From assembly GCA_050260475.1 (NCBI GenBank), contig JBLNCG010000061.1, positions 6,851 through 70,850 of the forward strand: a stretch of DNA of 64,000 nucleotides, in the 5' to 3' direction. Under the pieces are notes generated by a model. The model was not told where the DNA came from and ran no database searches. It saw nothing but the letters and a program-made list of their open reading frames with translations. Made by a program: the position numbers and the translations under genes. The stretch comes from Bacillota bacterium (GTDB taxonomy: Bacteria; Bacillota; UBA4882; JBLNCG01). Below are positions 1 to 64,000 of this stretch, in pieces (position 1 is the stretch's first letter; each line of letters begins with the position of its first letter).

Positions 1-625
1 GTCCCCGGGCTTTTTCTTCGGGCATTTTGCTTTTCAGGATGCGCTCCACCGCTTCTTTCACCTGATTCAAGGCTTTCTGAGAGATGTCCGCCAAAATCAG
101 CGTATCGTCATCCACCTCGTTGACATCTTTGCGGCCTACGGCATTTATAATGGAGGCGGCCGGATATTTCCCCACCTGAGGATCCACCGGGCCCAGCACG
201 GCATTGGAATCCATCACTATCTCATCAGCTGCAAGCGCGATAAGGGCGCCGCCGGACATGGCATAGTGAGGCACATATACCGTCACCCTGGCCGGATGCC
301 GTTCGATAGCGTGGGCGATTTGCTCCGCTGCCAGCACCAGTCCCCCCGGGGTATGAAGGATGATGTCGATTTTTTGGTTTTCCGGGGTAAGTCTGATGAC
401 GCGCAGGATCTGTTCGGAATCCTCGATGGTGATGAACCGGCTGAAGGGAATTCCCAGGAAACTGAACATCTCCTGCCGGTGAATCATGGAAATCACCCTC
501 GAACCATGCTTTTTTTCCATCCTGCGCATGAGGCGGATGCGCGCCTTTTCGATCATATACATCTTAAAAGCCGGATATAAGGTGGAAAGCAAAAGGAACA
601 GCCAAAAAAGATTTGTGAGGTTCAT
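1..625 (-). CDS. Membrane-anchored ClpP/crotonase-fold serine protease (SDH/NfeD-like), partial; the C-terminus lies beyond the window start
   Basis: Reverse-strand ORF starting at ATG 625 has no stop down to position 1, so it is absent from the ORF track. Translation MNLTNLFWLFLLLSTLYPAF...ILHTPGGLVLAAEQIAHAIERHPARVTVYVPHYAMSGGALIALAADEIVMD shows an N-terminal TM helix followed by a Clp-protease-like fold. Confidence 0.55.
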   Translation of the reverse strand, partial: MNLTNLFWLFLLLSTLYPAFKMYMIEKARIRLMRRMEKKHGSRVISMIHRQEMFSFLGIPFSRFITIEDSEQILRVIRLTPENQKIDIILHTPGGLVLAAEQIAHAIERHPARVTVYVPHYAMSGGALIALAADEIVMDSNAVLGPVDPQVGKYPAASIINAVGRKDVNEVDDDTLILADISQKALNQVKEAVERILKSKMPEEKARG

Positions 626-908
626 ATCCATATTCTTGCTAACACCCGGTAAATTATACCTGCCTTAAGAAGACAGCCGTTCATGTAAATGAAAATCAAA
701 GCCATCATGAATCGACAAATCGGCAGGTTAATTTTCAAGCTGGCCGTTCACCCCGCCATCTTTATAAGGGCAATGGAAAGAATGAAAAAAGGTGGATGAA
801 ATGTAGCCTAAAAAGGGCAACTTATCCCTTCTAAGTAATCAAAAAGATCGCGCTGTCCGCGATCTTTGACGATAAACGCGCCTTGCGTCAATTACTGATT
901 GCTGATCG

Positions 909-2261
909 CTATTTCAACCTGGCTCCTAAGATCTCCCGTTCCTTCTCAAAGCCCGGCTTTCCCAGCAGGGCGAACATGTTCTTTTTATAAGCCTCCACAC
1001 CTGGTTGATCGAAAGGATTGACCCCCAGCAGATAACCGCTGACGGCGCAAGCTTTTTCAAAGAAATAGAAAATCTGCCCCAGGTGATACGGAGTCAGGGC
1101 GGGGATGTTCAAAACCAGATTTGGTACTCCTCCGTCGTTGTGAGCCAACAGCGTCCCGTAGAAAGCGTTTTTATTGACAAAATCCATGGTCCGGCCCGCC
1201 AGGAAATTCAACCCGTCCAGGTCTGCCTTTTCCGTTTCGATGTTCATCTCCGCCCTCGGTTTATCCACATTCAGCACTGTTTCAAAGATGAAACGCCTTC
1301 CTTCCTGGATATACTGGCCCATAGAGTGCAGATCCGTGGAAAAGTCCACCGTCGCCGGGAATATGCCCTTGTGATCCTTCCCCTCGCTTTCTCCAAAAAG
1401 CTGTTTCCACCATTCCCCCAAATAATGCAGCGATGGTTCATAGTTTGCCAGCAGCTCTATGGATTTCCCCTTGCGGTACAAGGCGTTGCGGATAACCGCA
1501 TATTTATAGCAGTCATTGTTTTTCAGCTTTTTTTCCGCAAAGGCATCGCATGCATCCGCAGCTCCCGCCATTAAATCATCGATGTTAATTCCGGCCGCGG
1601 CGATGGGCAGGAGACCCACCGCGGTCAACACCGAATAACGCCCGCCCACATCATCCGGAATGACGAAGGTTTGATATCCCTCTTCGCGGGACAGTTTATG
1701 CAGAGCGCCCTTCTCCTTGTCGGTGGTGGCGTAAATGCGCCGGCGCGCCAGATCCCGGCCGTATCTCTTTTCAAGATAGGACCGGAGAATGCGAAAAGCG
1801 ATGGCTGGCTCGGTGGTGGTCCCTGATTTGGAAACCACGTTCACGGAGACATCCCGCCCGTCCAAAAGGTCAAGCAATTCCCTATGGTAAGTCGAACTGA
1901 TGTTATTTCCGGCGTATACCACCAGCGGCGCTTTTCGTTTTTCCCCGGGCAGGAAGTTCTGGAATGAATGGGAGAGCGTTTCAATCGCGGCCCGCGCTCC
2001 AAGGTAAGAGCCTCCGATCCCGATCACCACAAGGATGTCCGAGTCTTTTCCGATTTTCTCCGCGGCGGCCTTGATGCGGCTGAACTCTTCACGGTCAAAT
2101 TCATGCGGCAGATCGACCCAGCCGAGAAAATCCCTTCCCGGACCTTTCTTCTTATGCAGCAGCCTTTGCGCGGTTTGAACATAGGGATCAAAATAAGCGA
2201 TCTCGTCTTCTTTTAAAAACGGTAAAACCTTGCTGTAATCCAGGCTGAGCGTATTTTTCAT
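909..2261 (-). CDS. pgi: Glucose-6-phosphate isomerase
   Basis: 450-aa ORF with the motifs [22 protein letters not shown] and SKSGTTTEP typical of bacterial PGI. Confidence 0.93.
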
Positions 2262-2356
2262 GCGTACCCCCCATCGCAGGATTTTACCAATTTTTTCATC
2301 CCGACTTCCGTTATATTTTCTTCACCGAATTTAAAATTCCTGGTTGATCTGTATTT

Positions 2357-2446
2357 TTACCGAAATTCAAGGTCTTGCCGCTGAATATAGCGTGCGGCTA
2401 TATTTAAATTTAGCGGCAAGCATAAAAATATGGTTACAACGTTGCT
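2357..2446 (-). repeat. Degenerate partial copy (reverse orientation) of the ~120-bp palindromic intergenic repeat family
   Basis: AAGGTCTTGCCGCTGAATATAGCGTGCGGCTATATTTAAATTTAGCGGCAAGC...GGTTACAACGTTGC aligns with the reverse complement of the full copies at 44011 and 61540. The inner inverted repeat GGTCTTGCC/GGCAAGC is preserved. Confidence 0.5.
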
Positions 2447-2559
2447 CCAATGTAAATATTATGCAAATTAATCTTTCGGGAACTTCCTTGCAATTGTGCC
2501 GTTTAGTATAATATAAAGTACGGCAAATAACTTTTTCTCACACCCCCCTTTTCTTTGAT

Positions 2560-2591
2560 AAAGCCCCCCAGGGGCTTTGTTGTTTTATTAT
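2560..2591 (+). terminator. Rho-independent terminator-like hairpin AAAGCCCC-CCA-GGGGCTTT followed by GTTGTTTTATTAT
   Basis: An 8-bp GC-rich stem with a 3-nt loop is followed by a T-rich tract on the + strand. No + strand CDS lies upstream, so it may end a short non-coding transcript. Confidence 0.5.
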
Positions 2592-2752
2592 AGAACCGGT
2601 GATTAATACATCTGACCGATTTTGAAAATCGCCATATCGAGGCCGTACCAATTAAGGTACGCTCGGCCGTGCTGTCTTGAAAAAGGATGAGAAGAATTTT
2701 AAACTATTTTGCCATTATTGCCCAGGGCGTCAACATGCAAGCCTTTTATAAC

Positions 2753-2859
2753 GAGCAATTTGCGTCGTTATGATGATTTTACGTCTTACCGCTAAATATC
2801 CATAGCTTAGATGTAGCTATAGTGGCAAGACCTTGAATTACGGTAACAACGCAATTGCC
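2753..2859 (+). repeat. Full copy of the ~120-bp palindromic intergenic repeat (MITE/REP-like)
   Basis: GAGCAATTTGCGTCGTTATGAT...ACGTCTTACCGCTAAATATCCATAGC...AGTGGCAAGACCTTGAATTACGGTAACAACGCAATTGCC. The outer inverted repeat is GCAATTGCGTTGTTA/TAACAACGCAATTGC and the inner one is ACGTCTTGCC/GGCAAGAC. Confidence 0.8.
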
Positions 2860-2881
2860 TTATAAAGACTTTTTCAGACTG

Positions 2882-4734
2882 TCAAATTTCAATTGCCACA
2901 TGATATTCATCCAGCCAATAATGAATTTGGAGCAGGTACGCCAAAAACTGCGGCCCGGTCATCAACTGGCCGAACCACGGCTGGCTGACGCCGTTGCCGT
3001 TGTCTTCCGACAAAATCAAATCGCGCGCCGCCTTCCGGTCGACGACCTGCAGAAGCGGGGAGGCCGGATGATCAAGCACCGCTTGCAGTCTCGCCCGGAC
3101 GGCTTGGAGGTATCCCGGATGATGGGTTTTTGGGTATGGGCTTTTTTTACGCAGGAGCACCTCTTGCGGAAGAACATCCGAAAATGCCAGCCTGAGAATG
3201 CCTTTGCTCAGTCCACCGTATGTCTTCATCCGCCAGGGGATATTCCAGACATATTCCACCAGCCGGTGATCGCAAAACGGCACCCGGATTTCAAGCCCGG
3301 AAGCCATGCTCATCCGGTCTTTCCGCTCCAGCAGCGCAGCGAGAAACCATGTAATGTTGAGATAAAAAAGCTCCCTGCGCCGATCCTCCGCCGCATCCTC
3401 TCCGGAAAGCCGCGGCGTTTCCATAAGGCTGTCGGAATATCGCTGGGATACGTATTCTTCAGGATGAACCTTTTCCCGTATTCCGGGAGCGAGCAGTTTA
3501 ATCCTTTCCCTTAAACGTCTCGACCAAGGGAATGACACGGCGCCGGCCATCTCCGGATGATGAAACCAGGGATAGCCCCCAAAAATTTCATCCGCTGATT
3601 CGCCGGAAAGACCTACGGTAACTTTCTTTTTGATCTCCCTGCAAAACAGATATAAGGATGAATCGATGTCTGCCATACCCGGCAGATCGCGGGCGCGCAC
3701 CGCCTCAATAAGGGCATCCGCCGTCAGATCAACATCCAGCGTCACATCGTGATGAACCGTGCCGAAGCGTTCAGACACCCTTTTGATATACGGCAGATCA
3801 GATTCCGGCTGAAAAAGATCCGGCCGGAAATACCGGTCGTTATCATAAAAATCCACAGAGAACGTGCTTAAATCCCCTTTACCCTCCAGTTCGCAGAAGC
3901 GGGATGCAACCGCGGTAATAGCGCTGGAATCCAGCCCGCCGGAGAGCAGGGCGCCTAAAGGCACGTCTGAAACTAGCTGCCGTTTCACGGCGTCGCAGAA
4001 AAGCTCCCGGACATGCGCGGCGGTTTCTGTAAGCCCGTCCTTATGAATCCGGCTTTCCAGCCTCCAATAGCGGCTGAGCCTTAATCCGCGGCGGTTGTAT
4101 TTTGCGCAATATCCCGGTCGCAATTCCATAATCCCTTTGAAAACCCCGGATCCGGGTGTATGCGTCGGTCCAAGCATGAAAATCTCCAGCAGTCCTTCTT
4201 CACCCACCGCCGGACGCATACATGGATGAGCAAGGATAGCTTTCTGCTCCGAGCCGAAAAGAAAAAGCGATCCGCAAAAAGCGTAAAAAAGCGGTTTGAC
4301 CCCCATCCGGTCGCGGGCGATAAACAAAGCCTCTTCCTTTGTGTCCCAGACCGCAAAGGCAAAAATACCGTTTAATTTACCAGGGCACGCCTCCCTCCAT
4401 TCCATGTAAGCATGCAGCAAAACCTCGGTATCGGATCGGCTCCGGAAGATATGGCCTTTTTGTTCAAGCTCATCCCTTAATTCCGATGTGTTATATAACT
4501 CCCCGTTATAGGTCAATACAAAGACCGTCCCGCCCTGCCGGCAGGCCATCGGCTGCGCCCCCCCGCCGGATCCACCACGATCAGGCGCCGGTGCCCCAGC
4601 ACCGCGTGAGTGGAATGCCAAAATCCCTCCGCATCCGGTCCGCGCCCTTTCAAGGTATCAACCATGCGCTGCGGGACATCCTTTTGTACCGTCAAATCCC
4701 CGTTATAATCAACCAAGCCGGCTATCCCGCACAT
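2882..4734 (-). CDS. asnB: Asparagine synthetase (glutamine-hydrolysing), reading frame interrupted at a G7 homopolymer; possible pseudogene or sequencing error
   Basis: The N-terminus MCGIAGLVDYNGD...HRRLIVVDPAGG (class II amidotransferase Cys2) is in ORF 4513..4734. The body, with GAQPM...TYNGELYN, the SGGLDSS PP-loop and the synthetase C-domain, is in ORF 2882..4621 in another frame. The two frames meet at the run ccggcGGGGGGGcgcag at 4558..4564. Confidence 0.8.
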
Positions 4735-4859
4735 TTTTGCATCCTCCTTCCAGTGAGCGGAGCTGTATTGTATTTAGCGTGCATAAGCCATCATATGATT
4801 CGCCTTCTTGCGGATTGACGGATCCGGGCAGGTTTTCACATGGTGAAAACGGGAGAATT

Positions 4860-4960
4860 ATGACAATTTACGTCTCCACTAATAAATATCGATAGCCTAA
4901 TAGTAGCCATACACTATATTTGGCGGCAAAACTTAGTATTAAAGTAACAACGCAATTGCC
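4860..4960 (+). repeat. Copy of the palindromic intergenic repeat with a deletion in the left arm
   Basis: GACAATTTACGTCTCCACTAATAAATATCGATAGCCTAATAGTAGCCATACACTATATTTGGCGGCAAAACTTAGTATTAAAGTAACAACGCAATTGCC. It lies in the divergent promoter region between asnB and the amidase gene. Confidence 0.75.
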
Positions 4961-4998
4961 TTTTATAGGTTAAAACCCCATCATGTAAATGGTCCGCC

Positions 4999-5793
4999 AT
5001 GAATAAATATACCTTAAAAGCTAACGGGGTGAAATGGATATTGGCCATAATCGTGGTTCCAAGGAAAAAAATCGCGGGAATTCTGGCGATAATCCTGATT
5101 CTCACGGGGATAATGTTCTATGCCGCTCATTACGAACAAGCCCTCCGGACTGAAAGTATACTCCGAAACCTTACTATCGTAATAGATCCCGGACACGGCG
5201 GGGTCGACGGGGGGACCAGGGATGATCAGGGAAATATGGAAAAGGATATTAACCTGGCCATTGGATTAAAATTATGGGGACAACTGAGGCAGAGCGGTTT
5301 AAACGTTTTAATCACCCGGGAGACGGATACGGACCTCTCGCCCTTCATTTCCGGACGTACAGGCAGGCATCGCAAAGATCTTCTGGCGCGGATTCAGAAA
5401 GCCAGGGAAAATCGCAGCCTTTTTTTACTCAGCATTCACTGCGACTGGTCCGAGGCGCGATACAGGCGGGGAGTGGTGGCATTTTACAATTACCTTTCGC
5501 CTTTGAGTAAAATGCTGGCCTTGAGCATTCAGGAGGAATTGAACAGGGTTCAGGATAAACCGCAAAAAGCCGCCCCGGGAAATTACTTCATCATCCGCCA
5601 GCACGGGGTGACTGGAGTTCTTGTAGAAGTGGGCTTCCTTTCAAACGCGGAGGACGCCAAACAGTTGAGGGATCCGACCTACCAGGAGAAACTCGCCCTG
5701 GCAATAGCGGCGGGGATTTTAAAAAAATGCCGGATCCATATTCCGGAAAAACGGCCGACGGAATCCGAATGCCCGGCCGGGAACGGTTTTTAA
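4999..5793 (+). CDS. cwlD: N-acetylmuramoyl-L-alanine amidase (Amidase_3), CwlD-like germination/sporulation-type, with N-terminal membrane anchor
   Basis: The IVIDPGHGGVDGG zinc-amidase motif and the LLSIHCDW and GVLVEVGFLSN blocks are characteristic of Amidase_3. The N-terminal hydrophobic helix is ILAIILILTGIMFYAA. Confidence 0.75.
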   Translation: MNKYTLKANGVKWILAIIVVPRKKIAGILAIILILTGIMFYAAHYEQALRTESILRNLTIVIDPGHGGVDGGTRDDQGNMEKDINLAIGLKLWGQLRQSGLNVLITRETDTDLSPFISGRTGRHRKDLLARIQKARENRSLFLLSIHCDWSEARYRRGVVAFYNYLSPLSKMLALSIQEELNRVQDKPQKAAPGNYFIIRQHGVTGVLVEVGFLSNAEDAKQLRDPTYQEKLALAIAAGILKKCRIHIPEKRPTESECPAGNGF

Positions 5794-5805
5794 TTTACGG
5801 CCGGA

Positions 5806-6774
5806 TCATTCCCCGAGATTGTGGGCGCCGGTCTGCTTTCTATAGATAAATTCGTAACGGGAATTATGCTCCGGGGAGAAAGTGTCCTTTAAAGTTAAAA
5901 CCAGGAGTTTTGCATCTTTCCAGGGCAACCTGCAGGAAATGACCGGACCGGGAAGGTTGGCGTTGGGCGCGAGGGCCGGATAGTCCCAGGATTCAACAAA
6001 CAGCCTAAGTCCCCCACTCCAGATAAACCTCGATGCGCCCGGCAGGAACAGTCTCCGGAAAATCCGACACCAGCCAGATCTCTGCGGTGAATTCCTCGTT
6101 TTCCTACCAGACCAATTTATGAGTCCGCGCGCTGGCAAGGTAATCCTTCTGTACAACAGCCCCTCCCCAACAGCGCAGCAGATTCATGCCGGCCCCCTTA
6201 ACCAGTTCCAGGAGCCCGCGGCAGGTTTCCCCGGTTATTTTCCCCGGGAAAATCTCGGACTCACCCAGTTGGATCCTTTGGTAAAGATGCGCCTGCCGTT
6301 GATCTCCAGGGTCATAGGCGGGGCGCTGCGGGTTTTGGAAAATCCGGCCGGTTCTTTCCAGGCATCCTCATGCATCACCAGGCGGATCCGGCGAAAGCCG
6401 ACACATTGCCGGTTTGTCTGTACCGGCGTTGTTTTTTTTAAGTAACAATGGCGCTGTAAAGCTCCGGCTTTCCCTGGCCGTTAGGCCACCAGAGCCGGGG
6501 ACGGTCAAGGTCGACAGCGAACTGAACTTGGCCCGTACCCTCATGGACAATCCGCGAAGCGGCCTCAACACCTTCCGGATCCGCTAAAATCCAGTGAAGC
6601 AAACCATTCCGGAGCCTCCATCCACCTGTACATGGAGGCGTTATCGCCATAAAGATACGATTCCCATCCATGGGCCGCCGCCCAGTCCAGTTGCACTGCT
6701 CCCGGCACCGCGGCGGGAATGAACCGATCCGGCCGGGAGCCGGATCCTGGGCAGTAACCTACTTCCCAATTCAA
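5806..6774 (-). pseudogene. Remnant of a glycoside hydrolase family 2 (beta-galactosidase/beta-mannosidase-like) N-terminal region, fragmented over three frames
   Basis: ORFs 6565..6774, 6438..6671 and 5806..6156 translate in successive frames to IPAAVPGAVQLDW..., ...LWWPNGQGKPELY... and further pieces. These match the GH2 sugar-binding domain signature (W-x-P-N-G-x-G-x-P-x-LY). No intact ORF is present. Confidence 0.4.
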
Positions 6775-6861
6775 CTCCGCAAGCGGAAATGCTTCCCGTG
6801 CATGTATGATTTTATCTTTCCTTTTGTGACATCATGACAGATTGTCCTCAAATTCATCGTT

Positions 6862-6923
6862 GCCATTAGGCCATCGATATTTAGTGGCAAGACGTAAGGT
6901 TATCATAACAACGCAAATTGCTC
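6862..6923 (-). repeat. Partial copy (one half) of the palindromic intergenic repeat
   Basis: GCCATTAGGCCATCGATATTTAGTGGCAAGACGTAAGGTTATCATAACAACGCAAATTGCTC matches the reverse-complement half of the full copies. Confidence 0.7.
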
Positions 6924-7165
6924 TTTTAGTATTCTTAAAAGAAGCTCGTTTACCTCAATTTTTGATAATTTTACCAGCCAGCGGTGCTCTGAAGTGGTCA
7001 AAGGCGTCTCCGTTTTTAAAAAAGCCGAACAGGAAGCAAGAAAAGATTTCCCTTATGCCGGGCGATTTGGGCACAATTTGGGCGGCGCCGATTGACTTTC
7101 CTTTTCATTTATGAAAAAATATAATATGTTTGCGTAAAGCCATCATGCCAAAAAAGGGGATATGC

Positions 7166-8527
7166 ATGAAGGATCTGACATCCGGCAATGAAGCAAGGTT
7201 GATTATCTGTTTCGCGCTGCCGATGCTCATCGGCAGCCTTTTCCAGCAATTTTACAACACCGTGGACAGCGTCGTGGTGGGCCAGGCGTTGGGCAAATCG
7301 GCCCTGGCGGCGGTCGGAGCGAGCTTTTCCATTATTTTTCTTTTGGTATCCCTGATCATGGGGATCACCATGGGAGCCACTATTCTCATCGCACAGTATT
7401 TCGGCGCCAAAGACATGGATAAAGTGAAAAAAACCATCAGCACCACTTATCTTTTCACTTTTTACGCCGCTGTCGCGGTTACCGTCACCGGCCTTTTATG
7501 CGCCGGCCCCATCCTCAAACTGCTTAAAACCCCTGCCGAAATTTATCCCATGGCCAGGATATATCTTAATATCATCTTCGCCGGGATGATCATGATGTTC
7601 GGATACAACGGCGTAAGCGCCATTTTACGCGGCCTGGGGGATTCCAAGACCCCTCTCTACTTTCTGATCATCGCGACCGTGCTTAACATAATCCTTGACC
7701 TGGTTTTTGTACTTGCCTTCAAATGGGGGGTGGCGGGAGCCGCCTGGGCTACGGTAACCGCCCAGGGCGTTTCATTTATCCTCAGCCTCTGTTACCTGGA
7801 TCGGACTCATGAGATCTTCAAATTCCGCTGGAAAGACCTTTATTTCGACCGGAAAATCTTTAATCTCAGCCTCAAAATCGGCCTTCCCACCGGTATACAA
7901 CAAACCCTGGTGGCAGCCGGCTTCATGGCTTTGCTGCGCATCGTCAACGGTTTTGGCACGGACACGGTCGCCGCATATTCTGCAGGTTCCCGGCTGGATT
8001 CATTCGCCGCCCTTCCCATCATGAATATTTCCATGGCGGTATCCTCGTTCGTGGGCCAGAACCTGGGCGCGAAGAGGCCCGATCGGGTGCAAAGGGGATA
8101 TCTCGCGGCTTTTGCAATCTCCGGAGGCATCTCCTTATTCACGACCATCGCGGTGATTCTGTTCGCCCGCCCTCTTATCGCCGTCTTCAACCGGGATCCC
8201 AATGTAGTGCGCCTTGGGGCCGATTACCTGATTATCGTGGGAGCCTTCTACATCGTTTTTGCGGGAATGTTTGTAAACAGCGGAGTCCTGCGCGGAGCAG
8301 GGGACACGCTTATTCCCATGTTCATCACCATGCTTTCGCTCTGGCTGATACGCATTCCGGTTTCGGCCTTCCTGTCCGCAAAAATGGGACCGTCCGGCAT
8401 CTGGTGGGGAATCCCCATCGGATGGATCGCGGGGTTTATTATGAGTACGCTTTATTATCTCAAGGGGAACTGGAAGAAAAAAACGATATCGTCCCATATA
8501 GAGGAGGAAGGGGATTATGTGGTTTAG
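7166..8527 (+). CDS. MATE family multidrug/sodium efflux transporter
   Basis: 12-TM protein with typical MATE N-terminus MKDLTSGNEARLIICFALPMLIGSLFQQFYNTVDSVVVGQ. RBS AAGGGGA lies 5 nt upstream of ATG 7166. The track ORF begins at 7130. Confidence 0.88.
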   Translation: MKDLTSGNEARLIICFALPMLIGSLFQQFYNTVDSVVVGQALGKSALAAVGASFSIIFLLVSLIMGITMGATILIAQYFGAKDMDKVKKTISTTYLFTFYAAVAVTVTGLLCAGPILKLLKTPAEIYPMARIYLNIIFAGMIMMFGYNGVSAILRGLGDSKTPLYFLIIATVLNIILDLVFVLAFKWGVAGAAWATVTAQGVSFILSLCYLDRTHEIFKFRWKDLYFDRKIFNLSLKIGLPTGIQQTLVAAGFMALLRIVNGFGTDTVAAYSAGSRLDSFAALPIMNISMAVSSFVGQNLGAKRPDRVQRGYLAAFAISGGISLFTTIAVILFARPLIAVFNRDPNVVRLGADYLIIVGAFYIVFAGMFVNSGVLRGAGDTLIPMFITMLSLWLIRIPVSAFLSAKMGPSGIWWGIPIGWIAGFIMSTLYYLKGNWKKKTISSHIEEEGDYVV

Positions 8528-8624
8528 TGATGCGGCCCGGGAACATCCCCACCATCCGGTCACTTCCACAGGTCAGTGACAGGAAATATATTTAAATAAA
8601 TATTCTTCTGTAGGGGTTGATAAA

Positions 8625-9719
8625 ATGGTATTCGACCTGGATGTCCAGGCTTTCTGGCGGGAAAACGAAAAATGCTTCAAATCCTTTTCCACGGACAAAC
8701 CCCGGGTTCCCGTCTCCTTCTGGCTGGATGACCATTTTCTTTTCGAGGAAATGAAAGTTCCCTCCACCCTGCGTTATTATAATGACCGGGAATATCGTTT
8801 AAACCTTCATAAGCAATGCAACGGCAAGGTGGAAAAAGTGTTAGGGAAGAGGTTTTACGCGGAAGAGGAAGACTTGCTTCCCTCCCCCAACCGCTTTGAA
8901 GTGATTATGGGCGCCCGATGGGAACTCACCGAGGGAGGCACCCCATGGCTGGAATCATCGGTGAAAGATATCGCGGACGTTAAAACCTTAATCAAAAAAT
9001 CGGAACAACTGGACATGAGACGGGAGGCCTTTCCCGCGGGCTGGTCAGAAGAAAAAGCCCGGTATGAAAGAAGCTGCGGGAAGCCGGTAAAACTTCCGGG
9101 CAACAGCTCCCGCGGCCCGGCCACCATGGCCACCAGCATCCTGGGGGTTACCAATACCTGTTTATTCATCATGGACGAACCGGGGGTCATGGAGGAATTT
9201 TTTGCGCTGCTTGCGGTTAAACTCACGGAATACAACAATGCCCTCCGGGACGATACGGACTGCCGCTCCCTGGAGGGGTACTGGCTCACGGACGACAACT
9301 GCTACCTGTTTCCTCCCGCCCAATATGAAAGGTTCTGCGCCCCGGTGCTGGACAAACTCTTCCGGGAGTTCGCGCCGGAGCCGCATCATATCCGCTATCA
9401 GCATTCCGACAGCAACATGGGGCATTTGATGGGAATTTTAAACGATCTCGGCGTAAATGAAGTCAACTTCGGGCCGGAGATCCATCCGCTGGAAATCCGG
9501 AAGGCCATGCCCAACGCCCTGATTTACGGCCAGATACCGCCTATGACCCTTCGAAACGGCGCTCCCGGGGAGATAATAGAAGCAGTCAGACGGGATATCG
9601 AATCGGTGGGAAAAGACGGCGGGCTGGTGGAATGTCCGGCAGGCAGCGTATCCGCAGGCACTCCCCTGAAAAACCTGAAGATTTACATGTGGGCGGTGCA
9701 GAAATACGGAAGATATTAG
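8625..9719 (+). CDS. Uroporphyrinogen decarboxylase (URO-D) family protein, MtaA/CmuA-like methyltransferase-type
   Basis: 364-aa ORF of URO-D-like length and composition, ending in ...GGLVECPAGSV...LKNLKIYMWAVQKYGRY. Family-level call only. Confidence 0.5.
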   Translation: MVFDLDVQAFWRENEKCFKSFSTDKPRVPVSFWLDDHFLFEEMKVPSTLRYYNDREYRLNLHKQCNGKVEKVLGKRFYAEEEDLLPSPNRFEVIMGARWELTEGGTPWLESSVKDIADVKTLIKKSEQLDMRREAFPAGWSEEKARYERSCGKPVKLPGNSSRGPATMATSILGVTNTCLFIMDEPGVMEEFFALLAVKLTEYNNALRDDTDCRSLEGYWLTDDNCYLFPPAQYERFCAPVLDKLFREFAPEPHHIRYQHSDSNMGHLMGILNDLGVNEVNFGPEIHPLEIRKAMPNALIYGQIPPMTLRNGAPGEIIEAVRRDIESVGKDGGLVECPAGSVSAGTPLKNLKIYMWAVQKYGRY

Positions 9720-9774
9720 CCGGCACGGTTTACCTGGGGCAGCGGCTTTTTTCCCGCGATTGCCCGCAGACAAA

Positions 9775-9811
9775 GATTACGTAAAATTGTCATAATAACG
9801 CAAATTTGCTC
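9775..9811 (-). repeat. Terminal fragment of the palindromic intergenic repeat
   Basis: GATTACGTAAAATTGTCATAATAACGCAAATTTGCTC matches the GACGTAAGATTATCATAACAACGTAAATTGCTC end of full copies. It sits directly upstream of the GH3 gene RBS. Confidence 0.55.
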
Positions 9812-9835
9812 TACAACAAACGGAGGGATGATATA

Positions 9836-12364
9836 ATGAAAAAATCTCATCGTATGCTGAAAATTCTCGGCGCCGTCCTGGCTTTTTTCTGCATGATTAT
9901 TACATATGCCGCGGCGGAAAACGACGCCGCCCCGCCTTATAAAAATCCGAAGCTGCCTGTGGAGGACAGGATCAATGATTTGATCCCCAGGATGACCCTG
10001 GAGGAAAAAATCGACCTCCTGGGCGGCGCGGGCTTTGCCACCAAGCCCAACGCAAGGCTGGGCATTCCGGAAATGAGAATGACCGACGGCCCGGTGGGGG
10101 TGCGGACCAACAAAACCACGGCCTTCCCGGGGGGGATCACTCTGGCGGCCACCTGGGACATTGAGATGGCGCGGAATATCGGCTGGGCCATCGGCAGGGA
10201 AGTCAGGGGGGTAAACAAGCATGTGCTGCTTGGACCGTGCGTCAATATCGCCAGAATCCCGCAGGGAGGCAGGAACTTTGAAAGCTACGGCGAGGATCCG
10301 TACTTGGCGTCGCGGATGACCGTAGCGTATATCAAGGGCGTGCAAAGCCAAAATGTAGCTGCCACCGTAAAACATTACGCCTGTAATAACCAGGAATACC
10401 GCCGCGACAGAGTGGATGTGAAGGTCGGCGCGCGGGCTTTGAATGAGATTTACCTGCCGGCTTTTAAAGCCGCGGTGAGGGAAGCCGGTGTGCTTGCGGT
10501 GATGGGGGCCTACAACCAGGTCAACGGGGATTATTGCTGCCAGAATGATTATCTCCTTACGGAAAAGCTGAAAAAAGAATGGGGCTTCGAAGGCCTGGCC
10601 ATGTCCGACTGGGGCGCAGTACATTCCACGGTTCCCACCACCCTTGCCGGGCTTGACCTGGAGATGCCCACCGGGGGATATTTGAATAACAGCCTTCTGG
10701 AATCCGTAAAAAACGGCACTGTGCCGGTAAAGATCATCGACGGTATGGTGCGTAGGATCTTGAGGGTCATGTTCAGGCTGGGGCTCTTCGAGCAACCGGG
10801 CGCCGAACACGCCGGAAACCTGATCGCCTGCGCGGAACACCGTAAAATAGCGCTGGAAGCGGCCCGTGCAGGCATCGTGCTTTTGAAGAACGATCAGAAT
10901 ATCCTCCCGCTTTCTTCAAGCAATATTAAAACGCTTGCAGTTATCGGGCCCGACGCGGCAAACGCCAGGACCGGCGGAGGGGGCAGCGCCAAGGTGGATC
11001 CCATTTATGCCGTCAGTCCCTGGCAGGCCCTGGAGGAAAGGCTCGGCGCTAAATTAAATATCATATACGCCGCCGGAACATCGGGCGTGGACTTTAAAGA
11101 TAATACAGCCCTCCTCACGTCCTTGAATATGTCCAGGGATAAAGCCGGCGCGGAACCCGGCTTGAGGGGCGAATATTTTAAAAACAGGGCGTTTGAAGGG
11201 AAACCTTTCCTGTCAAGGACTGACGGAAAGATCAGTTTCCATGAGGATTTTGGATTCCCCCACCCGGAAAACGGTTTTTCCGCCCGGTGGACCGGTTTCC
11301 TGCATCCCAAAAAACGGGGGGAATATCAGTTCATCATCGACTGCAACCACGGCGTCCGCCTGCACATCAACGGACAGCCGGTGATCGACAGTTGGCCGAA
11401 CCGGGGGGTCCGGACCGAAAGGGGCGTCATCCAACTGGAAGACAAACCTTGCAGTTTCAAACTGGAATATTTCGGCATCGGGAAAAAATCCTCCATCAAA
11501 CTGGGATGGATCATTCCCGGCGTAAGCCCCCTGGAAAATGCCGCCAACATCGCTTCCGGGGCGGATATGGTTCTGCTTTTCCTGGGCACATCGGGATCCT
11601 GGGAAACCGCGGAATCGGAAGGCCATGACCGTGATTCCCTGTATCTTTCAAAAAGACAGACGGACCTGATCGACAGGATCACACAGGTCAACAAAAACGT
11701 TGTCGTGATCCAATGCTCAGGCAGTCCGGTGCTGATGGATGACTGGCTTGACAAAGTTCCGGCGGTGCTGCAGACCTGGTTCGGCGGTTCGGAGACCGGC
11801 AATGCCGTTGCCGACGTCCTGTTCGGCGATTACAATCCTTCAGGAAAACTCCCGGTGACATTCCCCAGGAATTGGGAGGATTGCTCCGCTTATGGCACAT
11901 ATAGAGGCGACGGCATCACTGCCGATTATTCCGACGGCATTTACGTCGGGTACAGGCATTTCGACAAGCGCGGCATCGAGCCGCTTTTTCCATTCGGTTA
12001 CGGATTGTCGTACACCGCCTTCGCATACGGAAACCTTAAAACGAGCGCAGCCTCCAAGAAAAGTGAAGTAATGGTGGCCTTTGAACTGGAAAATACCGGC
12101 AAGCGCAAAGGCGCCGAAGTGGCGCAGCTTTACGTCAAAAAAATCAAATCCGCCGTGGACCGCCCTGTGCAGGAATTGAAGAGGTTCCAAAAAGTCCTGC
12201 TTGCGCCGGGGGAGAAGAAAAGAGTGGAACTCGTGCTGGTTTGGGATGATTTCGCCTATTATAACGAAAAACAAAAGAAATGGGCGGTGGAGCCGGGGGA
12301 ATATGAAATTCTCGTCGGATCGTCGTCCAGAGACATCAGGCTGAAGGGGAAGTGCAGGTTGTAA
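9836..12364 (+). CDS. Secreted glycoside hydrolase family 3 beta-glucosidase (BglX-like) with inserted PA14 domain
   Basis: RBS GGAGGG then ATG 9836. Signal peptide MKKSHRMLKILGAVLAFFCMIITYAAA. GH3 N-domain (GFEGLAMSDWGAVH with catalytic Asp) and C-domain are present. The PA14 insert is GLRGEYFKNRAFEGKPF...WTGFLHPKKRGEYQFIIDCNHGVRLHINGQPVIDSW. Confidence 0.88.
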   Translation: MKKSHRMLKILGAVLAFFCMIITYAAAENDAAPPYKNPKLPVEDRINDLIPRMTLEEKIDLLGGAGFATKPNARLGIPEMRMTDGPVGVRTNKTTAFPGGITLAATWDIEMARNIGWAIGREVRGVNKHVLLGPCVNIARIPQGGRNFESYGEDPYLASRMTVAYIKGVQSQNVAATVKHYACNNQEYRRDRVDVKVGARALNEIYLPAFKAAVREAGVLAVMGAYNQVNGDYCCQNDYLLTEKLKKEWGFEGLAMSDWGAVHSTVPTTLAGLDLEMPTGGYLNNSLLESVKNGTVPVKIIDGMVRRILRVMFRLGLFEQPGAEHAGNLIACAEHRKIALEAARAGIVLLKNDQNILPLSSSNIKTLAVIGPDAANARTGGGGSAKVDPIYAVSPWQALEERLGAKLNIIYAAGTSGVDFKDNTALLTSLNMSRDKAGAEPGLRGEYFKNRAFEGKPFLSRTDGKISFHEDFGFPHPENGFSARWTGFLHPKKRGEYQFIIDCNHGVRLHINGQPVIDSWPNRGVRTERGVIQLEDKPCSFKLEYFGIGKKSSIKLGWIIPGVSPLENAANIASGADMVLLFLGTSGSWETAESEGHDRDSLYLSKRQTDLIDRITQVNKNVVVIQCSGSPVLMDDWLDKVPAVLQTWFGGSETGNAVADVLFGDYNPSGKLPVTFPRNWEDCSAYGTYRGDGITADYSDGIYVGYRHFDKRGIEPLFPFGYGLSYTAFAYGNLKTSAASKKSEVMVAFELENTGKRKGAEVAQLYVKKIKSAVDRPVQELKRFQKVLLAPGEKKRVELVLVWDDFAYYNEKQKKWAVEPGEYEILVGSSSRDIRLKGKCRL

Positions 12365-12556
12365 CCTAATCATTAGTATTTAACAACAGAAAAAAGGGAA
12401 AAACGCAATCAGTGAAACACCCGTATAACCGTGCCGGAAGGTGGATTACTCCTGCTACATTGTGAATATTAAAACTATATGGACGTAAAGCTTCCTCCTC
12501 ATATAGCAAAAATAAACCGAAAGGTTTTATTCAATAGTTGGAGAGTTGACAATGTA

Positions 12557-13327
12557 CTAAGCCCCAAATTTCAGTCTAAAACTGCGTTTAACATCCTGCT
12601 CCGCCAAACCCGGAGCTGTTTCTTTTGCCCTTGAGGCGATCTTTTCCATGGCGGTTAATTTCGGTATTTCCGAAGCGCGATTCAGTATCGAAGCGCCAAA
12701 CCATCTATCCACCAGTTCATATTCGCTGTTCATCCAACCGTAAGGTTCGCCGGACTTATTAATTCGTTGCGACGCTCCGCAGATGGTGATATACATCTGG
12801 TTCTGCAGTTCCAGCAGGCTCCGTTCAAAAGCCCGGCCGGCCTCCTTGGAGCGGATTCCCAGCAATCCTTTCAGGTTGTGCGTATTCTGCGGGCCGTTTT
12901 CATCCAGGCATTGATGAATCTCCATGCTCATCCTGGACACCAGTCCGTCCAGGTATCTGTCCCGCAAGTCTCCGGAGGGTCTGTAAACCGCGAGGAATTT
13001 GGGATACCAGTCCAAAGCGATGAAGATCGATCTGTTGCCGCAGAATTTGGTATATACCGCCTTTTTCTCCCGGGCAATTTCATCCTTCCAGCGCCAGGGA
13101 TCGTTCTCTTCCCCGGTAAACCACGTCCCCCCGGGGACTAAGTCCCACATGGAATGAAAACCATACGGATGTCTGAAAAGAAACAAAAAACCAGACTGAT
13201 CGATAAATTCCACGGCATCGCGTAAGGTTTTGATTTTTAGCATGAATACCGCCCCCCGCCGGAAGTCATAACCCGGCCATGTAATATTTTTTCCGTTTAT
13301 GATAAAAAAACAACCGGGCAACGGCAT
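12557..13327 (-). CDS. Hypothetical protein (family not recognised)
   Basis: 256-aa ORF with a coding-like composition and no convincing motif. The real start may be the internal MLKIKTL. Confidence 0.4.
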   Translation of the reverse strand: MPLPGCFFIINGKNITWPGYDFRRGAVFMLKIKTLRDAVEFIDQSGFLFLFRHPYGFHSMWDLVPGGTWFTGEENDPWRWKDEIAREKKAVYTKFCGNRSIFIALDWYPKFLAVYRPSGDLRDRYLDGLVSRMSMEIHQCLDENGPQNTHNLKGLLGIRSKEAGRAFERSLLELQNQMYITICGASQRINKSGEPYGWMNSEYELVDRWFGASILNRASEIPKLTAMEKIASRAKETAPGLAEQDVKRSFRLKFGA

Positions 13328-13351
13328 GTAAGATGGAGCAATTTGCGTTGT

Positions 13352-14326
13352 TTACTCCATCTTCTTCCCCCACAGCTTGTCGTGTAGTTCCCTGCGGTTC
13401 TCCTCCGAATGATAACGGCCTCCTTCCAGGATCGTCCCCGTTTTAAGAACCCGGAAACGCCTGATATCCAAACCACGCAGGTCATCCGGCTTTAAAATCC
13501 CGTCCCAGGATTTGCCGGGCTGGCCGTATAATCCTTCGCCGTAGATGGTCGTGCCTCCGGCCACATCCACGTTAACCGCGCCATATTTCTGCAAAGCGCG
13601 GGCAATCACCTTTGCGCCGGGTGAAAGGCCAAGTTTGTCCACGTCCAGGGACGGATCAAGCTGAATCAGGCATCCCTCAGGGAGTCCGCCTTCCGTGAAA
13701 CCGTCTGTCCAGGTCGCCGGCCAAACATACTTTTTGTAAGCGTTGCAGGCGGTGGCAAATACCAGTTTGTGTTCAATCACGCCCGCCAAAATCTCCTCCA
13801 GCATGAAAAGGCCGGCGATGATTGGGACGCCTGCGGCCCTGCCCGGGCCGTACTTGTGGATCGACTCCCCGTCTTTCACCGCAAACTCCGCGGGATCAAA
13901 GATCCCGTCTTCATCCAGGGAATAGGTCATGCCGGTCATGGATTCCCACTCCCCGTCCTCCCTTTTTTTCACGTAAAACATATCCCAGGCTTTGCGCTTC
14001 TTGTAATCGACTAAAGCCATATGCCTGTCATGTTTGGGATCGGGAATGGCGTGGTCCGGGATGGGCAGCGGATTTTCAAAGCAGGTCCCGTGCGAGGATT
14101 TGCCAGGTTCGAAAAATTTGCCGGTCATGGGATGGACATACCGCATCGGCGTACTGTCGCCGACCTCATACACAGGTATGGTGAACTCATGGATGTTCAG
14201 CCAGAAATTGGGAATGGGTTCCCCGGCCAGAAGATTTATGTAGTGATCGCTTTCGGGATCAATGGCCGGATTTTCAGGAATAGGCGTGTTCCAAAAGCTG
14301 CCGGAAGAAAAAAAGCGTTTGTTCAT
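13352..14326 (-). CDS. Hypothetical protein
   Basis: 324-aa ORF with no recognisable catalytic motif and no signal peptide. Confidence 0.45.
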   Translation of the reverse strand: MNKRFFSSGSFWNTPIPENPAIDPESDHYINLLAGEPIPNFWLNIHEFTIPVYEVGDSTPMRYVHPMTGKFFEPGKSSHGTCFENPLPIPDHAIPDPKHDRHMALVDYKKRKAWDMFYVKKREDGEWESMTGMTYSLDEDGIFDPAEFAVKDGESIHKYGPGRAAGVPIIAGLFMLEEILAGVIEHKLVFATACNAYKKYVWPATWTDGFTEGGLPEGCLIQLDPSLDVDKLGLSPGAKVIARALQKYGAVNVDVAGGTTIYGEGLYGQPGKSWDGILKPDDLRGLDIRRFRVLKTGTILEGGRYHSEENRRELHDKLWGKKME

Positions 14327-14376
14327 AGTGCAACTTCCTTTCCGCTTCTACCCGCATCAAAGGGTATGAAAATATA

Positions 14377-14604
14377 TCAATGTTTGCCGCAGTCACAGTC
14401 TTTGCCGTGGCCATGGCAGCCTCCTGCGTCCTTCCCGTCCACTATCTTGATTCTCTCGAGCTGGGCGCGGAGATTCCCCTTTACGGCGTCGATGTACTGC
14501 CTGCGCAAAACCGCCTGCTCCGCTTTTTCCTCTTCGGTAAGTTCTTCCTTTTGGTTCTTTTTATACAGAAAATTTATTCTCGCGACCAATTGATCAAAAT
14601 CCAT
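14377..14604 (-). CDS. UPF0291/DUF896 (YnzC-like) small protein with unusual C-terminal Cys/His-rich tail
   Basis: MDFDQLVARINFLYKKNQKEELTEEEKAEQAVLRRQYIDAVKGNLRAQLERIKIVDGKD matches the Firmicute DUF896 pattern (EEEKAEQ..LR..Y). The tail GGCHGHGKDCDCGKH is not typical of the family. Confidence 0.6.
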   Translation of the reverse strand: MDFDQLVARINFLYKKNQKEELTEEEKAEQAVLRRQYIDAVKGNLRAQLERIKIVDGKDAGGCHGHGKDCDCGKH

Positions 14605-14850
14605 GTTACACCGCCTGTTCCGTATTCTATTCACAATTCAGAAAATAAGAGATACCTTAAGGCCGGCCTTCGCAAGAGACCTCCTTGCCCTGGGGCAAGG
14701 GGGGGCTCTTGCAACGCCAGACCCTCAAAAGCTATTTTTATCCTTTCGCTTGTCCCGGCAAACATACTCGGGTGGGTGGCTATTCCATCTTTTCCATACC
14801 GGCGCACAAAACCCTTCCGTGCATGATTAATTTACCCCAATCCGCCCGAT

Positions 14851-14881
14851 AATAAAAAAACGGGGCGATAAAATAAGCCCC
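14851..14881 (-). terminator. Rho-independent terminator-like hairpin (GGGGC-N10-GCCCC followed by T8) on the reverse strand, not attached to an annotated gene
   Basis: The + strand reads aataaaaaaaCGGGGCgataaaataaGCCCC. On the reverse strand this is a GC stem followed by a T-run. It lies in a ~600-bp apparently non-coding gap. Confidence 0.4.
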
Positions 14882-15069
14882 AAAACGGATAAAACGAGGC
14901 TTCCGTCATTTCATCCAAGCAAAACCGGCGATTGATTTTGCTGCATGAAAATCAAGGGGCGAAAGATAAGTTATTTTAAAAGGCGTCCGGGGTGCGGCTG
15001 GCATCAATCCTAAGCAAACAAAGAAGGTGTCGCATGAAAACTTTTTCATGGTGCCATATTTCTTATAAG

Positions 15070-15138
15070 AGGCAATTGCGTTGTTACCTTAATTCAGGGT
15101 CTTGCCACAAATGTAGTATATGGCTGCCATTAGGCTGC
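15070..15138 (-). repeat. Half copy (reverse orientation) of the palindromic intergenic repeat
   Basis: AGGCAATTGCGTTGTTACCTTAATTCAGGGTCTTGCCACAAATGTAGTATATGGCTGCCATTAGGCTGC. Confidence 0.75.
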
Positions 15139-15250
15139 AGGGGGAACCGAGCTTAAGATCTCATTAATACCTGGAAGAGGATTTTTCGGATATTATGCCA
15201 ATATTTAAAGAAGGACCTTCCTACCCCGATGAAACCAGAGGAGTGATCCC

Positions 15251-16438
15251 TTGCCTGGACTTTTCGAAAAAATCGCCTTATTGACGCGCCTGGAGGACGG
15301 ACCGGCGGCGGTGGAAAAAATCCTGCTTTCCGTGTACTTCGAAGAGGGGATATCCACGAAGGCTTTGGCCCAGAACGCCTTCCTGCCGCTTCCGGTGGTC
15401 GCCGCCGTCAAAAAAGAACTGGAAAAAACGGGTTTACTTGCGCAGGAGCACGGCAGCCGCTTGACTGAAGCCGGCCGTAAATTTACCGCGGAAACACTGG
15501 GTTACGCAGGACTGAACCGGATTCTCTACAAAACCTTGATGCGTTTGAATCTTTCGGTTTTCGACCCCGGAACAGTCTCCGGGGCGGATACAGTCCGACT
15601 CATTTTAGCGGATCGGCCCCGCGTGGATGTGACGCTGGACCAGTCAAAAGGCACGCCTTCCACAAGCATTAAACGGGCGTTGCTTTGTCTTCATCATTAC
15701 AGCCTGATCGGCAAGGAAATACTGTGCCTGGGGGATGACGACCTGGTCAGTGTGGCACTGGGGATTTTGCTTAAGGAGCTTTTCCCGGATAATAAGATAA
15801 AAACGCGCATTCATGTAATCGACATTGATCCGCGTTTCCTGGCATATATTGAAAAAACGGCGGGGGCGGAAAAGCTTCCCATCACCTGCCATGAACACGA
15901 TTTGCGGGAGCCGATTCCGGGAAATCTGCAGAACCGCTTTGATTGCTTTTTTACCGATCCTCCGTACACCATCCCTGGCCTGGATCTTTTTTTGACGCGC
16001 GGCGTATCCGCACTGAAGAAACAGACCGGCCTGACGGTTTTCCTTTCATTCGCACACAAGGCGCCGGGCTTCACCCTGAAAATGCATCAAGCGATTCTGG
16101 ACGCGGGATTCGCCGTCCATGAGATAATCCCGCGCTTCAATGAATATGAAGGCGCGGAAATAATCGGAAATACCGGACAGATGATCGTTCTTAAAACCGC
16201 CGGGCATACCGCTTCCCTTCCGGAGGGAAAATATACAGGCCCGCTTTATACTGGAGAATTGCGGAAAACCTTGCGCACCTACCAATGCACAACATGCGGC
16301 GCGCGGTACAAGGTCGGCATGGACTGCGACTTCAACACCGTCGAAGAGCTGAAGGAAAAAACCTGCCCGGCGTGCCGAGGTGCAACCTTCGAACTAATCC
16401 TGCGGGATATCATAAAACAGGAAGGCGGACGTATGTAA
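15251..16438 (+). CDS. Rossmann-fold transferase with GDDD in place of the SAM glycine loop and a DPPY motif (resembles DUF43/BpsA-type aminopropyltransferases); N-terminal wHTH-like domain and C-terminal CxxC...CxxC zinc ribbon
   Basis: Motifs in order are ILCLGDDDLVSVALG (motif I position), IHVIDID (acidic motif II), CHEHDLRE, and DCFFTDPPYT (motif IV). The C-terminus is CTTCGARYKVGMDCDFNTVEELKEKTCPACRG. TTG start with RBS GGAG. Confidence 0.55.
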   Translation: MPGLFEKIALLTRLEDGPAAVEKILLSVYFEEGISTKALAQNAFLPLPVVAAVKKELEKTGLLAQEHGSRLTEAGRKFTAETLGYAGLNRILYKTLMRLNLSVFDPGTVSGADTVRLILADRPRVDVTLDQSKGTPSTSIKRALLCLHHYSLIGKEILCLGDDDLVSVALGILLKELFPDNKIKTRIHVIDIDPRFLAYIEKTAGAEKLPITCHEHDLREPIPGNLQNRFDCFFTDPPYTIPGLDLFLTRGVSALKKQTGLTVFLSFAHKAPGFTLKMHQAILDAGFAVHEIIPRFNEYEGAEIIGNTGQMIVLKTAGHTASLPEGKYTGPLYTGELRKTLRTYQCTTCGARYKVGMDCDFNTVEELKEKTCPACRGATFELILRDIIKQEGGRM

Positions 16439-16439
16439 A

Positions 16440-16898
16440 ATGAAGATCCGTACCGTCAAACAAGAAGATTTTCCGGTACTTGCCGCCTATGAAATGGAAA
16501 TCGCGGAAATCTCCTTCGGGGATGAAGCCGTGACCGACCCGGATTTCCACCTCCGGAAGCTGGAAAAGGCGCTCCCTAAAGAAAAAAACGGCATGATGGT
16601 CCTGGAGGCTGACGGTAAGCCCGCAGGCTGGCTATGGATGACCCCCCGCACCAATTCCGTAAGTGGAGAAACATACGTGAATTTTAAGAGCTTTTATATA
16701 GAAGAAGGTTTGCGCGGCACTGAATGGCCGGAGAAACTGCTCAAGTCCGGCCTGGAGTATTGCCGGGCTGCGGGTGCGGAAAGGATTATCGGCAAGGTGC
16801 ATGTGAAAAATCTCCCCATGAGGGCGCTTTATAAAAAGTGCGGCTTTGAGCCGACCCATATGACCATGGAATTGGCTCTGCGCGGTAATAGAAAATGA
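16440..16898 (+). CDS. GNAT family N-acetyltransferase
   Basis: 152 aa with GNAT-like motifs (GKPAGWLWM..., RGTEWPEKLLKSGLEYCRAAGAERIIGKV). Its start overlaps the upstream stop (ATGTAAAATG), indicating translational coupling. Confidence 0.65.
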   Translation: MKIRTVKQEDFPVLAAYEMEIAEISFGDEAVTDPDFHLRKLEKALPKEKNGMMVLEADGKPAGWLWMTPRTNSVSGETYVNFKSFYIEEGLRGTEWPEKLLKSGLEYCRAAGAERIIGKVHVKNLPMRALYKKCGFEPTHMTMELALRGNRK

Positions 16899-17923
16899 AA
16901 ATTAAATGCCTCATCTGGGACCTCGACGGGACGCTTTGGGAGGGCGTTCTGAATGAAGGGGAAATCCATATCCGCCCGGGTGTTATGGAAGTCGTCGCAG
17001 AACTCGACCGGAGGGGGATCCTGCAGACAATCGCCAGCCACAACGATCCGGAACAGGCCGCCGTCAAGCTCAGGGAACTGGAACTCGACAAGTATTTTCT
17101 ACACCCCCAGTTCAATTGGGGCCCGAAGGCGGAAAGCATCCGCCGACTCGTTCGACGGTTCGGTTTCGCCTTGGAATCCATGGCTTTTATAGATGATGAT
17201 CCCTTCCAGCGTTTTGAGGCCGAAAGGTATTTCCCGGGGATGCATGTCTATCCCGCGGAAGAATATGAAGAAATCCTCTCCCGCCCGGAATTCCAACCGG
17301 ATGTTATTACCCGGGAAAGCGGTTTGCGGAGGCGGATGATGCTCGCCGAAGCGGAACGCGCAAAAGCGGGTGCAAGCTTCGCAGGCCCGCGCGAGGATTT
17401 CCTGAAATCATGCGAAATGAAACTTACGGTACGCCCCGGCGCAGGCCCGGATCTGGACCGCATATACGAACTCGCCGCCCGTACCACTCAGTTAAACAAC
17501 ATGCCGGGACTGGTCGATAAATCCATGGTGCAGGCATACCTGGACGGCCCCAAGCGCGCCATTTACGTGGCGGAACTTACGGATCGGTTCGGGAAATACG
17601 GGATAATCGGAGCGGCTTGCCTCGATATCGCCGAAAACGAGGCGGAAACGACCCTGTTTTGCATTTCCTGCCGGATTAAAGGCCGCGGCGTCGCTTATGT
17701 TTTTCTGGGGGAAACCCTCGGTTTGCTCGCGAAAAGACATCCCCGCCTTGAACGTATTCATTGCCGGTGCCGTTCGGACAATAGAAACCGGCCCGCCCTT
17801 CTCCTTTTGCAGATGATGGGGTTTAAACCCGGCGAAAAAACAACGGCCCATACTTGCTATGTATTGCCCCTGCCTGCATCATATGCAAGGCCGGCGTGGC
17901 TTGATGTGCGGATACGGGCTTAA
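16895..17923 (+). CDS. HAD-superfamily phosphatase, subfamily IIIC / FkbH-like domain protein
   Basis: HAD motifs are I WDLDGTLWEG, II IASHN, III WGPKAESI and IV AFIDDDPF. The C-terminal ~150 aa contain Cys residues (FCISCRIKG, HCRCRS) as in the FkbH acyl-loading domain. ATGA overlap with the GNAT gene. Confidence 0.7.
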   Translation: MKIKCLIWDLDGTLWEGVLNEGEIHIRPGVMEVVAELDRRGILQTIASHNDPEQAAVKLRELELDKYFLHPQFNWGPKAESIRRLVRRFGFALESMAFIDDDPFQRFEAERYFPGMHVYPAEEYEEILSRPEFQPDVITRESGLRRRMMLAEAERAKAGASFAGPREDFLKSCEMKLTVRPGAGPDLDRIYELAARTTQLNNMPGLVDKSMVQAYLDGPKRAIYVAELTDRFGKYGIIGAACLDIAENEAETTLFCISCRIKGRGVAYVFLGETLGLLAKRHPRLERIHCRCRSDNRNRPALLLLQMMGFKPGEKTTAHTCYVLPLPASYARPAWLDVRIRA

Positions 17924-17969
17924 TCAAGGCAAACATATATTATATGCGAAGAGATGATAAGGTGTGCAA

Positions 17970-18224
17970 ATGGACAAAACCGACCTGAAGCAGATCATCA
18001 ATGAATATCTCCGCGGCCTTCTCGGCGGACCGGACATTGGCGATAACCATCCCCTGCTGGGACCCGGCGGAATTTTGGATTCAGTAACCGCCGCCGCGCT
18101 CATCCACCGGTTGGAGGAGCGTTTTGGCATAAATCTGACCGACGACGATCTCGCCCTGGAATCTCTCGGAAGCATTAATAGCCTCGCGGAGCTGCTTTTA
18201 CGCTATACGGATCGGGAGGAATAA
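17970..18224 (+). CDS. Acyl carrier protein (phosphopantetheine-binding)
   Basis: 84-aa acidic protein with GGILDSVTAAALIHRLEERFGINL, the canonical G-x-DS-hydrophobic 4'-PP attachment motif. Confidence 0.75.
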   Translation: MDKTDLKQIINEYLRGLLGGPDIGDNHPLLGPGGILDSVTAAALIHRLEERFGINLTDDDLALESLGSINSLAELLLRYTDREE

Positions 18225-18227
18225 AAG

Positions 18228-19040
18228 TTGTTCGCCGACTTGCACATCCATACCAACGCTTCCGACGGAACCTGGGGCGTCCCGGAACTCCTGGAAAGCA
18301 TTAAAAAAAGCCTTATCGGGCTTTTTTCCGTCACGGATCACGATACGGTGGAAAATACCGGCGCCGCTGCCGCAGAAGCGGCGAAGAACGGCGTCTTTTA
18401 TCTTCCCGGGGTTGAAATCGCCTGCGCGTACCGGGAGAAAGAATATCATCTGGTCGCATACGGCATTGACGCGTCAAACCGGCAGCTTTCAGACCTTATG
18501 TCCCATAACAGGAACGTGAGGGAAGACTATAACACCAAAATCGTAAAATTTACGGAATCCCTCGATTCCAGGATCAGTTTGCGGCAATACCGGGAATATC
18601 GTCATGATCCCGGACGGGGCGGCTGGAAAGTCCTCAATTTCCTCCTGGATAAAGGGATCATCGGTGGCCTTCCGGAATATTTCACATTAGTCCAAAATCT
18701 GAAAGAGACCAAACTTTTCAAGGAACCCCAAACAGCCATCCGGATCATTAAGGCCGCCGGGGGTGTTCCCTTCCTCGCCCATCCGAACGCCAATTACAAT
18801 GGCGGGACCATGCCCGAAGAGGAGTTAATGAAATGGGCCGGCTTCGGCATCGACGGCGTCGAATGCTATTCCTCCTACAATGCCCCCGGTGATGAGCGTA
18901 TTTACCTCGATTTTTGCAGGCGGAACCACCTGCTGATATCAGGCGGTTCGGACTGCCACGGCTCATTTCTCCCGAAAAAACTGGGCGAACCCCCGATTAC
19001 TCTGGAGATGTTGAATTTGGGAAATTTGTTTCAAAAATGA
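18228..19040 (+). CDS. PHP-domain metal-dependent phosphoesterase
   Basis: FADLHIHTNASDGTWGVPELL..., VTDHDTV, LAHPN and GGSDCHG are the PHP family His/Asp motifs. TTG start 4 nt after the ACP stop, with RBS GGGAGG. Confidence 0.75.
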   Translation: MFADLHIHTNASDGTWGVPELLESIKKSLIGLFSVTDHDTVENTGAAAAEAAKNGVFYLPGVEIACAYREKEYHLVAYGIDASNRQLSDLMSHNRNVREDYNTKIVKFTESLDSRISLRQYREYRHDPGRGGWKVLNFLLDKGIIGGLPEYFTLVQNLKETKLFKEPQTAIRIIKAAGGVPFLAHPNANYNGGTMPEEELMKWAGFGIDGVECYSSYNAPGDERIYLDFCRRNHLLISGGSDCHGSFLPKKLGEPPITLEMLNLGNLFQK

Positions 19041-19183
19041 TATGAAGGAATTTTAGGCATCACCGAGAAATATCATAAAGAATATAAAAAATTACCAAAT
19101 TATTCATATCGTTCTTTACGGCCTTTGCACTTCGGCGGGATAACCGTTTTCCGGCAAATGCAAATCCTGAATTTACCCCGCCA

Positions 19184-19226
19184 GTGTAGCGTTTCGCAAA
19201 TAGCTTGACGATGTCAAACGCTACAC
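19184..19226 (+). promoter_or_regulatory. Perfect 11-bp inverted repeat GTGTAGCGTTT-N21-AAACGCTACAC, a candidate operator upstream of the sugar kinase/isomerase genes
   Basis: Seen directly. It overlaps a TTGACG -35-like hexamer, and a TAGAAT -10-like element lies downstream at about 19279. Confidence 0.45.
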
Positions 19227-19306
19227 GATATGTAATGTCTCTTATATTCATCGTTAAGCTATTTACGAGACATTGCACTAGAATCAACAAAAAGGAGCCA
19301 AATCTT

Positions 19307-20797
19307 ATGCCTTGCCTGTTGGGATACGATATCGGCAGTTCCTCCATCAAAGCCACGCTCTTGGACGCGGAATCAGGCCTGGCGATCGCTTCCGCCGCCT
19401 CGCCCAAAACCGAGTTGGAGATAAAGGCGCTTAAGCCGGGCTGGGCGGAGCAGGATCCCGCGGTATGGTGGGAAAACTTGATAGCCGCCACTGCGGAGAT
19501 CAAGGCTGAATTCAGGACGGAGCTTCTCGCGGTGGAAGCCATCGGCATCTCCTACCAGATGCACGGCCTGGTGGCGGTGGATAAAACCCATCGCGTACTG
19601 CGGCCTTCCATCATCTGGTGCGACAGCCGCGCGGTATCATACGGGGAGAAAGCTTATACGGAGATCGGACCGGAAACCTGCCTGAAACATTTTTTAAACT
19701 CCCCGGGGAACTTCACCGCCTCCAAGCTGAAATGGGTAAAGGAAAACGAACCGGAAACCTATGCCCGGATTTATAAGATCATGCTGCCCGGCGATTATAT
19801 CGCCATGATGCTGACCGGGGAAATTAAAACCACCCCTTCCGGGCTTTCCGAGGGTATCCTCTGGGATTTCCCGGCTCAAAAACGGGCGGATTTGCTTTTG
19901 GATTATTACGGTATTTCACCGGATCTGCTGGCCGACATGGCGCCCACTTTCGCGGTGCAAGGGGAAGTCACCGCGGAGGCGGCCGGGGAATTGGGCTTGA
20001 AACCCGGCGCAAAGGTGGCATACCGTGCCGGCGACCAGCCGAACAACGCTTTTTCCTTGAATGTGCTGAACCCCGGCGAACTGGCGACAACCGCCGGCAC
20101 CAGCGGCGTGGTTTACGGCGTTGGCCGCGAAGTAAATTACGACCCTGAATCACGGGTTAATACTTTTGTACATGTCAACCACCGCAAGGAACAGCCGCGT
20201 TATGGGATTCTGATGTGTTTAAACGGCACGGGAATTCTGAACCGTTGGCTTAAGAACCTTTTGTCACAGGACGGTTCCCTGTGTTATGAGGAAATGAACC
20301 TGCAGGCCTCCGGTATTCCCATCGGCTCCGGCGGCATTGTCATTCTTCCGTACGGAAACGGCGCGGAACGCACTCTTAAAAACAAAAATATCGGCGGTCA
20401 TATCCACGGTCTGGATTTCAACATTCACGGGCGGCCCCATCTGATGCGCGCTGCTCAGGAAGGGATAGTTTTTGCCCTGAATTACGGCGTAGAGGTTATG
20501 CGGGACATGGGATTAAAAATCTGCGCCGTACGCGCCGGCCACGCCAATATGTTCTTAAGCCCCCTGTTCGGCGAAATTTTCGCCAATACCACCGGCGCCG
20601 GCATCGAGTTATACAATACCGACGGCTCCCAGGGGGCGGCCCGGGGCGCCGGGGTGGGCGCGGGGATCTACCCGGATTTCCACTCCGCCTTCGCCGGCCT
20701 GAAAACCGTAAAGACCATCGAACCGGATCCGAAACTGATCCCTGCCTACCAGGAAGCCTATGCAAGATGGCTGGCGGTCCTGGATGGAAGCCTGTAG
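19307..20797 (+). CDS. xylB: FGGY-family carbohydrate kinase, xylulokinase-like
   Basis: RBS AAAGGAG then ATG 19307. N-terminal LGYDIGSSSIKATLLD is the FGGY phosphate-1 motif. Length 496 aa. A xylose-isomerase-family gene is adjacent. Confidence 0.75.
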   Translation: MPCLLGYDIGSSSIKATLLDAESGLAIASAASPKTELEIKALKPGWAEQDPAVWWENLIAATAEIKAEFRTELLAVEAIGISYQMHGLVAVDKTHRVLRPSIIWCDSRAVSYGEKAYTEIGPETCLKHFLNSPGNFTASKLKWVKENEPETYARIYKIMLPGDYIAMMLTGEIKTTPSGLSEGILWDFPAQKRADLLLDYYGISPDLLADMAPTFAVQGEVTAEAAGELGLKPGAKVAYRAGDQPNNAFSLNVLNPGELATTAGTSGVVYGVGREVNYDPESRVNTFVHVNHRKEQPRYGILMCLNGTGILNRWLKNLLSQDGSLCYEEMNLQASGIPIGSGGIVILPYGNGAERTLKNKNIGGHIHGLDFNIHGRPHLMRAAQEGIVFALNYGVEVMRDMGLKICAVRAGHANMFLSPLFGEIFANTTGAGIELYNTDGSQGAARGAGVGAGIYPDFHSAFAGLKTVKTIEPDPKLIPAYQEAYARWLAVLDGSL

Positions 20798-20838
20798 GGG
20801 AGTTCTTACGCCTGTCCACATAGATAGGAGGAATCGCC

Positions 20839-21975
20839 ATGCCTGATCAAAAATCTCTCCACACCATTTGCCGCTGGACCTTCAACGCCGGCAAGGGCGG
20901 CTTCGTCCCGGCCGATATGCGTCCGGAATGGAGCGGTGCCAAACTGGACACGGTGGGCGTCGTCAGGCTGATCAAGGACAAGATCGCCCCCCGCCTGCCG
21001 TCCAACATTCAACTGGGTTACGAAGTGCACTACGACAGCGAAATCAACGAGCAAAACGCCGCGGAAGCCGCCGACGCCCTGCTGGACGCCAAAATGTACC
21101 TGGGCCTTATCACTCCAGGCGCACACAGCCGCTATGCGTACGGCGGAGTTGCTTCGCTGGACCCGAAAGAGCGCAAAGGATCGGAAGAACTGGCGCTTAG
21201 AACCGTAGACCTCGCCTATGGACCGTTAAAAAAGGCCTGGCACCCCGATCCCGCTTTCGCCCCCACTTATGTGCTCTGGAACGGTTCATACGGCTATGAC
21301 CTGGCATCCGTCGGCGTCAGGAAGATGTATCAAAACCTGAAAGAAAGCGTGGCCGCGCTCTGCAAATACGAGGAGAAAAAAGGCGGCGGACTTTACATCG
21401 GGATTGAACCCAAGCCGAATGAAGGGCATCCCGCCATGCTCCTGCCTACCGTGGCCTCGGCCCTTTTGTTCTTCAGAAAGCTGGAAGAGGAATTCGGCGT
21501 TTCCCGCAAGAAAAAAGGCGTTAACAAGGAATTCGGCCATTCGGAAATGATCGGGCTGGATCATGTTTACGACACCGTGGAGGAACTGGACAACAACGGC
21601 ATGGTCCACATGCATTTGAACAGCCAGGGTTACAACGACGGCGTCATCCTGGGCGGCCCGGGGAAATACGACATCGACCACGGCGCCCGCATCAACGGCA
21701 TGAATATCGCCATCGCGGGCCTGGTTCGGGAAGCAGGTTTCAACCGCTGGAAAGGCCACGATATGCAGGTCCGGGCGTACGATAATGAAGAACAGGGAAT
21801 TGACAGGATTGTCCGGAGCATCCTTTCCTGGGAAGCCTGCGCTACGGCCGCCGGAGAGCTAAATACCGAACAGTTGATGGAGCATCTGGAAAACCGTGAG
21901 ACCGCCAAAGCCGAGGATTTGATGAGGAATGCTTTAGTGGACGCCCAGAAGCGTTTCAATGAGATTTATAATTGA
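20839..21975 (+). CDS. xylA: Xylose isomerase family sugar isomerase (short class-I-like)
   Basis: IGIEPKPNEGHPAMLLPTV matches the XylA signature (L/I)EPKPNEP. GVNKEFGHSEMIGL and VHMHLNSQG match the metal-binding His/Glu blocks of class I xylose isomerases. Substrate not certain. Confidence 0.65.
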   Translation: MPDQKSLHTICRWTFNAGKGGFVPADMRPEWSGAKLDTVGVVRLIKDKIAPRLPSNIQLGYEVHYDSEINEQNAAEAADALLDAKMYLGLITPGAHSRYAYGGVASLDPKERKGSEELALRTVDLAYGPLKKAWHPDPAFAPTYVLWNGSYGYDLASVGVRKMYQNLKESVAALCKYEEKKGGGLYIGIEPKPNEGHPAMLLPTVASALLFFRKLEEEFGVSRKKKGVNKEFGHSEMIGLDHVYDTVEELDNNGMVHMHLNSQGYNDGVILGGPGKYDIDHGARINGMNIAIAGLVREAGFNRWKGHDMQVRAYDNEEQGIDRIVRSILSWEACATAAGELNTEQLMEHLENRETAKAEDLMRNALVDAQKRFNEIYN

Positions 21976-22303
21976 AATTATAACATATTTCCTAGGCAAG
22001 ATAAAAACCTCTAAAACCAGCCGCAAATTCAGACCACCTTTGGTCTCCCGCCCTGTTGTCAGAATCTACCGGATTGACATAAAATAAAATCCCTGTTATA
22101 ATGACCTCTGCGGTTGGATACGGCTCTTTTTGACAGCGAACTGGCAAATCAGATCCGTTTCGAAACGCGGAATTCCGTATCATCTCCGGTTGCATCTGGA
22201 AAATGCGGCCAGCTTTTTGGGAAATGTTTCTCCTTTAAAACCTTCTTCATGGATGAAGCAAGGCCCGGAGGAGGAATAAAAATTTTGAAAGGGGGCGACA
22301 GAT

Positions 22304-22915
22304 ATGTGGAAGAGAGTTATCATCGGGGTTTCCGTATGCCTCATGATGTGGATGGGAGCAAGCCACACTGATGCGGCGGTCTTGCACCAAATCCGCAAGG
22401 GCGAATCCCTATATAAGATAGCCGTAAAAAGCGGGACCACCGTTAAAGAACTTAAACAGGCCAATGGTTTGCAAAGCAATACCATTATTGCCGGTAAGAA
22501 ACTGACGATTCCCACGGAGTCCAAAAGCGCGCATTCCGGGGCTGCAAATGTCACCCGGGACAGCCGTACCATGGAACTGCTGGCCAGATTGATCCACGCC
22601 GAAGCGGGCGCTGAGTCATATAAGGGAAAGGTAGCCGTTGGCGCGGTAATCATTAATCGCTGCAACGACGGAAGATTCCCTCGCACCATCGCCGGCAATA
22701 TATTCAAGCCGCACGAATTTGAATCGGTTTCTAACGGTTATATCTGGACACAGCCAACCGCAGATTGCTACAAGGCTGCCAAAGCCGCCTTGAACGGATG
22801 GGATCCGACCAACGGGGCGAAGTTCTTCTTCAATCCCGCCAAAGTGAGCGGCGGATCCTGGATGTGGACCCGCACCATCATCCAGCGCATCGGAAACCAT
22901 GTTTTTGCGGTGTAA
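22304..22915 (+). CDS. Spore cortex-lytic/cell wall hydrolase (SleB/CwlJ-type Hydrolase_2) with N-terminal LysM domain and signal peptide
   Basis: LysM segment is HQIRKGESLYKIAVKSGTTVKELKQANGL. Hydrolase_2 segment is LLARLIHAEAGAESYKGKVAVGAVIINRCNDGRFP...FFNPA. Confidence 0.75.
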   Translation: MWKRVIIGVSVCLMMWMGASHTDAAVLHQIRKGESLYKIAVKSGTTVKELKQANGLQSNTIIAGKKLTIPTESKSAHSGAANVTRDSRTMELLARLIHAEAGAESYKGKVAVGAVIINRCNDGRFPRTIAGNIFKPHEFESVSNGYIWTQPTADCYKAAKAALNGWDPTNGAKFFFNPAKVSGGSWMWTRTIIQRIGNHVFAV

Positions 22916-22945
22916 GCACAAATAACGGAATTTAAACACAAAAGG

Positions 22946-22991
22946 CACAAAGGCGCAGCGGCATTTCCCGTGGTGTCTTTGTGTCTTTTTT
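22946..22991 (+). terminator. Terminator-like hairpin (CACAAAG...CTTTGTG) followed by TCTTTTTT
   Basis: Inverted repeat followed by a T-run between two convergent genes. Confidence 0.4.
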
Positions 22992-23009
22992 AACGTTCCA
23001 TTATAAACT

Positions 23010-24002
23010 TTACCTCCATGCGGAAGGCCATAAAATCATCTCCTTATAACCCGCCTCAAATCCCAATTCCTCCAATACCCCCACCGCCGGAGCGGACAGC
23101 ACGGGCAGGCCGATGACGTGCCCGGCGCGGCCTATCCTTTGCAGCCCGCGGGAAATTTCCTTGGGCGATTCGATCTGCACCACCAGGTCGACAGAGCCGA
23201 TATCGATCCCCAATTCCAGGGACGCCGTAGCCACAATACATGGAATCCTGCCCGTTTTTAACATTACCTCCGCTTCCAGACGCACTTCCTTGGAAACGCT
23301 GCCATGATGAGTACGGGCGATCTCCCTGCCTGCCAGCTCATTGATTTCCGCCGTGATCGCTCCCCCGTTTATATGCTGCAGGCGCTCCAGCGAAAGAGAA
23401 AGATGAGCCCCTCTCTTGGTCGGGAGCATTGTATGTATCTCATCCACGATCACGAAACGCACTGTTTTTAAAATCCGCCGCGCCTGGGAGGAAAGGAGCA
23501 GAAAAAGCGATTCAGGCGTTGTGATCAAGATATGCGGGGGTATATGCGACATCCGCCGGCGTTCGGCGGAGGGCGTATCCCCGGTGCGCACCGCTGTGCG
23601 CAACTTGGGGAATCGATCTAATCCCGTCTCGGCGGCCTGTTTTTCCATGCCCTGCAAGGGGGTTTCCAGGTTAAGGCGGATATCGTTGTTTAAGGCTTTG
23701 AGCGGGGATATATAAAGCACGCTCACCCCTTCATCGATATTCATCCCGTTTTCCGCCGCCTTATAAAGCCAATCCAGACAGTGCAAAAAAGCCGCCAGAG
23801 TTTTCCCGGACCCCGTGGGAGCAAGGATAAGCGCATTTCTGCCGGCGGCAATCACCGGCCACCCTTTTTCCTGGGGCGGCGTCGGAGCGCCGTAGGTTTT
23901 TGCAAACCAGGCCGCTGCAACAGGATGGAAAGATGACAGGGCCGGATGGGACAATTTCAACACCTCGAAATTTTGTTTTATTTTTGGTATAATCGGTCGC
24001 AT
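23010..24002 (-). pseudogene. Truncated, internally deleted remnant of an Lhr-like superfamily-2 DEAD/DEAH helicase
   Basis: Motif [14 protein letters not shown], motif [12 protein letters not shown] and LSLSLERLQ are followed after only ~17 aa by the domain-2 blocks [38 protein letters not shown] and QRIGRAGH. Motif III and about half of RecA domain 2 are missing, and the ORF stops right after motif VI whereas Lhr proteins continue for >1000 aa. Confidence 0.5.
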
Positions 24003-25140
24003 GAAAACTTATCCTAACATCGGTGAAAAAAATTTGAACGTAGCCATCATGGGAGCCGGCCTTTCCGGTTTGACTTGCGCCCTTGTTCTGGAAAAAAACG
24101 GCATCCGTCCGACGATTTTTGAAAAGCGCAATTGCGTGGGGGATCGTTTTGTAAATGGTGAAATATTTTTATCGGTGCTGAGCAGGCCTGTGGAAGATTG
24201 TATGAGCTTCCTGGCGGACGAATACGGGATCTACTTGAAACCAATCAGTAATATCAGGCGGTTCATCCTTCACTCCCAGCATGAATGCGCCCATATTCAC
24301 GGCCGTCTGGGATTCTGCGACATCAGGGGACGGCATGCCAATTCCTTTGAAAACCAGTTGGCGCAGCAAGTGAAAAGCGAGATTATCTATAACTCCACTT
24401 GTACATATGAAACCGTGCTGCAGGAGTTTTCCCACGTCGTCCTGGCTACGGGCGACGCCGCTTACGCGTCAAAAGTGCAGGATTTCCGGATCTACCTCAC
24501 CACGACCATTCAGGGGGCTACCGTCACCGGCGATTTTGATCGGTATACCATCATGGCCTGGCTGGATAACAGTCTTGCGCCAAAAGGATACGCCTATCTA
24601 ATCCCTTTCTCGGAAAAAGAAGCCAACCTGGCGCTTTTTTACCCCGATTCCCCTGCCATCGAAGCGCGGGATAAAGAAAGGTTCTGGAGTTTATTTCATA
24701 AACGGGCCTGCCGGGATCTGGGTCAGGAGCTTCCGGTGACCGACCGCTTTGAAATAAGCCGATATATCAACGGCATTTGCCGGTACCCCCGCATCGGGAA
24801 CACCTATTTTACCGGCAACTGCTTCGGCGCCGTCGCTCCGTTTCTGGGATTCGGACAGTTCGTCTCAATCCTGACGGGCATTTATGCGGCCTGTGATATT
24901 GCAGGCAAGGGTAAATATGAGGAACTGACCAAACCGCTGCGGCAAAATTATTACAATTCCCTGGTGCTGCGCAGTTTTTGGGAGCAATTGAACAACCGGC
25001 AATTCGATCTGCTGGTAAAATTCTACCGCACTTCCTTGGGCAACGGATTGTTCAACGCCGGGCGTCTCGATGTGGTAAAAATCATCAGTTGGCTGCTCAG
25101 ACCCTGGGTAAGAAGACCTGCTTACAGGATAGAACGTTAG
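24001..25140 (+). CDS. FAD/NAD(P)-binding oxidoreductase (geranylgeranyl reductase-like family)
   Basis: N-terminal dinucleotide fold [21 protein letters not shown] (GxGxxG). 379 aa. Confidence 0.55.
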
Positions 25141-25155
25141 GGTCCTTCTTTGCAG

Positions 25156-25692
25156 TTAGAACCACCAGTAAAAGCCGAATCCCAGAACCAGTCCCGCCAG
25201 TATCACAATAGCGGGATGAATTTTTACTATCATAACCGCCGTAAGGGCTGCAATGGATACGGCATAGGCGCGCCAGTCCGGGTAGGTCTTCTTTGTCATC
25301 AATTCAAAGGCTGTCTGCAGCAGCAATACCACCACGATGGGCTTGGCCACCTTCAGCATACCCTGCAGCCGGGGATTATTCTTGAAGCGCAGCAGGACTC
25401 CGGCGATCAGAACAATGGCGATGGCAGTAGGAGCCACGGTAGCCAGCACGGCCACCACCGCCCCGGAAATCCCCGCCACATTATAACCCACATATGCGGC
25501 CATTTTCGGCGCAATGGGACCTGGCAGAGCGTTTCCGATGGCCAGGGCGTCGGCGAACTGCTCGTTGGTAAACCATCGGAAATTCTGCACCACTTCCTCC
25601 TGCATAAGGGGAATGCTTGCCGGCCCTCCACCGTAGCTTAAGATACTGGGCCGGAAAAAAGCCAAGAATAAATTCCACAATGTCATCAGCAT
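25156..25692 (-). CDS. chrA: Chromate transporter ChrA (single-domain, short form)
   Basis: SILSYGGGPASIPLMQEEVV and ALAIGNALPGPIAPKMAAYVGY are hallmark ChrA blocks. 178 aa corresponds to one half-transporter. Confidence 0.8.
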   Translation of the reverse strand: MLMTLWNLFLAFFRPSILSYGGGPASIPLMQEEVVQNFRWFTNEQFADALAIGNALPGPIAPKMAAYVGYNVAGISGAVVAVLATVAPTAIAIVLIAGVLLRFKNNPRLQGMLKVAKPIVVVLLLQTAFELMTKKTYPDWRAYAVSIAALTAVMIVKIHPAIVILAGLVLGFGFYWWF

Positions 25693-25869
25693 TTTTTGTC
25701 ACCATCCCATCGGGGCAATTAGTAAGTTTATATAACTCTATTTTAGCATACCTTTGTTTAATTTCCACATAAAGGAAGGAACTTCGCGAAAACCATAGAA
25801 ATAATTATTACCAGGGGCTTGATGATCCCCCCCCTGAATGTCCAACTTCGATCACGAGGAGGTAATTCC

Positions 25870-26442
25870 ATGGATAAATATTTCTTTGTAAAATCCATTC
25901 TGAGGCATTTATCAAACGGACTCACCTTTAAGAAAATCTGCGCCTTTTTCCTCAAAATCGCGGCGGTAGTGGTCATCCTGGCGGGATTGGTAGGATGGAT
26001 CTACGCCTGGAAAGCCATCTTCACCTCGGATGTCACCGGTATAATCCCCGGCGGAATCGGAGTCCAGATTCTTGCGGTGGTATTTCTCTATATGGTTGTG
26101 CACAACCTGATGATCAGGGCCGCGGATGTTGAAAAAAACGCCGACTCCGGGTATACCGTGATGTCCATAACCTCGATAATTCTCAAACTTGTCGGGGAAA
26201 TTTACGCCTGGTTTCTTGCTTTTGCCGGAATCGCCGGGGGGCTCTTCGCATGGATCTCAGGAAAACCGCTCTCCCTTCTGTTCAATGAAACCGCGCCGTT
26301 TATCCCGGTACTGGGGGAAGCCACTTTTTTGGGCGGAGTCACCGCCATCCTGGCCGGCGCCGCTTGGGCATTTGTTTCTTTGGTAGCCTTTTATTTTCTG
26401 TCGGAATTGGTTTCAGCAGTAATACATATAGCGAAACGGTAA
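25870..26442 (+). CDS. Hypothetical polytopic membrane protein
   Basis: RBS GGAGG then ATG 25870. Four to five hydrophobic helices. Confidence 0.5.
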   Translation: MDKYFFVKSILRHLSNGLTFKKICAFFLKIAAVVVILAGLVGWIYAWKAIFTSDVTGIIPGGIGVQILAVVFLYMVVHNLMIRAADVEKNADSGYTVMSITSIILKLVGEIYAWFLAFAGIAGGLFAWISGKPLSLLFNETAPFIPVLGEATFLGGVTAILAGAAWAFVSLVAFYFLSELVSAVIHIAKR

Positions 26443-26509
26443 TTACAGGGACAGGTTTTATCCGCTTTTAAAACCTTTAACCTGTCTCTACAATTACCGG
26501 TCACATGCA

Positions 26510-28180
26510 TCATACCCTGAACATTCCGTAAGACCGCCCCTCCATGGCAATGGAAACCGTACCGGGTCCGAAGGCCAGTTCCGTACCCCATCCAGCAAGC
26601 ATCTCAGGTTCCCGTCCCATGCCGGACAGTTTCAATCTCGCCTCTGACGGGCTCCGGGACGGATTAAGCGCCACCAGGACACGCGCTCTTCCGTTGGAAC
26701 GCATATATATGAAGGGGTATTTTTTCCGTTTGGCATAAAGCGGGATAAAATCAGCGTATGCCGCCAAACCCTTTTCAAAGCGCCTGAGTCTGATAAGATG
26801 TCGGACCCGGTTCAGCAATGAACACGGGTTTTTTTCCTGCTCCTCCACGCTGGGAGCGCCGGGAGCGCTATCTACCGGAAGATACAACTTATCCGGCGGC
26901 GCCGAAGAAAAGCCGGCGTTCTTTCCCGCGGTCCACTGCATGGGCGTCCTGGCCCCGGACCGCGGGCGGTATGCGCCTTCCTTATTCGGCAGTCCGTCAA
27001 GGTGCCGCATGCCGATTTCATCGCCGTAATAAAAAAACGGCACGCCGGGCATGGTGAACAGAAAGGCGTAAATGATCTCCAGTTCCTCATGGGAACGGGC
27101 GATATTGATGCGGGACAGATCGTGATTGCCCACCGGGATGGAGATATACCCTTTGCTCCGAGTGGCGTCAAGCTGATCCAGATAACATTCCAAAAACCTG
27201 CTGATATCCCCCCGGCCTTCGGCGTCAAAATAACTTTGACCTTCGCTCAGGCCGTTCAACGCCCGCCGGGATTCCTTCCTGAAAAGATCCTGATAACTCT
27301 CCACCCAGTGCAAAAAGTCGGCATGGAACCCCGCCCGCAGGGCCGCCTTGGGCCAGGACCACTCCGAGACCAGAAACGCATCCGGGTAATCCGCTTCAAG
27401 CATGGCCCGCACTTCCCGCCAGAACTTCGCGGCTTCCCTGCCCCCCGGATCCCTGCGGATGATGGACCCGGCCATATCCACCCGGAAGCCGGATGCGCCC
27501 ATATCCAGCCAAAAGCGCAGGATGCCTTTTATTTCCTTTCGCAGCGCGAGAATGTCCGGATGATCCGTAGGCAGCTGCCATGCTTTGTCCGGATCAGGCT
27601 TCCCGAATCCGAAATTCAAGGCGGGCTGCGACCAAAAGAAATTGGTCAAAAAATTGCCGTTCCGCTCGCACCATCCATGGATGAATTTCCCTGCGAATTC
27701 GCCGCCTCCCATGTCCCAGGTATTGTCGGTCCAGATATACCAGTTGGTGTATTTGTTCCTTTCCGGTTTGCAGGATTCGCGAAACCAGGGATGATCGATG
27801 GAGGTATGCCCGGGCACGAAGTCCAGGATCACTCTTAAATCCCTTTTTTTCGCCTCCGCGAAAAGCTTTTTCATATCCTCATTGGTTCCGTATCTGGGGG
27901 CGACCCTGTAATAATCCGCCACATCATATCCGGCATCGCGGAATGGAGAGACATAACATGGATTCAGCCAGACGGCGCTCACGCCCAGGCTTTTCACGTA
28001 ATCGAGTTTCACGGTGATGCCCGGGATATCGCCGATCCCGTCCCCGTCGAAATCATAAAAAGTTTGAGGGTATATCTCATAAAACACCGCATCGTGCACC
28101 CAGGCCGGGCATTTAGGTTTCATCTGCAGCAGCCTCCCGACATTTACAAAAATCTTCTCGTATTTTTCTATCTCCGCCAT
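26510..28180 (-). CDS. Glycoside hydrolase family 13 alpha-glucosidase/oligo-1,6-glucosidase-like
   Basis: GDGIGDIPGITVKLDYVKSLGVSAVWLNPCYVSP, DFVPGHTS and GFRVDMAGSI are GH13 conserved regions I, II and flanking blocks. Confidence 0.88.
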   Translation of the reverse strand: MAEIEKYEKIFVNVGRLLQMKPKCPAWVHDAVFYEIYPQTFYDFDGDGIGDIPGITVKLDYVKSLGVSAVWLNPCYVSPFRDAGYDVADYYRVAPRYGTNEDMKKLFAEAKKRDLRVILDFVPGHTSIDHPWFRESCKPERNKYTNWYIWTDNTWDMGGGEFAGKFIHGWCERNGNFLTNFFWSQPALNFGFGKPDPDKAWQLPTDHPDILALRKEIKGILRFWLDMGASGFRVDMAGSIIRRDPGGREAAKFWREVRAMLEADYPDAFLVSEWSWPKAALRAGFHADFLHWVESYQDLFRKESRRALNGLSEGQSYFDAEGRGDISRFLECYLDQLDATRSKGYISIPVGNHDLSRINIARSHEELEIIYAFLFTMPGVPFFYYGDEIGMRHLDGLPNKEGAYRPRSGARTPMQWTAGKNAGFSSAPPDKLYLPVDSAPGAPSVEEQEKNPCSLLNRVRHLIRLRRFEKGLAAYADFIPLYAKRKKYPFIYMRSNGRARVLVALNPSRSPSEARLKLSGMGREPEMLAGWGTELAFGPGTVSIAMEGRSYGMFRV

Positions 28181-28334
28181 TCTTTTCCTGCTTATAACAG
28201 AATCATTTGATCGGAAATGAATTGTAACTGCCCAGTAGTTACGATAATAATCCGTATATATCCGGCATGACCGGGAATAAAAAAGCCGAGGAACGCTTCC
28301 CCGGCTAAAAAATATCGTCGGCCTTCAGGCGGAT

Positions 28335-29273
28335 TTAGAACATGACTTTCATCGCGAATTTCAAATTGGAATAATCGCCGAGATTATCCATGAAATATTC
28401 GCCCCAGACAATGATGTCTTCGTTCAGCATATAATTGCCGCCGACGGTCATATAATCCAAACCGGCGGGTAATCCCCCCCAATATAAATCAAGCTCTTCC
28501 GCCATGCACATGCCTGCATAAAGATTCATTTGCCGGGAAACCGCGTATGCCCCCTCAATATACATGCCGGTTACCGCGTCCTGCTTAACGCCCGCATCCG
28601 TGGGAGTATAGGATATATATTCGAAATAAGCGCTGAATGCGTCCATTCTGAAAGCCGCGTCAACCACCATATGAAAATTGGAATCCTCGGCCCCCCCATT
28701 CCGCGTATCCTGGGCGATCCCCAGGCCGACGATGAAATTCTGATTAAGCGCAAATTCCCCCCGCAGCGTAAAATCAAGATATTCGTCCCCGTTTTCGAAC
28801 TCCATGTTGGCTGCATTGGTGACGGAGCCGATGGCCGTCAACAGGCCCAGGTTGACACGGTATTTTGCTCCGGCGGCGTTAAAACCGAACATTTCGCACA
28901 TCTGATCCCCTAAACTGCCCCCAAGAGTCATGCTCCTGCCCGCGTGCCAGGTAAGCGGAAAATAGCCCAGATCCAGCTCATCCTGAGCGAAGATGTTTTT
29001 CTGATAGTAATAGGCTTGCCATAGCAGATTGTTCTGGTGGGACATAAACCGGATTTCGCTTTTAAAACCGTTGTTCTGGCCGAAGTCCGCATCCGTTATG
29101 AGGGCAAGCCTGTTTACGGTGAAGGAACGGATGCTGTTGCCCGGCCCATCCTCACCCAGGATCAATGTTCCCAGAAAATACCCTCCCATCTTTACGTTGA
29201 TCGCGGCCGGGGAGACGGCCGCCAACCCGAACAGCATGGATAAAGCCAATGCCAAAACCAGAATCTTTTTCAA
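28335..29273 (-). CDS. Putative outer-membrane beta-barrel (porin-like) protein
   Basis: Signal peptide MKKILVLALALSMLFGLAAVSPAA. The mature part shows alternating hydrophobic/polar beta-strand periodicity with aromatic girdles (YFEYISYTP, GMYIEGAYAVS, YMTVGGNYMLN, IIVWGEYFMDN) and ends in a C-terminal Phe (LKFAMKVMF). Confidence 0.5.
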   Translation of the reverse strand: MKKILVLALALSMLFGLAAVSPAAINVKMGGYFLGTLILGEDGPGNSIRSFTVNRLALITDADFGQNNGFKSEIRFMSHQNNLLWQAYYYQKNIFAQDELDLGYFPLTWHAGRSMTLGGSLGDQMCEMFGFNAAGAKYRVNLGLLTAIGSVTNAANMEFENGDEYLDFTLRGEFALNQNFIVGLGIAQDTRNGGAEDSNFHMVVDAAFRMDAFSAYFEYISYTPTDAGVKQDAVTGMYIEGAYAVSRQMNLYAGMCMAEELDLYWGGLPAGLDYMTVGGNYMLNEDIIVWGEYFMDNLGDYSNLKFAMKVMF

Positions 29274-29513
29274 TTATGTATGTACCTCCTTTTAGATTTT
29301 CAATAACTTATTAATACGCCGCACCGCCAGGGAATCCTGCGATAAAAAACGGTTTGAGGCACTTTTACTGCTGGTAAGTGAACGCTTTTGCATATATCGG
29401 CAGATGCCCGGCATTTTTTTAGCGGCAATGGCTCAATCCCGCAAAAAAACACCAGCCATAAGCATCGGCAAGTTATCTGCCTCCCCCGTCAACAAATCCG
29501 CCCTGCAAGCCGA

Positions 29514-30026
29514 TTACGAAACCATGCGATACTTTTCGACCATCCTTTGAAATTCCTTGAAGCCCTTCGCATCGCTAAATGCCCGACAGGGTATAATGAA
29601 CGCCCTCGCCTTCACTCCGAAAATACAAGTGTAATCCCGGGTATTAACAACACGGTATATTTCGCTCCATGACAGATCCCCCCTGGCGCTCCTGATCCCT
29701 TCCGCAGTGATGTCCATCCCGACAATACCCAGTTTGTTACGATTCTTGTCCAGCGACGCCGACACCCCCCTGCGCACCAGAACTTTGATTTGCCGGGGAT
29801 AGATGAATAGCCACGCGATCACTCCCAAAAGACCGAGAAAAACTCCGGTTACACTCGCCCTGCCGTCAACGAACGGCTTCAACACAACCCCCATATAAAA
29901 GACCAAAGGCAGTCCCCATTTTAAAAGAGCCCTGGTAATCCGGGTTTCCTTTGTATGCATGTAATGATGATAATTGATGTTCACCAGATCATCCACATCC
30001 ATCCTATATTCCAAATGCATCTTCAA
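29514..30026 (-). CDS. YcxB-like small membrane protein
   Basis: 170 aa with two central TM helices followed by a soluble C-domain (YcxB-like architecture). Confidence 0.4.
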   Translation of the reverse strand: MKMHLEYRMDVDDLVNINYHHYMHTKETRITRALLKWGLPLVFYMGVVLKPFVDGRASVTGVFLGLLGVIAWLFIYPRQIKVLVRRGVSASLDKNRNKLGIVGMDITAEGIRSARGDLSWSEIYRVVNTRDYTCIFGVKARAFIIPCRAFSDAKGFKEFQRMVEKYRMVS

Positions 30027-30277
30027 TACCCCTTTAGCAATTTTTACGGTGTATTTTTAATATTATATACCCCGGAAGAAATTCCTGCCTTGAACCGCGA
30101 ACCTGCCAAAGGGACCGGTTTTCCGGCACATATAAAAAAAGCGGAAAGATCCGCGTTTTAATACCACGTTGAACCGCCTGAACTTCTATGTTTGCCGGGA
30201 GAATTTGCGGGATGCGAGCTGAAACAGACTTGCCATCAAAGCGATGGCGAAGGCGGTCCAATATCCTGGAAAAGTGA

Positions 30278-30319
30278 AGCCATTTACATATTTTGAATTA
30301 AGGTAACAAGGCAATTGCC
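30278..30319 (+). repeat. Terminal fragment of the palindromic intergenic repeat
   Basis: AAGCCATTTACATATTTTGAATTAAGGTAACAAGGCAATTGCC. Confidence 0.55.
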
Positions 30320-30378
30320 TTGTATAAAAGAGCGGTAATTTTTTAGATTAGCAATGTCTGCTCCTCTAGGATTAGTCT

Positions 30379-31674
30379 TTACATTGCCGATGGCATCTCC
30401 GTAACGCTTTTCATCTTACGGTTGTAATGAAACCTCGTCAGAATGCAAATACAAACCAGGAGTATCGCGATGGACGCAATATAAATGAGGGGTTGGCAAA
30501 TGTCATACAGATAGCCGGAAACAAAGCCGAAGACGGCGCTTGTGATCATGGTGATGGTGTTATTCAGGGCGAAGACGCCGGCCCGTTCCCTGCCGGAGGT
30601 GACATCCGCCAGAAAGGTGTCGATAAAAGGCTTGGTGACTGCATAACCCGTTGCGAAAACAGCCACGCTCACCACAGCGAGAAGAAAGTGGCCCCGGGGT
30701 ATGAACACCATCATGGTCAGCGACAGAATCTGCAGCAGGATGCCCCAGACCATAATAGGGATATGGTTGCGCTTGGAAAGGACCGGCATGACCAGGGAGA
30801 ATACTAAAAGCATCATAAGTGAAAGGACTCCTCCTAAAAAGGAGATGGCGGATTTGTCCAGTTTCAGGACTTCGGTCAGGTAGGGGGCGAAATAAAGGCT
30901 GTTGAAGGTGCCCACGGGAAGGTAGGCGTTAAATAAAACCAGCAGCCAGGAAGCCATTTTCACATCCGGTTTGCCCTTATAGGCATCAAGAGCGGGCCTG
31001 TAAAGATTACGGCGCCACAACGCCTTTCCCTTTTCCCTGTGCTCCTTAAGTATCTCAAGTCCTATTTTGGTCTCCCTGAAATAATGGTGGCGCGCTATAA
31101 TCATCACGGACATGCTTACCGCGGCGAAAACCAGCAGAATCTTTTCCGCCCGGATGATACCAAGGTGCAGTACAAGCAATCCCGCAAGAGGTGTCAGGAC
31201 CCCGGTGGAAATATTGATGATGTTCAGCCAGTTGAAGGCGCCTACCTGCTGCCGCCGGTCCGCGTCCTCCACTATCATCAGGTTCCAGGAAACCGATACA
31301 ATTCGTACGGTGCTGTTGATGAGGGTAGCCAAGACAAAGATCCAATAGCTTCCACCGATGAGGTAAAACAATACGGCGCCGGGCCAGGAGATCATGTCAA
31401 AAATCAGGGTGGTCATTCTTCTCCCCCAGGCGTCGGTGACGATGCCGCTGAAAAAAGAAAAAAGAGCCCCAAATATGAATCCCAGTGATATGAGGTATCC
31501 GATCTCCCTTTTGGTGACTCCCTGGCTCATCATGTAAAGGCTTAGATAAAACTTATATAGAAAATACGGCAAGCCCCATAAAGGCTGGAATAAAACGGCG
31601 ATCCGCGCATTGCCCTTAAGGGCATGAAACGATCTGAACAGATTCTCGGAGCGGTCAGGCATATGTGATTCCAT
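30379..31674 (-). CDS. MFS transporter
   Basis: 431 aa with 12 predicted TM helices. The loop motif GIVTDAWGRRMT resembles MFS motif A. Confidence 0.8.
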   Translation of the reverse strand: MESHMPDRSENLFRSFHALKGNARIAVLFQPLWGLPYFLYKFYLSLYMMSQGVTKREIGYLISLGFIFGALFSFFSGIVTDAWGRRMTTLIFDMISWPGAVLFYLIGGSYWIFVLATLINSTVRIVSVSWNLMIVEDADRRQQVGAFNWLNIINISTGVLTPLAGLLVLHLGIIRAEKILLVFAAVSMSVMIIARHHYFRETKIGLEILKEHREKGKALWRRNLYRPALDAYKGKPDVKMASWLLVLFNAYLPVGTFNSLYFAPYLTEVLKLDKSAISFLGGVLSLMMLLVFSLVMPVLSKRNHIPIMVWGILLQILSLTMMVFIPRGHFLLAVVSVAVFATGYAVTKPFIDTFLADVTSGRERAGVFALNNTITMITSAVFGFVSGYLYDICQPLIYIASIAILLVCICILTRFHYNRKMKSVTEMPSAM

Positions 31675-31744
31675 CTTTCATTCGTAATCATCGTAACCTT
31701 CTTGATGGGGATTTCAATACCTTCCCGCAAATTGTTACCGATTT

Positions 31745-31773
31745 ATAAAAAATCCCGGTTGCCCAGCAACCCG
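31745..31773 (-). terminator. Rho-independent terminator downstream of prfB
   Basis: On the reverse strand CGGTTGC-TGG-GCAACCG is followed by GGATTTTTTAT. Confidence 0.55.
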
Positions 31774-31819
31774 CCGTGGTACCGTCCAATGCCATACCTT
31801 GCCACGTTCCGACACGTTC

Positions 31820-32927
31820 CTACGCAACGCCGGCTTTCCTCCATTTCAGGTATCCTTCGATGAATGCGTCCAATTCTCCGTCCATCACAGCCTCCACGTT
31901 TCCCGTTTCCACCTCCGTACGGTGGTCCTTCACCATGGTATACGGGCAGAATACATAGGAACGAATCTGGCTCCCCCAGGCGATGTCCTGGTGTTCGCCG
32001 CGCAATTCCGAAAGCTTGGTCTCCTGTTCCTGCCGTTTCCGCTCCGCGAGTTTGGCCGCAAGGAGCTTCATAGCAGTGGCGCGGTTCTGGATCTGGGATC
32101 GCTCATTCTGACAGGTAACCACGATTCCGGTAGGAAGGTGGGTGATCCTGATGGCGGATTCGGTTTTGTTCACGTGCTGCCCACCGGCCCCTCCGGAGCG
32201 GAAGGTGTCCACTTTGATCTCCGTAGAATCGATCTGCACATCCTCGTCGTCTTCCAGTTCGGGTAAAATGTCCACGGATGAAAACGAGGTGTGGCGCCGC
32301 GAATTGGCGTCGAAAGGGGAGATGCGCACCAGCCTGTGCACGCCTTTTTCCCCTTTCAAATAACCGTAAGCATTGGTTCCGGAGATTAGAACGGTGGAGC
32401 TTTTAATGCCTGCTTCCTCCCCGGGCAGGAAGTCGATCAACTCGGTTTGAAACCCGGACCGCTCCGCCCACCGCAAATACATGCGCTGCAACATTTCGGC
32501 CCAATCCTGGGATTCAGTGCCGCCCGCGCCGGCGTGGATGATCAGGTAGGCGTTGCGGCTGTCGTATTCCCCCGAAAGCAGAGTGGTAAGCTCCATCTGC
32601 TCAAGGTCTTTCCCCAAAGCGGATAAATCGGCGGCAAATTCGCTCTCCAGCTCAGCATCCCCGGCTACCAGTTCCAGGATCTCCAACAGATCCTGCTGGC
32701 GCTTTTCCAGCATGGATATTTTTTCCACCTGATTTTTTAGGCCGTTCAATTCTTTCAATAGTTTTTGAGCCTTTTGCGGATCGTTCCAGAGATCCTGCTT
32801 TTGGCTCTCCCGTTCCAGTTCGTTTATCTTCCGTATTTTTCCGGGCAGGTCAAAGATAATTCCTCATTTCATCCATCCGCTGCCCCAGTCCTTTAATCTC
32901 CCTCTTTGCCTCAGCCGTATCCAACAT
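31820..32927 (-). CDS. prfB: Peptide chain release factor 2, with programmed +1 ribosomal frameshift at CTT TGA C (shift site 32850..32855)
   Basis: RBS GGGAG then ATG 32927. The first 25 codons are MLDTAEAKREIKGLGQRMDEMRNYL, followed by in-frame TGA preceded by the SD-like GAGG, which is the classic RF2 autoregulatory site. The +1 frame continues DLPGKIRKINELERESQ... into the body carrying SPF (VRISPFDANSRRHTS) and GGQ (RSGGAGGQHVNKTES). Confidence 0.92.
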
Positions 32928-32992
32928 TGTCGTCACTCCCGTTTTTTCAATTATCACACCAGCAATCAGTAAACAGTAATAATCACTTAAGT

Positions 32993-35617
32993 TCATGCCG
33001 TCATGCCGCAGCATTTCTTATATTTCTTTCCGCTGCCGCAGGGGCAGGGGGCATTGCGGCCTACTTTTTTACCGACCTGGCGCTGTATGACCTTGGGCCC
33101 TCCGTCTTCTCCCCGGTTGATGGAGATGTTCCGGGCGCGCTGCGCCGCAAGCATTGAATCTTCTGTCTCAATTCTGACATGGAAAAGCATGCGGACCACT
33201 TCATCCTCGATATTTTCCTGCATCTCCTGAAACATCCTGGAGGCCTCGAATTTATAGGCCAGCAAAGGATCCTGCTGCCCATACGCCCGCAGTCCGATGC
33301 CCTCCCGCAGGTCGTCCATCTCCCGCAGATGAACCATCCAGTAATCATTGATCGCTTTCAACATGACCAGGCGTTCCAGATTCCGAAGTTCCCCGGGAGG
33401 GATCTCCTTCTCCCGCTCCTGGTAACATGCCCTTGCCATATGCCTTAGGCGCTCAATCAACTTCTGGCTGTTGTTCTCTTCAAGCTCCCCGGGTTTCAGC
33501 GAACCATGCTTAAGAAAAAAGGTTTCCAGTTCCGCAAGAAGCCCGGCCAAATCGCATTCCTCGGGCATGGACCGTTCCGGAACATAGCGAAGAACGTACC
33601 TTTTGACCAAATGATCGATCATGCCAAGCACCGTGTCGTGTACGTCCTCCCCCAGCAGGAGCAGCTTTCTTTGCTTATACACCGCGATGCGCTGCTGGTT
33701 CATCACATCGTCGTATTCCAGGACATGCTTGCGGATGTCGAAATTATGCATTTCCACTCTGCGCTGGGCGTGCTCGATGCGGCGGCTGATGAATTTGCTT
33801 TCAATAGTGACATCCTCTTCCCATATTTTCCCCATCATCCGGGAAATGTTCTCCCCGCCGAAAAGCCGCATCAAATCGTCTTCCAGCGACACGTAAAAAC
33901 GGGATGATCCGGGATCCCCCTGGCGCCCGGATCGCCCGCGGAGCTGATTGTCGATGCGCCGGCTTTCATGCCTCTCGGTACCCAGGATATGCAGCCCGCC
34001 CAGTTCGATTACCTTCCTTTGCTCCTCTTTGTGGTCCTGCCGGATTTTGCTCTTCAACTCATCGATCTGTCCGGGCGTAAGATCCTTTTTGCTTTGCAGG
34101 ACGCTTTTTAAGACGGCATCCGGATTGCCCCCGAGAATAATATCGGTTCCGCGCCCGGCCATGTTGGTAGCGATGGTCACCGCCCCCAGGCGCCCGGCCT
34201 GGGCCACGATTTCCGCTTCCCTTTCATGGTGCTTCGCGTTCAATACTTGATGGGGGATGCCCCGTTTTTTCAGCATCTCGCTCAACCGTTCGGATTTTTC
34301 GATGGAGATGGTACCTACCAGCACCGGCTGCTTTCTGCCATACAATTGGACGATCTCTTCCACGACCGCCTTGAATTTGGCCTCCTCCGACTTGTAGATC
34401 ATATCCGGATGGTCCACGCGGATCATGGGCAGGTAAGTGGGTATTACCACCACCGGAAGGTTGTAAATCTTTCTGAATTCCGCCTCTTCCGTTTCCGCGG
34501 TGCCCGTCATGCCCGCAAGCTTGCCGTACATGCGGAAATAGTTCTGAAACGTGATGGATGCCAGCGTCTGGCTTTCATGCTCGATGCGCACGTTCTCTTT
34601 GGCCTCGATGGCCTGATGGAGCCCGTCGCTGTACCGGCGCCCATACATGAGCCGTCCCGTAAATTCGTCCACAATAATAACTTCGCCGTCTTTAACAACA
34701 TAATCCCGATCCCGCTTCATCAGCTCTTTGGCACGCAAGGCCTGGTTTAAATGGTGTACCAGATCCACCCGGCTGTCCTCATAGATATTCTTAATCCCCA
34801 GAAGCTGCTCCACGTGATTTAAGCCTTCTTCAGTGACCACCACGGTATGGGCCTTTTCGTCCACCGTATAATCCACATCCTTGCGGATCCTCGGCACCAG
34901 GCGGGCGAATTTATAATACAGCTCGGTGGATTCCTCAGCCTGACCCGAAATAATTAGCGGCGTTCTGGCCTCATCGATGAGAATGCTGTCCACTTCGTCC
35001 ACAATGGCGAAATTCAGCTTCCTTTGCACCATCTCCTCGGCCTGAAACACCATATTGTCCCGGAGATAGTCGAATCCGAACTCGTTGTTGGTCCCATAGG
35101 TGATATCCGCGTTATATGCCGTTTTCCTCTCCTGATAATCCAGGTTGTGCAGGATGGCGCCCACGGAAAGCCCGAGAAATTTATGGATGGCGCCCATCCA
35201 TTCGCTGTCGCGCTTGGCCAGATAATCGTTGACGGTGACAATATGAACTCCCTCGCCGGTAAGGGCGTTTAAATACGATGGAAAAACCGCGGCCAAAGTT
35301 TTTCCCTCGCCGGTTTTCATTTCCGCGATTTTCCCTTCATGAAGTACTACGCCCACGATCAACTGTGTGTCAAAAGCCCTTTGCCCTATAGTCCGCCAAG
35401 CCGCTTCCCGGACCACCGCAAAGACCCTCGTCAGCAAATCGTCAAGCGATTCCCCGCGGCTGAGCCTCTCCTTGAATTCCGCGGTCTTCGCCGCAAGTTC
35501 CGCATCGGAAAGGTTTTTCATCTCAGGCTCCAGGGCGTTAATCGCCTCCACTACCGGCGCAATCCGCTTCAGTTCCTTTTCATTGGTATCCCATAAGTTT
35601 TTCAACCAATTCCACAT
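32993..35617 (-). CDS. secA: Preprotein translocase ATPase SecA
   Basis: 874 aa with DEAD-like motor motifs and the C-terminal zinc-binding tail [14 protein letters not shown]. secA-prfB synteny is conserved in Firmicutes. Confidence 0.97.
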
Positions 35618-35787
35618 CTATAGTACCTCCCGGCAATAGAACCGGCAATTAAATACGTCCGAATTTCAAGCCTTTCGAAACCGATTGATAACTTAAATCA
35701 CCGGTTATAAAAATCATTTCAACAAATTGTACCACGCAATATTATAACACTTAGTGGTTGTTTACGCAAATTCCCGATTTTGATCAA

Positions 35788-35843
35788 CACTATATTTTAG
35801 TGGCAAGACCTTGAATTGAATTAATGTAACAACGCAATTGCCC
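35788..35843 (+). repeat. Half copy of the palindromic intergenic repeat
   Basis: CACTATATTTTAGTGGCAAGACCTTGAATTGAATTAATGTAACAACGCAATTGCCC. It borders the low-GC island. Confidence 0.7.
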
Positions 35844-35917
35844 TTAATTTAATTTTAATTGATTATTAAACCCATATATGGTAAAATTTTAAATAACATA
35901 AAAAAAGGAGGGTATTT

Positions 35918-36775
35918 ATGCGTAAAACATTTCTGATATGCGTATTTTTATTGTTATTATCCAACATGATTATATCTGCTCAAGGTGCATTTATTCTGTC
36001 ATCGGCGATCCCCGGAACCTATGCTCTGACTCCTGTGGATTCCCAAAAAACCAGATGTGATATAGAAAGCGAAATGCTCCCTTTGGATCAAATAAACGTG
36101 GATATCCCCCAAAAAAATACCATCAATAAAGCTTTTTATGTCCCGATAATTCCTGGTTCTTATAATGATGTTCTCGCTGACTATAATGAATACTTCTCCG
36201 CTAAAATCAACTTGGGTGAAAAAGATTATGCCATATATACAGGGAAAAAAACGAACAAAGTAAACGAAAAGGAAATACTTACCTTTTTTTACGGCATTGA
36301 TATAAATAATAATGGAATGCTTGAAGGTAACGAATATAAAATGGATTATTTTTTATCCTACGATCCTGATAAACATGTGTATTACGTATGGCTTAATAAA
36401 AACCGGTTTAAATTTGATATTCCTTATAACATCAACGGCATGGAAGAAACAAAAACACTCAGCGTTTACATGACTTATCTTATACAAAGGGGCTGGAGTA
36501 AGCTATGGCTTGAGGTAGATACATACTTTAGCGGCAGAGTTCTTTTATCCAACAATATTGAAATAAATATCGCAATTATGGACGGTAATAACAACGGCGT
36601 TTTCAACGATAAAGAGGATCTTATCCTGGTTGATTCAAATAAAAACTCCCGATTTGAAGAACAGGAAGCCATGCAGCTTCGCAAGGAATTCAAAATCGGC
36701 AAGGGAAAATACCGCTTCGCCCTGGACGGGCCTTATCCGACGAAAATAACCGTGGAACCGGCGCCGGAAAAATAA
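35918..36775 (+). CDS. Secreted protein with two canonical EF-hand calcium-binding loops, encoded in a low-GC (~35%) island
   Basis: RBS AAGGAGGG. Signal peptide MRKTFLICVFLLLLSNMIISAQG. The loops DINNNGMLEGNE and DGNNNGVFNDKE fit the 12-residue EF-hand consensus (D-x-N-x-N-G-x-hydrophobic-x-x-x-E). Local composition differs sharply from the window. Confidence 0.6.
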   Translation: MRKTFLICVFLLLLSNMIISAQGAFILSSAIPGTYALTPVDSQKTRCDIESEMLPLDQINVDIPQKNTINKAFYVPIIPGSYNDVLADYNEYFSAKINLGEKDYAIYTGKKTNKVNEKEILTFFYGIDINNNGMLEGNEYKMDYFLSYDPDKHVYYVWLNKNRFKFDIPYNINGMEETKTLSVYMTYLIQRGWSKLWLEVDTYFSGRVLLSNNIEINIAIMDGNNNGVFNDKEDLILVDSNKNSRFEEQEAMQLRKEFKIGKGKYRFALDGPYPTKITVEPAPEK

Positions 36776-36806
36776 TTACCTGAATGAAACTTATGTAACG
36801 GAAAAC

Positions 36807-36843
36807 AGGGGCCGTCCTTTATGAGTCGACCCCCTTTTTCTTT
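36807..36843 (+). terminator. Terminator hairpin (AGGGG...CCCCT) followed by TTTTCTTT, between two convergent genes
   Basis: Imperfect stem followed by a T-run immediately after the stop of 35918..36775. Confidence 0.4.
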
Positions 36844-36848
36844 GCTGA

Positions 36849-37187
36849 TTAAAGCGCTGTCTTTCCTTCCTCTCCCGTACGGATTCGGACAACATCGTCC
36901 ACATTGGTCACAAATATTTTCCCATCTCCGATTTCACCCGTTCTGGCGTTTTCGATTATCGTTTTCTTAATAATGTCCACTTCCGCATCCTGAACGACGA
37001 CTTCCAATTTTATCTTGGATATCAAGTCCACCTTGTATTTTTCACCCCGCCACTGCTGGACAAGGCCTTTTTGTTTGCCGTGGCCTTCAATTTCGGATAT
37101 CATCAAGCCTGAATAGCCCACTTGATTAAGCGCCCGCCTGATGTCTTCCAGTTTTTCCGGCCTGATAATCGCCGTGACATTTTTCAT
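36849..37187 (-). CDS. glnK: Nitrogen regulatory protein P-II
   Basis: 112 aa of the GlnB/GlnK family (T-loop region GHGKQKG). It lies immediately downstream of amt. Confidence 0.93.
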   Translation of the reverse strand: MKNVTAIIRPEKLEDIRRALNQVGYSGLMISEIEGHGKQKGLVQQWRGEKYKVDLISKIKLEVVVQDAEVDIIKKTIIENARTGEIGDGKIFVTNVDDVVRIRTGEEGKTAL

Positions 37188-37188
37188 T

Positions 37189-38559
37189 TTATTTAGCCTC
37201 CTTCAGCACTGTATGACCGCCGGATATGGTGGCGTTAAAACCATTTGAACCCATAACCGCATGAATAGGTTTCCGGGCGGGAAATTCCGGATAGGCGGTA
37301 TTGCCGTGTTCACCGATATCAAGACCTTCGATTTCCTCCTGCAGACTGACACGGATTCCAAAAGTCAGCTTAATAATAATCCAGGCGGCTATTGATATGG
37401 CAAATACGAATACCGCCACGCCAAGTACCCCGGATAACTGCGTAAAGAGCAGTTTGAAGCCGCCCCCGAAAAGAAGGCCGTTTCCTGTTGCAGTTCCGGT
37501 AATGGAATTCTGTGCAAAGAGGCCTAACGCCAGCGTGCCGAATACCCCGTTTACCAGATGAACCGATAAAGCGCCGACGGGATCGTCTATTTTTAAACGA
37601 TCAAACATTATGACCGAAAATACTACCAAAATTCCGGCAATTGCCCCGATAATCACGGAACTTCCTACATTTACAAAGGCGCAAGACGCAGTGATGGCAA
37701 CCAAACCCGCCAGGCATCCGTTCAGGGTCATGCCCAGATCGGGCTTGCCTAAAAGCACCCAGGCTAATGCGGTAGAGCTTAAAACAGCCGCAATCGCCGC
37801 GGTATTCGTGGTCATAAGGATATGGGATATCGCTTTCGGATCGGCAGCCATAGTAGAGCCGGGGTTGAATCCGAACCATCCGAGCCAGAGTACGAAAGCG
37901 CCGATGGTAGCGATGCTCATATTATGGCCGGGGATAGGATTGATTTTGCCGTCCTTCGTATACTTGCCGAAACGCGGACCGAGCATCAATATTCCGGCCA
38001 ATGCCGCCCACCCTCCCACGGAATGGACCGCCGTGGAGCCTGCGAAATCGAACATCCCCATATTTGCCAGCCATCCGCCGCCCCAGATCCAGTGGCCGAC
38101 GACGGGGTAAATCACCACTGCCATTACGAAAGTGAACATTATAAAAGAGAGGTATTTAATCCTTTCCGCGACAGCCCCGGAAACTATAGTTGCCGCCGTT
38201 CCGCAAAAAACCAAATGAAAGAAAAATTTGGCCAAAAGCGGCACTCCCGTCCAGGATAGCGCGGAATAAACGCCCCTGTATGCCGCGCCGACTGCAGGCG
38301 AATTATCCGCTCCACTGATGAACCACAACCCTTTTAGTCCGACAAACGGATTGCCGTCTCCGAACATGAGCCCCCACCCCAACAGAAGAAATCCAAGGGA
38401 AGATATGGCAAAGACAATGAAATTCTTGGACAATATATTGACGCAATTCTTGGCGCGGGCAAAACCTGATTCCACCATGGCAAACCCCAGGTTCATGAAG
38501 AATACCAGCATCGCTGCCAATAGGACCCATAATGTGTCTAAAACCACTTTAACATCCAT
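37189..38559 (-). CDS. amt: Ammonium transporter
   Basis: 456-aa Amt/MEP family protein with multiple TM helices and conserved Amt Phe/His gate residues. It forms an operon with glnK. Confidence 0.93.
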   Translation of the reverse strand: MDVKVVLDTLWVLLAAMLVFFMNLGFAMVESGFARAKNCVNILSKNFIVFAISSLGFLLLGWGLMFGDGNPFVGLKGLWFISGADNSPAVGAAYRGVYSALSWTGVPLLAKFFFHLVFCGTAATIVSGAVAERIKYLSFIMFTFVMAVVIYPVVGHWIWGGGWLANMGMFDFAGSTAVHSVGGWAALAGILMLGPRFGKYTKDGKINPIPGHNMSIATIGAFVLWLGWFGFNPGSTMAADPKAISHILMTTNTAAIAAVLSSTALAWVLLGKPDLGMTLNGCLAGLVAITASCAFVNVGSSVIIGAIAGILVVFSVIMFDRLKIDDPVGALSVHLVNGVFGTLALGLFAQNSITGTATGNGLLFGGGFKLLFTQLSGVLGVAVFVFAISIAAWIIIKLTFGIRVSLQEEIEGLDIGEHGNTAYPEFPARKPIHAVMGSNGFNATISGGHTVLKEAK

Positions 38560-38817
38560 TGCTTTCCCTCCCGCTTTTATTATTTCATTCGTGAATATGG
38601 ACGCGTTTTAAATTGCCCGCATCACCTCCTTTATTTAATAACAGCCGGTATAGCGTCTAAAAGTACTTTCCGCCCGGCCCGGATATGTATATAAAAAAGC
38701 GCCTACGCAGACCATGCTATAGACGCCTTTGCCGGGATACACCTTCGTATCGGATAAATTTATAGAATTGTCAGACTAAGGCTTTCCTGTTTCCCCGCGG
38801 GATGTGAATGGCGTTGG

Positions 38818-38865
38818 CTTTTAAAAATTAAGAAGGCGACCTGTCTTTTCGGGACAGACGCCTTC
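38818..38865 (-). terminator. Leader terminator/attenuator in the 5' region of amt-glnK (reverse-strand hairpin GAAGGCGTCTGTCCCGAAAAGACAGGTCGCCTTC followed by TTAATTTTTAAAAG)
   Basis: A near-perfect 15-bp stem sits ~270 nt upstream of the amt start codon and is followed by a U-rich tract. This fits ANTAR-controlled antitermination by the adjacent GAF-ANTAR protein. Confidence 0.55.
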
Positions 38866-39054
38866 GCCTTCAAATACGCCTTTGTATTTATGAATTCATA
38901 ATACCAAATAAGGGTTTGGAAGTCAAGGCGGCTGCCTCGTAAAAATCCAACTTTTCATATGGTAAAAAACGCTCTAAGACAATGCTTTTCATGGACAAAT
39001 AGTTCTTTAACAGAGCACGTCTTTATGCTAATATTGTTATGTGGAGGGAAACGC

Positions 39055-40284
39055 ATGAATTTAGAAATGAAGGAACTTCAACTTCTGCATCTTTTAAATA
39101 AGACAGTGGGTTCCTCACTGGAGATAAACAAAATCCTGCAGCAAATCGTGGAAATAGTCCGCGATATCACCGGGGGGGACAGTTGCTTCATCTACCTGCT
39201 TGACCAAAAACGGAAACGTCTGGTACTGAAAGCTTCATGGAAAAAACACAGCAGGATCCTGGATCAGATATCGGTCAAATTGGGGGAAGGAATCACCGGC
39301 TGGGTCGCGCAGGCAAAAACGCCTGTATCCATTGCCTATAAAGCCTATAACGATTCCCGATTCAAGTATTTTCCCCGGCTGCCCGAGGACAAATTTGAGG
39401 CGTTCCTTTCTGTGCCGGTTATTTCCAATGATAAATTAATCGGAGTCATCAACGTTCAGCACGCCAAGCCGCATGAATACACCGAAACCGAGATCGCCCT
39501 TGCCGCCACCGCCGCCCAGTATGCCGGGGTTTCCATCATCAATGCGCGGCTTTACGAAGAGGCCCGTAAAAAGAACTCCCAACTGGAAGCGCTATTCCAG
39601 ATCAGTCAGTCACTGGTCTCCAACAAATATTTTGAGGAAATCCTCACATTTATAGCCACGACCACGGCTGAAATCGTCAAGGTCAGCGTATGCTCCATCA
39701 TGCTGATAAACGGCGATAAAAAATCCTTTCGCTTCAAAGCCATCTCCTGCCCGGATCAGGTTTATCACCGCGATATCAGCATACCCATTCAAAGCACTGT
39801 TTGCGGCCAGACCTACCGGACCAGCAGACCCGTTTACGTGGCTGATGTTCGCCGGGAATCCAAATTTGCGTTGCCGGATTTCGCGAAAAAATACAACCTT
39901 TGCTCCATGCTCTCCGTTCCGATGATGTGCAAGAATGAAATGATGGGCGTAGTGAACGTTTACACAGTCAAACCCCACGAGTTCAGCGAAGAGGAGATCA
40001 GCCTGCTGCAGGCGGTGGCCAATCATGCGGCGGCGGCTATTCACCACACCAGGCTTGCTCAGGAGATCGATAAAACCAAGAACGACCTGATGACCCATAA
40101 AAAACTGCAGCGCGCGAAAAGTATCCTGATCAACAATTATAAGATTTCGGAAGAGGAAGCGCACCGGCTGATCCTGAAAAAAAGCATGGATCTCGGCAGG
40201 CCCCTGCTGGAAATCGCAGAGGCCATCATCACAGGCGCAATAGTCCGGCCAGGCATGAACGACCTTACCGGAGACGCGGAGTGA
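39055..40284 (+). CDS. GAF-GAF-ANTAR RNA-binding antitermination regulator
   Basis: RBS GGAGGG then ATG 39055. Two GAF domains. The C-terminal ANTAR helix bundle is HKKLQRAKSILINNYKISEEEAHRLILKKSMDLGRPLLEIAEAII. It is divergent from amt-glnK. Confidence 0.8.
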   Translation: MNLEMKELQLLHLLNKTVGSSLEINKILQQIVEIVRDITGGDSCFIYLLDQKRKRLVLKASWKKHSRILDQISVKLGEGITGWVAQAKTPVSIAYKAYNDSRFKYFPRLPEDKFEAFLSVPVISNDKLIGVINVQHAKPHEYTETEIALAATAAQYAGVSIINARLYEEARKKNSQLEALFQISQSLVSNKYFEEILTFIATTTAEIVKVSVCSIMLINGDKKSFRFKAISCPDQVYHRDISIPIQSTVCGQTYRTSRPVYVADVRRESKFALPDFAKKYNLCSMLSVPMMCKNEMMGVVNVYTVKPHEFSEEEISLLQAVANHAAAAIHHTRLAQEIDKTKNDLMTHKKLQRAKSILINNYKISEEEAHRLILKKSMDLGRPLLEIAEAIITGAIVRPGMNDLTGDAE

Positions 40285-40338
40285 AAAGGGGATATAACAT
40301 TCTTACATTCGCCACAAACTTGAATAGGAGGACCTGAA

Positions 40339-41244
40339 ATGGCTGTTGAAATTAAAAGAATCGCTTATGGGGGCTGGCCCAACTGCTATTCTGTCTCGGA
40401 CGGCACAGTGGAATTGGTGGCCACCTCCGACGTAGGGCCGCGTATTATCAGGCTGGGATTTGCAAATGAGCCGAACCTTTTCGCGGAGTTACCGGAGACT
40501 CTGGGAAAAACAGGCGGCGAATCCTGGAACATTTACGGCGGTCATCGATTATGGCACAGTCCGGAGACGCGCGGTCGCACATATTACCCTGATAATTTCC
40601 CCATAGAGGTTCAAGCGTCGGCCGGCGGCATCCGCCTGAAACAGCCCGTGGAACCGAATACGGGCATTGAAAAGGAGATCATCATCACCGTTGATCCAAA
40701 AAATCACAACTGCCAAATAGAACACCATCTTACGAACCGCAATAATTGGCCGGTGACCTTCGCTCCCTGGGCCATCAGCGTGATGCGGCCGGACGGTGTC
40801 GGCATCGTGCCGCAAACGCGCAAGCCGGATGAGGAAGGCATGTTGCCAAACCGAGTCCTTTCCCTGTGGCCTTATACGGACATGAACGACACCCGCGTTA
40901 CATGGGGCAACCGCTATATTCTTTTAGCCCAGGACCGGCAAAAAAAGGACCCCTTCAAATTCGGATTGTCCGTTCCCGAAGGCTGGGCGGCATATGCCTG
41001 GGACGGATATCTTTTTATGAAAAAATTCGCTTACGATCCCGTCGCTATATATCCCGATGGGAATGTAAACTATGAGTCCTATACCAGCGACACCATTTTA
41101 GAGGTGGAAACCCTGGGTCCCTTGCAGACCCTTAATCCCGGATCTACAGCCGGGCATGTGGAAACCTGGCATTTATTTAAAAACATTGGCAAGATAGAAA
41201 CCGAAGCGGATGTAGAAAAGATAATTATCCCTTTGATTAAATAA
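40339..41244 (+). CDS. Hypothetical protein (all-beta, possibly mutarotase-like fold)
   Basis: 301-aa ORF, RBS GGAGG. No confident motif. Confidence 0.45.
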   Translation: MAVEIKRIAYGGWPNCYSVSDGTVELVATSDVGPRIIRLGFANEPNLFAELPETLGKTGGESWNIYGGHRLWHSPETRGRTYYPDNFPIEVQASAGGIRLKQPVEPNTGIEKEIIITVDPKNHNCQIEHHLTNRNNWPVTFAPWAISVMRPDGVGIVPQTRKPDEEGMLPNRVLSLWPYTDMNDTRVTWGNRYILLAQDRQKKDPFKFGLSVPEGWAAYAWDGYLFMKKFAYDPVAIYPDGNVNYESYTSDTILEVETLGPLQTLNPGSTAGHVETWHLFKNIGKIETEADVEKIIIPLIK

Positions 41245-41361
41245 AGCCCGTTATACGGTTAAATATTGATATAGCTAAACGCCCTTTCCATTCACGAGAA
41301 AGGGCGTTTAGCTATATCAGCCTCTGCTCATTGTGCTTTTTTAAGCGCCGGTATGCCGTTA

Positions 41362-41520
41362 TTATTTTATTACCTGAAACCGGATTCCGGAACGTAAGAC
41401 CCGCTCATATTCTATGGCCATCTGCAGCAAATCTTCCTTTAACGCCCGCTTGATGATAGGATTTAATTTCATATTACCGCTGCCTTCCATGGTTCTTATA
41501 ACGTTGCCGTTGTTGCTCAT
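41362..41520 (-). CDS. Small hypothetical protein (52 aa)
   Basis: A strong RBS AAGGAG lies 8 nt upstream of ATG 41520. Sequence MSNNGNVIRTMEGSGNMKLNPIIKRALKEDLLQMAIEYERVLRSGIRFQVIK. Confidence 0.4.
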   Translation of the reverse strand: MSNNGNVIRTMEGSGNMKLNPIIKRALKEDLLQMAIEYERVLRSGIRFQVIK

Positions 41521-41665
41521 GATAATTGCTCCTTGATAGATTATTAATGGATTGTCATTCCTAATATACCAAGGGGTTGTAAAATACATATTACCGGCAT
41601 GTTAAAAAATTTAAAATGATTATGGTAATTTTGTTAAAATCCACTAAGAACCGCCATTTTATTAG

Positions 41666-42955
41666 CTATTTGCTTTTTTCCCTTGGGCCGCGCAGGATTG
41701 TAATTAAAATTAAGGCAAGCAGCACGGCGGCGGCGGTTGCCGCTATGTTACAAACCGCTTGCCATGGTTGGGACGGCCTTTTTTTCGGATCCCGCAATAC
41801 ATTGCTCACATCCGCAGGGCCCAGGCCGCATAAATCCTGTTTTTCCTTCTCCAGATATGCTTTGTAAAGTTCCATGTCGTAGCGGGGTTTTTCCGCGTCC
41901 CGGTTGCCGAAATAAAGGTAATAAGGGCCCTTGCCCGCTGATTCAAAAACCATTTTATCCACATAATAATCGACCCGGATATTCCTGATGGGGAGAGGCC
42001 GGTCGTCCCCGTTCGCAATCCTTATCTTCACCGTCCTCCAGGAGATGGGATTGTATGCCAGATCGATGCTGGCATCCTCAATATGCCTCCCCTGGAACGG
42101 GATATGATACAACTCTTCACTTCTGCTGTCGAAGGAGTTGTGTTCGGCTTCCGCGTATATGGTGAACAGGCGCTGGAAATCGCCGCTGATTTCAAAATAT
42201 ATCTGCTTCAGACAGAGTCGGTTCCTGTTATCCAGAATGACAACAGTTTGTTTAACTCCGTTTTTGATCTCATACGGCAGCTTCGTACTGTACACATACC
42301 TGAACAAATCTTCCGCAACGGAGTCGTAAATCAAATTTAAATGCTTTACAATAAGGCCGTGGGTATTTGCGGGGATTTTTATACGGTAGAAATTATACCT
42401 GCAAAACGCCGGAAGATCAATCTCCTGCAGCGCCAGGTAATCCAGACGGTAAATTTCCCGGCTTCCAAGGGGCTCCCAGACAAAGCCGTCATGACTGCCA
42501 TAAAGGTCCACCCTTTTATGGAAGTTACCCCCGGACACCTCAAGGGCAACTTTGTTGCCTATAATATCCGCGCCTTCTTTCTTCGCAATCACCCGAAAAT
42601 CAAAATACTGGTCCCTGTTTTTACGAAAAGTGTTGATCCATATCGCGTTGTACCTTATCTCCCGCTGTGTCTCCCCGGTGTAACCGTTTTGAAGATAATA
42701 AGGGACGAAATCGCCATGCGCATCCACGATCCGGAGATCCGCGAGATCGGGAAGGGCTCTCTTATAAACCTCCTCGTCAAGAAAAAAGGCTTTGTATTTT
42801 TCCTTGCCCCTCAGGATGATCTCTTTGCGGCAGCCCCAGGAAGGCATCATATCCCTGGCGGCGGCTCCGGCCGCCGCCGCAATGATGCATAAAAACAACA
42901 GAATCCCACATCCATTGATACGCATTGCCACCTTCCTAGAACGATTTTCAATCAT
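41666..42955 (-). CDS. Secreted protein of unknown function with C-terminal membrane anchor
   Basis: N-terminal signal sequence ILLFLCIIAAAAGAAA, a large beta-rich ectodomain, and a C-terminal TM helix AVCNIAATAAAVLLALILITIL. Confidence 0.5.
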   Translation of the reverse strand: MIENRSRKVAMRINGCGILLFLCIIAAAAGAAARDMMPSWGCRKEIILRGKEKYKAFFLDEEVYKRALPDLADLRIVDAHGDFVPYYLQNGYTGETQREIRYNAIWINTFRKNRDQYFDFRVIAKKEGADIIGNKVALEVSGGNFHKRVDLYGSHDGFVWEPLGSREIYRLDYLALQEIDLPAFCRYNFYRIKIPANTHGLIVKHLNLIYDSVAEDLFRYVYSTKLPYEIKNGVKQTVVILDNRNRLCLKQIYFEISGDFQRLFTIYAEAEHNSFDSRSEELYHIPFQGRHIEDASIDLAYNPISWRTVKIRIANGDDRPLPIRNIRVDYYVDKMVFESAGKGPYYLYFGNRDAEKPRYDMELYKAYLEKEKQDLCGLGPADVSNVLRDPKKRPSQPWQAVCNIAATAAAVLLALILITILRGPREKSK

Positions 42956-43059
42956 GGCGGGTTTATTCCGGAAGCTTGCTTCTCACTCCCTTTTTTGGAA
43001 AGAATGGAAACTTATGAATAATTCTTCCTATATGCCTGAAATCCTTTCGGGGCGGCCGC

Positions 43060-44010
43060 ATGTCATCAACATCCAAACCGGAGCATATTATCAGTTATCA
43101 GCGATCAGTAGAGGGAGGATCCGGTGTGGATCGGAATATTCCTGAGCCAATACCTAGGATAACCAGGGCGGCCCTTAGAGAGATGAGATTCTGGAACCCG
43201 TTATGCGCCGAGCATATAGGTTTGATCAAAGACGGGTTTGAGCCGGACGCAAAAGACCGGACCGAAAAAGCGCAGGGACTTATCTCCATGTTTCAAGGCC
43301 TTGCGGCGATTCTCCAATCCGAAAAACCTGTGGCGCCGCCGGACGCTTCGGATCTGATACATAATTCCGCCGGAACAGTTGAAGCCGCTCTGGATTTTTT
43401 CCTTTCCGTACAGGAAGGGATGTCCGGCGGATGGTTCAAAACCGCCCTGCCGGATAATGCCATAGCGCATATCATCAAGGAAACCCTGTATTATCAAGAT
43501 AAATTGCATGCAGCCGACCGGGACTCCCGCTTACCTGAATCCGCTTCCGCCGGTTCCGGCACGGCCCCGCAAGTATGGACCCGTTCGAAACTTATCGCGG
43601 CGCCGCCGGAAACCTTGAGCGGGCAGGCCCTAGCCGAAATACTCTTTTGGGTGGAGATATCCGCGGAGCATGGAGATTTTTTGGCCGAAAAGTCCGGCCC
43701 GGTACTCCAGGAACGGTTTACCCGTGAAATTCTGAGTTTTGTTAATGATTTCGACGGGCTCCATGCCAGGCTGGAGCAAGGGCGGGGGCATCCGGGGGCG
43801 CTTGCGGATCTCCTGCGCTGCACCGCTGTTTTAAATCAACATTGGTTAAATTTCCTGGAGGCATTGAACGAAAGCGCCATTGGGGAGCGAATCCCCGCCG
43901 GTCGCGGGGTTCTCCGGCCGGGCCCCGCAATCCATATCCGGCATGAACAGGCATATTTTCAGGCGATTGTGGTAAAATTCATCGACAGGTTGGATAGGCG
44001 AAACATTTAA
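43060..44010 (+). CDS. Hypothetical protein with duplicated FW...AEH helical repeats (DUF2935-like)
   Basis: Two internal repeats, RFWNPLCAEHIGLIK and LFWVEISAEHGDFLAEK, resemble the duplicated motif of DUF2935 proteins of Clostridia and Bacilli. Confidence 0.4.
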   Translation: MSSTSKPEHIISYQRSVEGGSGVDRNIPEPIPRITRAALREMRFWNPLCAEHIGLIKDGFEPDAKDRTEKAQGLISMFQGLAAILQSEKPVAPPDASDLIHNSAGTVEAALDFFLSVQEGMSGGWFKTALPDNAIAHIIKETLYYQDKLHAADRDSRLPESASAGSGTAPQVWTRSKLIAAPPETLSGQALAEILFWVEISAEHGDFLAEKSGPVLQERFTREILSFVNDFDGLHARLEQGRGHPGALADLLRCTAVLNQHWLNFLEALNESAIGERIPAGRGVLRPGPAIHIRHEQAYFQAIVVKFIDRLDRRNI

Positions 44011-44129
44011 AGAGCAATTTACGTTGTTATGATAATCTTACGTCTTGCCACTAAATATCGATAGCCTGATGGTAGCCATACATTGTATTCAATGGCAAGA
44101 CCTAGCATTAGGGTAACAACGCAATTGCC
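44011..44129 (+). repeat. Full copy of the ~120-bp palindromic intergenic repeat (reference copy)
   Basis: AGAGCAATTTACGTTGTTATGATAATCTTACGTCTTGCCACTAAATATCGATAGCCTGATGGTAGCCATACATTGTATTCAATGGCAAGACCTAGCATTAGGGTAACAACGCAATTGCC. The nested inverted repeats would fold into a long hairpin. Confidence 0.85.
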
Positions 44130-44139
44130 TTTTAATAAA

Positions 44140-44183
44140 AGCAAATTGCGGGTAAAAATATAGTTGCCAACGCAAATTACTCT
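44140..44183 (+). repeat. Mini-copy consisting only of the two repeat termini
   Basis: AGCAAATTGCGGGTAA...GTTGCCAACGCAAATTACTC resembles the left and right terminal motifs joined without the core. It lies 10 bp after the full copy. Confidence 0.35.
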
Positions 44184-44343
44184 AATTTAAAGTCATATTA
44201 AAAAAATTACGGAATTTGACGATAAAAAAATAGAAACCCTTTGTTTTCCAAAAACCAACAGACCGCGTTTTATCGTTTTTTTTATGTTTCGTTCCCCTTG
44301 ATCATCCCGACTTAATACAAATATATAAGCGAGGTATTGGAAA

Positions 44344-45147
44344 GTGCTGCTAAAATGCCCGTTTGAAAGCCCCGAAATCAACCTTACGCTGGAACTGTTT
44401 TTATCCAAACTCGAAAGTATTCTTAAAAACCAACTGACTGCCGTCTACCTGCACGGCTCGGCGGTATTCGAAGATCTTGCCCCCGGATACGGCGATTTTG
44501 ATTTTCTGGCGGTCGTCGGGGAGGACCTTTCCCATGAAGTGCAGGAAAAATTGCTGGATTTTCGGAAGGTTTTGCGCAGCAGCAACCTGGGCATATACGC
44601 CCGCATGTTGGAAGGGGAGTTTTTATCCCGGCGAATGTTGAAAAAAGGGGTCAAAGGCCGGGGCGTTTACTGGGGAACCCGGGAGGAGCGGCGCTCCGAG
44701 GAAAGCAGTCTGGATGGCTTCAGCATGCTGGTATTGATCACAAGAGGGATGCTTGTTTACGGAACGGATATCAGGAACGAAATCAGTTATGTGCCGCTCG
44801 CGGAATTGATCAACTCCGTCCGGCATCATATCAAGAACATCCGTGAGAACAGCAGATCAACGGACGGCGGAGTTCATTCCGTGGAATGGCTGCTGATGGC
44901 GTCGCGCATGCTCCTCTGGGTCAAGGAAGGAAAACTGAGCTCTAAAAGCGAAGCGGCCTCCTGGGCTTATGAAAACTGCACCGGGGGCTGGAAAAAGCTC
45001 CTGCCCCAGGCCGTGAAAATTCGTAAAAATCCCAGCCTGGCGTCGGATTCCGAAGCGAAAGAATGGCTTAAAAGCCTCGGCCCGCCGGCGCAGGAAGCCT
45101 GCGATGAGCTGGAAAAGGAATTGATCCTCAGGGGATATACCAAATGA
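44344..45147 (+). CDS. Nucleotidyltransferase-domain protein, aminoglycoside adenylyltransferase (AadA/ANT)-like
   Basis: VYLHGSAVFEDLAPGYGDFDFLAVV matches the polymerase-beta-type NTase motif hG[GS]...D.D, as in ANT adenylyltransferases. GTG start with RBS GAGG. Confidence 0.65.
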   Translation: MLLKCPFESPEINLTLELFLSKLESILKNQLTAVYLHGSAVFEDLAPGYGDFDFLAVVGEDLSHEVQEKLLDFRKVLRSSNLGIYARMLEGEFLSRRMLKKGVKGRGVYWGTREERRSEESSLDGFSMLVLITRGMLVYGTDIRNEISYVPLAELINSVRHHIKNIRENSRSTDGGVHSVEWLLMASRMLLWVKEGKLSSKSEAASWAYENCTGGWKKLLPQAVKIRKNPSLASDSEAKEWLKSLGPPAQEACDELEKELILRGYTK

Positions 45148-45193
45148 CCATCCAACAACTCCCCCGTCTGTTTTGCGGGCTTTTTGTGGGCGC

Positions 45194-46252
45194 TTATAAT
45201 CCCTGACCCGCCGCCTTCGAAGGCGGCAATTTCGCCTTATCCATACCTTCGCGCCATGGGAATTCCCGTGCGGCATCTACAAACGCCGCAAGATTTTCCA
45301 GCGGAACCCCCGCCGGAAGGTCGCATCCGGATGATAAAATAAAATTAGCTTTTCCGTTCATATTCTTAAGGATAATTCCGGTTTCTTCCCGCACCATTTC
45401 CGGAGTGCCCTGCAAGAATATCCCGGACGGATCCACATTGCCGAAGAGGACCAGATCGGGCGGGATCTGCGCCCATACCTCCTGCAGATTCATGCAGGAC
45501 CCCACGCTCAAGCCTTCCGTCCCGATCTTTGAATATGACTCCATAAGATGCCCTATACGGCCGCAATTGTGGAGCACCGGGCTTGCCCCCGCGGATTTTA
45601 TTTTTTCCATGAGCTGTCTCACATAAGCATTGGAAAATTCCCCGGCTTGAGACGGTGAAAACAAACTGGCCGTGGGTTCAAGGATCCAGACGCAATCGGG
45701 ACCGGATGCAAGGATCCCGGAGAGATATTCCTGCAGGAATGCATGGCAGAATTCAAGCAAGCCATGCACAAACTCCGGTTCCAACGCCACGTTCACGGCC
45801 AGTTCGGTGGTTCCCATCAATCTGCCTGCCATGGACAGGGGCCCCAGGATATATCCGCATTTCACCGCCTCCGTAGGCAGATTTTTCACAATCATCCGCA
45901 CAGTGTCGATGAATACATGGAGGCGGCCTTCTCCGCCTGCGGAAGGGAGTTTAAGCTTGGATAAATCCCCGGCGCAGCAAACCGCGTGGCCTTCCACCGC
46001 AGGCGCTTCGTCGCTCATTTTTACTTTTGCGCCGGCGGCCTCGCACTCCACGGTGAGATCCATCATGGGGAAGACAAAATCCGGCCGGAACCTGTCATAC
46101 AAAGAACTGACGGTATCAAACTGTCTGGCTGCCGATGTAAGGTTCTCCTGCAGATTGCCGCCGGTCAGCCGCATGCCGGGAAATCCCGCCAACGGAGCAA
46201 TTATGGGCCGTTTCGCAGAGTTGATCCTATTGTATAATTTCATGTCTTTCAT
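45194..46252 (-). CDS. URO-D family methyltransferase (MtaA/CmuA-like; methylcobamide-dependent methyltransferase)
   Basis: 352-aa URO-D fold protein (RPIIAPLAGFPGMRLTGGNL...). It lies in a cluster with a corrinoid protein. Confidence 0.6.
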   Translation of the reverse strand: MKDMKLYNRINSAKRPIIAPLAGFPGMRLTGGNLQENLTSAARQFDTVSSLYDRFRPDFVFPMMDLTVECEAAGAKVKMSDEAPAVEGHAVCCAGDLSKLKLPSAGGEGRLHVFIDTVRMIVKNLPTEAVKCGYILGPLSMAGRLMGTTELAVNVALEPEFVHGLLEFCHAFLQEYLSGILASGPDCVWILEPTASLFSPSQAGEFSNAYVRQLMEKIKSAGASPVLHNCGRIGHLMESYSKIGTEGLSVGSCMNLQEVWAQIPPDLVLFGNVDPSGIFLQGTPEMVREETGIILKNMNGKANFILSSGCDLPAGVPLENLAAFVDAAREFPWREGMDKAKLPPSKAAGQGL

Positions 46253-46504
46253 CTTCCTTTCCTACTTTAAAATATAACCTTGCGGTTAAAGAGTATATGT
46301 TTTTTTTAAGATGCGTGGTATTTTCTTGGCTTTCACCGGGAAATGCACAAATTATTGCCAAGTATAAAAAAAAATTACAATAAAAATCATCAGAGGCAGG
46401 TATATGATGAAAGTGGATTGAAAATAGTCACCGTCCCGTTTTTTCAAAAAAGGACCTCCGGCGTTCACCTCGAAAATATATAATGTCATTTCCGGGAGGT
46501 GGCC

Positions 46505-47773
46505 ATGGAGGAGTTGGAAAAAGCCGTTAAAACCATCCGGGCATATGCCGATTCCACCCGGGTGCGCGCATTTCTGGTGGACCAGAAAGGTAAAAACATC
46601 CTGCCGGGCGGGGCTTCCGATGATTCCTGCCCATTCTGCCGGATCATACAGGAGAAATTCAAAAAAGCCGAGGAATGCTGCCGTGCGCACCTGTACGGGA
46701 GCTATCAGGCGGAATATTTCGGGGAGGCGTACATATTCTTCTGCCCCTTCGGACTGGTGCACTGGGCGGCGCCGGTCATGGCGGAGCATAGGATGGCCTG
46801 CGCGCTGGTTGCCGGTCCGGTGCTCATGACCAGCCCAGAGGATGCGCTCATCACGGATATTCTTGTAAAACAGGGGATCAGCGCCGATGAAATCGCTTTG
46901 CTTTACCATGCTTTAAACGGCATCCCGATTCTGAAACCCCAGACAGTCAACAGCATGGCGTTGATACTTTTCGCCGCAGCCTCGCATCTCTCGAAATTCG
47001 GCGCCGAAAATATACTGGCCGTAAACAGCGCCTTTTTCGAGCAGCAGGCGTCTATTTCGCAGTGCCTTCACGGCATGAAGAACGGCATTCCGGCGCAAAT
47101 CGCCTACCCGCTGGAAAAGGAAAAGGAACTGGCCGTTAAAATCCGCCTGGGAGACAAGGCGGGCGCAAAAGAGCTATTGAACGAAATCCTCGGCACGATT
47201 TTTTTCGCCCAGGGGAACAGCCTGGAAACCATCCGTACCCGTGTAACCGAACTGGTGGTCACGCTATCCCGCGCCGCTTTGGAAGGCGGGGCCGACAACC
47301 AGAATATTTTGAACCTCAATTCAAGATATCTGGCCGAACTTAACAATATATATACGCTGGATGAAATGGCCATCTGGCTTTCGGGAGTCATGGCGCGCTT
47401 CACGGAAAGCGTTTTTAACCTTTCCAACGTCAAGAACATCGACATCATATACAAAGCTACGACTTACCTGCGTGAAAACTACATGCACGAGATCACCCTG
47501 GAAAAGGTGGCAAAAGTGGTGGCCTTAAGCCCGACCTATTTCAGCAAGCTCTTCAAGGATGAAATGAAGCAAAGCTTCGTTCATTACCTGAATGGACTGC
47601 GCATCGAGAAAAGCAAGAAATTCCTGCTGGATGACGCCATTCCCCTGGTCCATGTGGCAGGCCTGTCCGGCTTTCAGGATCAGAGTTATTTCACGAAAGT
47701 ATTCAAAAAAATGACGGGAGTGTCACCGGGAGAATTCAGAAAATCCCGCGGCCTGGCCAAATACATCGGCTGA
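46505..47773 (+). CDS. AraC-family transcriptional regulator with Cys-rich N-terminal sensor domain (possibly PocR-like)
   Basis: C-terminal AraC HTH is VAKVVALSPTYFSKLFKDEMKQSFVHYLNGLRIEKSKKFL. The N-terminal ~170 aa carry CPFCR...CC...C. RBS GGGAGG then ATG 46505. Confidence 0.75.
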   Translation: MEELEKAVKTIRAYADSTRVRAFLVDQKGKNILPGGASDDSCPFCRIIQEKFKKAEECCRAHLYGSYQAEYFGEAYIFFCPFGLVHWAAPVMAEHRMACALVAGPVLMTSPEDALITDILVKQGISADEIALLYHALNGIPILKPQTVNSMALILFAAASHLSKFGAENILAVNSAFFEQQASISQCLHGMKNGIPAQIAYPLEKEKELAVKIRLGDKAGAKELLNEILGTIFFAQGNSLETIRTRVTELVVTLSRAALEGGADNQNILNLNSRYLAELNNIYTLDEMAIWLSGVMARFTESVFNLSNVKNIDIIYKATTYLRENYMHEITLEKVAKVVALSPTYFSKLFKDEMKQSFVHYLNGLRIEKSKKFLLDDAIPLVHVAGLSGFQDQSYFTKVFKKMTGVSPGEFRKSRGLAKYIG

Positions 47774-47825
47774 AAACCGCAAGTTACGCGGAAAAATGGT
47801 TAAATCAAAAACGGGAGGAAAGAAC

Positions 47826-48458
47826 ATGGATTTAAAACAAATTTCCGAACTGCTGCAGCAGGGCAAGGCGAAGGATGTAAAAGAGCTTGTAGCGAAAGCC
47901 ATTGAGGAGGGCGCCGACCCCGGGGATATCCTGTCTCAGGGATTATTGGACGGCATGGCGGTGATTGGCGCCAAATTCAAGATCAACGAGGTTTACGTGC
48001 CCGATGTACTGATCGCTTCCAGGGCCATGAACGCCGGCATGGAGATCCTCAAACCTCATCTGGTGAAAAGCGGCGTAAAACCCATCGGTAAGGCCATCAT
48101 CGGCACGGTGGAGGGGGATCTGCACGATATCGGAAAAAACCTGGTGAAGATTATGTTTGAAAGCGTGGGCCTCGAGGTCATCGATCTGGGCATCGACGTC
48201 TCCGCGGAAAAATACGTCGCGGCTGTAAAGGAGCATAATCCGCACATTCTCGCCATGTCCGCCCTGCTCACCACGACCATGGTCAACATGGAAAAAATCA
48301 TCAAGGCCACCCAGAAGGAGGGCCTGCGCGGCAGCCTCATCATTATGGTGGGAGGCGCTCCGGTTACGGATAATTTCGCCAAATCCATCGGCGCGGACCT
48401 CTATGCCCCGGACGCCGCCACTGCAGCGGAACTTGCCAGGGATAAGATAGTGCATTAA
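47826..48458 (+). CDS. Corrinoid (cobalamin-binding) protein of a methyltransferase system (MtaC/MtbC-like)
   Basis: The B12-binding Rossmann domain carries GDLHDIGKN (DxHxxG) and the MSALLTTTM block. The N-terminal helical cap is ILSQGLLDGMAVIG. RBS GGGAGG. Confidence 0.85.
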   Translation: MDLKQISELLQQGKAKDVKELVAKAIEEGADPGDILSQGLLDGMAVIGAKFKINEVYVPDVLIASRAMNAGMEILKPHLVKSGVKPIGKAIIGTVEGDLHDIGKNLVKIMFESVGLEVIDLGIDVSAEKYVAAVKEHNPHILAMSALLTTTMVNMEKIIKATQKEGLRGSLIIMVGGAPVTDNFAKSIGADLYAPDAATAAELARDKIVH

Positions 48459-48512
48459 TATTATATGGATATTTAAAATTATGGCCCGCCATATATGAAA
48501 GGGGAAAAGCGG

Positions 48513-49574
48513 ATGGACATCGGACAAAACATCCAAACGATAGTGAATATTTATCAAAAAAACTTCGGCCTGTTGGTCGGGGCCACCTTTGTGGCATGTC
48601 TGCTTTCTTTCATAACCTTCGGCATCTTGGCCGGACCCCTAATCGGCGGACTTATCGTTTTATGCTTGAAGCTGCATAAAGGGGAAAAAGGCGAATTTAC
48701 CGAAATATTCGCCCATATGAGCTCCTTTCTGCCGGCGTTGTCTTTGACAATCGGACTTTGGGCGGGCATGATTGCGGCGAAGATAATCGGTTTCGTACCG
48801 GTTGTCGGCAGGCCGTTATTCGCGGTATGTTCTTCAGTTCTGGGCATTATATATGTGTTCTCCATCATATATGTGGTGGATAAAGGAGAAAAACCGCAGG
48901 ATGCCGTAAAAAAAGGATCGGCTCTCTTCCTTGCGGATCCGCTTAGGGTTTGGTTATATATTCTTATCGTAGCAATCCTGGGAGGCATCGGCATAATTCT
49001 TTTGTTACCGGTCATCTGCACCATGCCTATCGCTGTGGTGGGAACGGCCTTGGCTTATCAGGATCTGTCCGCTATGGGCGGCGCAAGCAAAGTGCCTGAA
49101 CAATACCGGCAAATTGCAGGATATATAGTGGCGGCATTAATCGTCACCGGTTTGATCTGTATGTTCACCATAAACAGCCGCTCCGTTTTTAGCGGACGAC
49201 TTGGGGCGCCTTCCGGGAAAAAAAAGTATGACATCGGCGCCGGAAGAAAAAATCCCGGCAACAAGCTGCCCGGGAGTTTCCCCAGGGACATCCCCATTTA
49301 CAAAGGCGCCGAAGTGGAAAGTTTTACGGGAGTAATTAAGAATAAAGAGGCGGGCGCCGCCGTTTCTACAGTAATCCTTGTAACCAGGGATAAAGCCGAA
49401 GCGGTGGAGAAGTTTTATACCCAAAAACTGCAGGCTAATGCGTGGGAAGTATCCGCCACCCGGTTCGGGGCGGTTATCCTCCTGGGCAAGAAGTTAAACA
49501 GGGAATGCACGGTCACCATAGCGCCTCAAAAAGGAAAAATTCGCATCACTCTTGTGGAAAGCAGGAAGCAATAA
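48513..49574 (+). CDS. Hypothetical membrane protein with C-terminal soluble domain
   Basis: Five to six TM helices in the N-terminal 230 aa. RBS AAAGGGGA. Confidence 0.5.
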   Translation: MDIGQNIQTIVNIYQKNFGLLVGATFVACLLSFITFGILAGPLIGGLIVLCLKLHKGEKGEFTEIFAHMSSFLPALSLTIGLWAGMIAAKIIGFVPVVGRPLFAVCSSVLGIIYVFSIIYVVDKGEKPQDAVKKGSALFLADPLRVWLYILIVAILGGIGIILLLPVICTMPIAVVGTALAYQDLSAMGGASKVPEQYRQIAGYIVAALIVTGLICMFTINSRSVFSGRLGAPSGKKKYDIGAGRKNPGNKLPGSFPRDIPIYKGAEVESFTGVIKNKEAGAAVSTVILVTRDKAEAVEKFYTQKLQANAWEVSATRFGAVILLGKKLNRECTVTIAPQKGKIRITLVESRKQ

Positions 49575-49578
49575 TTTT

Positions 49579-50550
49579 TTAGCATACATATTCCGCAAAG
49601 TCCGCCAGAAATTCCTCGAAGAACAACTGGAAATATTCCGGGGCGAAAGCGGAAATGTGCGGCATGATCAGGATATTGTCCAGAGAGCGCAGGGGGGTGT
49701 CCATGGGAAGCGGTTCATTCTTAAATACATCCAGGCAGGCCCAGCGGATTTTTCCGGCGCGGAGCGCCTCATACAAGGCGCTTTCATCGATGCAATTGCC
49801 GCGTCCGACATTATACAGGCAGGCTGTGGGTTTCATCAGGGACAATTCCCCGCTGCCGATCAAATCAGTGGTTTCAGGCGCATTGGGTAACACGGCCACC
49901 AGATGGTCCGCCTCGGGCAAGTATTTTCGCCAATCCGCCAGGGGGATGACCCTGTCCACATTTTCCTCCGGACCCGCCGGAGCCCGTTTGACTCCGATAT
50001 TGCGCATGCCGAAAGCTTTCGTCAGCCTTGCCACATGGCGGCCGATATTGCCCAGACCAAGGATGAGGCAGGTCTTCCCCCGCAGCGTGTGGAGTCGGCA
50101 AAAAAGGAGCTTATCGCACCACGGTTCATCCTTTTGAAGCCGGTATGCGGTCCCCAGGCCGCGCGCCGCAAAAAGCATCATGCCGACGACGGTTTCCGCC
50201 ATAATACGGCCGTGAAACCTGCCGAAAGTGACTTTCAATCCCCGCTCCCGCAAGAATTTTTCCGGAATGCCCTCTTTTCCGGCGGCAAAGGTGCCCACCC
50301 ACTTTAAATGCGGAGCCGAGGCCAGCCACCCGGGTTTAAAGACGGCCACCACGGCTACTTCCGCTTCGGGAAGAAGTTCCAGAAATTCTTTCTCCGTGGA
50401 GCAGTCAATGAAGTCATAGCCGTACCGCTTTAAAGCCTCCGGCACCTCCGGAGGTATCGAAGCGTAATAACTGACCGTATATGGTTTGACGTAAAATAAT
50501 ACTTTTCCCGGCATAACAAGATCCCTTCTCCATAAGCCATAAATCTTCAT
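49579..50550 (-). CDS. D-isomer-specific 2-hydroxyacid dehydrogenase family, NAD-binding
   Basis: NAD-binding GLGNIGRHVARLTKAFGM (GxGxxG 17-18 aa) and the catalytic His/Glu/Arg region. It lies 3 nt downstream of the GT-C gene. Confidence 0.8.
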   Translation of the reverse strand: MKIYGLWRRDLVMPGKVLFYVKPYTVSYYASIPPEVPEALKRYGYDFIDCSTEKEFLELLPEAEVAVVAVFKPGWLASAPHLKWVGTFAAGKEGIPEKFLRERGLKVTFGRFHGRIMAETVVGMMLFAARGLGTAYRLQKDEPWCDKLLFCRLHTLRGKTCLILGLGNIGRHVARLTKAFGMRNIGVKRAPAGPEENVDRVIPLADWRKYLPEADHLVAVLPNAPETTDLIGSGELSLMKPTACLYNVGRGNCIDESALYEALRAGKIRWACLDVFKNEPLPMDTPLRSLDNILIMPHISAFAPEYFQLFFEEFLADFAEYVC

Positions 50551-50553
50551 AAA

Positions 50554-52200
50554 TTACTTCGATAACTGATTCTGATTACTGATCAACGGCTTATGACTCC
50601 ACCGATATCTCTCCCTGATTTTAATATAAGGATCCGCCTTCAGATCATACCCGACAGCAAAATACAGCTGCTTCACAACCTCGCCGCAATGGCGGACTCC
50701 CACGGAAGGCAGCGTTTTATAACTTGCGCACGTTTCCCTGAGAATCCGGTCCGCTTCCGGGAAACCGTCTATAGGCCTAAGGCTGATGAACAGCACGCTC
50801 TTGCCCTTCTGTTCGCGCCAGCGGTCCCAGATGTCGTAATTTCTCCCATAAACAGAACCCGGCCCCAACAGACTGATATGCATCTTTTCCGGGGTGTAGA
50901 ACGAAAGCATGCTGGAAAAAGAATAACTGCTTGTTGCGGCGAGATCCGCGCCGGTTTCTTCTTTAAGCCTGCTCACCGCCTGTCCCATTTCTTCCCAGCC
51001 GTAAATAGGCCCGAGAGCTTTTTCGATTTTCTCTTTTTTGGCGAAAGAAAAAATTTTAGCCCATGAGGAAACCGGCAACGCCGCCAGCAGTAAGGACAAG
51101 GCCATTAAAAGAACAGTTTCCCCCGCAGCGAAGCCGTAAATCCAGCAAAGGATTTTTTTTCGTTTTTCATATTCCGCTTCCCCTCTAACCGTCCCGTTGA
51201 TAAGCAAGGCCAGACCCGCCATGCACGTTCCATATCCGGCGGCGGGCCAATGGGCTCCAATCTCCTTGGTGAAAGACTGCAGAAAAAACAACACGGGCAA
51301 AATCCAACCAGTACAGAGAATGAAGAGGGCGGTGCGCTTTTTAACCGCAGGTCCCGCATGGGATTTTTGCGCCGCTATACGAAATAAAACCGCCAAGGAC
51401 CAGAGCATGGCACCGTATAAGACGGGGGTGACAATAAGCATCATCTGCAAACCCGAATATTTAAATGGGCCGAAGATGTCCAATCTCATCAGATGTCTGT
51501 TTAATAAATTAAATGCGAACGTCGCCCAGCCGTTCTTGCTGTTCCAATACAGAAAAGGCGTAAAGAGGGCCAAGGCGACGGCGAGAGCCAGGTAGGGCTC
51601 CTTGCGCCGCAGCCAGGCGCGTTCCGTCTCGGAAAGGATCAGAAAAAGAAAAATCCCGCCCAAAAGTGGAATAAAGAGAAACTTGGATAGCAGTCCCAGG
51701 CCCGCGGTAACTCCGGCCAAATACCAATACCCGCCGCGGTTTCTTTTTACGGCAAGCCAGACAAGATAAACGGTGATCTGCCAGAAAAGGATGGCCGGGG
51801 CATCAGTAGAGATTAAAATCGATCCCACCGCAAGGCCTGTGGCCGTCAGACTGAAAAATCCCGCCAAAAAGCCCGCCTTTTCCCCTCCCATTTCCCTGCC
51901 CAGCAGGTAAGTGAACCAGGTGGTGAGGGCCGTGCACAATATCGGCGCCATTCTTGACATAAGCAAACTTCCGCCGCCGATCCGGGTGAACAGAGCAACC
52001 AGCCAGGCGATCATGGGCGGATGGTCGTAATAGCCGAGAGCCAAATGCCGGGACCAGGTCCAATGATAGGCCTCATCGCCTGTTAGCGGAATCCGCGCGG
52101 CGAAAAAAAATTTAAAAGCCGTAAAAAGCAGAAGGGACAGAAAAAAACAATTTCGCCCCGTCAAATACCTCCGTATTTTCATGCAGGTTCTCCTTATCAT
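50554..52200 (-). CDS. GT-C fold glycosyltransferase of the PMT_2/ArnT-like family (GT39/GT83-type, polyprenyl-phosphate-sugar dependent)
   Basis: First-loop motifs GDEAYHW and YYDHPPMIAW match the DE and HPP signatures of dolichyl/undecaprenyl-phosphate-sugar transferases. About 11 TM helices plus a C-terminal soluble domain. Confidence 0.7.
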   Translation of the reverse strand: MIRRTCMKIRRYLTGRNCFFLSLLLFTAFKFFFAARIPLTGDEAYHWTWSRHLALGYYDHPPMIAWLVALFTRIGGGSLLMSRMAPILCTALTTWFTYLLGREMGGEKAGFLAGFFSLTATGLAVGSILISTDAPAILFWQITVYLVWLAVKRNRGGYWYLAGVTAGLGLLSKFLFIPLLGGIFLFLILSETERAWLRRKEPYLALAVALALFTPFLYWNSKNGWATFAFNLLNRHLMRLDIFGPFKYSGLQMMLIVTPVLYGAMLWSLAVLFRIAAQKSHAGPAVKKRTALFILCTGWILPVLFFLQSFTKEIGAHWPAAGYGTCMAGLALLINGTVRGEAEYEKRKKILCWIYGFAAGETVLLMALSLLLAALPVSSWAKIFSFAKKEKIEKALGPIYGWEEMGQAVSRLKEETGADLAATSSYSFSSMLSFYTPEKMHISLLGPGSVYGRNYDIWDRWREQKGKSVLFISLRPIDGFPEADRILRETCASYKTLPSVGVRHCGEVVKQLYFAVGYDLKADPYIKIRERYRWSHKPLISNQNQLSK

Positions 52201-53291
52201 TTATAGCTTTCGAACAGCTCCCCCCAGGATGTATGCCTCCTCCATTGATCCACAATCCTCTTCCCCTTCACGGGATACCAGAACATATCGTGATAAAAAT
52301 AGGAAGCGAAGATGAAAATATTCACCAGCGGCGTATGAAAAAACAGCCTTTGCAAGTACTTAAGCGGTCCGAACCAGAGCAGGTCCCCTACGGAGCTGGC
52401 AAAATTGTCCCCCACCGTAAAACCGTAATCGACGCCGGAGATATCCTCCCCGGCCACCTCGATTTCGGCTGGATCCCCGATCCCCAGTCCTCTTTCATGG
52501 GCAATCCGGATAAAAGGCAGGGACATCGGATCAAACCCCATCATTTTAGCGGCTATAGCATCGATGGCCGCCGAGTCCGCGGAGGCCAGCATATAATCCT
52601 TGCAAACCGGAAGCATTGTCCGGGGTCCGGGGCCGTTTCCGGCGGTGGTTCCGTCCATTACCGTAAAAATCCCGGGGTGGATTTCCTTCTGAATCGCCAG
52701 CAGGTCCACCAGGGTTTCATGAATACAGGAGTGGCAATAATGGCGCTTGGTATTTAAGAGGCCTCCGAAGGCGTTTTTCATGGAACCGGTGGTCTGGGTG
52801 TAAATATGGCATTTGGTGGTAGGCAGATGCAGGATGCTCTTCCCGCAAAAGAAATCCGGCACCTTGATGCCGTGCGGAAAGATTTTGTCTAAAACCAGCA
52901 TCTCAGCCTTGGGCTTGTATGTCACCCAATGCATGTCCCTGGATTTGAAGTTGTATTTTGTCTCCACGCCGTAGCGCTTTAAAACATCCACGTACTTGTT
53001 GAGACGCTCTCCCTTGTATGGGTTTGTCACCACCGTACGATTTTCCACGCAAACGGCCCGGTAGTTGTTCGACTGCAGGGCTTTGACCGCCGCCTCAAGC
53101 TGCCAGGGAGTAGTGTTCGCCCCGGGATAAGGAAAATGCCAGGAAATATTGTTCTTCAGAATAACCGGGGCATCCTTCGGCAGGATGTCGCAAAAACCCG
53201 CCATCTCCATGCACTTTATCGTATCCTCGACGACTGTCCGGGGTTTGGTCTTAACCACCGCCACGATTGCTTTCTTGCCCATCGCATACAT
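52197..53291 (-). CDS. DUF362 domain protein
   Basis: KNAFGGLLNTKRHYCH and VMDGTTAGNGPGP resemble the KNxfG and DG...G.GP blocks of DUF362. It overlaps the GT-C gene (ATGA), so the two are co-transcribed. Confidence 0.5.
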   Translation of the reverse strand: MYAMGKKAIVAVVKTKPRTVVEDTIKCMEMAGFCDILPKDAPVILKNNISWHFPYPGANTTPWQLEAAVKALQSNNYRAVCVENRTVVTNPYKGERLNKYVDVLKRYGVETKYNFKSRDMHWVTYKPKAEMLVLDKIFPHGIKVPDFFCGKSILHLPTTKCHIYTQTTGSMKNAFGGLLNTKRHYCHSCIHETLVDLLAIQKEIHPGIFTVMDGTTAGNGPGPRTMLPVCKDYMLASADSAAIDAIAAKMMGFDPMSLPFIRIAHERGLGIGDPAEIEVAGEDISGVDYGFTVGDNFASSVGDLLWFGPLKYLQRLFFHTPLVNIFIFASYFYHDMFWYPVKGKRIVDQWRRHTSWGELFESYK

Positions 53292-53335
53292 CCTCTCCCA
53301 TGTGATTTGTGGAAATATGGTTTATAATTCGCGCT

Positions 53336-54019
53336 TCACGCTTCATTCTTCACCCTTCTGAGCCCCAGCCTGTTTGCATACTTTACGCATTTGGTGATCA
53401 GATGCACCCAGACGGGCGCCCGCCGTCCGTAAAAATCTCCGGCGGCGGGCAGGCCGGTCAAAAATTCCGCCGCAGAAGAAAAATGGGCAAGTATCGAACC
53501 GCACCTTCCCAATTCCCACCGGGTATGACAGTCCGTTCCCGCGATAAGGGGTTTGCCGAAACAACGTCCCAAAGCGGTTGCGGCTGCATCATCCCCGGCG
53601 AAAACCGTACGGCCGTTGAACCCCTCAATAATATCCACCTCACGGATAATCCGCCTCAAAACGCCTGCATCCAACACATGGCGGCGCAGGCGGTCGCAAG
53701 GATGAGGCGCAACCACCAGGCCGCCCTGTTCCTTGATCCGGGATAGGGTTTCGTAAATCCCCAGCCCTCCGGGGATCCGTACGGATAAAAAGAGGCCCGT
53801 TATCTCCCCTTCCCGGGCAAGGATCTCTTCCCCGATAATCAAGCGGAAAGGCAAATCCCGGTCAGCCAGGCGCAGGGCTCCTTCAATGGTATCGTGATCC
53901 GTCACCGCGATGCAGCCGATCCCCCTTATACCGGCAATCCGGGCCACATCCTCCAGGGAAACCAGGCTGTCCGGGGAATAAACGGTATGCACGTGCAGGT
54001 CCGCGCGGATGAGGTGCAT
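53336..54019 (-). CDS. PHP-domain phosphoesterase
   Basis: ADLHVHTVYSPDS, VTDHDT and VAPHP are PHP metal-binding motifs. 227 aa. Confidence 0.8.
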   Translation of the reverse strand: MHLIRADLHVHTVYSPDSLVSLEDVARIAGIRGIGCIAVTDHDTIEGALRLADRDLPFRLIIGEEILAREGEITGLFLSVRIPGGLGIYETLSRIKEQGGLVVAPHPCDRLRRHVLDAGVLRRIIREVDIIEGFNGRTVFAGDDAAATALGRCFGKPLIAGTDCHTRWELGRCGSILAHFSSAAEFLTGLPAAGDFYGRRAPVWVHLITKCVKYANRLGLRRVKNEA

Positions 54020-54052
54020 GAAATGGCCTTCCTTTGATATAAAACATCGGAT

Positions 54053-55024
54053 TTAACTGATATAAATCAAAACCATGCTGGTGACAATCCACAAAAAAAT
54101 ATTCACAATAAAAGGCGTATCGGTCAAGAGCACCTCTTCGGGTTCTTCGCCGAGCCCCTCGCGGTGTGTAAGGAGCAGATAGCGGAAGACTCCGTATAAT
54201 ACGAAGGGTATCGTAAGCATCAGCCTCTCCCCGTGCTTGGAACCGAAAGTATAGAGGAAATATCCGGTGAGTGTGGAAGCGGTGATAATCGTGATTGCCT
54301 GATCCAGAAAAACCGCGGAATATGATTCCAGCACCTTTCGCCCTCCGTTGCCGTTCGCATTGGCCGCGAAGAGCTCCTGCCGCCTTTTGATGAGGGCCAG
54401 GAAAAGGGCCAGCAACAAAGTGCAGACCAAAAGCCACGATGAATGCGGCACGCGAATCAACACCGTTCCGGCCAGCGTCCTGAGGACAAATCCTGCCGCG
54501 ATGGTCATGACGTCTATAATCGCCAGTTTTTTTAAATACATGCTGTATAGTATGATCAAAACCGCATATCCGGAAACAACCCACAAAAACTCCGGCCCCA
54601 ACTGCAAGGCAATATACGCGCCCGCTGAAAAGGCCAAGACCATTACCGCCAATGCCGCCGGTATGGATATGGCTCCCCGCGCCAGAGGACGCAAGCTCTT
54701 GCGCGGATGCGCCCGATCGTGTTCCAGATCCATCAAATCATTGATGATATACAACCCTGAAGAAACCAGGCAAAATACGGCAAATCCCAGCGCCACCCGT
54801 ATCAAATCCGGGATCACGAAAAAACGGCGCGCAAAAACTATCCCCGCGAAAATAAAGAAGTTCTTGGTCCATTGTTTACAACGCAAGGTTTGAAGGATAA
54901 CCGAAATTCCACTTCCTGCGTTCCCCCGCAGTCCGGGCTTTTTAACGGCAGCCGCCCGTGCGATTCCAAACACCTTCTTTTTTATGAAGTCCACGAATCG
55001 TAGAGTTAATGAGTGGAGAGTCAA
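54053..55024 (-). CDS. UbiA-family prenyltransferase of the decaprenyl-phosphate phosphoribosyltransferase (DPPR synthase, Rv3806c-like) type
   Basis: LRCKQWTKNFFIFAGIVFA matches the HQWVKN N-terminal motif of DPPR synthases. The first Asp-rich motif NDLMDLEHDRAHPRK is NDxxDxxxD. 8-9 TM helices. Confidence 0.75.
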   Translation of the reverse strand: MTLHSLTLRFVDFIKKKVFGIARAAAVKKPGLRGNAGSGISVILQTLRCKQWTKNFFIFAGIVFARRFFVIPDLIRVALGFAVFCLVSSGLYIINDLMDLEHDRAHPRKSLRPLARGAISIPAALAVMVLAFSAGAYIALQLGPEFLWVVSGYAVLIILYSMYLKKLAIIDVMTIAAGFVLRTLAGTVLIRVPHSSWLLVCTLLLALFLALIKRRQELFAANANGNGGRKVLESYSAVFLDQAITIITASTLTGYFLYTFGSKHGERLMLTIPFVLYGVFRYLLLTHREGLGEEPEEVLLTDTPFIVNIFLWIVTSMVLIYIS

Positions 55025-55294
55025 TAATCCGGAGTATAAAGTCTATATTTCCTGTCTTCGTCTTATTGTACACCAGTTTACCATCGGTTTCAACCGTTTT
55101 CGGTCTGGCAAATATAACAATTGTGTCTTATATTCATCGTGGGTAAAATCATACTCTGGCGCTGTAACGGACGGCGGCTACATAAATCCTGATTGAATAT
55201 AGCCGGCCCCTGGAGATGGAGATTAAGTATGGAAAGTCCTTTTTTCGAAAGAATAATTATTGTCTATATTGGATAACAAGCGGTTCTTATAATA

Positions 55295-55413
55295 GGCAAT
55301 TGCGTTGTTGCCTTTATTCAAGACCTTGCCGCCAAATATAGTGTATGGCTACCATTAGGCTATCGATATTTAGTGGCAAGACGTAAAATCATCATAACAA
55401 CGCAAATTGCTCT
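55295..55413 (-). repeat. Full copy (reverse orientation) of the palindromic intergenic repeat
   Basis: GGCAATTGCGTTGTTGCCTTTATTCAAGACCTTGCCGCCAAATATAGTGTATGGCTACCATTAGGCTATCGATATTTAGTGGCAAGACGTAAAATCATCATAACAACGCAAATTGCTCT. Confidence 0.85.
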
Positions 55414-55667
55414 ATAACAATATATTTGGGCCCAATTTTATCACTTACTTGCCGAATTGCGGTTTAATATCTGATACCTGCTTAAGAGAATTTTTTGACA
55501 TCTTGTTTGTGATATGTCCGACTTATGGTAAAATAAAGGAAAGATTTGGCTTAACGGTTATGCGGAATATATGAAAAGAATAAAATATAGATTGATACCA
55601 TTCATTTGGTTACAGGTAAAAAATTTACATAATTTAGCATCGATAAAACTTCCGGGAGGCGATTTAC

Positions 55668-56432
55668 ATGACATTTCATTGGCGCTATGAATTTATGCGG
55701 CCCGCGGATCTGGCGGAGGCGATAAAAAACAGGCCCGTAGCATGGCTGATGCTAAGCCCCCTCGAATGGCACGGGGAGGCAATGGCCTTTGGCTGCGATC
55801 CCTTTGTCGGACAGGCCATCCTGGAGCGGGCATGGAAGGAAGCGGGCGGCGTCCTGATTCCCCCGCTTTATCTGGGGACCGGGACCAATTATCAGGTATT
55901 CGAGGGCAACAAAGGAATTGTCGATTATTGGGAGATGGAAACTCTCACCAAGGAGCATAATCCCGGATCCCTGTATGTCCGTCCGCTTACCCTGGAATTG
56001 GTGCTGCGGGATTTTCTTTATTTTCTCCGACGCGAGGGATTCCGGCTGTGCGTGGTCGTCAGCGGACACGGCGCCATTGAACAGGTGAAAGTGATCAGGG
56101 AGATATGCGGCGCCTTCAACAATCAGCATACTCCGACGATGAAAGTTCTCACCGGATGGGATGCCGGCGGACAGACGCCGCCGGAACTGCGGTTCGAAGG
56201 ATCAGGGGGGCATGCCGACTTCAGCGAAGCCAGCTGGCTCGGAGGCGTAAATCCGGAGATGGTAGATATCGGCAAATTCGGCCTTGCCGCGCGGGATCGT
56301 AAAATAGGCCTCGAACAGGCAAATGCGGCGAAAATCGATTTCGAGAAAGGCCGCAAATTCATCGAATTCAGGGCGATGCGGATTGCCGGGGCGGTGAAGG
56401 AAATAATAAAGAACTGGGGCCCCGGCCAATAA
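55668..56432 (+). CDS. Creatininase-family amidohydrolase (creatinine amidohydrolase/MftE-like)
   Basis: LMLSPLEWHGEAMAFGCD and LYLGTGTNY match the creatininase-family metal-binding blocks. RBS GGGAGG. Confidence 0.7.
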   Translation: MTFHWRYEFMRPADLAEAIKNRPVAWLMLSPLEWHGEAMAFGCDPFVGQAILERAWKEAGGVLIPPLYLGTGTNYQVFEGNKGIVDYWEMETLTKEHNPGSLYVRPLTLELVLRDFLYFLRREGFRLCVVVSGHGAIEQVKVIREICGAFNNQHTPTMKVLTGWDAGGQTPPELRFEGSGGHADFSEASWLGGVNPEMVDIGKFGLAARDRKIGLEQANAAKIDFEKGRKFIEFRAMRIAGAVKEIIKNWGPGQ

Positions 56433-56521
56433 CGGCATCCTGCAACTGCTTGTTTCAAAAGAAAGTGAAAGGACCATGTTGAACTTCAACTGATTACCGG
56501 TTACTGAATACCGTCACTGAT

Positions 56522-57526
56522 TCAGCATATCCTCGGCGGCATCTTTCCGGACGGAGGATCCAAATCCTTCATCCCTCCGTCCGCCGTTTGCAGCAGGGCG
56601 CGCCCCGTGCCTTCCCTTACCATTCCGATAACTTCCGCCTGCGCGGATTCTTTTACCCCGCGCAGGACATCCCTCGCCCGCTTCGCATCCTTTCCTTCCA
56701 CCACAGCTATAAACCTTCCCCCGCAAGCCATATGATAGGGATCAAATCCTTGGATAGCGCAAGCTTTTGTCACTCCGGGGTCCACCTGTACGGATTTTTC
56801 GTCGATCATATAATCAACCTTTTGTCCGGCCGCCAGTTCTTTTACGATGCCGGCCAGACCCCCCCCGGTAATGTCCCGCATCACGCGCGGGATTATCCCT
56901 GCGGAAATCAAAGCATAAACGGGCATCCATAATGGGGCCGAATCGCTAAGCAGTCCGGCCCGGAAGGGATCTCCAAGACGCGCCGCCAATACCGCCGCGC
57001 CATGATCCCCGATGGAGCCGTTTATTACCAAGCAATCGCCGGGACGCACCTCGTCCGGACTCAATCCGTATTCAGCGGCCGCAAAGCCGATTCCGGAGGC
57101 GCCGATGTAGATGCCGTCCGCTTCCCCGCGCCCCATCACCTTGGTATCCCCGGTCACTATGGAAATGCCCGCCTCCCGCGCCGCCTCCCGCATGGAGATG
57201 CATATTCTCTGAAAATCCGAAAGTTTAAACCCCTCCTCTATGATAAAGCCGCATGAAAGATAGGCCGGTTCGGCCCCCATCATGGCCAGGTCGTTCACCG
57301 TACCGTTTACCGCGATTTTCCCGATATCCCCGCCGGGAAAGAAGAGAGGTTTGATTACATAGGAGTCGGCGGTGAACACCGGCAGACGTCCTCCGCGGGC
57401 GGCCAGCACTGCTCCGTCCGCGGGCTGAACGTCATGGAATATAGGAAGGATGATTTCCTTTAAAAGCCTATTGAACAGCTCCCCGCCGCTTCCGTGGCCG
57501 GGGAGGACGAGATCGTGATCCAGCAC
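56522..57526 (-). CDS. hypE: Hydrogenase maturation carbamoyl dehydratase HypE (AIR-synthase-related)
   Basis: N-terminal GHGSGG (as in the E. coli HypE AHGSGG), a PurM-like fold, and the diagnostic C-terminal PRIC tetrapeptide (...GKMPPRIC stop). Confidence 0.8.
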   Translation of the reverse strand: MLDHDLVLPGHGSGGELFNRLLKEIILPIFHDVQPADGAVLAARGGRLPVFTADSYVIKPLFFPGGDIGKIAVNGTVNDLAMMGAEPAYLSCGFIIEEGFKLSDFQRICISMREAAREAGISIVTGDTKVMGRGEADGIYIGASGIGFAAAEYGLSPDEVRPGDCLVINGSIGDHGAAVLAARLGDPFRAGLLSDSAPLWMPVYALISAGIIPRVMRDITGGGLAGIVKELAAGQKVDYMIDEKSVQVDPGVTKACAIQGFDPYHMACGGRFIAVVEGKDAKRARDVLRGVKESAQAEVIGMVREGTGRALLQTADGGMKDLDPPSGKMPPRIC

Positions 57527-57703
57527 CGAAACCGCCCCCTCACTGTCAAAGACATTATAATTGGATTATTTTTTTTATATTTCGCCTTTCGCTTTCCCAT
57601 ACCTTTTACGGTTTGGAACTTATCCATTTTTCACCTGTTAATTTTCTAAAACATCTGAGCCTTAAGCATATTATATCGCGAACATATGTTTGGATCAAGT
57701 TTA

Positions 57704-57720
57704 AAACAACGCAAATTGCC
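57704..57720 (+). repeat. Terminal fragment of the palindromic repeat
   Basis: ACAACGCAAATTGCC. Short, so the assignment is tentative. Confidence 0.3.
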
Positions 57721-58297
57721 CGATGATGTATTCTTCTCCCGTCACAGGGCATGTTAAAACTATCAGGCATGAAATCCACCTTTAAAATGCTCCGCTGGAG
57801 CATCGAGGAGCTTTTGTCATGCCCGGCCCTGGCCGTGCAGGCCGCACTGGCGAATATGAAAAGGCGTTCGCACGTGAAAATACGGCGCAGAATCCCGGGA
57901 GGCCGATCCCGTCGGGCTGGTGACCGGAGCGGAAAATTTTCCGGTGATATGCATCACGGCGTCATGGACCCCATTGCAAGCTGCAGCCACTCGGTAAATT
58001 TCGCGCATAAGGTTAACCGGTTCCATCCCGGCAGCGCCGAAATTTACCTGGATGAGCGAAAACACCATTCGGACTTGGCCCTAGGCCTTTTCCTCCGGAA
58101 TGGAAACGCGCCGCTCGTTTTACTCCGGTGACTCGAAGAAATTCTCCGCCACTAGATCTGCGCCTCACTCTCTTGCCTGATGAGGCCGGGTGCAAGCCGG
58201 ACCGCGCACAAAAATGTATCAAACAGGCCGGGAGGTGAGCGGCAGGATAAAGCCATCTCTTATAGAATTATGTATTACCATGATTGGAGGTTTTCAC

Positions 58298-59137
58298 TTG
58301 AAAAAACTCTGGTTGTTCACGGTATTCGTTCTGCTGATTCTTATGATCAGGCTGTCCCTATATTTTGTAAAAAACATGAACAGCCCCGCCGCCCAGGCCG
58401 GCATGGCGATGATCGCGGTCAACAATTCGCGGCTGCCCGACGCCGCGAAAATCATCGCCTATTTCAAAACAAAATGGCCTATGGATCAACAGCCCTCCCG
58501 GGTAACCGTACGAAGCAGCCAAATAACCTTTTCCTTGGGGGACAAGCTTTGCGGGATTTACTATCTTCCGGCTCCCATCCATCGACATCAACTGGCGGAA
58601 CCCTGCCGGTACGCCTGGCGTTGGCCCGCAGCCATGAAAGACATGGAGCGTCACCGGGCGCATATCACCGTGGGAGTAATGGGGGGAGAAAACGGCGATC
58701 CGGTGGCCGCGAGTATCGTTCTGACCGAACTGGTTTCGGCTGTACTGGCGAACACCGACGCCGTAGGTGTTTACTGGGGAGCAGGCCCGGCGGTAAGCTC
58801 CGCTCGATTTTTCCGGGAGAAGACCAGGGGGATGGACGGCGCCCATCTTCCCCTGGAACTTTGGATTGGTTTTCGTGCGGGGCGGACAAAAAACGGGCTG
58901 TCTTATGTGTGTACCAAAGGAATGGTATCTTACGGCAAAAAAGAGATCGAGATGCGCAGTCCCGTGGAAAAACCGAAAGCGCTTCAGCAGGCGGCGCTGG
59001 AAGCCGCCCATTGTTTTTTTACCGGCGCCCCGGGAAGCGAGGCGGATGCGATGAAAATGCTGCCCGTTCCTCATTCCCGGATATATATCGGCCCATCCCT
59101 TTACAACAAGGCGCAAAAGGTCATAGTAATCGAATAA
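58298..59137 (+). CDS. Hypothetical membrane-anchored protein
   Basis: RBS GGAGG 7 nt before TTG 58298. N-terminal TM LWLFTVFVLLILMIRLSLYF and a soluble ~250-aa domain. ATG 58280 is an alternative start. Confidence 0.5.
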   Translation: MKKLWLFTVFVLLILMIRLSLYFVKNMNSPAAQAGMAMIAVNNSRLPDAAKIIAYFKTKWPMDQQPSRVTVRSSQITFSLGDKLCGIYYLPAPIHRHQLAEPCRYAWRWPAAMKDMERHRAHITVGVMGGENGDPVAASIVLTELVSAVLANTDAVGVYWGAGPAVSSARFFREKTRGMDGAHLPLELWIGFRAGRTKNGLSYVCTKGMVSYGKKEIEMRSPVEKPKALQQAALEAAHCFFTGAPGSEADAMKMLPVPHSRIYIGPSLYNKAQKVIVIE

Positions 59138-59182
59138 AATGAGTGATGCATCTTTATTACGGCATGACAGGAGTGAGAGGAA

Positions 59183-60694
59183 ATGAAAGTGGAACTGATG
59201 GACACCACCCTGCGGGACGGCGAGCAGACTTCCGGCGTGGCTTTTACAGATATGGAAAAACTCAGTATCGCCAAAATGCTCCTCGACGAAGTGGGCGTGG
59301 ACCGCATAGAAATTGCATCCGCCCGGGTTTCACCCGGAGAATTCGAAGCGTCCCGCAAAATCCTTTCCTGGGCCGCATCTAAAGGCTGCCTTGACAGCGT
59401 GGAAATCCTCGGTTTTGTGGACGGCGGAAAGTCCGTGGACTGGATCCGGGATGCAGGCGGAAAGCTCATGAACCTTCTCTGCAAGGGCTCCTTAAAGCAC
59501 GCCCGCATCCAGTTGAAAAAGACTCCGGAAGAGCATATCTCGGATATCAAGGGTGCGGTGCTCTTCGCCGCAAAATCCGGCATCGAAACCAATGTATATC
59601 TGGAAGACTGGTCCAATGGAATGAAGGAATCCCCGGAATATGTATATCTTTTGCTGTCGTCCCTGCGGGATCTGAAGATCAAGAGGTTCATGCTTCCGGA
59701 CACGCTGGGAATCCTTACCCCGGACGATACATACCGGTATTGCCGGGAGGTGATCAGCCGTTTTCCGGATCTCAAGTTTGACTTTCACGGGCATAACGAT
59801 TACGACCTGTCCGTTGCCAATTCCCTGGCAGCCGTTAAAGCGGGCTGCTCGGGCGTCCATGCCACCGTCAACGGCTTGGGCGAACGGGCCGGCAACACAC
59901 CCCTGGCCAGTCTCGCCGCGGTGCTGAAGGACCACCTCTCGTGCGAACTGTCCATCCGCGAGAATATGCTTGTCAAAATCAGCAAACTGGTGGAAACTTT
60001 TGCCGGGCTGCGCATCTCCGCCAATAAGCCCATCGTGGGGGATCATGTGTTTACTCAAACCTGCGGCGTGCACGCGGACGGCGACAGCAAGGGAAACCTT
60101 TATTACAATAATCTCATGCCCGAAAGGTTCGGCCGGGTCCGCAAATACGCCCTGGGAAAGTCCTCCGGCAAGGCAAGCATCAAAAAAAATCTGGAAGACC
60201 TCGGAATCGAGCTGGATCCCGGATCCATGGCGAAAGTCACTGAAATGGTGGTGGAACTTGGCGACAAGAAGAAGAACATCACCGCAGAGGATCTGCCCTA
60301 TATCATTTCGGATGTACTGGGGAGCGGGACCTTGAAGGAAAAGATCAAAATAAGAAATTATTACATCTGCAACGCATACGGCCTTAAGCCTGTAGCCACC
60401 CTTTGCGTAGAGATCGACGGAAAAACATACGAAGAGACTGCCACCGGAGACGGGCAATACGATGCTTTCATGAAGGCGCTGTCGAAGATTTACGCATCGA
60501 TCGGCAAATGCCTTCCCACTCTCACGGATTATGTGGTCACCATTCCTCCGGGCGGAAGCACGGAAGCCCTTGTGGAAACGGTTATCACCTGGGAGCATAA
60601 CAAGGAATTTAAAACCAGGGGTCTGGATTCGGACCAAACCGCCGCCGCCATAAAAGCCACGCTGAAAATGCTCAATCTTATGGAGCAGTTTTAA
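59183..60694 (+). CDS. cimA: 2-isopropylmalate synthase/(R)-citramalate synthase family (LeuA/CimA)
   Basis: MKVELMDTTLRDGEQTSGVAFT (DRE-TIM barrel N-terminus), HxH metal site (FHGHNDYDLSVANSLAAVKAG), and a C-terminal LeuA-type regulatory domain. 503 aa fits citramalate synthase length. Confidence 0.85.
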   Translation: MKVELMDTTLRDGEQTSGVAFTDMEKLSIAKMLLDEVGVDRIEIASARVSPGEFEASRKILSWAASKGCLDSVEILGFVDGGKSVDWIRDAGGKLMNLLCKGSLKHARIQLKKTPEEHISDIKGAVLFAAKSGIETNVYLEDWSNGMKESPEYVYLLLSSLRDLKIKRFMLPDTLGILTPDDTYRYCREVISRFPDLKFDFHGHNDYDLSVANSLAAVKAGCSGVHATVNGLGERAGNTPLASLAAVLKDHLSCELSIRENMLVKISKLVETFAGLRISANKPIVGDHVFTQTCGVHADGDSKGNLYYNNLMPERFGRVRKYALGKSSGKASIKKNLEDLGIELDPGSMAKVTEMVVELGDKKKNITAEDLPYIISDVLGSGTLKEKIKIRNYYICNAYGLKPVATLCVEIDGKTYEETATGDGQYDAFMKALSKIYASIGKCLPTLTDYVVTIPPGGSTEALVETVITWEHNKEFKTRGLDSDQTAAAIKATLKMLNLMEQF

Positions 60695-60696
60695 CC

Positions 60697-61434
60697 ATGG
60701 CGATAATGAAGAAACCATCCGTCAAGGAAACCGACCTTTACCGGCCAATCCATGATTACCTCGTCCGGCAAGGGTACGCCGTGTACGGTGAGGTAAAAAA
60801 CTGCGATATCACCGCTCTTCGTGGCGAAGAACTGGTGGTAATCGAGTTGAAACGAAATTTTACCCTGCCACTGATTTTACAGGCCGTAAAGCGCCAGGAA
60901 TCGGCGGATTCCGTCTATGTGGCCGTGCCCCGGCCAAAAGGGTGCAAGGCCCTTTCCGCTCTCAGAGGCATGTTCCGCCTACTGCGCCGTTTGGAACTGG
61001 GATTGATCACCGTGGCTTTAGGAAAAGAAAACGCAACAGTGGAAATCCTGCTCCATCCGGCGCCTTTTGACCGTGCCGGAAGCAGGCGCTCTTCCCGACG
61101 TAAACGACTTCATATTATCCGCGAGATTGAAGGCCGCTCCGGAGACTATAATGCCGGCGGCAGCTCCCGCCGGGAAATTATGACCGCCTACCGTGAAAAC
61201 TGCATTCGCATCGCATGCTGCCTTGACAAATTCGGACCCCTTGCCCCGAAGGATTTGCGGGGAAGATTCGGCGCCGGCCCCAAAACCCAGTCCATTCTGG
61301 GAAAAAATTTTTATGGATGGTTTGACCGGGTAGAAAAGGGTTTGTATGCTTTGACCGAAAAAGGCCGGAAAGACCTGGCCAAATACCCCGCCATGGTAGA
61401 GCGCTTCACCCCCGTTCTCTCTTCTGCGGAATAG
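60697..61434 (+). CDS. Uncharacterised protein with N-terminal PD-(D/E)xK nuclease-like core and C-terminal winged-helix-like domain
   Basis: YGEVKNCDITALRGEELVVIELK fits the D...E-x-K restriction-endonuclease-like pattern. Its start ATG is 3 nt after the cimA stop. Confidence 0.45.
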   Translation: MAIMKKPSVKETDLYRPIHDYLVRQGYAVYGEVKNCDITALRGEELVVIELKRNFTLPLILQAVKRQESADSVYVAVPRPKGCKALSALRGMFRLLRRLELGLITVALGKENATVEILLHPAPFDRAGSRRSSRRKRLHIIREIEGRSGDYNAGGSSRREIMTAYRENCIRIACCLDKFGPLAPKDLRGRFGAGPKTQSILGKNFYGWFDRVEKGLYALTEKGRKDLAKYPAMVERFTPVLSSAE

Positions 61435-61539
61435 AGGGGAACACAATAAGGCTTCGAAGGCTCTGGGTTACCCTCTCTTCCGAAAAAGAGAGGGCAGGGG
61501 TGAGTTTCTCACAACGCTTTAACTGTCGGCGATAAACTT

Positions 61540-61657
61540 GAGCAATTTGTGTTGTAACGATATTTTTACGTCTTGCCACTGAATATCGATAGCCTAATGA
61601 TAACCATACACTATATTTAATGGCAAGACCTTGAATGAAGGTAACAACGCAATTGGC
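61540..61657 (+). repeat. Full copy of the palindromic intergenic repeat
   Basis: GAGCAATTTGTGTTGTAACGATATTTTTACGTCTTGCCACTGAATATCGATAGCCTAATGATAACCATACACTATATTTAATGGCAAGACCTTGAATGAAGGTAACAACGCAATTGGC. Confidence 0.85.
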
Positions 61658-61905
61658 TTAACTTAAAACAGGGAGGTCAGGCATTGCGCAATATTCTAAA
61701 AAAGTCGGGATGCGCCATGATATCTTTATCTCCTGGTTTCCCCTTTTACTGCGGAACCCGGAATTCGGAAAACACCGTATTACGGCATCTGGATCCATGG
61801 AACCGATCTCAAGACCAAGGAAAACGCCGATAAGACACCGGTATGATGTGTTTATAAGAAACTGCATAAAGAATCCGGGATAGTAAATGCTAATAATACT
61901 TATAC

Positions 61906-62391
61906 ATGCGGCAACGAGGTATGCCCTTGATAAAAGATAAGTTAGTCCTCGGTATGATCCTGGGGGCCGTTGCAAACCTTGTGAAATGCCTGCTTTCCAT
62001 ATTCCTATTCTTCTCCGGCGCTTTGGACTGCCTCTTCTGTCATATGGCCGCGGGCATGTTTTTCCGCGATATTTCCTTGTCATCGTTCCCTTTTGCCGCC
62101 CTGCTGGTGGGGTTTTGCGCAGACTTCATCCTTGGCGCTTTTCTGGGCGTTTTTTTTATTTATCTGTTACATTTTACAGGCCCCAGGTTTTTTTTATCCA
62201 AGGGGTTCGGGTATGGCGGGGCTGTATGGTTTTTATTTACCGGCGGCCTGATGTCTTTAGGGATTACCTCCATAATGGAAAGCCATCCATGGCACAGTTT
62301 GATCCTGCTCTTGCTGCACATCCTTTACGGAATGCTGCTGGGCATTCTGGCACAAAAATACGGCGCGCAAGCTTTCCTGGAAAATCCGTAG
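61906..62391 (+). CDS. Hypothetical small membrane protein (4 TM)
   Basis: 161-aa hydrophobic ORF lying between the repeat and gerA. Confidence 0.45.
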   Translation: MRQRGMPLIKDKLVLGMILGAVANLVKCLLSIFLFFSGALDCLFCHMAAGMFFRDISLSSFPFAALLVGFCADFILGAFLGVFFIYLLHFTGPRFFLSKGFGYGGAVWFLFTGGLMSLGITSIMESHPWHSLILLLLHILYGMLLGILAQKYGAQAFLENP

Positions 62392-62401
62392 CAGTTCGGC
62401 C

Positions 62402-62527
62402 GAAAAATTTATCGGGCCTGTCAAAACCGGCTGGCCTTTCTTAAGAGGCGCAGGGTCGGCGGAGCAGGTAAAAGTGCTGCAAATAGACATGGAAAGAAAA
62501 CGCATCGCCCTGACCCTGAAAAAATGA
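62402..62527 (+). pseudogene. Remnant of the C-terminal S1 RNA-binding domain of a Tex/YhgF-like protein
   Basis: EKFIGPVKTGWPFLRGAGSAEQVKVLQIDMERKRIALTLKK-stop resembles the C-terminal S1 motif (KF..P..VK.GD.V.VKVL.ID..RKRI.LS.K). No intact upstream domain is present. Confidence 0.35.
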
Positions 62528-62637
62528 AGGCACCCGGGCTTTTCTGTTAAAAACCGGCTTTTTACGAGTGCATAAAAAAATCTGTTACGGTAATACTCTT
62601 ACCACGCAGGTTTTTTATTTTTTAAAAGGATTTTTTA

Positions 62638-64000
62638 ATGGCGAATCAAGCTGAAAAAACATTGATTGCCTCAAACCTTGCGGAAACGCTGCAAAATATC
62701 AAAGATCGCCTGGGCAATCCCGCAGATTTGCGCATTATTCATCCCATGCCCGGCTCTTCCGGGCTAACCGCCGCCGTTTACTTTAACGGCCTGGTAAATG
62801 AGGGCATATTGTTTGGACAAATGCATGATCTGGCGAAAATGCCTCCGGACAGTGCGCATTTTTCACCAGCTACATCCCCGTCCCTGGAAGCGGTCCTGGC
62901 GGATATGTCCAAGGGATATGCCCTTTTCCTCATTTGGGAGCAAGGACAGTGCTTAATGCTGGCCATGGAGATTCCGGGCTGGCAATTGAGACCAATCGCT
63001 GAGCCTAAAGGCGAAACCCTGATCCGGGGGCCGCGGGAGGGCTTTACTGAGACCATCTCCGTCAATACCGCCATGATCCGACGGTGGATCAGCGATCCCG
63101 GCCTCAGGATTGAAGAGATTAAAGTGGGAACCCGTACTAAAACTTCCGTAGAACTGATTTACCTCTCCGGCGTGGCGAACCCCGCCCTGGTCCGCAACGT
63201 CAGGGAACGCATCGGCGCCATCAAGGTAGACGGCATTCTGGACTCGGGATATATCGAGCAGCTCATCACGGATAACAATATGACTTTATTCCCTCTGATT
63301 CAAAGCACGGAGCGCCCGGACAAAGCGGTGGCGGGGATACTCGAGGGGCGGGTCGCCGTGCTTGTGGACAAAAGCCCCTTCGCCCTAATCGTCCCCGTCA
63401 CCATCAACGAATTTTATCAGAGTCCCGAAGATTATTATTTCGGCTTTTATCTCGGCAGTTTCTTGCGCTTGCTGAGGCTTCTGGGCAACAACATCGCGGT
63501 GGCTTTTCCCGGCCTTTATATAGCCCTGGCGTCGTTCAATCCCGAATTGCTGCCCACCAATTTCGCCTACACCATATCCGAAAGCCGCAGGGGCATTCCA
63601 TATCCCATTTTTGTCGAGGTCCTCATCCTGGAAATCATCGTGGAAATTTTCCGCGAGGCGGGCCTAAGATTGCCCAGAACCATTAATATCACACTGGGCG
63701 TGGTGACCGGTGTCGCTGTAGCGTTCGCGGCCGTCCACGACCATCTGGTCTCCGGCACCTCCCTGGTGGTCGTGTCCATTACCGCCATTGCAGCCTTCAG
63801 CACCCCCGATTTTTCAATCAGCATCCCCTGGAGGATCCTAAAATTCATCATGATTATCAGCGCTTCCGCTTTCGGCATCGTAGGCCTTACCATCAGCGGC
63901 GTTTTCATCCTTGGCCATGCAGCCACTCTGGAGTCTTTCGGCACCTCCTTTCTGGCCCCCTGGGGGCCGATGCAACCCGCGGAATTAAGAGACACCGTAT
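62638..64000 (+). CDS. gerA: Spore germination protein, GerA (GerAA/GerKA) family, partial; continues beyond the window end
   Basis: ATG 62638 with the ORF open to the window end. Conserved GerA blocks are MIRRWISDPGLRIEEIKVGTRTKTSVELIYLSGVANPALV, IKVDGILDSGYIEQLITDN and STERPDKAVAGILEGRVAVLVDKSPFALIVPVT...QSPEDYY, followed by TM helices. Confidence 0.85.
   Translation, partial: MANQAEKTLIASNLAETLQNIKDRLGNPADLRIIHPMPGSSGLTAAVYFNGLVNEGILFGQMHDLAKMPPDSAHFSPATSPSLEAVLADMSKGYALFLIWEQGQCLMLAMEIPGWQLRPIAEPKGETLIRGPREGFTETISVNTAMIRRWISDPGLRIEEIKVGTRTKTSVELIYLSGVANPALVRNVRERIGAIKVDGILDSGYIEQLITDNNMTLFPLIQSTERPDKAVAGILEGRVAVLVDKSPFALIVPVTINEFYQSPEDYYFGFYLGSFLRLLRLLGNNIAVAFPGLYIALASFNPELLPTNFAYTISESRRGIPYPIFVEVLILEIIVEIFREAGLRLPRTINITLGVVTGVAVAFAAVHDHLVSGTSLVVVSITAIAAFSTPDFSISIPWRILKFIMIISASAFGIVGLTISGVFILGHAATLESFGTSFLAPWGPMQPAELRDTV

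Follow-up and report, generated by a model that had tools for sequence, protein, structure and literature searches.

A conserved bacterial gene module combining a BpsA-like enzyme with a GNAT, an FkbH-type enzyme and a dedicated acyl carrier protein

N4-bis(aminopropyl)spermidine synthase, BpsA (EC 2.5.1.128; structures 5xnc and 6j27), is described from Thermococcus kodakarensis and Thermus thermophilus. In the T. kodakarensis enzyme (Tk-BpsA), the GDDD motif (Gly157-Asp160) positions the aminopropyl group of dcSAM (PMC12979288). FkbH/OzmB-type enzymes belong to glyceryl-ACP systems, namely those of methoxymalonyl-ACP and of tetronate 'glycerate utilisation', in which a stand-alone dedicated ACP adjoins FkbH or the two are fused. 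Among small GNAT-fold enzymes, SbzI (altemicidin biosynthesis) and FeeM (N-acyl amino acid synthase) have lost the canonical P-loop, a loss described as characteristic of these carrier-protein-dependent GNATs (PMC11685415). The polyamine N-acetyltransferases SpeG, PaiA and DpA use acetyl-CoA, keep the P-loop, serve homeostasis or detoxification and are unlinked to FkbH and ACP. Here we compare with these systems a locus found in a 64,000-nucleotide stretch of DNA from a Bacillota bacterium (contig JBLNCG010000061.1), hereafter the window.

All five plus-strand ORFs of the original prediction were found in the window at the coordinates below, and each of the five domain calls was borne out by HMM profile matches. 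The genes around them are sugar-utilisation and housekeeping genes.

15251..16438, + strand: gene 1, BpsA-family (PF01861) aminopropyltransferase-like protein, 395 aa, TTG start, GAGGAG ribosome-binding site
16440..16898, + strand: gene 2, small GNAT acyltransferase, 152 aa
16895..17923, + strand: gene 3, FkbH-type HAD-IIIC phosphatase/acyltransferase, 342 aa
17971..18224, + strand: gene 4, dedicated acyl carrier protein, ATG start, with the GTG at 17964 as an alternative
18228..19040, + strand: gene 5, PHP-family metal phosphoesterase, 270 aa, TTG start, GGGAGGA ribosome-binding site

Two of the junctions had to be corrected. The string ATGTAAAATG, taken for an overlap of genes 1 and 2, is present, but one base parts the TAA stop from the ATG start, and the gap between genes 4 and 5 measures 3 nt, not 4 nt; the ATGA in which genes 2 and 3 overlap and the 47 nt ahead of the ACP ATG had been read correctly.

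Gene 1 matches BpsA_C (PF01861), the Pfam family of BpsA, with 154 bits (cutoff 27), and 1543 homologues were found. Its PDB sequence matches are 2qm3, 5xnc and 6j27 (E 1e-23 to 1e-37), and the top Foldseek matches to its AF2 model (pLDDT 87) are BpsA structures (E about 1e-20). The protein consists of an N-terminal wHTH, a Rossmann catalytic domain and a C-terminal zinc ribbon; the wHTH had been anticipated as a flanking domain and is indeed present, but it is part of the ordinary BpsA architecture rather than an addition to it.

15731..15742, + strand: GDDD motif, G161-D164, matching GDDD in alignments with Tk- and Tt-BpsA
15953..15967, + strand: TDPPY motif, T235-Y239, whose D236 is aligned with Asp225 in the Tk-BpsA acceptor site
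16265..16414, + strand: C-terminal zinc-ribbon-like extension, about residues 339-388 (C346, C349, C372, C375), which replaces the acidic BpsA lid

LGDDDL and DPPY are present as first described. GDDD is invariant in a 25-sequence alignment (A1) and occurs in every high-GC homologue tested; TDPPY is likewise invariant in A1, with DPPY in 12 of the 12 divergent homologues tested. Gene 1 and BpsA have in common the wHTH plus Rossmann two-domain fold, the GDDD, the TDPP aspartate and, from alignment to the solved enzymes, Tyr290, whose equivalent is invariant as well. Their identity is only about 25%, however, the alignment ends near residue 300, and gene 1 has neither an equivalent of Glu259 nor the acidic C-terminal aminopropyl-carrier lid. 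Where BpsA has that lid, gene 1 has a zinc ribbon, folded as beta strands in the AF2 model, whose four cysteines are invariant in A1 and present in homologues from DNA of 25-76% GC; the pair of CxxC motifs had been recognised from the outset, but their spacing is CxxC-x22-CxxC and not x24. Because Glu259 and the acidic carrier region are missing, the acceptor, and even the mechanism, may differ from those of characterised BpsA enzymes. The gene 1 family is also found in mesophilic Bacillota and high-GC soil bacteria instead of thermophiles, and it is coupled to GNAT, FkbH and ACP, with a product that is not necessarily a branched polyamine.

Gene 2 matches Acetyltransf_1 with 42.8 bits. Its relatives are few: a search of 5.8 billion proteins gave 16 related clusters, and one of 1.84 billion gave 36 representatives with E<=1e-30. 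They form a rare dedicated subfamily, found essentially only between BpsA-like and FkbH genes.

16713..16730, + strand: degenerate GNAT P-loop, R92-G93-T94-E95-W96-P97; the canonical Q/R-x-x-G-x-G/A is absent (alignment A2)

Gene 2 resembles SbzI and FeeM in its small fold, its lost CoA P-loop, its predicted formation of an amide on an amine and its position next to, sometimes in fusion with, a putative acyl-presenting carrier protein. No specific sequence relationship to SbzI or FeeM is detectable, though, and the predicted donor and acceptor differ, being a glycerate-derived acyl group and a polyamine-type amine. With SpeG, PaiA and DpA it shares fold, similar size and a polyamine as likely acceptor, but is set apart from them by their CoA use, biological role and genomic context. 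Among the PDB matches DpA has the best TM-score and rmsd, and PaiA also matches; the structural likeness to DpA lends weak support to the model proposed below. The GNAT fold alone cannot separate acyl-ACP use from acetyl-CoA use. We propose that gene 2 may transfer an ACP-bound acyl group to an amine.

Gene 3 matches FkbH TIGR01686 with 198 bits (cutoff 146.65) as well as HAD-IIIC TIGR01681, and gene 4 matches PP-binding with 35.4 bits, in agreement with the initial reading of the two as an FkbH enzyme and its dedicated ACP. In alignment A3, which includes one FkbH from a hydroxymalonyl-ACP-type operon, D9, D11, T13, S48, K78, D101 and C259 of gene 3 are invariant and D100 is nearly so; every residue common to gene 3 and canonical FkbH is kept.

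17669..17671, + strand: Cys259 of the S-C-R motif in the FkbH C-terminal domain, invariant in A3
18081-18083, + strand: codon of the phosphopantetheine-attachment serine of gene 4, in an L-D-S motif read from the sequence

Gene 3 shares its HAD motifs and SCR cysteine with FkbH/OzmB-type systems, and from OzmB-type FkbH enzymes Cys259 is presumed to be the acyl-enzyme cysteine. The predicted reaction of gene 3 is the loading of the ACP with a glyceryl unit that comes from 1,3-bisphosphoglycerate. Unlike those systems, the window lacks FkbI/FkbK-type dehydrogenases, an FkbG O-methyltransferase, a FabH-like tetronate synthase and a PKS, and the earlier remark that PKS, dehydrogenase and O-methyltransferase partners are missing from it was right; here a GNAT appears to take over the acyl group and an amine to accept it.

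The linkage of the genes was confirmed across genomes, where they are strongly co-conserved and fused to one another. Among 58 metagenome loci (GC 25-76%) retrieved through the GNAT alone, the immediate upstream neighbour of the GNAT is a BpsA-like gene in 33 of 34 testable loci and its immediate downstream neighbour is FkbH in 32 of 33; an ACP follows FkbH or is fused to it in all 22 loci with room for one, as it does in 19 genome loci. Essentially all 58 GNAT-retrieved loci repeat this gene order, as do 18 of 80 genome loci, an arrangement far beyond chance. Fusions cover each neighbouring pair within genes 1-4: BpsA_C::GNAT in five proteins, GNAT::FkbH::ACP (GNAT::HAD::PP-binding) in P0250, and further FkbH::ACP fusions. 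An Sfp-type PPTase directly follows the ACP in L104 and lies elsewhere in the locus in L131; none was found in the window. In a few loci GNAT-FkbH-ACP occurs without an adjoining BpsA-like gene (L081/L092, L091, L111), and the cassette is missing beside most Bacillota BpsA-like genes. Genes 1-4 are a conserved bacterial module and probably one functional unit. We found no paper describing the combination of BpsA-like, GNAT, FkbH and ACP genes, a set so far uncharacterised in the literature.

Of the five genes first grouped together, the PHP gene falls outside the conserved set: a homologue is absent from all of about 150 related loci and present only in the window, and gene 5 is a lineage-specific add-on. 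It matches PHP with 31.4 bits (cutoff 26.4) and the NCBIfam pAp phosphatase and RNase RNM models with about 95 bits, both far under cutoff; its PDB matches are 3e0f, 2yb1 and 7ug9, and the enzymes that it resembles are 3',5'-nucleoside-bisphosphate phosphatase and RNase AM. The 3-nt gap and the ribosome-binding site after the ACP suggest that it is probably co-transcribed with the cassette in the window. It may remove the 3',5'-ADP from ACP phosphopantetheinylation, or be unrelated to the cassette.

The partner most often conserved with genes 1-4 is an AdoMet decarboxylase, yet neither this enzyme nor a spermidine synthase was found in the window. Of the 17 GNAT-centred loci that extend 2 kb or more to each side, 16 contain a homologue. 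The decarboxylase gene comes immediately after the BpsA-like gene in 16 of 80 genome loci, and BpsA_C::AdoMet decarboxylase fusions occur in L100, L104 and L115. This genomic link points to dcSAM as the donor of gene 1, as in BpsA. Many members of the BpsA-like family are accompanied by AdoMet decarboxylase only. The clusters generally lack polyamine precursor genes. One SpeE, in L002, and a class-III aminotransferase, in L085, are the exceptions seen, and the GNAT-centred loci yielded no SpeE homologue.

In some genomes the module lies within larger biosynthetic clusters, PKS/NRPS included. A KS-AT-T-C-FkbH-like-T megasynthase precedes the cassette in Paenibacillus apiarius, P. thiaminolyticus and related species. 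Genes for an AMP-ligase, PCP, aminotransferase, B12 radical-SAM enzyme, carbamoyltransferase and methyltransferase precede it in L085 and L001, an SDR and a B12 radical-SAM enzyme follow it in L093, and DegT aminotransferases and a GFO/IDH/MocA oxidoreductase adjoin it in L115. Glyceryl-ACP tailoring genes adjoin the core in some variants. The P. elgii/P. tyrfis group has no flanking biosynthetic genes, and the core is conserved by itself in most metagenome loci.

The presence of a polyamine-building enzyme and a C3-acid-loading carrier system in one set suggests that the product is probably an acylated polyamine. From domain identities, catalytic motifs, co-conservation and fusions we infer substrates, product and order of steps, and tentatively propose, with a probability of roughly 45%, that genes 1-4 couple polyamine-type aminopropylation to carrier-protein chemistry to yield an N-glyceroyl polyamine, in line with the glyceryl- or acyl-polyamine put forward in the initial reading. 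FkbH would dephosphorylate 1,3-bisphosphoglycerate and move the glyceryl group via Cys259 to the phosphopantetheine arm of the ACP. The BpsA-like enzyme would transfer a 3-aminopropyl group onto an amine, building or extending it, from dcSAM supplied by the adjacent or fused AdoMet decarboxylase in most relatives and necessarily from elsewhere in the genome to which the window belongs. The GNAT would pass the glycerate-derived acyl group from ACP, not CoA, onto a nitrogen of the amine aminopropylated by gene 1. Aminopropylation and acylation could occur in either order, with an N-glyceroyl (hydroxyacyl) polyamine as the end product; no such compound was found in the searchable literature.

Older annotations would make gene 1 a SAM-dependent methyltransferase. 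The JGI name 'predicted methyltransferase', the Rossmann fold and the second tier of fold matches, DnrK-type O-methyltransferases, agree with this, but it is hardly credible given that GDDD replaces the glycine-rich SAM loop, that BpsA structures match with E-values nine orders of magnitude better than those of methyltransferases, and that gene 1 homologues adjoin, or are fused to, AdoMet decarboxylase. Together with the BpsA_C match and the BpsA enzymes as best solved relatives in sequence and fold, this linkage upholds the original prediction of a BpsA-type enzyme, not a GxGxG methyltransferase. It is also improbable that two unrelated functions merely lie side by side, polyamine synthesis with a SpeG/PaiA-like acetyl-CoA-dependent N-acetyltransferase for homeostasis and a separate FkbH-ACP pair for another pathway. 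BpsA-like genes do often lack the cassette, and polyamine acetyltransferases are GNATs of the size of gene 2, DpA and PaiA matching it structurally; against this, the subfamily is essentially confined between BpsA-like and FkbH genes, it is fused to both sides (FkbH-ACP and BpsA_C), and it has no CoA-binding P-loop.

The close coupling of steps implied by the BpsA_C::GNAT and GNAT::FkbH::ACP fusions could instead mean that the BpsA-like enzyme acts on a carrier-bound or unusual acceptor, or that the nitrogen acylated by the GNAT is the aminopropyl amine of dcSAM or of an aminopropyl intermediate bound to the enzyme; by analogy with LuxI-type acyl-ACP/SAM chemistry, a glyceroyl-aminopropyl unit would be assembled and then transferred. 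The invariant zinc ribbon in place of the Glu259 and acidic lid of Tk-BpsA polyamine handling and the scarcity of polyamine precursor genes fit this idea. It is purely inferential and we regard it as rather unlikely: aminopropyl transfer onto carrier-bound substrates is without precedent, gene 1 keeps equivalents of the TDPP aspartate and Tyr290, to which the acceptor amine binds in BpsA, and many family members have AdoMet decarboxylase only, as in ordinary polyamine synthesis. A somewhat less doubtful alternative is that the cassette serves larger products (PKS/NRPS, radical-SAM-modified or aminosugar) as a building-block or tailoring module, supplying or attaching a polyamine tail and a glycerate-derived unit, the window copy being a remnant or having its partners elsewhere in the genome. 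The Paenibacillus megasynthases and the cluster genes of L085, L001, L093 and L115 favour it, but the neighbours in the window, the unaccompanied cassettes of the P. elgii/P. tyrfis group and the core standing alone in most metagenome loci do not, and genes 1-4 of the window are all intact ORFs whose catalytic residues are invariant.

The reading that we prefer remains carrier-dependent acylation of a polyamine-type amine, possibly with a glyceroyl group. Extended in other genomes by radical-SAM enzymes, SDRs, carbamoyl- and methyltransferases, a PPTase or PKS/NRPS genes, the four-gene core behaves as that of a small-molecule cluster family.

Five closely packed open reading frames occupy positions 15251-19040 of the window on the + strand:

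15251-16438, + strand: gene 1, BpsA-like, 395 amino acids; TTG start seven bases after GAGGAG
16440-16898, + strand: gene 2, GNAT; begins one base past the gene 1 stop codon
16895-17923, + strand: gene 3, FkbH; ATGA overlap with gene 2
from 17971 (likeliest start, ATG; GTG at 17964 also possible), + strand: gene 4, ACP; 47-nt gap after gene 3
18228-19040, + strand: gene 5, PHP; TTG start three bases past the ACP stop codon, GGGAGGA ahead

Every domain named in the original prediction (BpsA_C, GNAT, FkbH, PP-binding and PHP) was recovered by profile searches. The ATGA overlap between genes 2 and 3 and the 47-nt gap before the ACP gene are likewise as described. The reported overlap of genes 1 and 2 proved to be a separation of one base between stop codon and start, and the spacing ahead of gene 5 is three nucleotides rather than four. 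Translated reading frames around the cassette (genes 1-4) read as GH3-like glycosidase, xylulokinase-like, xylose-isomerase-like and cell-wall-hydrolase-like genes, among others. A PKS, dehydrogenase or methyltransferase is absent from the window. Using tblastn, we found neither an AdoMet decarboxylase nor a spermidine synthase in the window. Gene 1 is preceded by a leader of about 420 nt without genes (14831-15250), which does not resemble the leaders of other cassette loci and had no Rfam match in a sensitive search; a Rfam search of the whole window also gave no match. Promoter scanning of the cassette returned 2 promoter-like sites against a mean of 5.0 in the shuffled control, none convincing in the leader, and terminator scanning returned 9 terminator-like sites against 6.6 in the control, that is, about equal numbers. 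Elsewhere in the window, a 330-residue reading frame (23010-24002, - strand) resembles a strongly shortened Lhr/DEAD-box-type helicase, with a Walker A region (GSGKT) brought together with a C-terminal helicase motif in one short protein, and may be a gene remnant.

Gene 1 matches BpsA_C (PF01861) with 154 bits (cutoff 27). Its best solved relatives by sequence are Pyrococcus 2qm3 and the BpsA enzymes of Thermococcus kodakarensis (Tk-BpsA, 5xnc) and Thermus thermophilus (Tt-BpsA, 6j27), with E-values of 1e-23 to 1e-26 for the single sequence and 1e-35 to 1e-37 for the family profile. This profile aligns residues 1-300 to Tk-BpsA; because the alignment begins at residue 1, the N-terminal winged-helix domain belongs to the ordinary BpsA architecture. 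Foldseek searches with the AlphaFold (AF2) model (pLDDT 87) ranked the same three structures first (E about 1e-20), followed by DnrK-type methyltransferases (1e-11). Profile, sequence relatives and fold search thus agree with the earlier assignment of gene 1 to the BpsA type rather than to the methyltransferases.

The alignment of the gene 1 family (25 sequences) reveals which parts of the BpsA active site are retained. The GDDD motif (G161-D164) is invariant and aligns to that of Tk-BpsA and Tt-BpsA; in Tk-BpsA, this motif (Asp159/Asp160) positions the aminopropyl group of decarboxylated S-adenosylmethionine (dcSAM) (PMC12979288). D236, within TDPPY, and Y299 are likewise invariant and align to the acceptor-site residues Asp225 and Tyr290 of Tk-BpsA. 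While gene 1 shares the fold and these residues with the solved BpsA enzymes, it lacks two of their features. Glu259, which activates the acceptor in Tk-BpsA, has no counterpart in the alignments: in HMM alignments it is an insertion after the residues matched to H269-K270, the Glu of Tt-BpsA aligns to A271, a position occupied by Ser in most relatives, and the nearby D273 position is variable among relatives, with Gly in the window. We considered H269-K270 as a charge reversal of Glu259 and rejected this idea, since Tk-BpsA has Arg-Arg there and its Glu is an additional residue that follows. The second missing feature is the acidic, flexible C-terminal cluster Glu339-Glu345, which carries the aminopropyl group in Tk-BpsA (PMC12979288). 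The alignment with solved BpsA stops near residue 300, and the C-terminus of gene 1 bears in place of the acidic segment a zinc-ribbon-like extension with four invariant cysteines. GDDD, D236, Y299, the missing Glu259 and the zinc ribbon are the same in homologues encoded by DNA of 25% to 76% GC. Loss of Glu259 and replacement of the acidic lid by a zinc ribbon are a warning that the acceptor or mechanism of gene 1 may differ from that of characterised BpsA.

A protein identical to the gene 1 product has been recorded in a metagenome-assembled genome of Bacillota. Homologue searches returned 1543 hits, the best 120 of which are about 390 amino acids long and 47-54% identical. Most of the named hosts belong to Paenibacillus, Brevibacillus, Clostridium, Tissierella or relatives, which are not thermophile genera, whereas BpsA enzymes and their products are treated as thermophile features and as markers of thermophile-specific branched polyamines (PMC12979288, a 2026 review).

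The gene 2 product scores 42.8 bits against Acetyltransf_1. Its AF2 model (pLDDT 92) matches many GNAT structures with a TM-score of about 0.75, the closest by TM-score and rmsd being the 1,3-diaminopropane acetyltransferase DpA, a generic match that is silent on donor and acceptor. The subfamily is very small, with 16 clusters in a collection of 5.8 billion proteins and 36 members at E<=1e-30 in a profile search of 1.84 billion representatives. In GNATs, the CoA pyrophosphate is bound by a Q/R-x-x-G-x-G/A P-loop (PMC11685415). Gene 2 reads R-G-T-E-W-P at this position, and its subfamily conserves neither of the two glycines; it therefore shares the fold of the acetyl-CoA-dependent GNATs without their CoA P-loop. 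Loss of the P-loop is common to SbzI and FeeM and was described, in a structural study of SbzI, as characteristic of carrier-protein-dependent GNATs (PMC11685415).

Gene 3 exceeds the TIGR01686 cutoff (198.4 bits against 146.65) and covers profile positions 3-320 of 323, which span the HAD and C-terminal domains. In the FkbH family alignment, which includes an Actinoplanes FkbH, the residues of the DxDxT, Ser, Lys and DD motifs (D9, D11, T13, S48, K78 and D101) and the cysteine of the S-C-R motif (C259) are invariant, and D100 is nearly so. From its family membership, the protein is predicted to load a glyceryl unit from 1,3-bisphosphoglycerate (PMC7489565). The ACP encoded downstream of it has the serine of an L-D-S motif. 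The Actinoplanes FkbH belongs to an operon (L088) of the classical hydroxymalonyl-ACP composition, in which it is accompanied by a 3-hydroxyacyl-CoA dehydrogenase (3HCDH), an ACP and an acyl-CoA dehydrogenase; the cassette in the window lacks those dehydrogenases. Methoxymalonyl-ACP and tetronate pathways use either FkbI/FkbK dehydrogenases and an FkbG O-methyltransferase or a FabH-like tetronate synthase, together with a PKS; none of these is encoded by the reading frames around the cassette.

Gene 5 matches the general PHP domain (31.4 bits, cutoff 26.4) and falls far below the equivalog cutoffs for 3′,5′-nucleoside bisphosphate phosphatase (98 bits against 400) and RNase AM (94 against 375). 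Its relatives in the PDB are 3e0f, 2yb1 and 7ug9 (E 1e-15 to 1e-20), and its sequence resembles those of 3′,5′-nucleoside bisphosphate phosphatases and RNase AM. The original prediction had the PHP phosphoesterase complete the gene set. No PHP homologue occurs in about 150 related loci, and we therefore dropped gene 5 from the conserved set; it is probably co-transcribed with the cassette in the window.

The linkage of genes 1-4 was assessed from both ends. Scanning metagenome contigs with the GNAT alignment, an approach free of the bias of gene 1 as query, yielded 58 loci; for those of high GC content only tblastn and HMM results were used, since greedy ORF calling gives long spurious ORFs. 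Where enough sequence was available, the GNAT gene is immediately preceded on the same strand by a BpsA-like gene (33 of 34 loci) and immediately followed by FkbH (32 of 33), and the ACP comes after FkbH or is fused to it (22/22 metagenome loci). Of the 17 GNAT-centred loci with at least 2 kb on each side, 16 contain an AdoMet decarboxylase homologue. A few loci carry GNAT-FkbH-ACP without an adjoining BpsA-like gene; one of the genomes concerned has such a gene on a different contig (L073). Adjacent gene pairs are further tied together by fusions, namely BpsA_C to AdoMet_dc (L100, L104 and L115), BpsA_C to GNAT (five proteins), GNAT to HAD and PP-binding (P0250), and FkbH to ACP (P0142, P0144 and P0152). 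Adjacency and fusion to AdoMet decarboxylase lend indirect support to the use of dcSAM by the BpsA-like proteins. A Sfp-type phosphopantetheinyl transferase gene directly follows the ACP gene in L104 and lies elsewhere in the locus in L131.

From the BpsA side, the intact order BpsA-like, GNAT, FkbH, ACP was found in 18 of the 80 best genome loci, and decayed GNAT and FkbH remnants in four more (L030, L039, L077 and L080). Genes 1-4 are thus strongly co-conserved, as the linkage proposed in the original prediction implied. Acetivibrio alkalicellulosi has a spermidine synthase after the cassette. Another 16 of the 80 loci (L004-L054, for example L010 8001-9600), which come from Clostridium, Tissierella and allied genera, lack the cassette and have the BpsA-like gene and a directly following AdoMet decarboxylase as a two-gene unit, an arrangement that points to an aminopropyltransferase route, as yet uncharacterised, in mesophilic anaerobes. 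In a tree of BpsA-like proteins, cassette-linked members are scattered among the others, which indicates that the enzyme is probably the same kind of catalyst in every context. The cassette was probably gained or lost repeatedly, and the GNAT and FkbH remnants point to repeated loss. A separate cassette-type BpsA subfamily is not supported, given these remnants and the lack of a single clade.

The core also recurs in more elaborate surroundings. L093 and L003 add an SDR and a B12 radical-SAM enzyme to it, L098 adds three radical-SAM/SPASM genes, and L085 and L001 add an AMP-ligase, PCP, aminotransferase, B12 radical-SAM enzyme, carbamoyltransferase and methyltransferase. A recurring set of ACP, FkbH, B12 radical-SAM enzyme, methyltransferase, carbamoyltransferase and NAD-dependent reductase/epimerase (L087 7449-14059 and L089 2271-8899) has the appearance of a further uncharacterised pathway based on glyceryl-ACP. 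In L085 and L001 the tailoring genes of this set precede the cassette, and their association with ACP-FkbH alone in L087 and L089 fits an action on the ACP-bound glyceryl group. In Paenibacillus apiarius and relatives, the core accompanies a KS-AT-T-C-FkbH-like-T megasynthase: the PKS/NRPS cluster encoding it (L083 1-15791 in P. apiarius; L051, L058, L065 and L069) lies directly upstream of the cassette, is followed by a DMFA2_C-domain protein and an alkaline phosphatase, and could be linked to no known compound. In L115 (3756-14432), the cassette is interrupted by an IS110-family transposase; its neighbours, two DegT/DnrJ/EryC1 aminotransferases, a GFO/IDH/MocA oxidoreductase and a ROK kinase, are reminiscent of pathways to aminosugars or aminocyclitols. 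Two high-GC soil loci (L136 and L139) have a SAM hydroxide adenosyltransferase gene (DUF62, SalL/FlA-like) near the cassette (L139 4446-5321, - strand).

With the domains identified, their catalytic motifs conserved, and the genes strictly co-conserved across a wide range of taxa and in part fused, we infer a single pathway. FkbH would produce glyceryl-S-ACP, the BpsA-like enzyme would aminopropylate an amine with dcSAM as donor, and the GNAT would take the glycerate-derived acyl group off the ACP and attach it to a nitrogen of that molecule, so that an N-glyceroyl polyamine results; either order of aminopropylation and acyl transfer is conceivable. In the searchable literature we found no description of a combination of FkbH, GNAT, ACP, aminopropyltransferase and AdoMet decarboxylase, nor of a glyceroyl polyamine. 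We tentatively propose, with a probability of roughly 0.4, that the cassette represents a widespread, undescribed pathway, present in Bacillota sampled from soil, gut and insects as well as in soil bacteria of high GC content. Its products would be polyamine conjugates of a new class, formed by coupling a carrier-protein-borne, glycerate-derived acyl group to an aminopropylated amine, and its enzymes would include a BpsA-type protein whose acceptor site differs and whose lid is a zinc ribbon, together with a second type of carrier-protein-fed GNAT.

Other readings assign different roles to the individual proteins. A methyltransferase function for gene 1, whose fold also retrieves DnrK-type enzymes, is poorly supported given the rank of the BpsA structures and the invariant GDDD. 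The same holds for gene 2 as an unrelated, acetyl-CoA-dependent polyamine acetyltransferase: DpA is its nearest structure, but the CoA P-loop is gone. The reading of the cassette as a module that tailors larger natural products holds for some genomes, such as those with the megasynthase, although such a role is not evident in the window. Aminopropyl transfer may instead act on an acylated or carrier-bound intermediate, a possibility raised by the absence of Glu259 and by the zinc ribbon found where solved BpsA enzymes have their acidic lid. If true, this more radical version of the N-glyceroyl polyamine pathway, with aminopropyl transfer itself on a carrier-bound or N-acylated intermediate, would be new enzymology.

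Each cassette protein belongs to a known family; what is new is their combination into a small biosynthetic cassette, which should clearly interest biochemists who work on polyamines and natural products. Because the module consists of four small genes, it is directly testable by heterologous expression, and the more elaborate clusters in which the core recurs could be mined for new compounds. Our analysis brings to light, within a family seen as thermophile-specific, a large mesophilic branch in which the periphery of the active site is altered; part of this branch is locked by gene order and fusions to a glycerate-loading carrier-protein system. If the predicted product exists, it would enrich the metabolism of bacteria, gut and soil organisms among them, by a polyamine derivative of a new type, extend the role of FkbH beyond polyketide extender-unit and tetronate pathways, and provide a further example of the rare carrier-protein-dependent GNATs.

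Follow-up and report, generated by a model that had tools for sequence, protein, structure and literature searches.

An open reading frame at positions 28335–29273 (minus strand) of the DNA stretch analyzed here, a 64-kb section of a Bacillota metagenome-assembled genome (MAG) referred to below as the window, raises the question of whether a spore-forming member of this phylum makes an outer-membrane porin and is therefore enclosed by two membranes. The original prediction had described the encoded protein as a porin-like outer-membrane beta-barrel behind a signal peptide and had taken it, together with germination genes nearby and a GC content of ~57%, as a sign of a diderm spore-former resembling Negativicutes, Halanaerobiales, or Limnochordia. 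Our analyses indicate, with a probability of about 0.78, that the product of the gene is a stand-alone diffusion porin of the outer membrane. The window copy is most likely a monocistronic gene for a general porin, located in a non-conserved context.

The gene is intact and encodes a protein of 312 residues, signal peptide included, from a TTG start codon to a stop codon at 28335–28337. A strong ribosome-binding site (AAAAGGAGG; 29285–29293, minus strand) was recognized in the sequence upstream; its GGAGG stops 11 nt short of the start codon. Residues 1–23 (29205–29273, minus strand; MKKILVLALALSMLFGLAAVSPA) constitute a signal peptide, as the original prediction had anticipated, in which a KK n-region is followed by a hydrophobic core and an AxA-like site; residues 2–19 were helical in the structural model described below, and cleavage would occur in front of the Ala that follows. 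Since this signal peptide contains no Cys, we regard the protein as a substrate of signal peptidase I, and a lipoprotein was ruled out by the lack of Cys and of a lipobox. The same form of signal peptide was conserved across the family alignment (24 sequences). The mature protein is acidic (34 Asp and Glu versus 16 Lys and Arg residues), as is typical of porins. The GC content was 51.1% in the window and 50.6% in the gene, below the ~57% originally estimated; both this value and the GC content at third codon positions (GC3; 0.64 versus 0.65–0.68) matched those of the neighboring genes. No paralogue of the gene was found in the 64-kb window.

To characterize the fold, we used AlphaFold2. The single-sequence model was unusable (pLDDT 31). 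The model predicted from a shallow alignment of 24 family sequences reached a pLDDT of 86 and a pTM of 0.80 and contained exactly 16 strands, the first of which started at residue 26. Thus, structure prediction, the check proposed with the original claim of 12–16 amphipathic beta-strands, yielded a predicted 16-stranded antiparallel beta-barrel like those of the Gram-negative porin superfamily. The alternation of hydrophobic and polar residues in the predicted strands was 3.5 standard deviations (z = 3.5) above that of 2000 shuffled sequences, and all 12 Lys and Arg residues in the strands of the model were located on the polar face toward the lumen, with none on the lipid face. By eye, aromatic residues appeared to be enriched at the ends of the strands. 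The secondary structure of the model included a long loop of 25 residues between strands 5 and 6 (residues 107–131; 28881–28955, minus strand) with a short helix at residues 121–129, exactly where classical porins have their constriction loop L3; by analogy, this loop may form the constriction of the channel. From the alignments of the model to closed barrels, we infer a closed barrel, the size of the pore, and a loop folded inward.

The C-terminal strand ends in the beta-signal-like motif LKFAMKVMF (28338–28364, minus strand), with the terminal aromatic residue expected for recognition by the BAM machinery. The terminal Phe, already pointed out in the original prediction, was nearly invariant in the family: 43 of 46 sequences ended in Phe, and the exceptions were a fragment, an unrelated match of 980 residues, and one protein ending in Leu. 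The C-terminal consensus of the family was hydrophobic-x-hydrophobic-R-hydrophobic-[KR]-V-[DNS]-F, in which every second position (−2, −4, −6, and −8 from the C-terminus) is hydrophobic.

This family was defined by database searches. The window protein showed no match at E ≤ 10 to Pfam, NCBIfam, or the sequences of the PDB. A word-indexed search of 5.8 billion proteins returned only the window protein itself, recorded at NCBI as a "hypothetical protein" of a Bacillota MAG with the locus-tag prefix ACM3WV, and the family profile retrieved three sequences in a search of this type; the family was recovered by exhaustive search only. Of 1.84 billion cluster representatives scanned exhaustively with HMMER, 38 matched at E ≤ 1e-3, including 21 at E ≤ 1e-10, and the best relative (P0002) was 36% identical to the window protein (E = 5.5e-35). 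A search of reference genomes with a three-sequence alignment found seven family loci, none of them from this MAG, and a metagenome scan found two further short loci. The MAGs DATCJV01, DUOH01, JAEZJQ01, JARKQY01, JAFABB01, JAEZKW01, and DNPP01 (UBA8346) are seven carriers of the family. All family members with a source name were annotated as "hypothetical protein" and originated from Bacillota/Firmicutes MAGs; none were seen in Gram-negative phyla. The porin family is small, rare, fast-evolving, and confined to uncultured deep-branching Bacillota. Its members shared the same layout, with lengths of 275–366 residues in the 24-sequence alignment (A1) and up to ~400 residues in the wider family, and A1 contained 13 invariant columns (the initiator Met, G69, Y90, G103, G135, Y138, R171, D205, E218, E240, Y252, G278, and E292). 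One MAG locus (L002) encoded tandem paralogues of the family (352 and 363 aa; 8265–9323 and 10001–11092) and also contained the cdaA-glmM-glmS arrangement typical of Firmicutes.

The relatives connected the window protein to known porin families. Among the 24 members, Pfam matches were obtained to Porin_4 (four members; best E = 3.5e-9), OMP_b-brl (four members), Porin_O_P (three members; best E = 1.2e-5), and SlpA_C, a barrel of the SlpA/OmpM type (one member), and precomputed matches to Porin_4 (PF13609) existed for P0002 and P0009. Membership of the window protein in the Porin_4 superfamily is thus suggested transitively, through its relatives, and not directly. The family profile had no significant match to PDB sequences, apart from spurious signal-peptide matches to TspO, and its alignment with E. 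coli OmpF was not significant (hhalign probability 0.5%), so that the link to known porins rests on the fold and on the weak Pfam matches of the relatives.

In its predicted fold, the window protein resembles Porin_4 and other Gram-negative porins, such as Omp32 of Delftia acidovorans, OmpF/OmpC/PhoE, Neisseria PorB, and Vibrio OmpU/OmpT. It differs from these general porins in several respects: the identity over structural alignments was 8–16%, it has neither a Pfam match of its own nor profile-level similarity to OmpF, the PEFGG-type L3 motif was absent as judged by eye, and its host is a spore-forming member of the Bacillota rather than a proteobacterium. OmpM (Veillonella parvula OmpM1–4 and Mep45 of Selenomonas) is the porin and tether of diderm Firmicutes and other Terrabacteria and consists of a barrel with an N-terminal SLH domain and stalk. 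In contrast, the mature window protein starts two to three residues before strand 1, has no Pfam SLH match, and lacks a coiled-coil stalk. We therefore ruled out OmpM; without SLH domain and stalk, the window protein cannot tether the outer membrane to peptidoglycan and would act as a channel only.

Based on these features, the following route to the outer membrane can be proposed. The precursor would be exported by the Sec system (SecA is encoded 4 kb away) and cut by signal peptidase I after residue 23. After crossing the periplasm, it would be recognized through its C-terminal strand ending in Phe by a BamA-type machine, inserted into the outer membrane, and folded as a 16-stranded beta-barrel. 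The loop between strands 5 and 6, with its short helix, would fold inward and constrict the channel, which would be filled with water, lined by charges, and permeable to small hydrophilic solutes. The porin is probably trimeric, by analogy with all structural neighbors of the model.

The immediate surroundings of the gene could suggest a more specific function. The porin gene lies between the genes for an MFS transporter (30379–31674, minus strand; PF07690) and a cytoplasmic GH13 alpha-glucosidase or TreS-like enzyme (26510–28180, minus strand; PF00128, E = 1e-73; all NCBIfam matches below their cut-offs), with a gene for a YcxB-like membrane protein (29514–30026, minus strand; PF14317) also upstream. 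The common orientation of transporter, porin, and GH13 genes, the attachment of many relatives to specific importers described below, and the presence of a chitoporin and of sucrose-complexed PorB among the structural neighbors of the model would be compatible with a substrate-dedicated channel for alpha-glucosides or malto-oligosaccharides, which would form, with the MFS transporter and the cytoplasmic GH13 enzyme, a sugar route across both membranes. However, a consensus scan revealed an intrinsic-terminator-like hairpin of 10 bp (six G-C pairs) followed by a T-tract (28276–28306, minus strand) 29 nt past the stop codon. The gene therefore looks like a transcription unit of its own, and the hairpin suggests that the porin transcript ends before the GH13 gene. 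Moreover, the arrangement of the MFS and YcxB-like genes, porin, and GH13 gene was absent from all relatives examined. We consider a dedicated sugar channel unlikely for these two reasons and favor a general diffusion porin.

We then compared the genomic contexts of the relatives, in which the family was repeatedly found beside uptake systems. Six loci (L009, L014, L016, L017, L018, and L024) carried the porin gene inside a Pho-type locus consisting of pstS, a chemoreceptor gene, pstC, pstA, pstB, phoU, and genes for a PhoB-type regulator, a PhoR-type kinase, and a PHO4 permease; alkaline phosphatase was also present in two of these six loci. The gene of one relative immediately preceded cysP-T-W-A and sulfate assimilation genes, that of another preceded a FecCD-type ABC importer by 43 nt, and a third relative was encoded upstream of a LivKHMGF-type importer. 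This gene order suggests that many family members may be dedicated to particular uptake systems, such as those for phosphate, sulfate, and other substrates. OprP and OprO of Pseudomonas and PhoE of E. coli are phosphate-starvation-induced anion porins of the Pho regulon. Whereas six relatives of the window protein are encoded inside pst/pho loci, the window copy is located outside a Pho locus; OprP, which is distinguished by an arginine ladder, is ~100 residues longer than the window protein, and Porin_O_P (PF07396), matched by three relatives, gave no match with the window protein. Any phosphate selectivity within the family is proposed here from gene context alone.

The solute-binding proteins encoded beside the porins provided additional information about the cell envelope. 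All six PstS proteins and CysP had signal peptides of the signal peptidase I type without a credible lipobox; the lone regular-expression match among them (VLAC in L018) was part of the hydrophobic core. A lipobox was present in the Liv-type binding protein (L026). The solute-binding proteins of monoderm Firmicutes are lipoproteins, and the lipobox-less PstS and CysP proteins thus fit free proteins in a periplasm closed by an outer membrane.

The Pst and Pho genes flanking the porin in these six loci were highly conserved (phmmer E ~1e-100 to 1e-290 for full-length proteins), and the Pst-linked porins were distributed over at least three clades of a neighbor-joining tree of the family. These observations suggest very fast evolution of the porin or paralogue replacement at a fixed locus. 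In the same tree, the window porin was placed on a long branch together with members of generic context. Beside the porin-bearing Pho loci, we also observed a conserved divergent set of genes for a PAP2 phosphatase, a PlsC-type acyltransferase, a FeeM-type N-acyl amino acid synthase, and a metallophosphoesterase (L009, 5301–8737; L014, 6049–9675; L016, 3350–6838; L018, 89–3300; and L024, 5648–9333), which looks like a module for the remodeling of membrane lipids toward aminolipids under phosphate starvation.

Next, we focused on the host. The window contains the three types of germination and cortex-lysis genes reported in the original prediction and characteristic of endospore-formers: a subunit of a GerA-family spore germination receptor, whose gene is truncated at the edge of the window (62626–64000, plus strand; PF03323, E = 7e-137), a SleB-like cortex-lytic enzyme with LysM and Hydrolase_2 domains (22304–22915, plus strand; TIGR02869, 172 bits, cut-off 236.5), and a CwlD-like N-acetylmuramoyl-L-alanine amidase (4999–5793, plus strand; PF01520 [Amidase_3], E = 5e-40; TIGR02883, 160 bits, cut-off 221.55). 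The matches of the latter two were strong and below the equivalog cut-offs. The likely outer-membrane location of the porin and its linkage to these sporulation genes point to a diderm envelope in a spore-former, which we regard as probable.

The taxonomic part of the original prediction fared less well. None of the best 120 matches to the SecA protein encoded in the window was named as belonging to Negativicutes, Halanaerobiales, or Limnochordia, and the best non-self identity was 66%. Eighty-four of these 120 matches belonged to the clade of Hydrogenispora ethanolica (at least 75% identical to its SecA). This single marker was ~65% identical to the H. ethanolica clade and likewise ~65% identical to Desulfallas sp.; H. 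ethanolica and Desulfallas sp. were the only named matches among the best 120. Equidistant from the Hydrogenispora clade and from the monoderm Desulfallas, the organism is therefore not placed by SecA phylogeny among known diderms. The proposal of a diderm spore-former itself gained indirect support from the intact native porin gene, its linkage to sporulation genes, the loci with lipobox-less PstS and CysP, and a link by name between UBA8346 and OPB54 described below.

The genome of a diderm member of the Bacillota would be expected to encode BamA/Omp85, Skp/OmpH, TamB, and OmpM, usually together with Lpx/Lpt proteins. Probes from E. coli (BamA, Skp, LpxA/B/C/D, and TolC) had no match at E ≤ 1 in the ~325 kb comprising the window and the loci of relatives, which represent a few percent of each genome, too small a portion to establish absence; the genome studied here was sampled by the 64-kb window and ~6 kb beyond it. 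The lack of any outer-membrane biogenesis gene in these ~325 kb would also fit a monoderm host, in which the porin-fold barrel would be a non-functional relic, a protein of a transient membrane associated with spores, or a secreted pore-former. Such a host would further agree with the SecA comparison, which did not place the MAG inside any of the recognized diderm classes Negativicutes, Halanaerobiia, and Limnochordia (PMC11448272, PMC11456536), with the absence of BamA and LPS genes from many deep Bacillota that stain Gram-negative (PMC11448272), and with the listing of H. ethanolica as Gram-positive-staining (PMC8375423).

Nevertheless, several results render a monoderm host improbable. The intact open reading frame, the retention of all 13 columns invariant in the 24-sequence alignment A1 and of the C-terminal Phe motif, the strong ribosome-binding site, and native codon usage indicate that the gene is not decaying, which argues against a relic. 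The repeated pairing of the family with lipobox-less binding proteins in nutrient loci is sensible only with a periplasm inside a second membrane. To our knowledge, 16-stranded porins occur in outer membranes only and require an Omp85 insertase, and we know of no soluble pore-forming toxin with the 16-stranded porin fold, which speaks against a secreted pore-former. We therefore retain the reading of an outer-membrane diffusion porin.

That the gene is foreign to the spore-former, through mis-assembly, Gram-negative contamination, or recent horizontal acquisition, is hardly credible: the source is a MAG and a single exact copy of the protein is on record, but a 151-kb NCBI contig and an independently assembled 12.5-kb Logan contig, which carries the SleB-like gene and argues against a chimeric contig, both join the porin to Firmicute genes, GC content and GC3 equal those of the neighbors, every named relative comes from Bacillota/Firmicutes MAGs, with the cdaA-glmM-glmS arrangement at one locus, and no family member was seen in Gram-negative phyla. 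Recent horizontal transfer and a chimeric contig were thus ruled out by composition and independent assembly. The left flank beyond the window consisted of 6 kb of unrelated genes.

A link by name also leads from the family to the lineage OPB54. One family-bearing MAG is designated UBA8346, which is also the name of a GTDB family, and an OPB54 MAG has been assigned to the GTDB family UBA8346 (PMC12993600). OPB54 includes Capillibacterium thermochitinicola, an isolated Gram-negative spore-former in which an outer membrane, peptidoglycan, and the plasma membrane were visible by TEM of thin sections (PMC8375423). OPB54 also contains Hydrogenispora; our literature search found no paper naming both "diderm" and Hydrogenispora. 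Tentatively, and with less than even confidence, we propose that this MAG and the family-bearing MAGs related to OPB54, UBA8346, and Hydrogenispora represent spore-formers with a true outer membrane, outside the three recognized diderm classes or at least outside strict Limnochordia, and that they possess lineage-specific, stand-alone, SLH-less porins wired to single uptake systems (Pho, sulfate, iron/cobalamin-type, and amino acids).

Porins and diderm spore-forming Firmicutes are already known, and the family described here is a new, unannotated one of a well-known kind. Since its named members are all annotated as "hypothetical protein" and the window protein matches neither Pfam nor NCBIfam, automated screens of Bacillota MAGs for outer-membrane markers would miss it. 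The family would introduce a channel-only porin into a phylum whose only characterized porins, the OmpM proteins, double as peptidoglycan tethers and have been proposed as the sole general porins, and would modestly qualify the generalization of Silale et al. on OmpM. If diderm lineages with stand-alone porins exist, solute uptake and outer-membrane tethering would not be obligatorily linked via OmpM in diderm Firmicutes. The analysis also flags as probably diderm an uncultured deep Bacillota lineage that does not obviously belong to Negativicutes, Halanaerobiia, or Limnochordia, which bears on how often Firmicutes lost the outer membrane; if confirmed, it would add one more lineage with a retained outer membrane to the multiple-loss scenario of Firmicute envelope evolution. 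The Pho, sulfate, and other importer loci of the family provide testable predictions of substrate-regulated porins.

Several other features of the window were observed. A 1.3-kb region without an intact open reading frame (5793–7130) contained minus-strand fragments in different frames matching Glyco_hydro_2 (6441–6758, E = 2e-4) and Glyco_hydro_2_N2 (6568–6831, E = 4e-3) and appears to be the decayed, frameshifted remnant of a GH2 glycosidase gene. Six open reading frames of 207–378 aa had no Pfam match at E ≤ 0.01 (13352–14326, 20839–21975, 25819–26442, 35918–36775, 48495–49574, and 58180–59142), and the protein encoded at 35918–36775 had a clear signal peptide. The genes for an ammonium transporter and a GAF-GAF-ANTAR regulator are divergently oriented (37189–40284); no P-II gene lies next to them in the window, whereas Amt is followed by P-II in locus L024 of a relative. 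A corrinoid-dependent methyltransferase-like cluster (45194–49574) comprises genes for a URO-D/MtaA-like protein, a PocR-AraC regulator, and a B12-binding corrinoid protein, together with a 359-aa open reading frame without a family match; a second URO-D-like gene is located at 8625–9719. A minus-strand run of five genes (49579–55024) encodes a 2-hydroxyacid dehydrogenase, a PMT_2/ArnT-like GT-C glycosyltransferase whose match to lipid IV(A) L-Ara4N transferase was weak (28 bits), a DUF362 protein, a PHP protein, and a UbiA prenyltransferase, and may constitute a module for envelope glycosylation with polyprenyl-phosphate sugars. Finally, prfB, encoding RF2 (31820–32990, minus strand), contains at 32855 the classical site of programmed +1 frameshifting, CTT TGA C, with its first ~25 codons (MLDTAEAKREIKGLGQRMDEMRNYL, followed by the stop codon) in a different frame from the main open reading frame of 312 codons.

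Follow-up and report, generated by a model that had tools for sequence, protein, structure and literature searches.

EF-hand loops usually occur in pairs, about 36 residues apart. Low-GC variable surface loci are exchanged through conserved flanks, and AT-rich ORFans and single-gene islets were reportedly described in bacterial genomes by Daubin and Ochman in 2004. Calcium loops of the Dx[DN]xDG type, which bind the ion in the manner of EF-hands, are found in about 16 structural contexts, including strand-loop-strand arrangements and the integrin-like 'calcium blade', and are mostly extracellular (Rigden et al. 2011, PMC3123361). In this work, we analysed a low-GC gene between secA and glnK of a Bacillota bacterium, within a stretch of 64,000 nucleotides that is referred to as the window throughout. 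We are fairly confident that the gene is genuine and that it encodes a Sec-exported all-beta protein with three putative calcium loops, which belongs to a small unnamed family of uncultured Bacillota and is one of three deeply diverged paralogs.

The low-GC tract carries a single ORF of 285 codons with 36.8% GC, which is transcribed divergently from secA. The locus consists of the following features:

32993-35617, minus strand: secA, 874 aa, of native composition (GC3 0.675), the left border of the low-GC tract
35618-35917, no strand: divergent spacer between secA and the ORF, 31% GC, the lowest among the 29 spacers of the window
35787-35848, plus strand: partial copy of a dispersed intergenic repeat of ~140 nt (model positions 79-134 of about 145)
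35859-35887, plus strand: promoter-like site TTGATT-17-TAAAAT with TG upstream, a consensus match only
35907-35911, plus strand: GGAGG ribosome-binding site, 6 nt 5' of the ATG, as read from the sequence
35918-36775, plus strand: CDS of 285 aa, NCBI MGE5559196.1, locus tag ACM3WV_11420 (P0001)
36668-36775, plus strand: 3' end of the CDS, with a native-like GC3 of 0.66 against 0.36 for codons 1-250
36795-36845, no strand: hairpin of A-run, GC stem and U-run in the 73-nt spacer between the ORF and glnK
36849-37187, minus strand: glnK, convergent with the ORF and of native composition
37189-38559, minus strand: amtB, of native composition, which makes up the right-hand context together with glnK (36849-38559)

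Promoter-like consensus sites showed no enrichment over shuffles. The hairpin in the spacer between the ORF and glnK folds on the minus strand with an energy of -18.8 kcal/mol and a z of -2.5; a simple terminator scan made no call there, and the element is likely a terminator shared by the two genes in both directions. The convergent glnK of the first-pass annotation is present, with this likely terminator 3' of the ORF. An Rfam scan and a tRNA scan of the whole window both came back empty.

The organism is known from one sample, and for this reason an artefact deserves mention, whether as a chimeric contig of the metagenome-assembled genome (MAG) or as non-coding, AT-rich DNA in which a spurious ORF occurs. 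We regard it as hardly credible. An independent Logan assembly of run SRR24035587 is identical to positions 31813-44051 of the window at 100% over 12.2 kb, across both junctions, so the junctions are not the product of a single assembler; a literature search under the run accession brought up no paper. The ribosome-binding site, the signal peptide, and the homologs whose motifs are conserved over the full length identify the ORF as a real gene.

An island of about 35% GC had been delimited at 35860-36790 inside a chromosome of about 57% GC. The interval is indeed AT-rich (35.8%), but the background is 51.1% GC over the window (52.4% in genes) rather than 57%, and the low-GC tract runs from the secA start to about codon 250 of the ORF, short of its stop codon. 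The lowest GC of any 900-nt window in the 64 kb, 0.329, is found at 35701 (mean 0.510, sd 0.039). Among the 47 ORFs of at least 150 codons, this ORF is the lowest both in GC (0.368 vs 0.524 +/- 0.034) and in GC3 (0.395 vs 0.617 +/- 0.055), and its GC1 and GC2 are low as well, with all three codon positions shifted toward AT. Given its own amino-acid content and the codon usage of the window, the GC3 expected for the ORF is 0.598, while 0.394 was observed; this shortfall of 0.20 corresponds to ~4.6 sd, the other genes deviating by -0.005 +/- 0.043 with a minimum of -0.094. The fraction of FYMINK residues in the product is also raised (0.416 vs 0.271 +/- 0.034). The mean synonymous-codon log-probability, -1.115 vs -1.102 +/- 0.058, does not single the ORF out because codon bias in the genome is weak. 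The proposed check of GC and codon usage was positive in GC3 and silent in the log-probability measure. The AT shift at all codon positions and in the amino-acid content points to long residence in an AT-rich background.

Both composition and context had been taken to suggest horizontal acquisition. The composition is anomalous, but the context lends the suggestion nothing: no tRNA was found in the window by the tRNA scan, no direct repeats flank the ORF, no integrase, transposase or other mobility gene lies within ~10 kb of it, and no phage or plasmid homolog was returned by PHROGs or by tblastn against phages and plasmids. No donor candidate appeared among 1.84 billion representative proteins or among 5.8 billion clustered ones, the profile searches of the latter covering the matches listed. 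Across 185,579 GTDB species representatives and the JGI metagenomes, the nearest SecA is 64% identical. At the best 80 GTDB secA loci, neither glnK nor amtB nor any family member was present within 10 kb, and in the GTDB and JGI relatives (SecA identity of 64% or less) the secA-prfB linkage is conserved and the upstream side is not. The exact 112-aa GlnK occurs only in SRR24035587.

The repeat half-copy beside the ORF is real. A profile built on four full-length copies located the repeat at 10 loci in the window, and it has no Rfam match. It is so frequent that the short-read contigs of the organism break at it. The copy beside the ORF lies 70 nt upstream of the start codon and stands on one side of the ORF only, and the repeat is carried by 9 of the 17 spacers of at least 200 nt, so it is uninformative on acquisition. 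As the border of an island it was accordingly rejected. These results bear on the first half of one alternative, according to which the locus is a discrete, repeat-delimited acquired island that encodes a canonical helix-loop-helix double EF-hand protein. The strong compositional anomaly and the repeat copy just upstream of the gene are what this alternative has in its favour at the DNA level, and they are set against the one-sided distribution of the repeat, the lack of an integrase, transposase, tRNA and direct repeats in the regions searched, and a low-GC tract that stops inside the gene. Its second half depends on the protein, for which the following features were assigned:

35918-35983, plus strand: signal peptide, residues 1-22 (MRK, hydrophobic core, SAQ with G after the boundary), a confident helix with pLDDT 86-92 (residues 1-20)
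36299-36334, plus strand: loop 1, DINNNGMLEGNE, residues 128-139, D128 being invariant in the family
36581-36616, plus strand: loop 2, DGNNNGVFNDKE, residues 222-233, with D222, N226 and G227 invariant in alignment A2
36632-36667, plus strand: loop 3, DSNKNSRFEEQE, residues 239-250, degenerate, with S at the G position

The N-terminus MRKTFLICVFLLLLSNMIISAQ, followed by G, is built like a Sec signal peptide, with n-, h- and c-regions, in line with the signal peptide of the first-pass annotation. The same annotation had counted two textbook EF-hand loops. Both loops exist, but there are three loops in all and the PROSITE pattern PS00018 is matched by loop 1 only, which together with Y140 reads DINNNGMLEGNEY (residues 128-140) and fits exactly. 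Loop 2 misses the pattern at two positions, 8 (F) and 13 (D). In the paralog P0003, loop 3 has a textbook counterpart, DTDGDGMLDDYE. The three motifs read DINNNG, DGNNNG and DSNKNS here, and DVNQDG, DANGDG, DTDGDG and DGNDNG in homologs, across which D128, D222, N226, G227 and D239 are invariant or nearly so. Loose loop matches numbered 0.045 per shuffle on average, and three loops appeared in 0 of 20,000 shuffles. In their layout, one loop is central and two stand in tandem in a conserved C-terminal domain of ~85 residues.

Pfam and NCBIfam searches with the ORF product gave no EF-hand match even at E = 10, and nothing but DUF7151 at E = 0.18. The best EF-hand matches in two homologs, at E = 0.016 and 0.047, are below the cut-offs. 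An AlphaFold model was obtained from a family alignment of 20 sequences, as the single-sequence run was unusable (pLDDT 34), and it has a mean pLDDT of 65.7 and a pTM of 0.49, with residues 201-285 at pLDDT 73-84. The model consists of strands only beyond the signal helix, which is its sole long helix; no entering or exiting helices are found at the loops, which the model places at residues 129-144, flanked by strands 118-128 and 145-149, and at residues 222-234, flanked by strands 215-221 and 235-239 (pLDDT 55-84 there). A spacing of 17 residues, with an intervening strand, leaves no room for loops 2 and 3 to form an EF-hand pair. Neither a fold match to this medium-confidence model nor a PDB fold match was found, and searches for an FG-GAP/VCBS profile match and for a propeller fold gave neither. 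As modelled, the protein would bear Dx[DN]xDG loops that are EF-hand-like but set in a beta framework, and its earlier description as a double EF-hand protein is not supported. The island with a canonical double EF-hand can point to the exact PS00018 match of loop 1 and to the two sub-threshold matches in homologs; faced with the all-beta model, the lack of any EF-hand model at threshold, the spacing of loops 2 and 3 and the DNA evidence above, we judge it very improbable.

A pepsin-like fold was also considered. A segment of the 263-aa subfamily, 'YYGE.KLG...VD.EG..LWVD', weakly resembles the pepsin N-lobe in a comparison of the profile with PDB sequences (E = 0.08), next to one TAXi_N match. 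Since the catalytic DTG is unconserved and the D is missing from the window protein, this reading was rejected.

The relatives of the protein are few and distant. A word-indexed search of 5.8 billion clustered proteins returned only the protein itself (MGE5559196.1), and an exhaustive phmmer search of 1.84 billion representatives returned six distant homologs (P0002, P0003, P0004, P0005, P0008 and P0009), led by P0002 at E = 1e-13 and P0003 at E = 8e-11; three further phmmer matches were to large surface proteins and were set aside as spurious. A profile search added at least about 18 proteins of 251-322 aa, all annotated as 'hypothetical' and none with a Pfam domain, which all come from MAGs and metagenomes of uncultured Bacillota/Firmicutes. 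Among the matches listed for the A1 and A3 profiles against the 5.8-billion-protein set, none was a closer relative of the three paralogs. The block 'IAIxDGNxNGxFND..DLxxVDxDxDxxF..E' of the family holds loops 2 and 3, and loop 1, a T-[WY]-[FL]-x-G strand and a C-terminal P-x-K-[IL] strand are conserved in addition. In two distant members, a lipobox (LIMGC) takes the place of the Sec signal peptide.

A genomic association was found in the subfamily of 261-263 aa, the best sampled one: at all five distinct loci (5/5), its gene is followed directly and on the same strand by two M16 peptidase genes that form a pair, with a gap of -4 to 77 nt. The first M16 gene of the pair encodes a signal-peptide-like N-terminus, as read in three loci. 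Given that the gene is co-operonic with an exported M16 pair in this subfamily, the family plausibly, and probably, serves extracytoplasmic proteolysis by that pair as an accessory or binding module. The window copy and its two paralogs have no such neighbours: neither the window nor the contigs of the other two contain an M16 peptidase gene. For the window copy, we infer only an exported beta protein whose fold would be stabilised by Ca2+ at the three loops.

The search for homologs thus yielded distant relatives that are conserved over the full length, and the closest of them do not belong to a different lineage: P0002 (ACM3WV_10085) and P0003 (ACM3WV_03505), which rank first and second among the homologs from all the public data searched and were both identified by exact look-up, are encoded on other contigs of the same MAG. 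The three proteins are reciprocal best matches. The Logan contigs of the paralogs are alike in GC (51-52%) and in the repeat family at their ends. P0002 is native in composition (GC 0.504, GC3 0.60), and P0003 is a second one-gene low-GC islet (GC 0.322, GC3 0.307) among neighbours with a GC3 of 0.57-0.74; it starts 1 nt past the galT stop codon and has its ribosome-binding site inside galT. P0001 and P0003, at ~32% identity, match each other best in the N-terminal part as well as in the C-terminal one. Both genes change composition toward the 3' end. In P0003, GC3 rises from 0.22 to 0.56 at codon 262, a change reached by 0 of 5000 permutations; in P0001, it rises from 0.36 to 0.66 at codon 250, a change that rests on 35 codons and was reached by 87-102 of 5000 permutations. 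The 5' parts of the two genes, with a GC3 of 0.36 (P0001) and 0.22 (P0003), are lower than the mean intergenic GC of 0.434, and the low-GC parts are the least conserved regions of the protein. Gene conversion from the native-GC P0002 was tried as the source of the GC-richer 3' end and rejected: nucleotide identity between P0001 and P0002 is ~0.5 throughout, so recent conversion is not the cause.

As the origin of the low GC, we tentatively favour, with slightly less than even confidence, the import of a foreign allele from an unsampled relative of lower GC, with a crossover in the 3' domain. The first ~250 codons and the upstream spacer would have come from such a relative, which would carry the same family, and recombination would have replaced most of the resident paralog by one crossover in the conserved 3' domain, the other join being illegitimate. 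The native-like 3' end would then be the remnant left by the crossover, and the sister paralog ACM3WV_03505 would have undergone the same process. The locus would not be a mobile-element island, and the neighbouring repeat would be incidental. A single crossover in the 3' domain together with an illegitimate join would explain both the native-like 3' ends and the missing hallmarks of an island. The third paralog P0002, equally divergent and fully native in GC, speaks for the import, as do the AT shift at all three codon positions and in the amino-acid content, the GC3 of the 5' parts below the intergenic mean, and the family members elsewhere, whose GC follows that of their hosts. Since the two low-GC copies are only ~32% identical, they are unlikely to descend by duplication from one old acquisition, whose synonymous sites would have equilibrated by now; the import thus calls for one rare family to have been transferred twice, separately. 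Several observations run against the import: no donor appeared in the searches, the nearest relatives are in the same genome, as native paralogs would look, the junction of P0003 with galT is very tidy for foreign DNA, the synonymous-codon log-probability of the ORF is no outlier, and the change point in P0001 rests on 35 codons. Horizontal acquisition is possible as the import of an allele into a paralog family, rather than as the arrival of a repeat-bordered island.

The serious rival, which we consider unlikely though far from negligible, is a native, lineage-specific paralog that became AT-rich in place. In such a scenario, the family grew by duplication, and the fast-evolving 5' three-quarters of two copies would escape the force that raises GC3 to ~0.62 in the genome, be it codon selection acting on expressed genes or a GC-biased gene conversion that accompanies recombination with conspecifics. 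These 5' parts would drift toward an AT-rich mutational equilibrium, whereas the 3' domain would still recombine or convert and stay native-like. Several of the results above fit this scenario well, namely that the closest homologs anywhere are in-genome paralogs and reciprocal best matches, that no donor, mobility signature, or phage or plasmid link was found in the searches, that two of the three paralogs share the same profile at unrelated loci, that P0003 is embedded in an operon with its ribosome-binding site inside galT, and that the low-GC parts are the least conserved in the protein. It is harder to reconcile with a GC3 of 0.22-0.36 that is below the intergenic mean, with the native GC of P0002 despite an N-terminal part that is equally divergent, with family members in other genomes that are close to the GC of their hosts, and with the ~0.5 nucleotide identity, which gives no sign of conversion between paralogs.

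We also considered, as a doubtful further account, that the three paralogs form a lineage-specific cassette system, in which the AT-rich, hypervariable 5' segments of genes for an exported, calcium-stabilised beta protein would be exchanged through one-sided homologous recombination, with the conserved C-terminal calcium-loop domain as its anchor, the ancestral role being that of a partner of the exported M16 pair. Returning to the allele import, it forms together with the protein description the best explanation as a whole, to which we give an even chance. On the protein side, the signal peptide would be cleaved after SAQ22, the mature protein would fold on the outer side of the membrane, and its fold may be stabilised by Ca2+ at the loops.

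If the description of the protein holds, it adds an unnamed exported bacterial family, one with neither a Pfam model nor a PDB fold match, and would extend the convergent contexts of Dx[DN]xDG by a beta framework that bears calcium loops of the EF-hand type. The conserved operon link of the family to secreted M16 peptidases matters as well; extracytoplasmic M16 partners in Bacillota are poorly known. With regard to the DNA, low GC and ORFan status alone need not mean a mobile island, and allele import vs AT drift in situ could be compared at this locus as a small test case. The novelty is limited to the unnamed family and the unusual mosaic pattern of composition.

Compared with known systems, the locus resembles the AT-rich ORFan islets in being a single AT-rich gene with few relatives, an exported product and sharp compositional borders, but it differs from them in lacking a mobility signature, in having paralogs in the same genome, one of which is native in GC, and in a border that lies inside the gene. 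With the canonical EF-hand (PS00018; PF00036/PF13499), as in the exported EfhP of Pseudomonas aeruginosa (PMC9132961), the product shares export and the 12-residue loop, loop 1 having D1, N3, N5, G6, a hydrophobic residue at position 8 and E12. Unlike the canonical EF-hand, it has no HMM match, a predicted strand-loop-strand arrangement within an all-beta fold, three loops, two of them 17 residues apart, and a loop 2 that is off-pattern. The GEVED domain (PF20009) gave weak matches over the tandem C-terminal loops in 9 of 20 family members, but all of these are sub-threshold (best E = 0.008) and the window protein has none. The integrin/FG-GAP 'calcium blade' (PMC3123361) is alike in that the motif lies between strands, the protein is extracytoplasmic and the role is likely structural, and the spacing of loop 2, DxNxNGxxN/D, resembles the DxDxDGxxD of the calcium blade.

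The window protein (ACM3WV_11420, 285 aa) has a sister paralog in the same MAG, ACM3WV_03505, which is encoded by a second one-gene low-GC islet at positions 3230-4303 of its contig, L169. The GC content of this gene is 0.322 and its GC3 is 0.307, compared with a GC3 of 0.57-0.74 for the neighbouring genes on the contig. The start of ACM3WV_03505 follows the stop codon of galT by 1 nt, and its RBS is located within galT. Along the gene, GC3 changes sharply at codon 262, rising from 0.22 to 0.56, a shift that none of 5000 permutations reached.

In the best-sampled branch of the protein family, the 261-263-aa subfamily, an M16 peptidase gene pair was always found downstream of the subfamily gene on the same strand, with a gap of -4 to 77 nt, at the five loci listed here.

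Loci of the 261-263-aa subfamily with M16 genes
L083, 6948-10413
L085, 8001-11564
L171, 5001-6084
L172, 5001-8437
L173, 4046-7581

Of the two M16 genes, the first encodes a signal-peptide-like N-terminus in the three loci where it was read, and a divergent gene encoding 520-583 aa with no Pfam domain often lies upstream of the subfamily gene. The 263-aa subfamily also weakly resembles the pepsin-like N-lobe motif (YYGE.xLG....F.VIFDTGS.NLWV) at profile positions 75-128 of the family alignment A2, with a plasmepsin match at E = 0.08 and, in one member, a TAXi_N match at E = 0.006. The DTG of the pepsin motif is replaced by DLEG in the subfamily, the Asp is absent from the window protein, and the resemblance is probably due to chance.

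The source organism is phylogenetically isolated. Its SecA is 64% identical to the best match among GTDB r232 species representatives and JGI metagenomes, and the sequencing run SRR24035587 is the only place where the exact GlnK and the family proteins are seen. Two further ORFs were noted in the window.

38959-40284 (+), GAF-GAF-ANTAR protein gene, adjoining and divergent from amtB-glnK; likely an RNA-binding antiterminator-type nitrogen regulator
58180-59142 (+), long ORF with an inverted codon-position GC pattern (GC2 0.567, GC3 0.449); probably not the true reading frame there

A repeat about 140 nt long is dispersed through the intergenic DNA of the window; it is composed of two inverted modules (GGCAAGAC...GTAACAACGCAATTGCC) and occurs approximately once per 6 kb.

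Loci of the ~140-nt repeat in the window
2354-2449
2746-2867
4835-4976
6843-6928
15058-15136
30290-30329
35787-35848
44007-44146
55281-55420
61534-61676

No match to the repeat was found in Rfam, and the ends of the organism's short-read contigs fall within it. The repeat appears to be a REP/MITE-like element belonging to an uncultured Bacillota lineage.

Follow-up and report, generated by a model that had tools for sequence, protein, structure and literature searches.

MITEs are a well-known kind of mobile element. They are 50-800 bp long, with terminal repeats of at least 10-15 bp and duplications of 2-10 bp, encode no transposase and lie mainly in intergenic regions (PMC11602168). The bacterial families Correia (CREE) in Neisseria, Chunjie in Geobacter and QMITE in Coxiella consist of small non-coding elements in multiple copies, mostly located between genes. 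They have terminal inverted repeats, a strong potential to form hairpins, short duplications, size variants and many truncated copies (PMC10969869, PMC11602168). In QMITE and Chunjie, truncated copies that lack ends have been reported (PMC10969869).

Within the Bacillota, bcr1 is an interspersed repeat with mobile-element features and many chromosomal copies, restricted to the Bacillus cereus group. It is ~100-400 bp long and occurs in 11-130 copies per genome with an AT-rich 5-nt flanking motif; the motif is a constant TTTAT, and a site-specific mechanism has been proposed (PMC6542083). TIMEs are non-autonomous miniature elements of the Tn3 family; like the Tn3-family elements themselves they use AT-rich targets and make 5-6-bp duplications, and the smallest TIME reported is 262 bp (PMC4133298). 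REP, REPIN and BIME sequences are abundant, intergenic and hairpin-forming, and occur as inverted pairs and as singlets.

Here we describe a 120-bp element that is present at 14 loci in a 64,000-nt stretch of DNA (the window) from the ordinary chromosome of a spore-forming Bacillota bacterium. The element shares with the bacterial MITEs all of the properties listed above, and nothing that was searched had sequence similarity to it. Correia elements duplicate TA, whereas this element is flanked by AT-rich duplications of 4-5 bp. Compared by description only, bcr1 is the nearest analogue within the Bacillota. In contrast to bcr1, the flanks of the element vary between copies (ATAAC, TTAAA, TTATA, AACTT, GTTAA) and none is TTTAT; such variation is expected of true target duplications. 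The host lies outside the B. cereus group, and the density of the element, ~1 locus per 4.5 kb, would be several-fold above that of bcr1 if it holds genome-wide. We conclude that the element family is real and is most probably a previously undescribed family of MITEs.

The element and its copies in the window

The element runs from GAGCAATTTGCGTTGTTA at the left to TAACAACGCAATTGCCTT at the right, and its ends are 18-bp terminal inverted repeats (GAGCAATTTGCGTTGTTA / AAGGCAATTGCGTTGTTA). It is built of two ~46-nt arms that are imperfect inverted copies of each other, with matches at 37 of 47 positions. Each arm consists of the 18-bp terminal repeat, a 12-nt spacer and an inner repeat of 13-19 bp (GTCTTGCCACTAAATAT). 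The spacer differs systematically between the left and the right arm and is mismatched. A core of ~28 nt lies between the arms, making the whole an almost complete palindrome. The preliminary description of this locus had reported the outer and inner inverted repeats, and both were borne out, with the right outer repeat corrected to GTAACAACGCAATTGCCTT.

Four of the 14 loci are full copies, one is a near-full diverged copy and nine are truncated copies or solo ends. Together they sum to 1,000 bp and account for 1.56% of the window; within intergenic DNA their share is 11%. The 120-bp consensus is non-coding and has a GC content of 37%, compared to 51% in the window. The four full copies align over ~120 nt with a mean column identity of 78% (flanks counted), and their pairwise identities are 81-86%. 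Searches with short patterns also picked out the family: the arm pattern GGCAAGAC-N12-TAACAACGCAA matched 10 times in the window (0.01 expected) and the left terminal repeat GCAATTTGCGTTGTT matched six times (0.02 expected).

The full copy at the locus first reported is on the plus strand at 44012-44131. The second is on the minus strand at 55293-55412, in the divergent region between a UbiA-family gene and a creatininase gene, and the third is on the plus strand at 61540-61659, 3' of a DUF2161 gene. The fourth, on the plus strand at 2753-2861, lies 20 nt past the asnB stop codon; both of its ends are present, and an 11-bp deletion in the core reduces it to 109 bp. These bounds, refined by alignment, place the four full copies where they had been described.

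Three truncated copies retain a large part of the element. The copy at 4863-4962 (+), in the divergent region between asnB and cwlD, lacks the left terminal repeat, and the ATG of cwlD is 36 nt downstream of its right end. The copy at 6843-6923 (-), upstream of a MatE gene, has the left two-thirds of the element, and the copy at 15070-15137 (-), upstream of a gene for a BpsA_C-domain protein, has the right half. Other loci are shorter. A left-arm fragment (~33-40 nt) at 9779-9811 (-) is 25 nt upstream of the likely start of the GH3 gene (ATG at 9837), a right-arm fragment at 35787-35842 (+) is in the divergent secA/orf285 region, and a right terminal repeat with its spacer is at 30293-30320 (+). 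Two loci are solo left terminal repeats. One of these, at 13336-13352 (+), matches at 17 of 17 nt and lies where two co-directional genes are 24 nt apart. The other, at 57704-57721 (-), matches exactly at 15 of 15 nt and is 29 nt upstream of the ATG at 57751.

Some copies form a second subfamily that is more diverged, with a shorter core and with GCCGCT in each of the inner arms. Its members are the near-full copy at 2349-2447 (-), which has a degraded right end, a remnant at 44139-44182 (-) and one copy outside the window. The remnant is an internally deleted 44-bp version in which the left arm is fused to the final 12 nt at the right end, and 7 bp separate it from the full copy at 44012-44131. 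There are two close pairs of loci, 2349 with 2753 and 44012 with 44139.

Partial loci were found with a profile HMM made from copies of the element, and 57704-57721 was detected through 15 nt that match the terminal repeat exactly. All of the partial loci in the preliminary description were recovered in this way, and the remnant at 44139-44182 is newly found. The earlier count of at least 12 loci in 64 kb rises to 14.

Another feature lies on the plus strand at 2489-2590, between two element copies and between two minus-strand genes (pgi and asnB). A TATAAT-like hexamer (~2507-2512) is followed by a C-rich stretch, CACACCCCCCTTTTC, and by a plus-strand intrinsic terminator, AAAGCCCC-CCAG-GGGGCTTT and then GTTGTTTTATT. 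Judged by these motifs, the region could encode a candidate small RNA with a C-rich anti-Shine-Dalgarno-like motif. It had no Rfam match at the gathering score.

Copies in an independent assembly

We looked for the same DNA in an independent short-read assembly (Logan, SRR24035587), in which the same genes are spread over short contigs. Of six contig ends examined, four are within copies of the element (window positions 44051, 55386 and 61593, and L006:7956-7986). Contig L005 corresponds to window 31813-44051 and has one end within the copy at 44012. Contig L007 corresponds to window 55386-61593 and has both ends within copies, and the far end of contig L006 is within another copy (L006:7956-7986). 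The contig that contains AsnB is only 2,091 bp long, which corresponds to the spacing of the copies at 2753 and 4863. The same elements are present in both assemblies, ruling out an artifact of one assembly.

The family also extends past the window. Contig L006 reaches 5.3 kb beyond the window start, and in this DNA there are two more copies, a full diverged copy at L006:4305-4414 and the copy at the contig end. Thus, the density of the element continues beyond the window, and the family is not limited to the few copies first listed, an outcome that the preliminary description had named as evidence against it.

Two contig ends, at window 2669 (L006) and 31813 (L005), are not at copies of the family; their cause could be low coverage or another repeat. 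On L005, 3' of secA, the release factor 2 gene (31820-32993; L005 11056-12232) is called as two pieces, of 48 aa and then ~297-312 aa, and in relatives there is a single product of 368-369 aa. Programmed +1 frameshifting in prfB is well known, and the two-piece call is consistent with it.

The host belongs to an uncultured, deep-branching lineage of the Bacillota for which the databases contain no close relative. The SecA of the host is identical to MGE5559195.1. The next best identities are 66% for SecA and 63% for AsnB, and the named relatives are Hydrogenispora (SecA, 65%) and Desulforudis (AsnB). By exact look-up, the proteins flanking the copies were each found on one contig, all from one sample. 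No copy of the family was found in the secA neighborhoods of the closest relatives (66% identity, ~60 kb of DNA).

Location of the copies relative to genes

All 14 loci are outside curated genes, although intergenic DNA is only 14.8% of the annotated span, and copies are in both orientations relative to the neighboring genes. Both properties had been noted from the sequence, and both hold for the enlarged set of loci. The neighboring genes are functionally unrelated. Among the 31 intergenic regions that are 50 bp or longer, 12 contain a copy. These include 5 of the 8 divergent regions and 7 of the 17 co-directional regions, and none of the 6 convergent regions. The copy at 61540 had appeared to be in a convergent setting on the basis of a minus-strand ORF, 61658-62083, that is probably spurious.

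In the same part of the window, 61700-64000, no ORF had a Pfam match, and exact-protein look-ups with three versions of the ORFs returned no record. One ORF there, 61906-62391 (+), looks like a small membrane protein.

The window contains pgi, asnB, cwlD, secA, prfB, amt/glnB, GH3 and amylase genes and a corrinoid methyltransferase cluster. The cluster (45194-49574) encodes a URO-D-family protein, a PocR-sensor/AraC regulator, a B12-binding protein and an unannotated 359-aa ORF, a gene content that suggests a corrinoid-dependent methyltransferase (demethylase) system. Another URO-D-like gene is at 8625-9719. We scanned ~50 ORFs of the window against Pfam and found no transposase, integrase or Y1-transposase domain, in keeping with the initial observation that no transposase is associated with the copies.

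Flanking duplications indicate that the element is most probably a MITE

We set the ends of the element where conservation between copies stops and compared the 5 nt on each side of five full copies, the four in the window and the one at L006:4305-4414. The copy at 61540-61659 has AACTT on both sides (61535-61539 and 61660-61664), and the copy at 55293-55412, read in the orientation of the element, has TTATA to its left (window 55413-55417) and again to its right (55288-55292). The other pairs differ at one or two positions: TTAAA (44007-44011) and TTAAT (44132-44136) around 44012-44131, ATAAC and ATAAA around 2753-2861, and GTTAA and GTTTA around L006:4305-4414. At 44012-44131 the left duplication contains the stop codon of the DUF2935 gene (TAA, 44008-44010); that is, the insertion was exactly at the stop.

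Compared as direct repeats, left and right flanks agree at 22 of 25 positions; for the first four positions of each flank, they agree at 19 of 20. Of the 120 permutations of left and right flanks, the true pairing gave more matches than any other (mean 12). When the flanks were compared as inverted repeats, they agreed at 12 of 25 positions, which is background, and matching at positions beyond the 5-nt flanks was also at the background level. Therefore, the duplication is 4-5 bp long, in an AT-rich target. AACTT is the most telling duplication because it is not palindromic and does not resemble the other flanks. The target duplication is the weakest link in the argument for a MITE: there are only five full copies, three of the five flank pairs are inexact, and the AT-richness of the flanks raises the chance of matching.

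Other properties fit as well. Copies are 109-120 bp long with no coding capacity, the terminal inverted repeats are 18 bp where at least 10-15 bp is required of a MITE, and the family is multi-copy and intergenic, with 14 loci in 64 kb and two more in the 5.3 kb outside. The preliminary description had placed the element among MITEs, REP/BIME-like sequences or structured RNAs. Of these classes, only the first agrees with the terminal repeats, duplications, lack of coding capacity, presence in both orientations, one-ended remnants and intergenic location. It is very probable that the element is a MITE that is moved in trans by a transposase encoded elsewhere. We infer its mobility from the duplications alone; mobilization in trans and the copy number genome-wide are also inferences.

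A MITE of this kind would spread as follows. The terminal repeats (GAGCAATTTGCGTTGTTA / AAGGCAATTGCGTTGTTA) would be bound by a transposase from elsewhere in the genome. This enzyme would insert the element at AT-rich sites through staggered cuts, 4-5 bp apart, and repair would duplicate 4-5 bp of the target. Purifying selection would remove insertions within genes, leaving only intergenic copies. Older copies would decay by point mutation and by deletions from the flanks that remove one end, giving half-copies and solo ends. With identities of only 81-86% between copies, the family may have ceased to be active. In the window we found no insertion sequence whose ends match those of the element and that could be its parent. 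Transposase families with duplications of 4-5 bp include Tn3, IS1380, IS701, IS5, IS3/IS150 and IS21.

Solo terminal repeats

The two solo left repeats are exact 15-mers (13338-13352 and 57705-57719), and both cease to resemble the element at the same internal position. In contrast, the left terminal repeat is mutated in two of the four full copies. Simple decay of a MITE does not predict the conservation of the solo repeats and their common endpoint; with two loci, this may be coincidence.

It is possible, although unlikely, that the family is hyper-abundant and partly domesticated, with the 15-17-bp left repeat acting as an independent binding module for a regulator of the host or one derived from a transposase. 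The basis for this reading is the exact conservation and common endpoint of the two solo repeats, one beside a start codon and the other inside an intercistronic hairpin. If the family were domesticated in this way, the arm fragments at ribosome-binding sites (GH3 and cwlD) and a motif of the left arm, TGTTATGAT, would supply promoters or operators. Together with a hexamer in the flank, TGTTATGAT scores as an inward-directed extended -10 promoter at two copies, as a match to consensus only.

The hairpin at 13330-13363 has a perfect 9-bp stem (AAGATGGAG / CTCCATCTT) around the stop codon of orf324 and the solo repeat, which is in its loop. The 3' arm of the hairpin is followed after 2 nt by the ATG of an AlkZ-related gene, so that the hairpin may affect translational coupling.

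Folding of the element and comparison with REPINs and structured RNAs

The nested palindrome of the preliminary description is real. Each strand folds into a single long hairpin with nested stems and a folding energy of -33 to -52 kcal/mol (z of -4 to -8), and there was no strand preference that was consistent across copies. The longest perfect palindrome in the window is a different one, unrelated to the MITE family: an inverted repeat of 22 nt with a 9-nt loop (TGATATAGCTAAACGCCCTTTC ... GAAAGGGCGTTTAGCTATATCA) at 41267-41319, just 3' of orf301.

We analyzed covariation in the nested hairpin using six full-length sequences. Paired positions made up 83.7%, compared to 83.2% in column shuffles, and 115 of 500 shuffles reached the observed value. 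Of the pair cells, 16% were broken, and copies have uncompensated changes. There was a double change at one pair only, from A-U to G-C between the subfamilies. That is, these sequences gave no signal beyond shuffles of selection for RNA or DNA structure. The palindrome looks to have been inherited from a master copy and to be decaying, rather than being maintained in each copy separately.

A long, near-perfect hairpin on either strand, formed by two inverted ~46-nt arms around a short center, is also what would be expected of a REPIN or REP-like element, which is spread as single-stranded DNA by a RAYT (related to IS200/IS605) and not by a DDE transposase. The abundance and strictly intergenic location of the element, the solo arm pieces, which resemble REP singlets, and the A-U to G-C double change would fit this as well. 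We nevertheless think it very unlikely that the element belongs to this group. REP/REPIN and IS200/IS605 transposition makes no target duplications, and direct duplications of 4-5 bp flank the element. Its arms are not short GC-rich palindromes, it has no conserved GTAG unit, and it is AT-rich (37% GC). Copies are on the promoter side of genes, in 5 of 8 divergent regions compared to none of 6 convergent (3'-end) regions, and the window has no RAYT or Y1-transposase domain. The comparison with REP/BIME in the preliminary description is thus not supported, owing to the duplications and the lack of a short palindromic unit of the GTAG type.

The second class proposed there was a structured RNA. 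More generally, the element could be a multi-copy RNA or cis-regulatory element (a small RNA, terminator/attenuator or operator cassette) that is kept by selection and not by transposition. Consistent with this, the hairpin is very stable, many loci are close to start codons (9779, 57704 and 4863, at 25-36 nt), two copies have the extended -10-like TGTTATGAT in the left arm and a -35-like hexamer in the flank, and two solo terminal repeats are exactly conserved. The covariation at the level of shuffles, the broken pairs and the uncompensated changes argue against it, as do the presence of copies in both orientations beside functionally unrelated genes, flanking duplications that indicate insertion events, and the lack of an Rfam family at the gathering score or a consistent strand. 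No intrinsic terminator with a U-tract was called at the two copies examined, a weak result, as the scanner is blind to hairpins this long. Based on these results, a structured RNA or regulatory cassette seems highly improbable, no more so and no less than a REPIN.

Searches for relatives of the element

We searched for relatives of the element in several collections. In Rfam 15, the whole window gave no match at the gathering score (the best sub-threshold match had 21 bits against a cut-off of 66 bits), and a full copy gave only chance-level matches at E values up to 10, so that the Rfam check proposed at the outset was negative at both gathering and permissive thresholds. A blastn search of a full copy against plasmids and phages had no match, and the element was not found in one scan of viral contigs. 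These phage and plasmid searches gave no sign of the other outcome that had been raised against an independent family, that copies are fragments of a known insertion sequence or prophage. Neither the arm pattern nor the two terminal repeats with a variable gap were found in JGI metagenomes. A scan of a genome collection with the arm pattern gave at least four matches, and those examined were chance matches in unrelated genomes. The strings of the terminal repeats were not found in the full text of the literature, nor was SRR24035587.

The parent of the MITE might specifically have been a Tn3-family transposon, which would make the element TIME-like. The AT-rich target and the duplication are alike in the two, and the ~46-bp arms are near the ~38-bp length of Tn3 repeats. 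Tn3-family repeats typically start with GGGG, whereas the ends of the element start with GAGC and AAGG, a comparison with this general rule rather than with aligned Tn3 repeats. In addition, TIMEs are at least 262 bp long with Tn3-type repeats of 38 bp, and the element, at 120 bp, is below this minimum. Duplications of 4-5 bp are also made by other insertion sequence families, and there is no Tn3-type transposase or resolvase nearby. We regard a Tn3 parent as the least probable of these alternatives.

Three other candidates were rejected: a tRNA-derived core (no tRNA was found); an IS200/IS605-type palindrome-associated element, a kind that has neither terminal inverted repeats nor duplications, both of which are present here; and integron attC sites, which are found in one orientation at the 3' ends of cassettes with core sites RYYYAAC (R'') and GTTRRRY (R'), whereas copies of the element are in both orientations between unrelated housekeeping genes and its ends, judged by eye against this general consensus, do not conform.

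Implications

A further family of bacterial MITEs will not surprise specialists, as such families are common in bacteria. The local density of this family is unusually high, with a copy or remnant in 39% of sizeable intergenic regions. If the 16 loci in 69 kb are representative of the whole genome, a genome of ~3 Mb would have several hundred loci, and these would make up more than 10% of its intergenic DNA. The element fragments short-read assemblies of its host, and this matters for binning and for the quality of MAGs. The 18-bp terminal repeats provide a direct handle for finding the parent transposase. With its insertions on the promoter side of genes and its conserved solo ends, the family is a candidate source of regulatory variation. 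If it were in fact partly domesticated, unrelated genes would be wired into one regulatory network.
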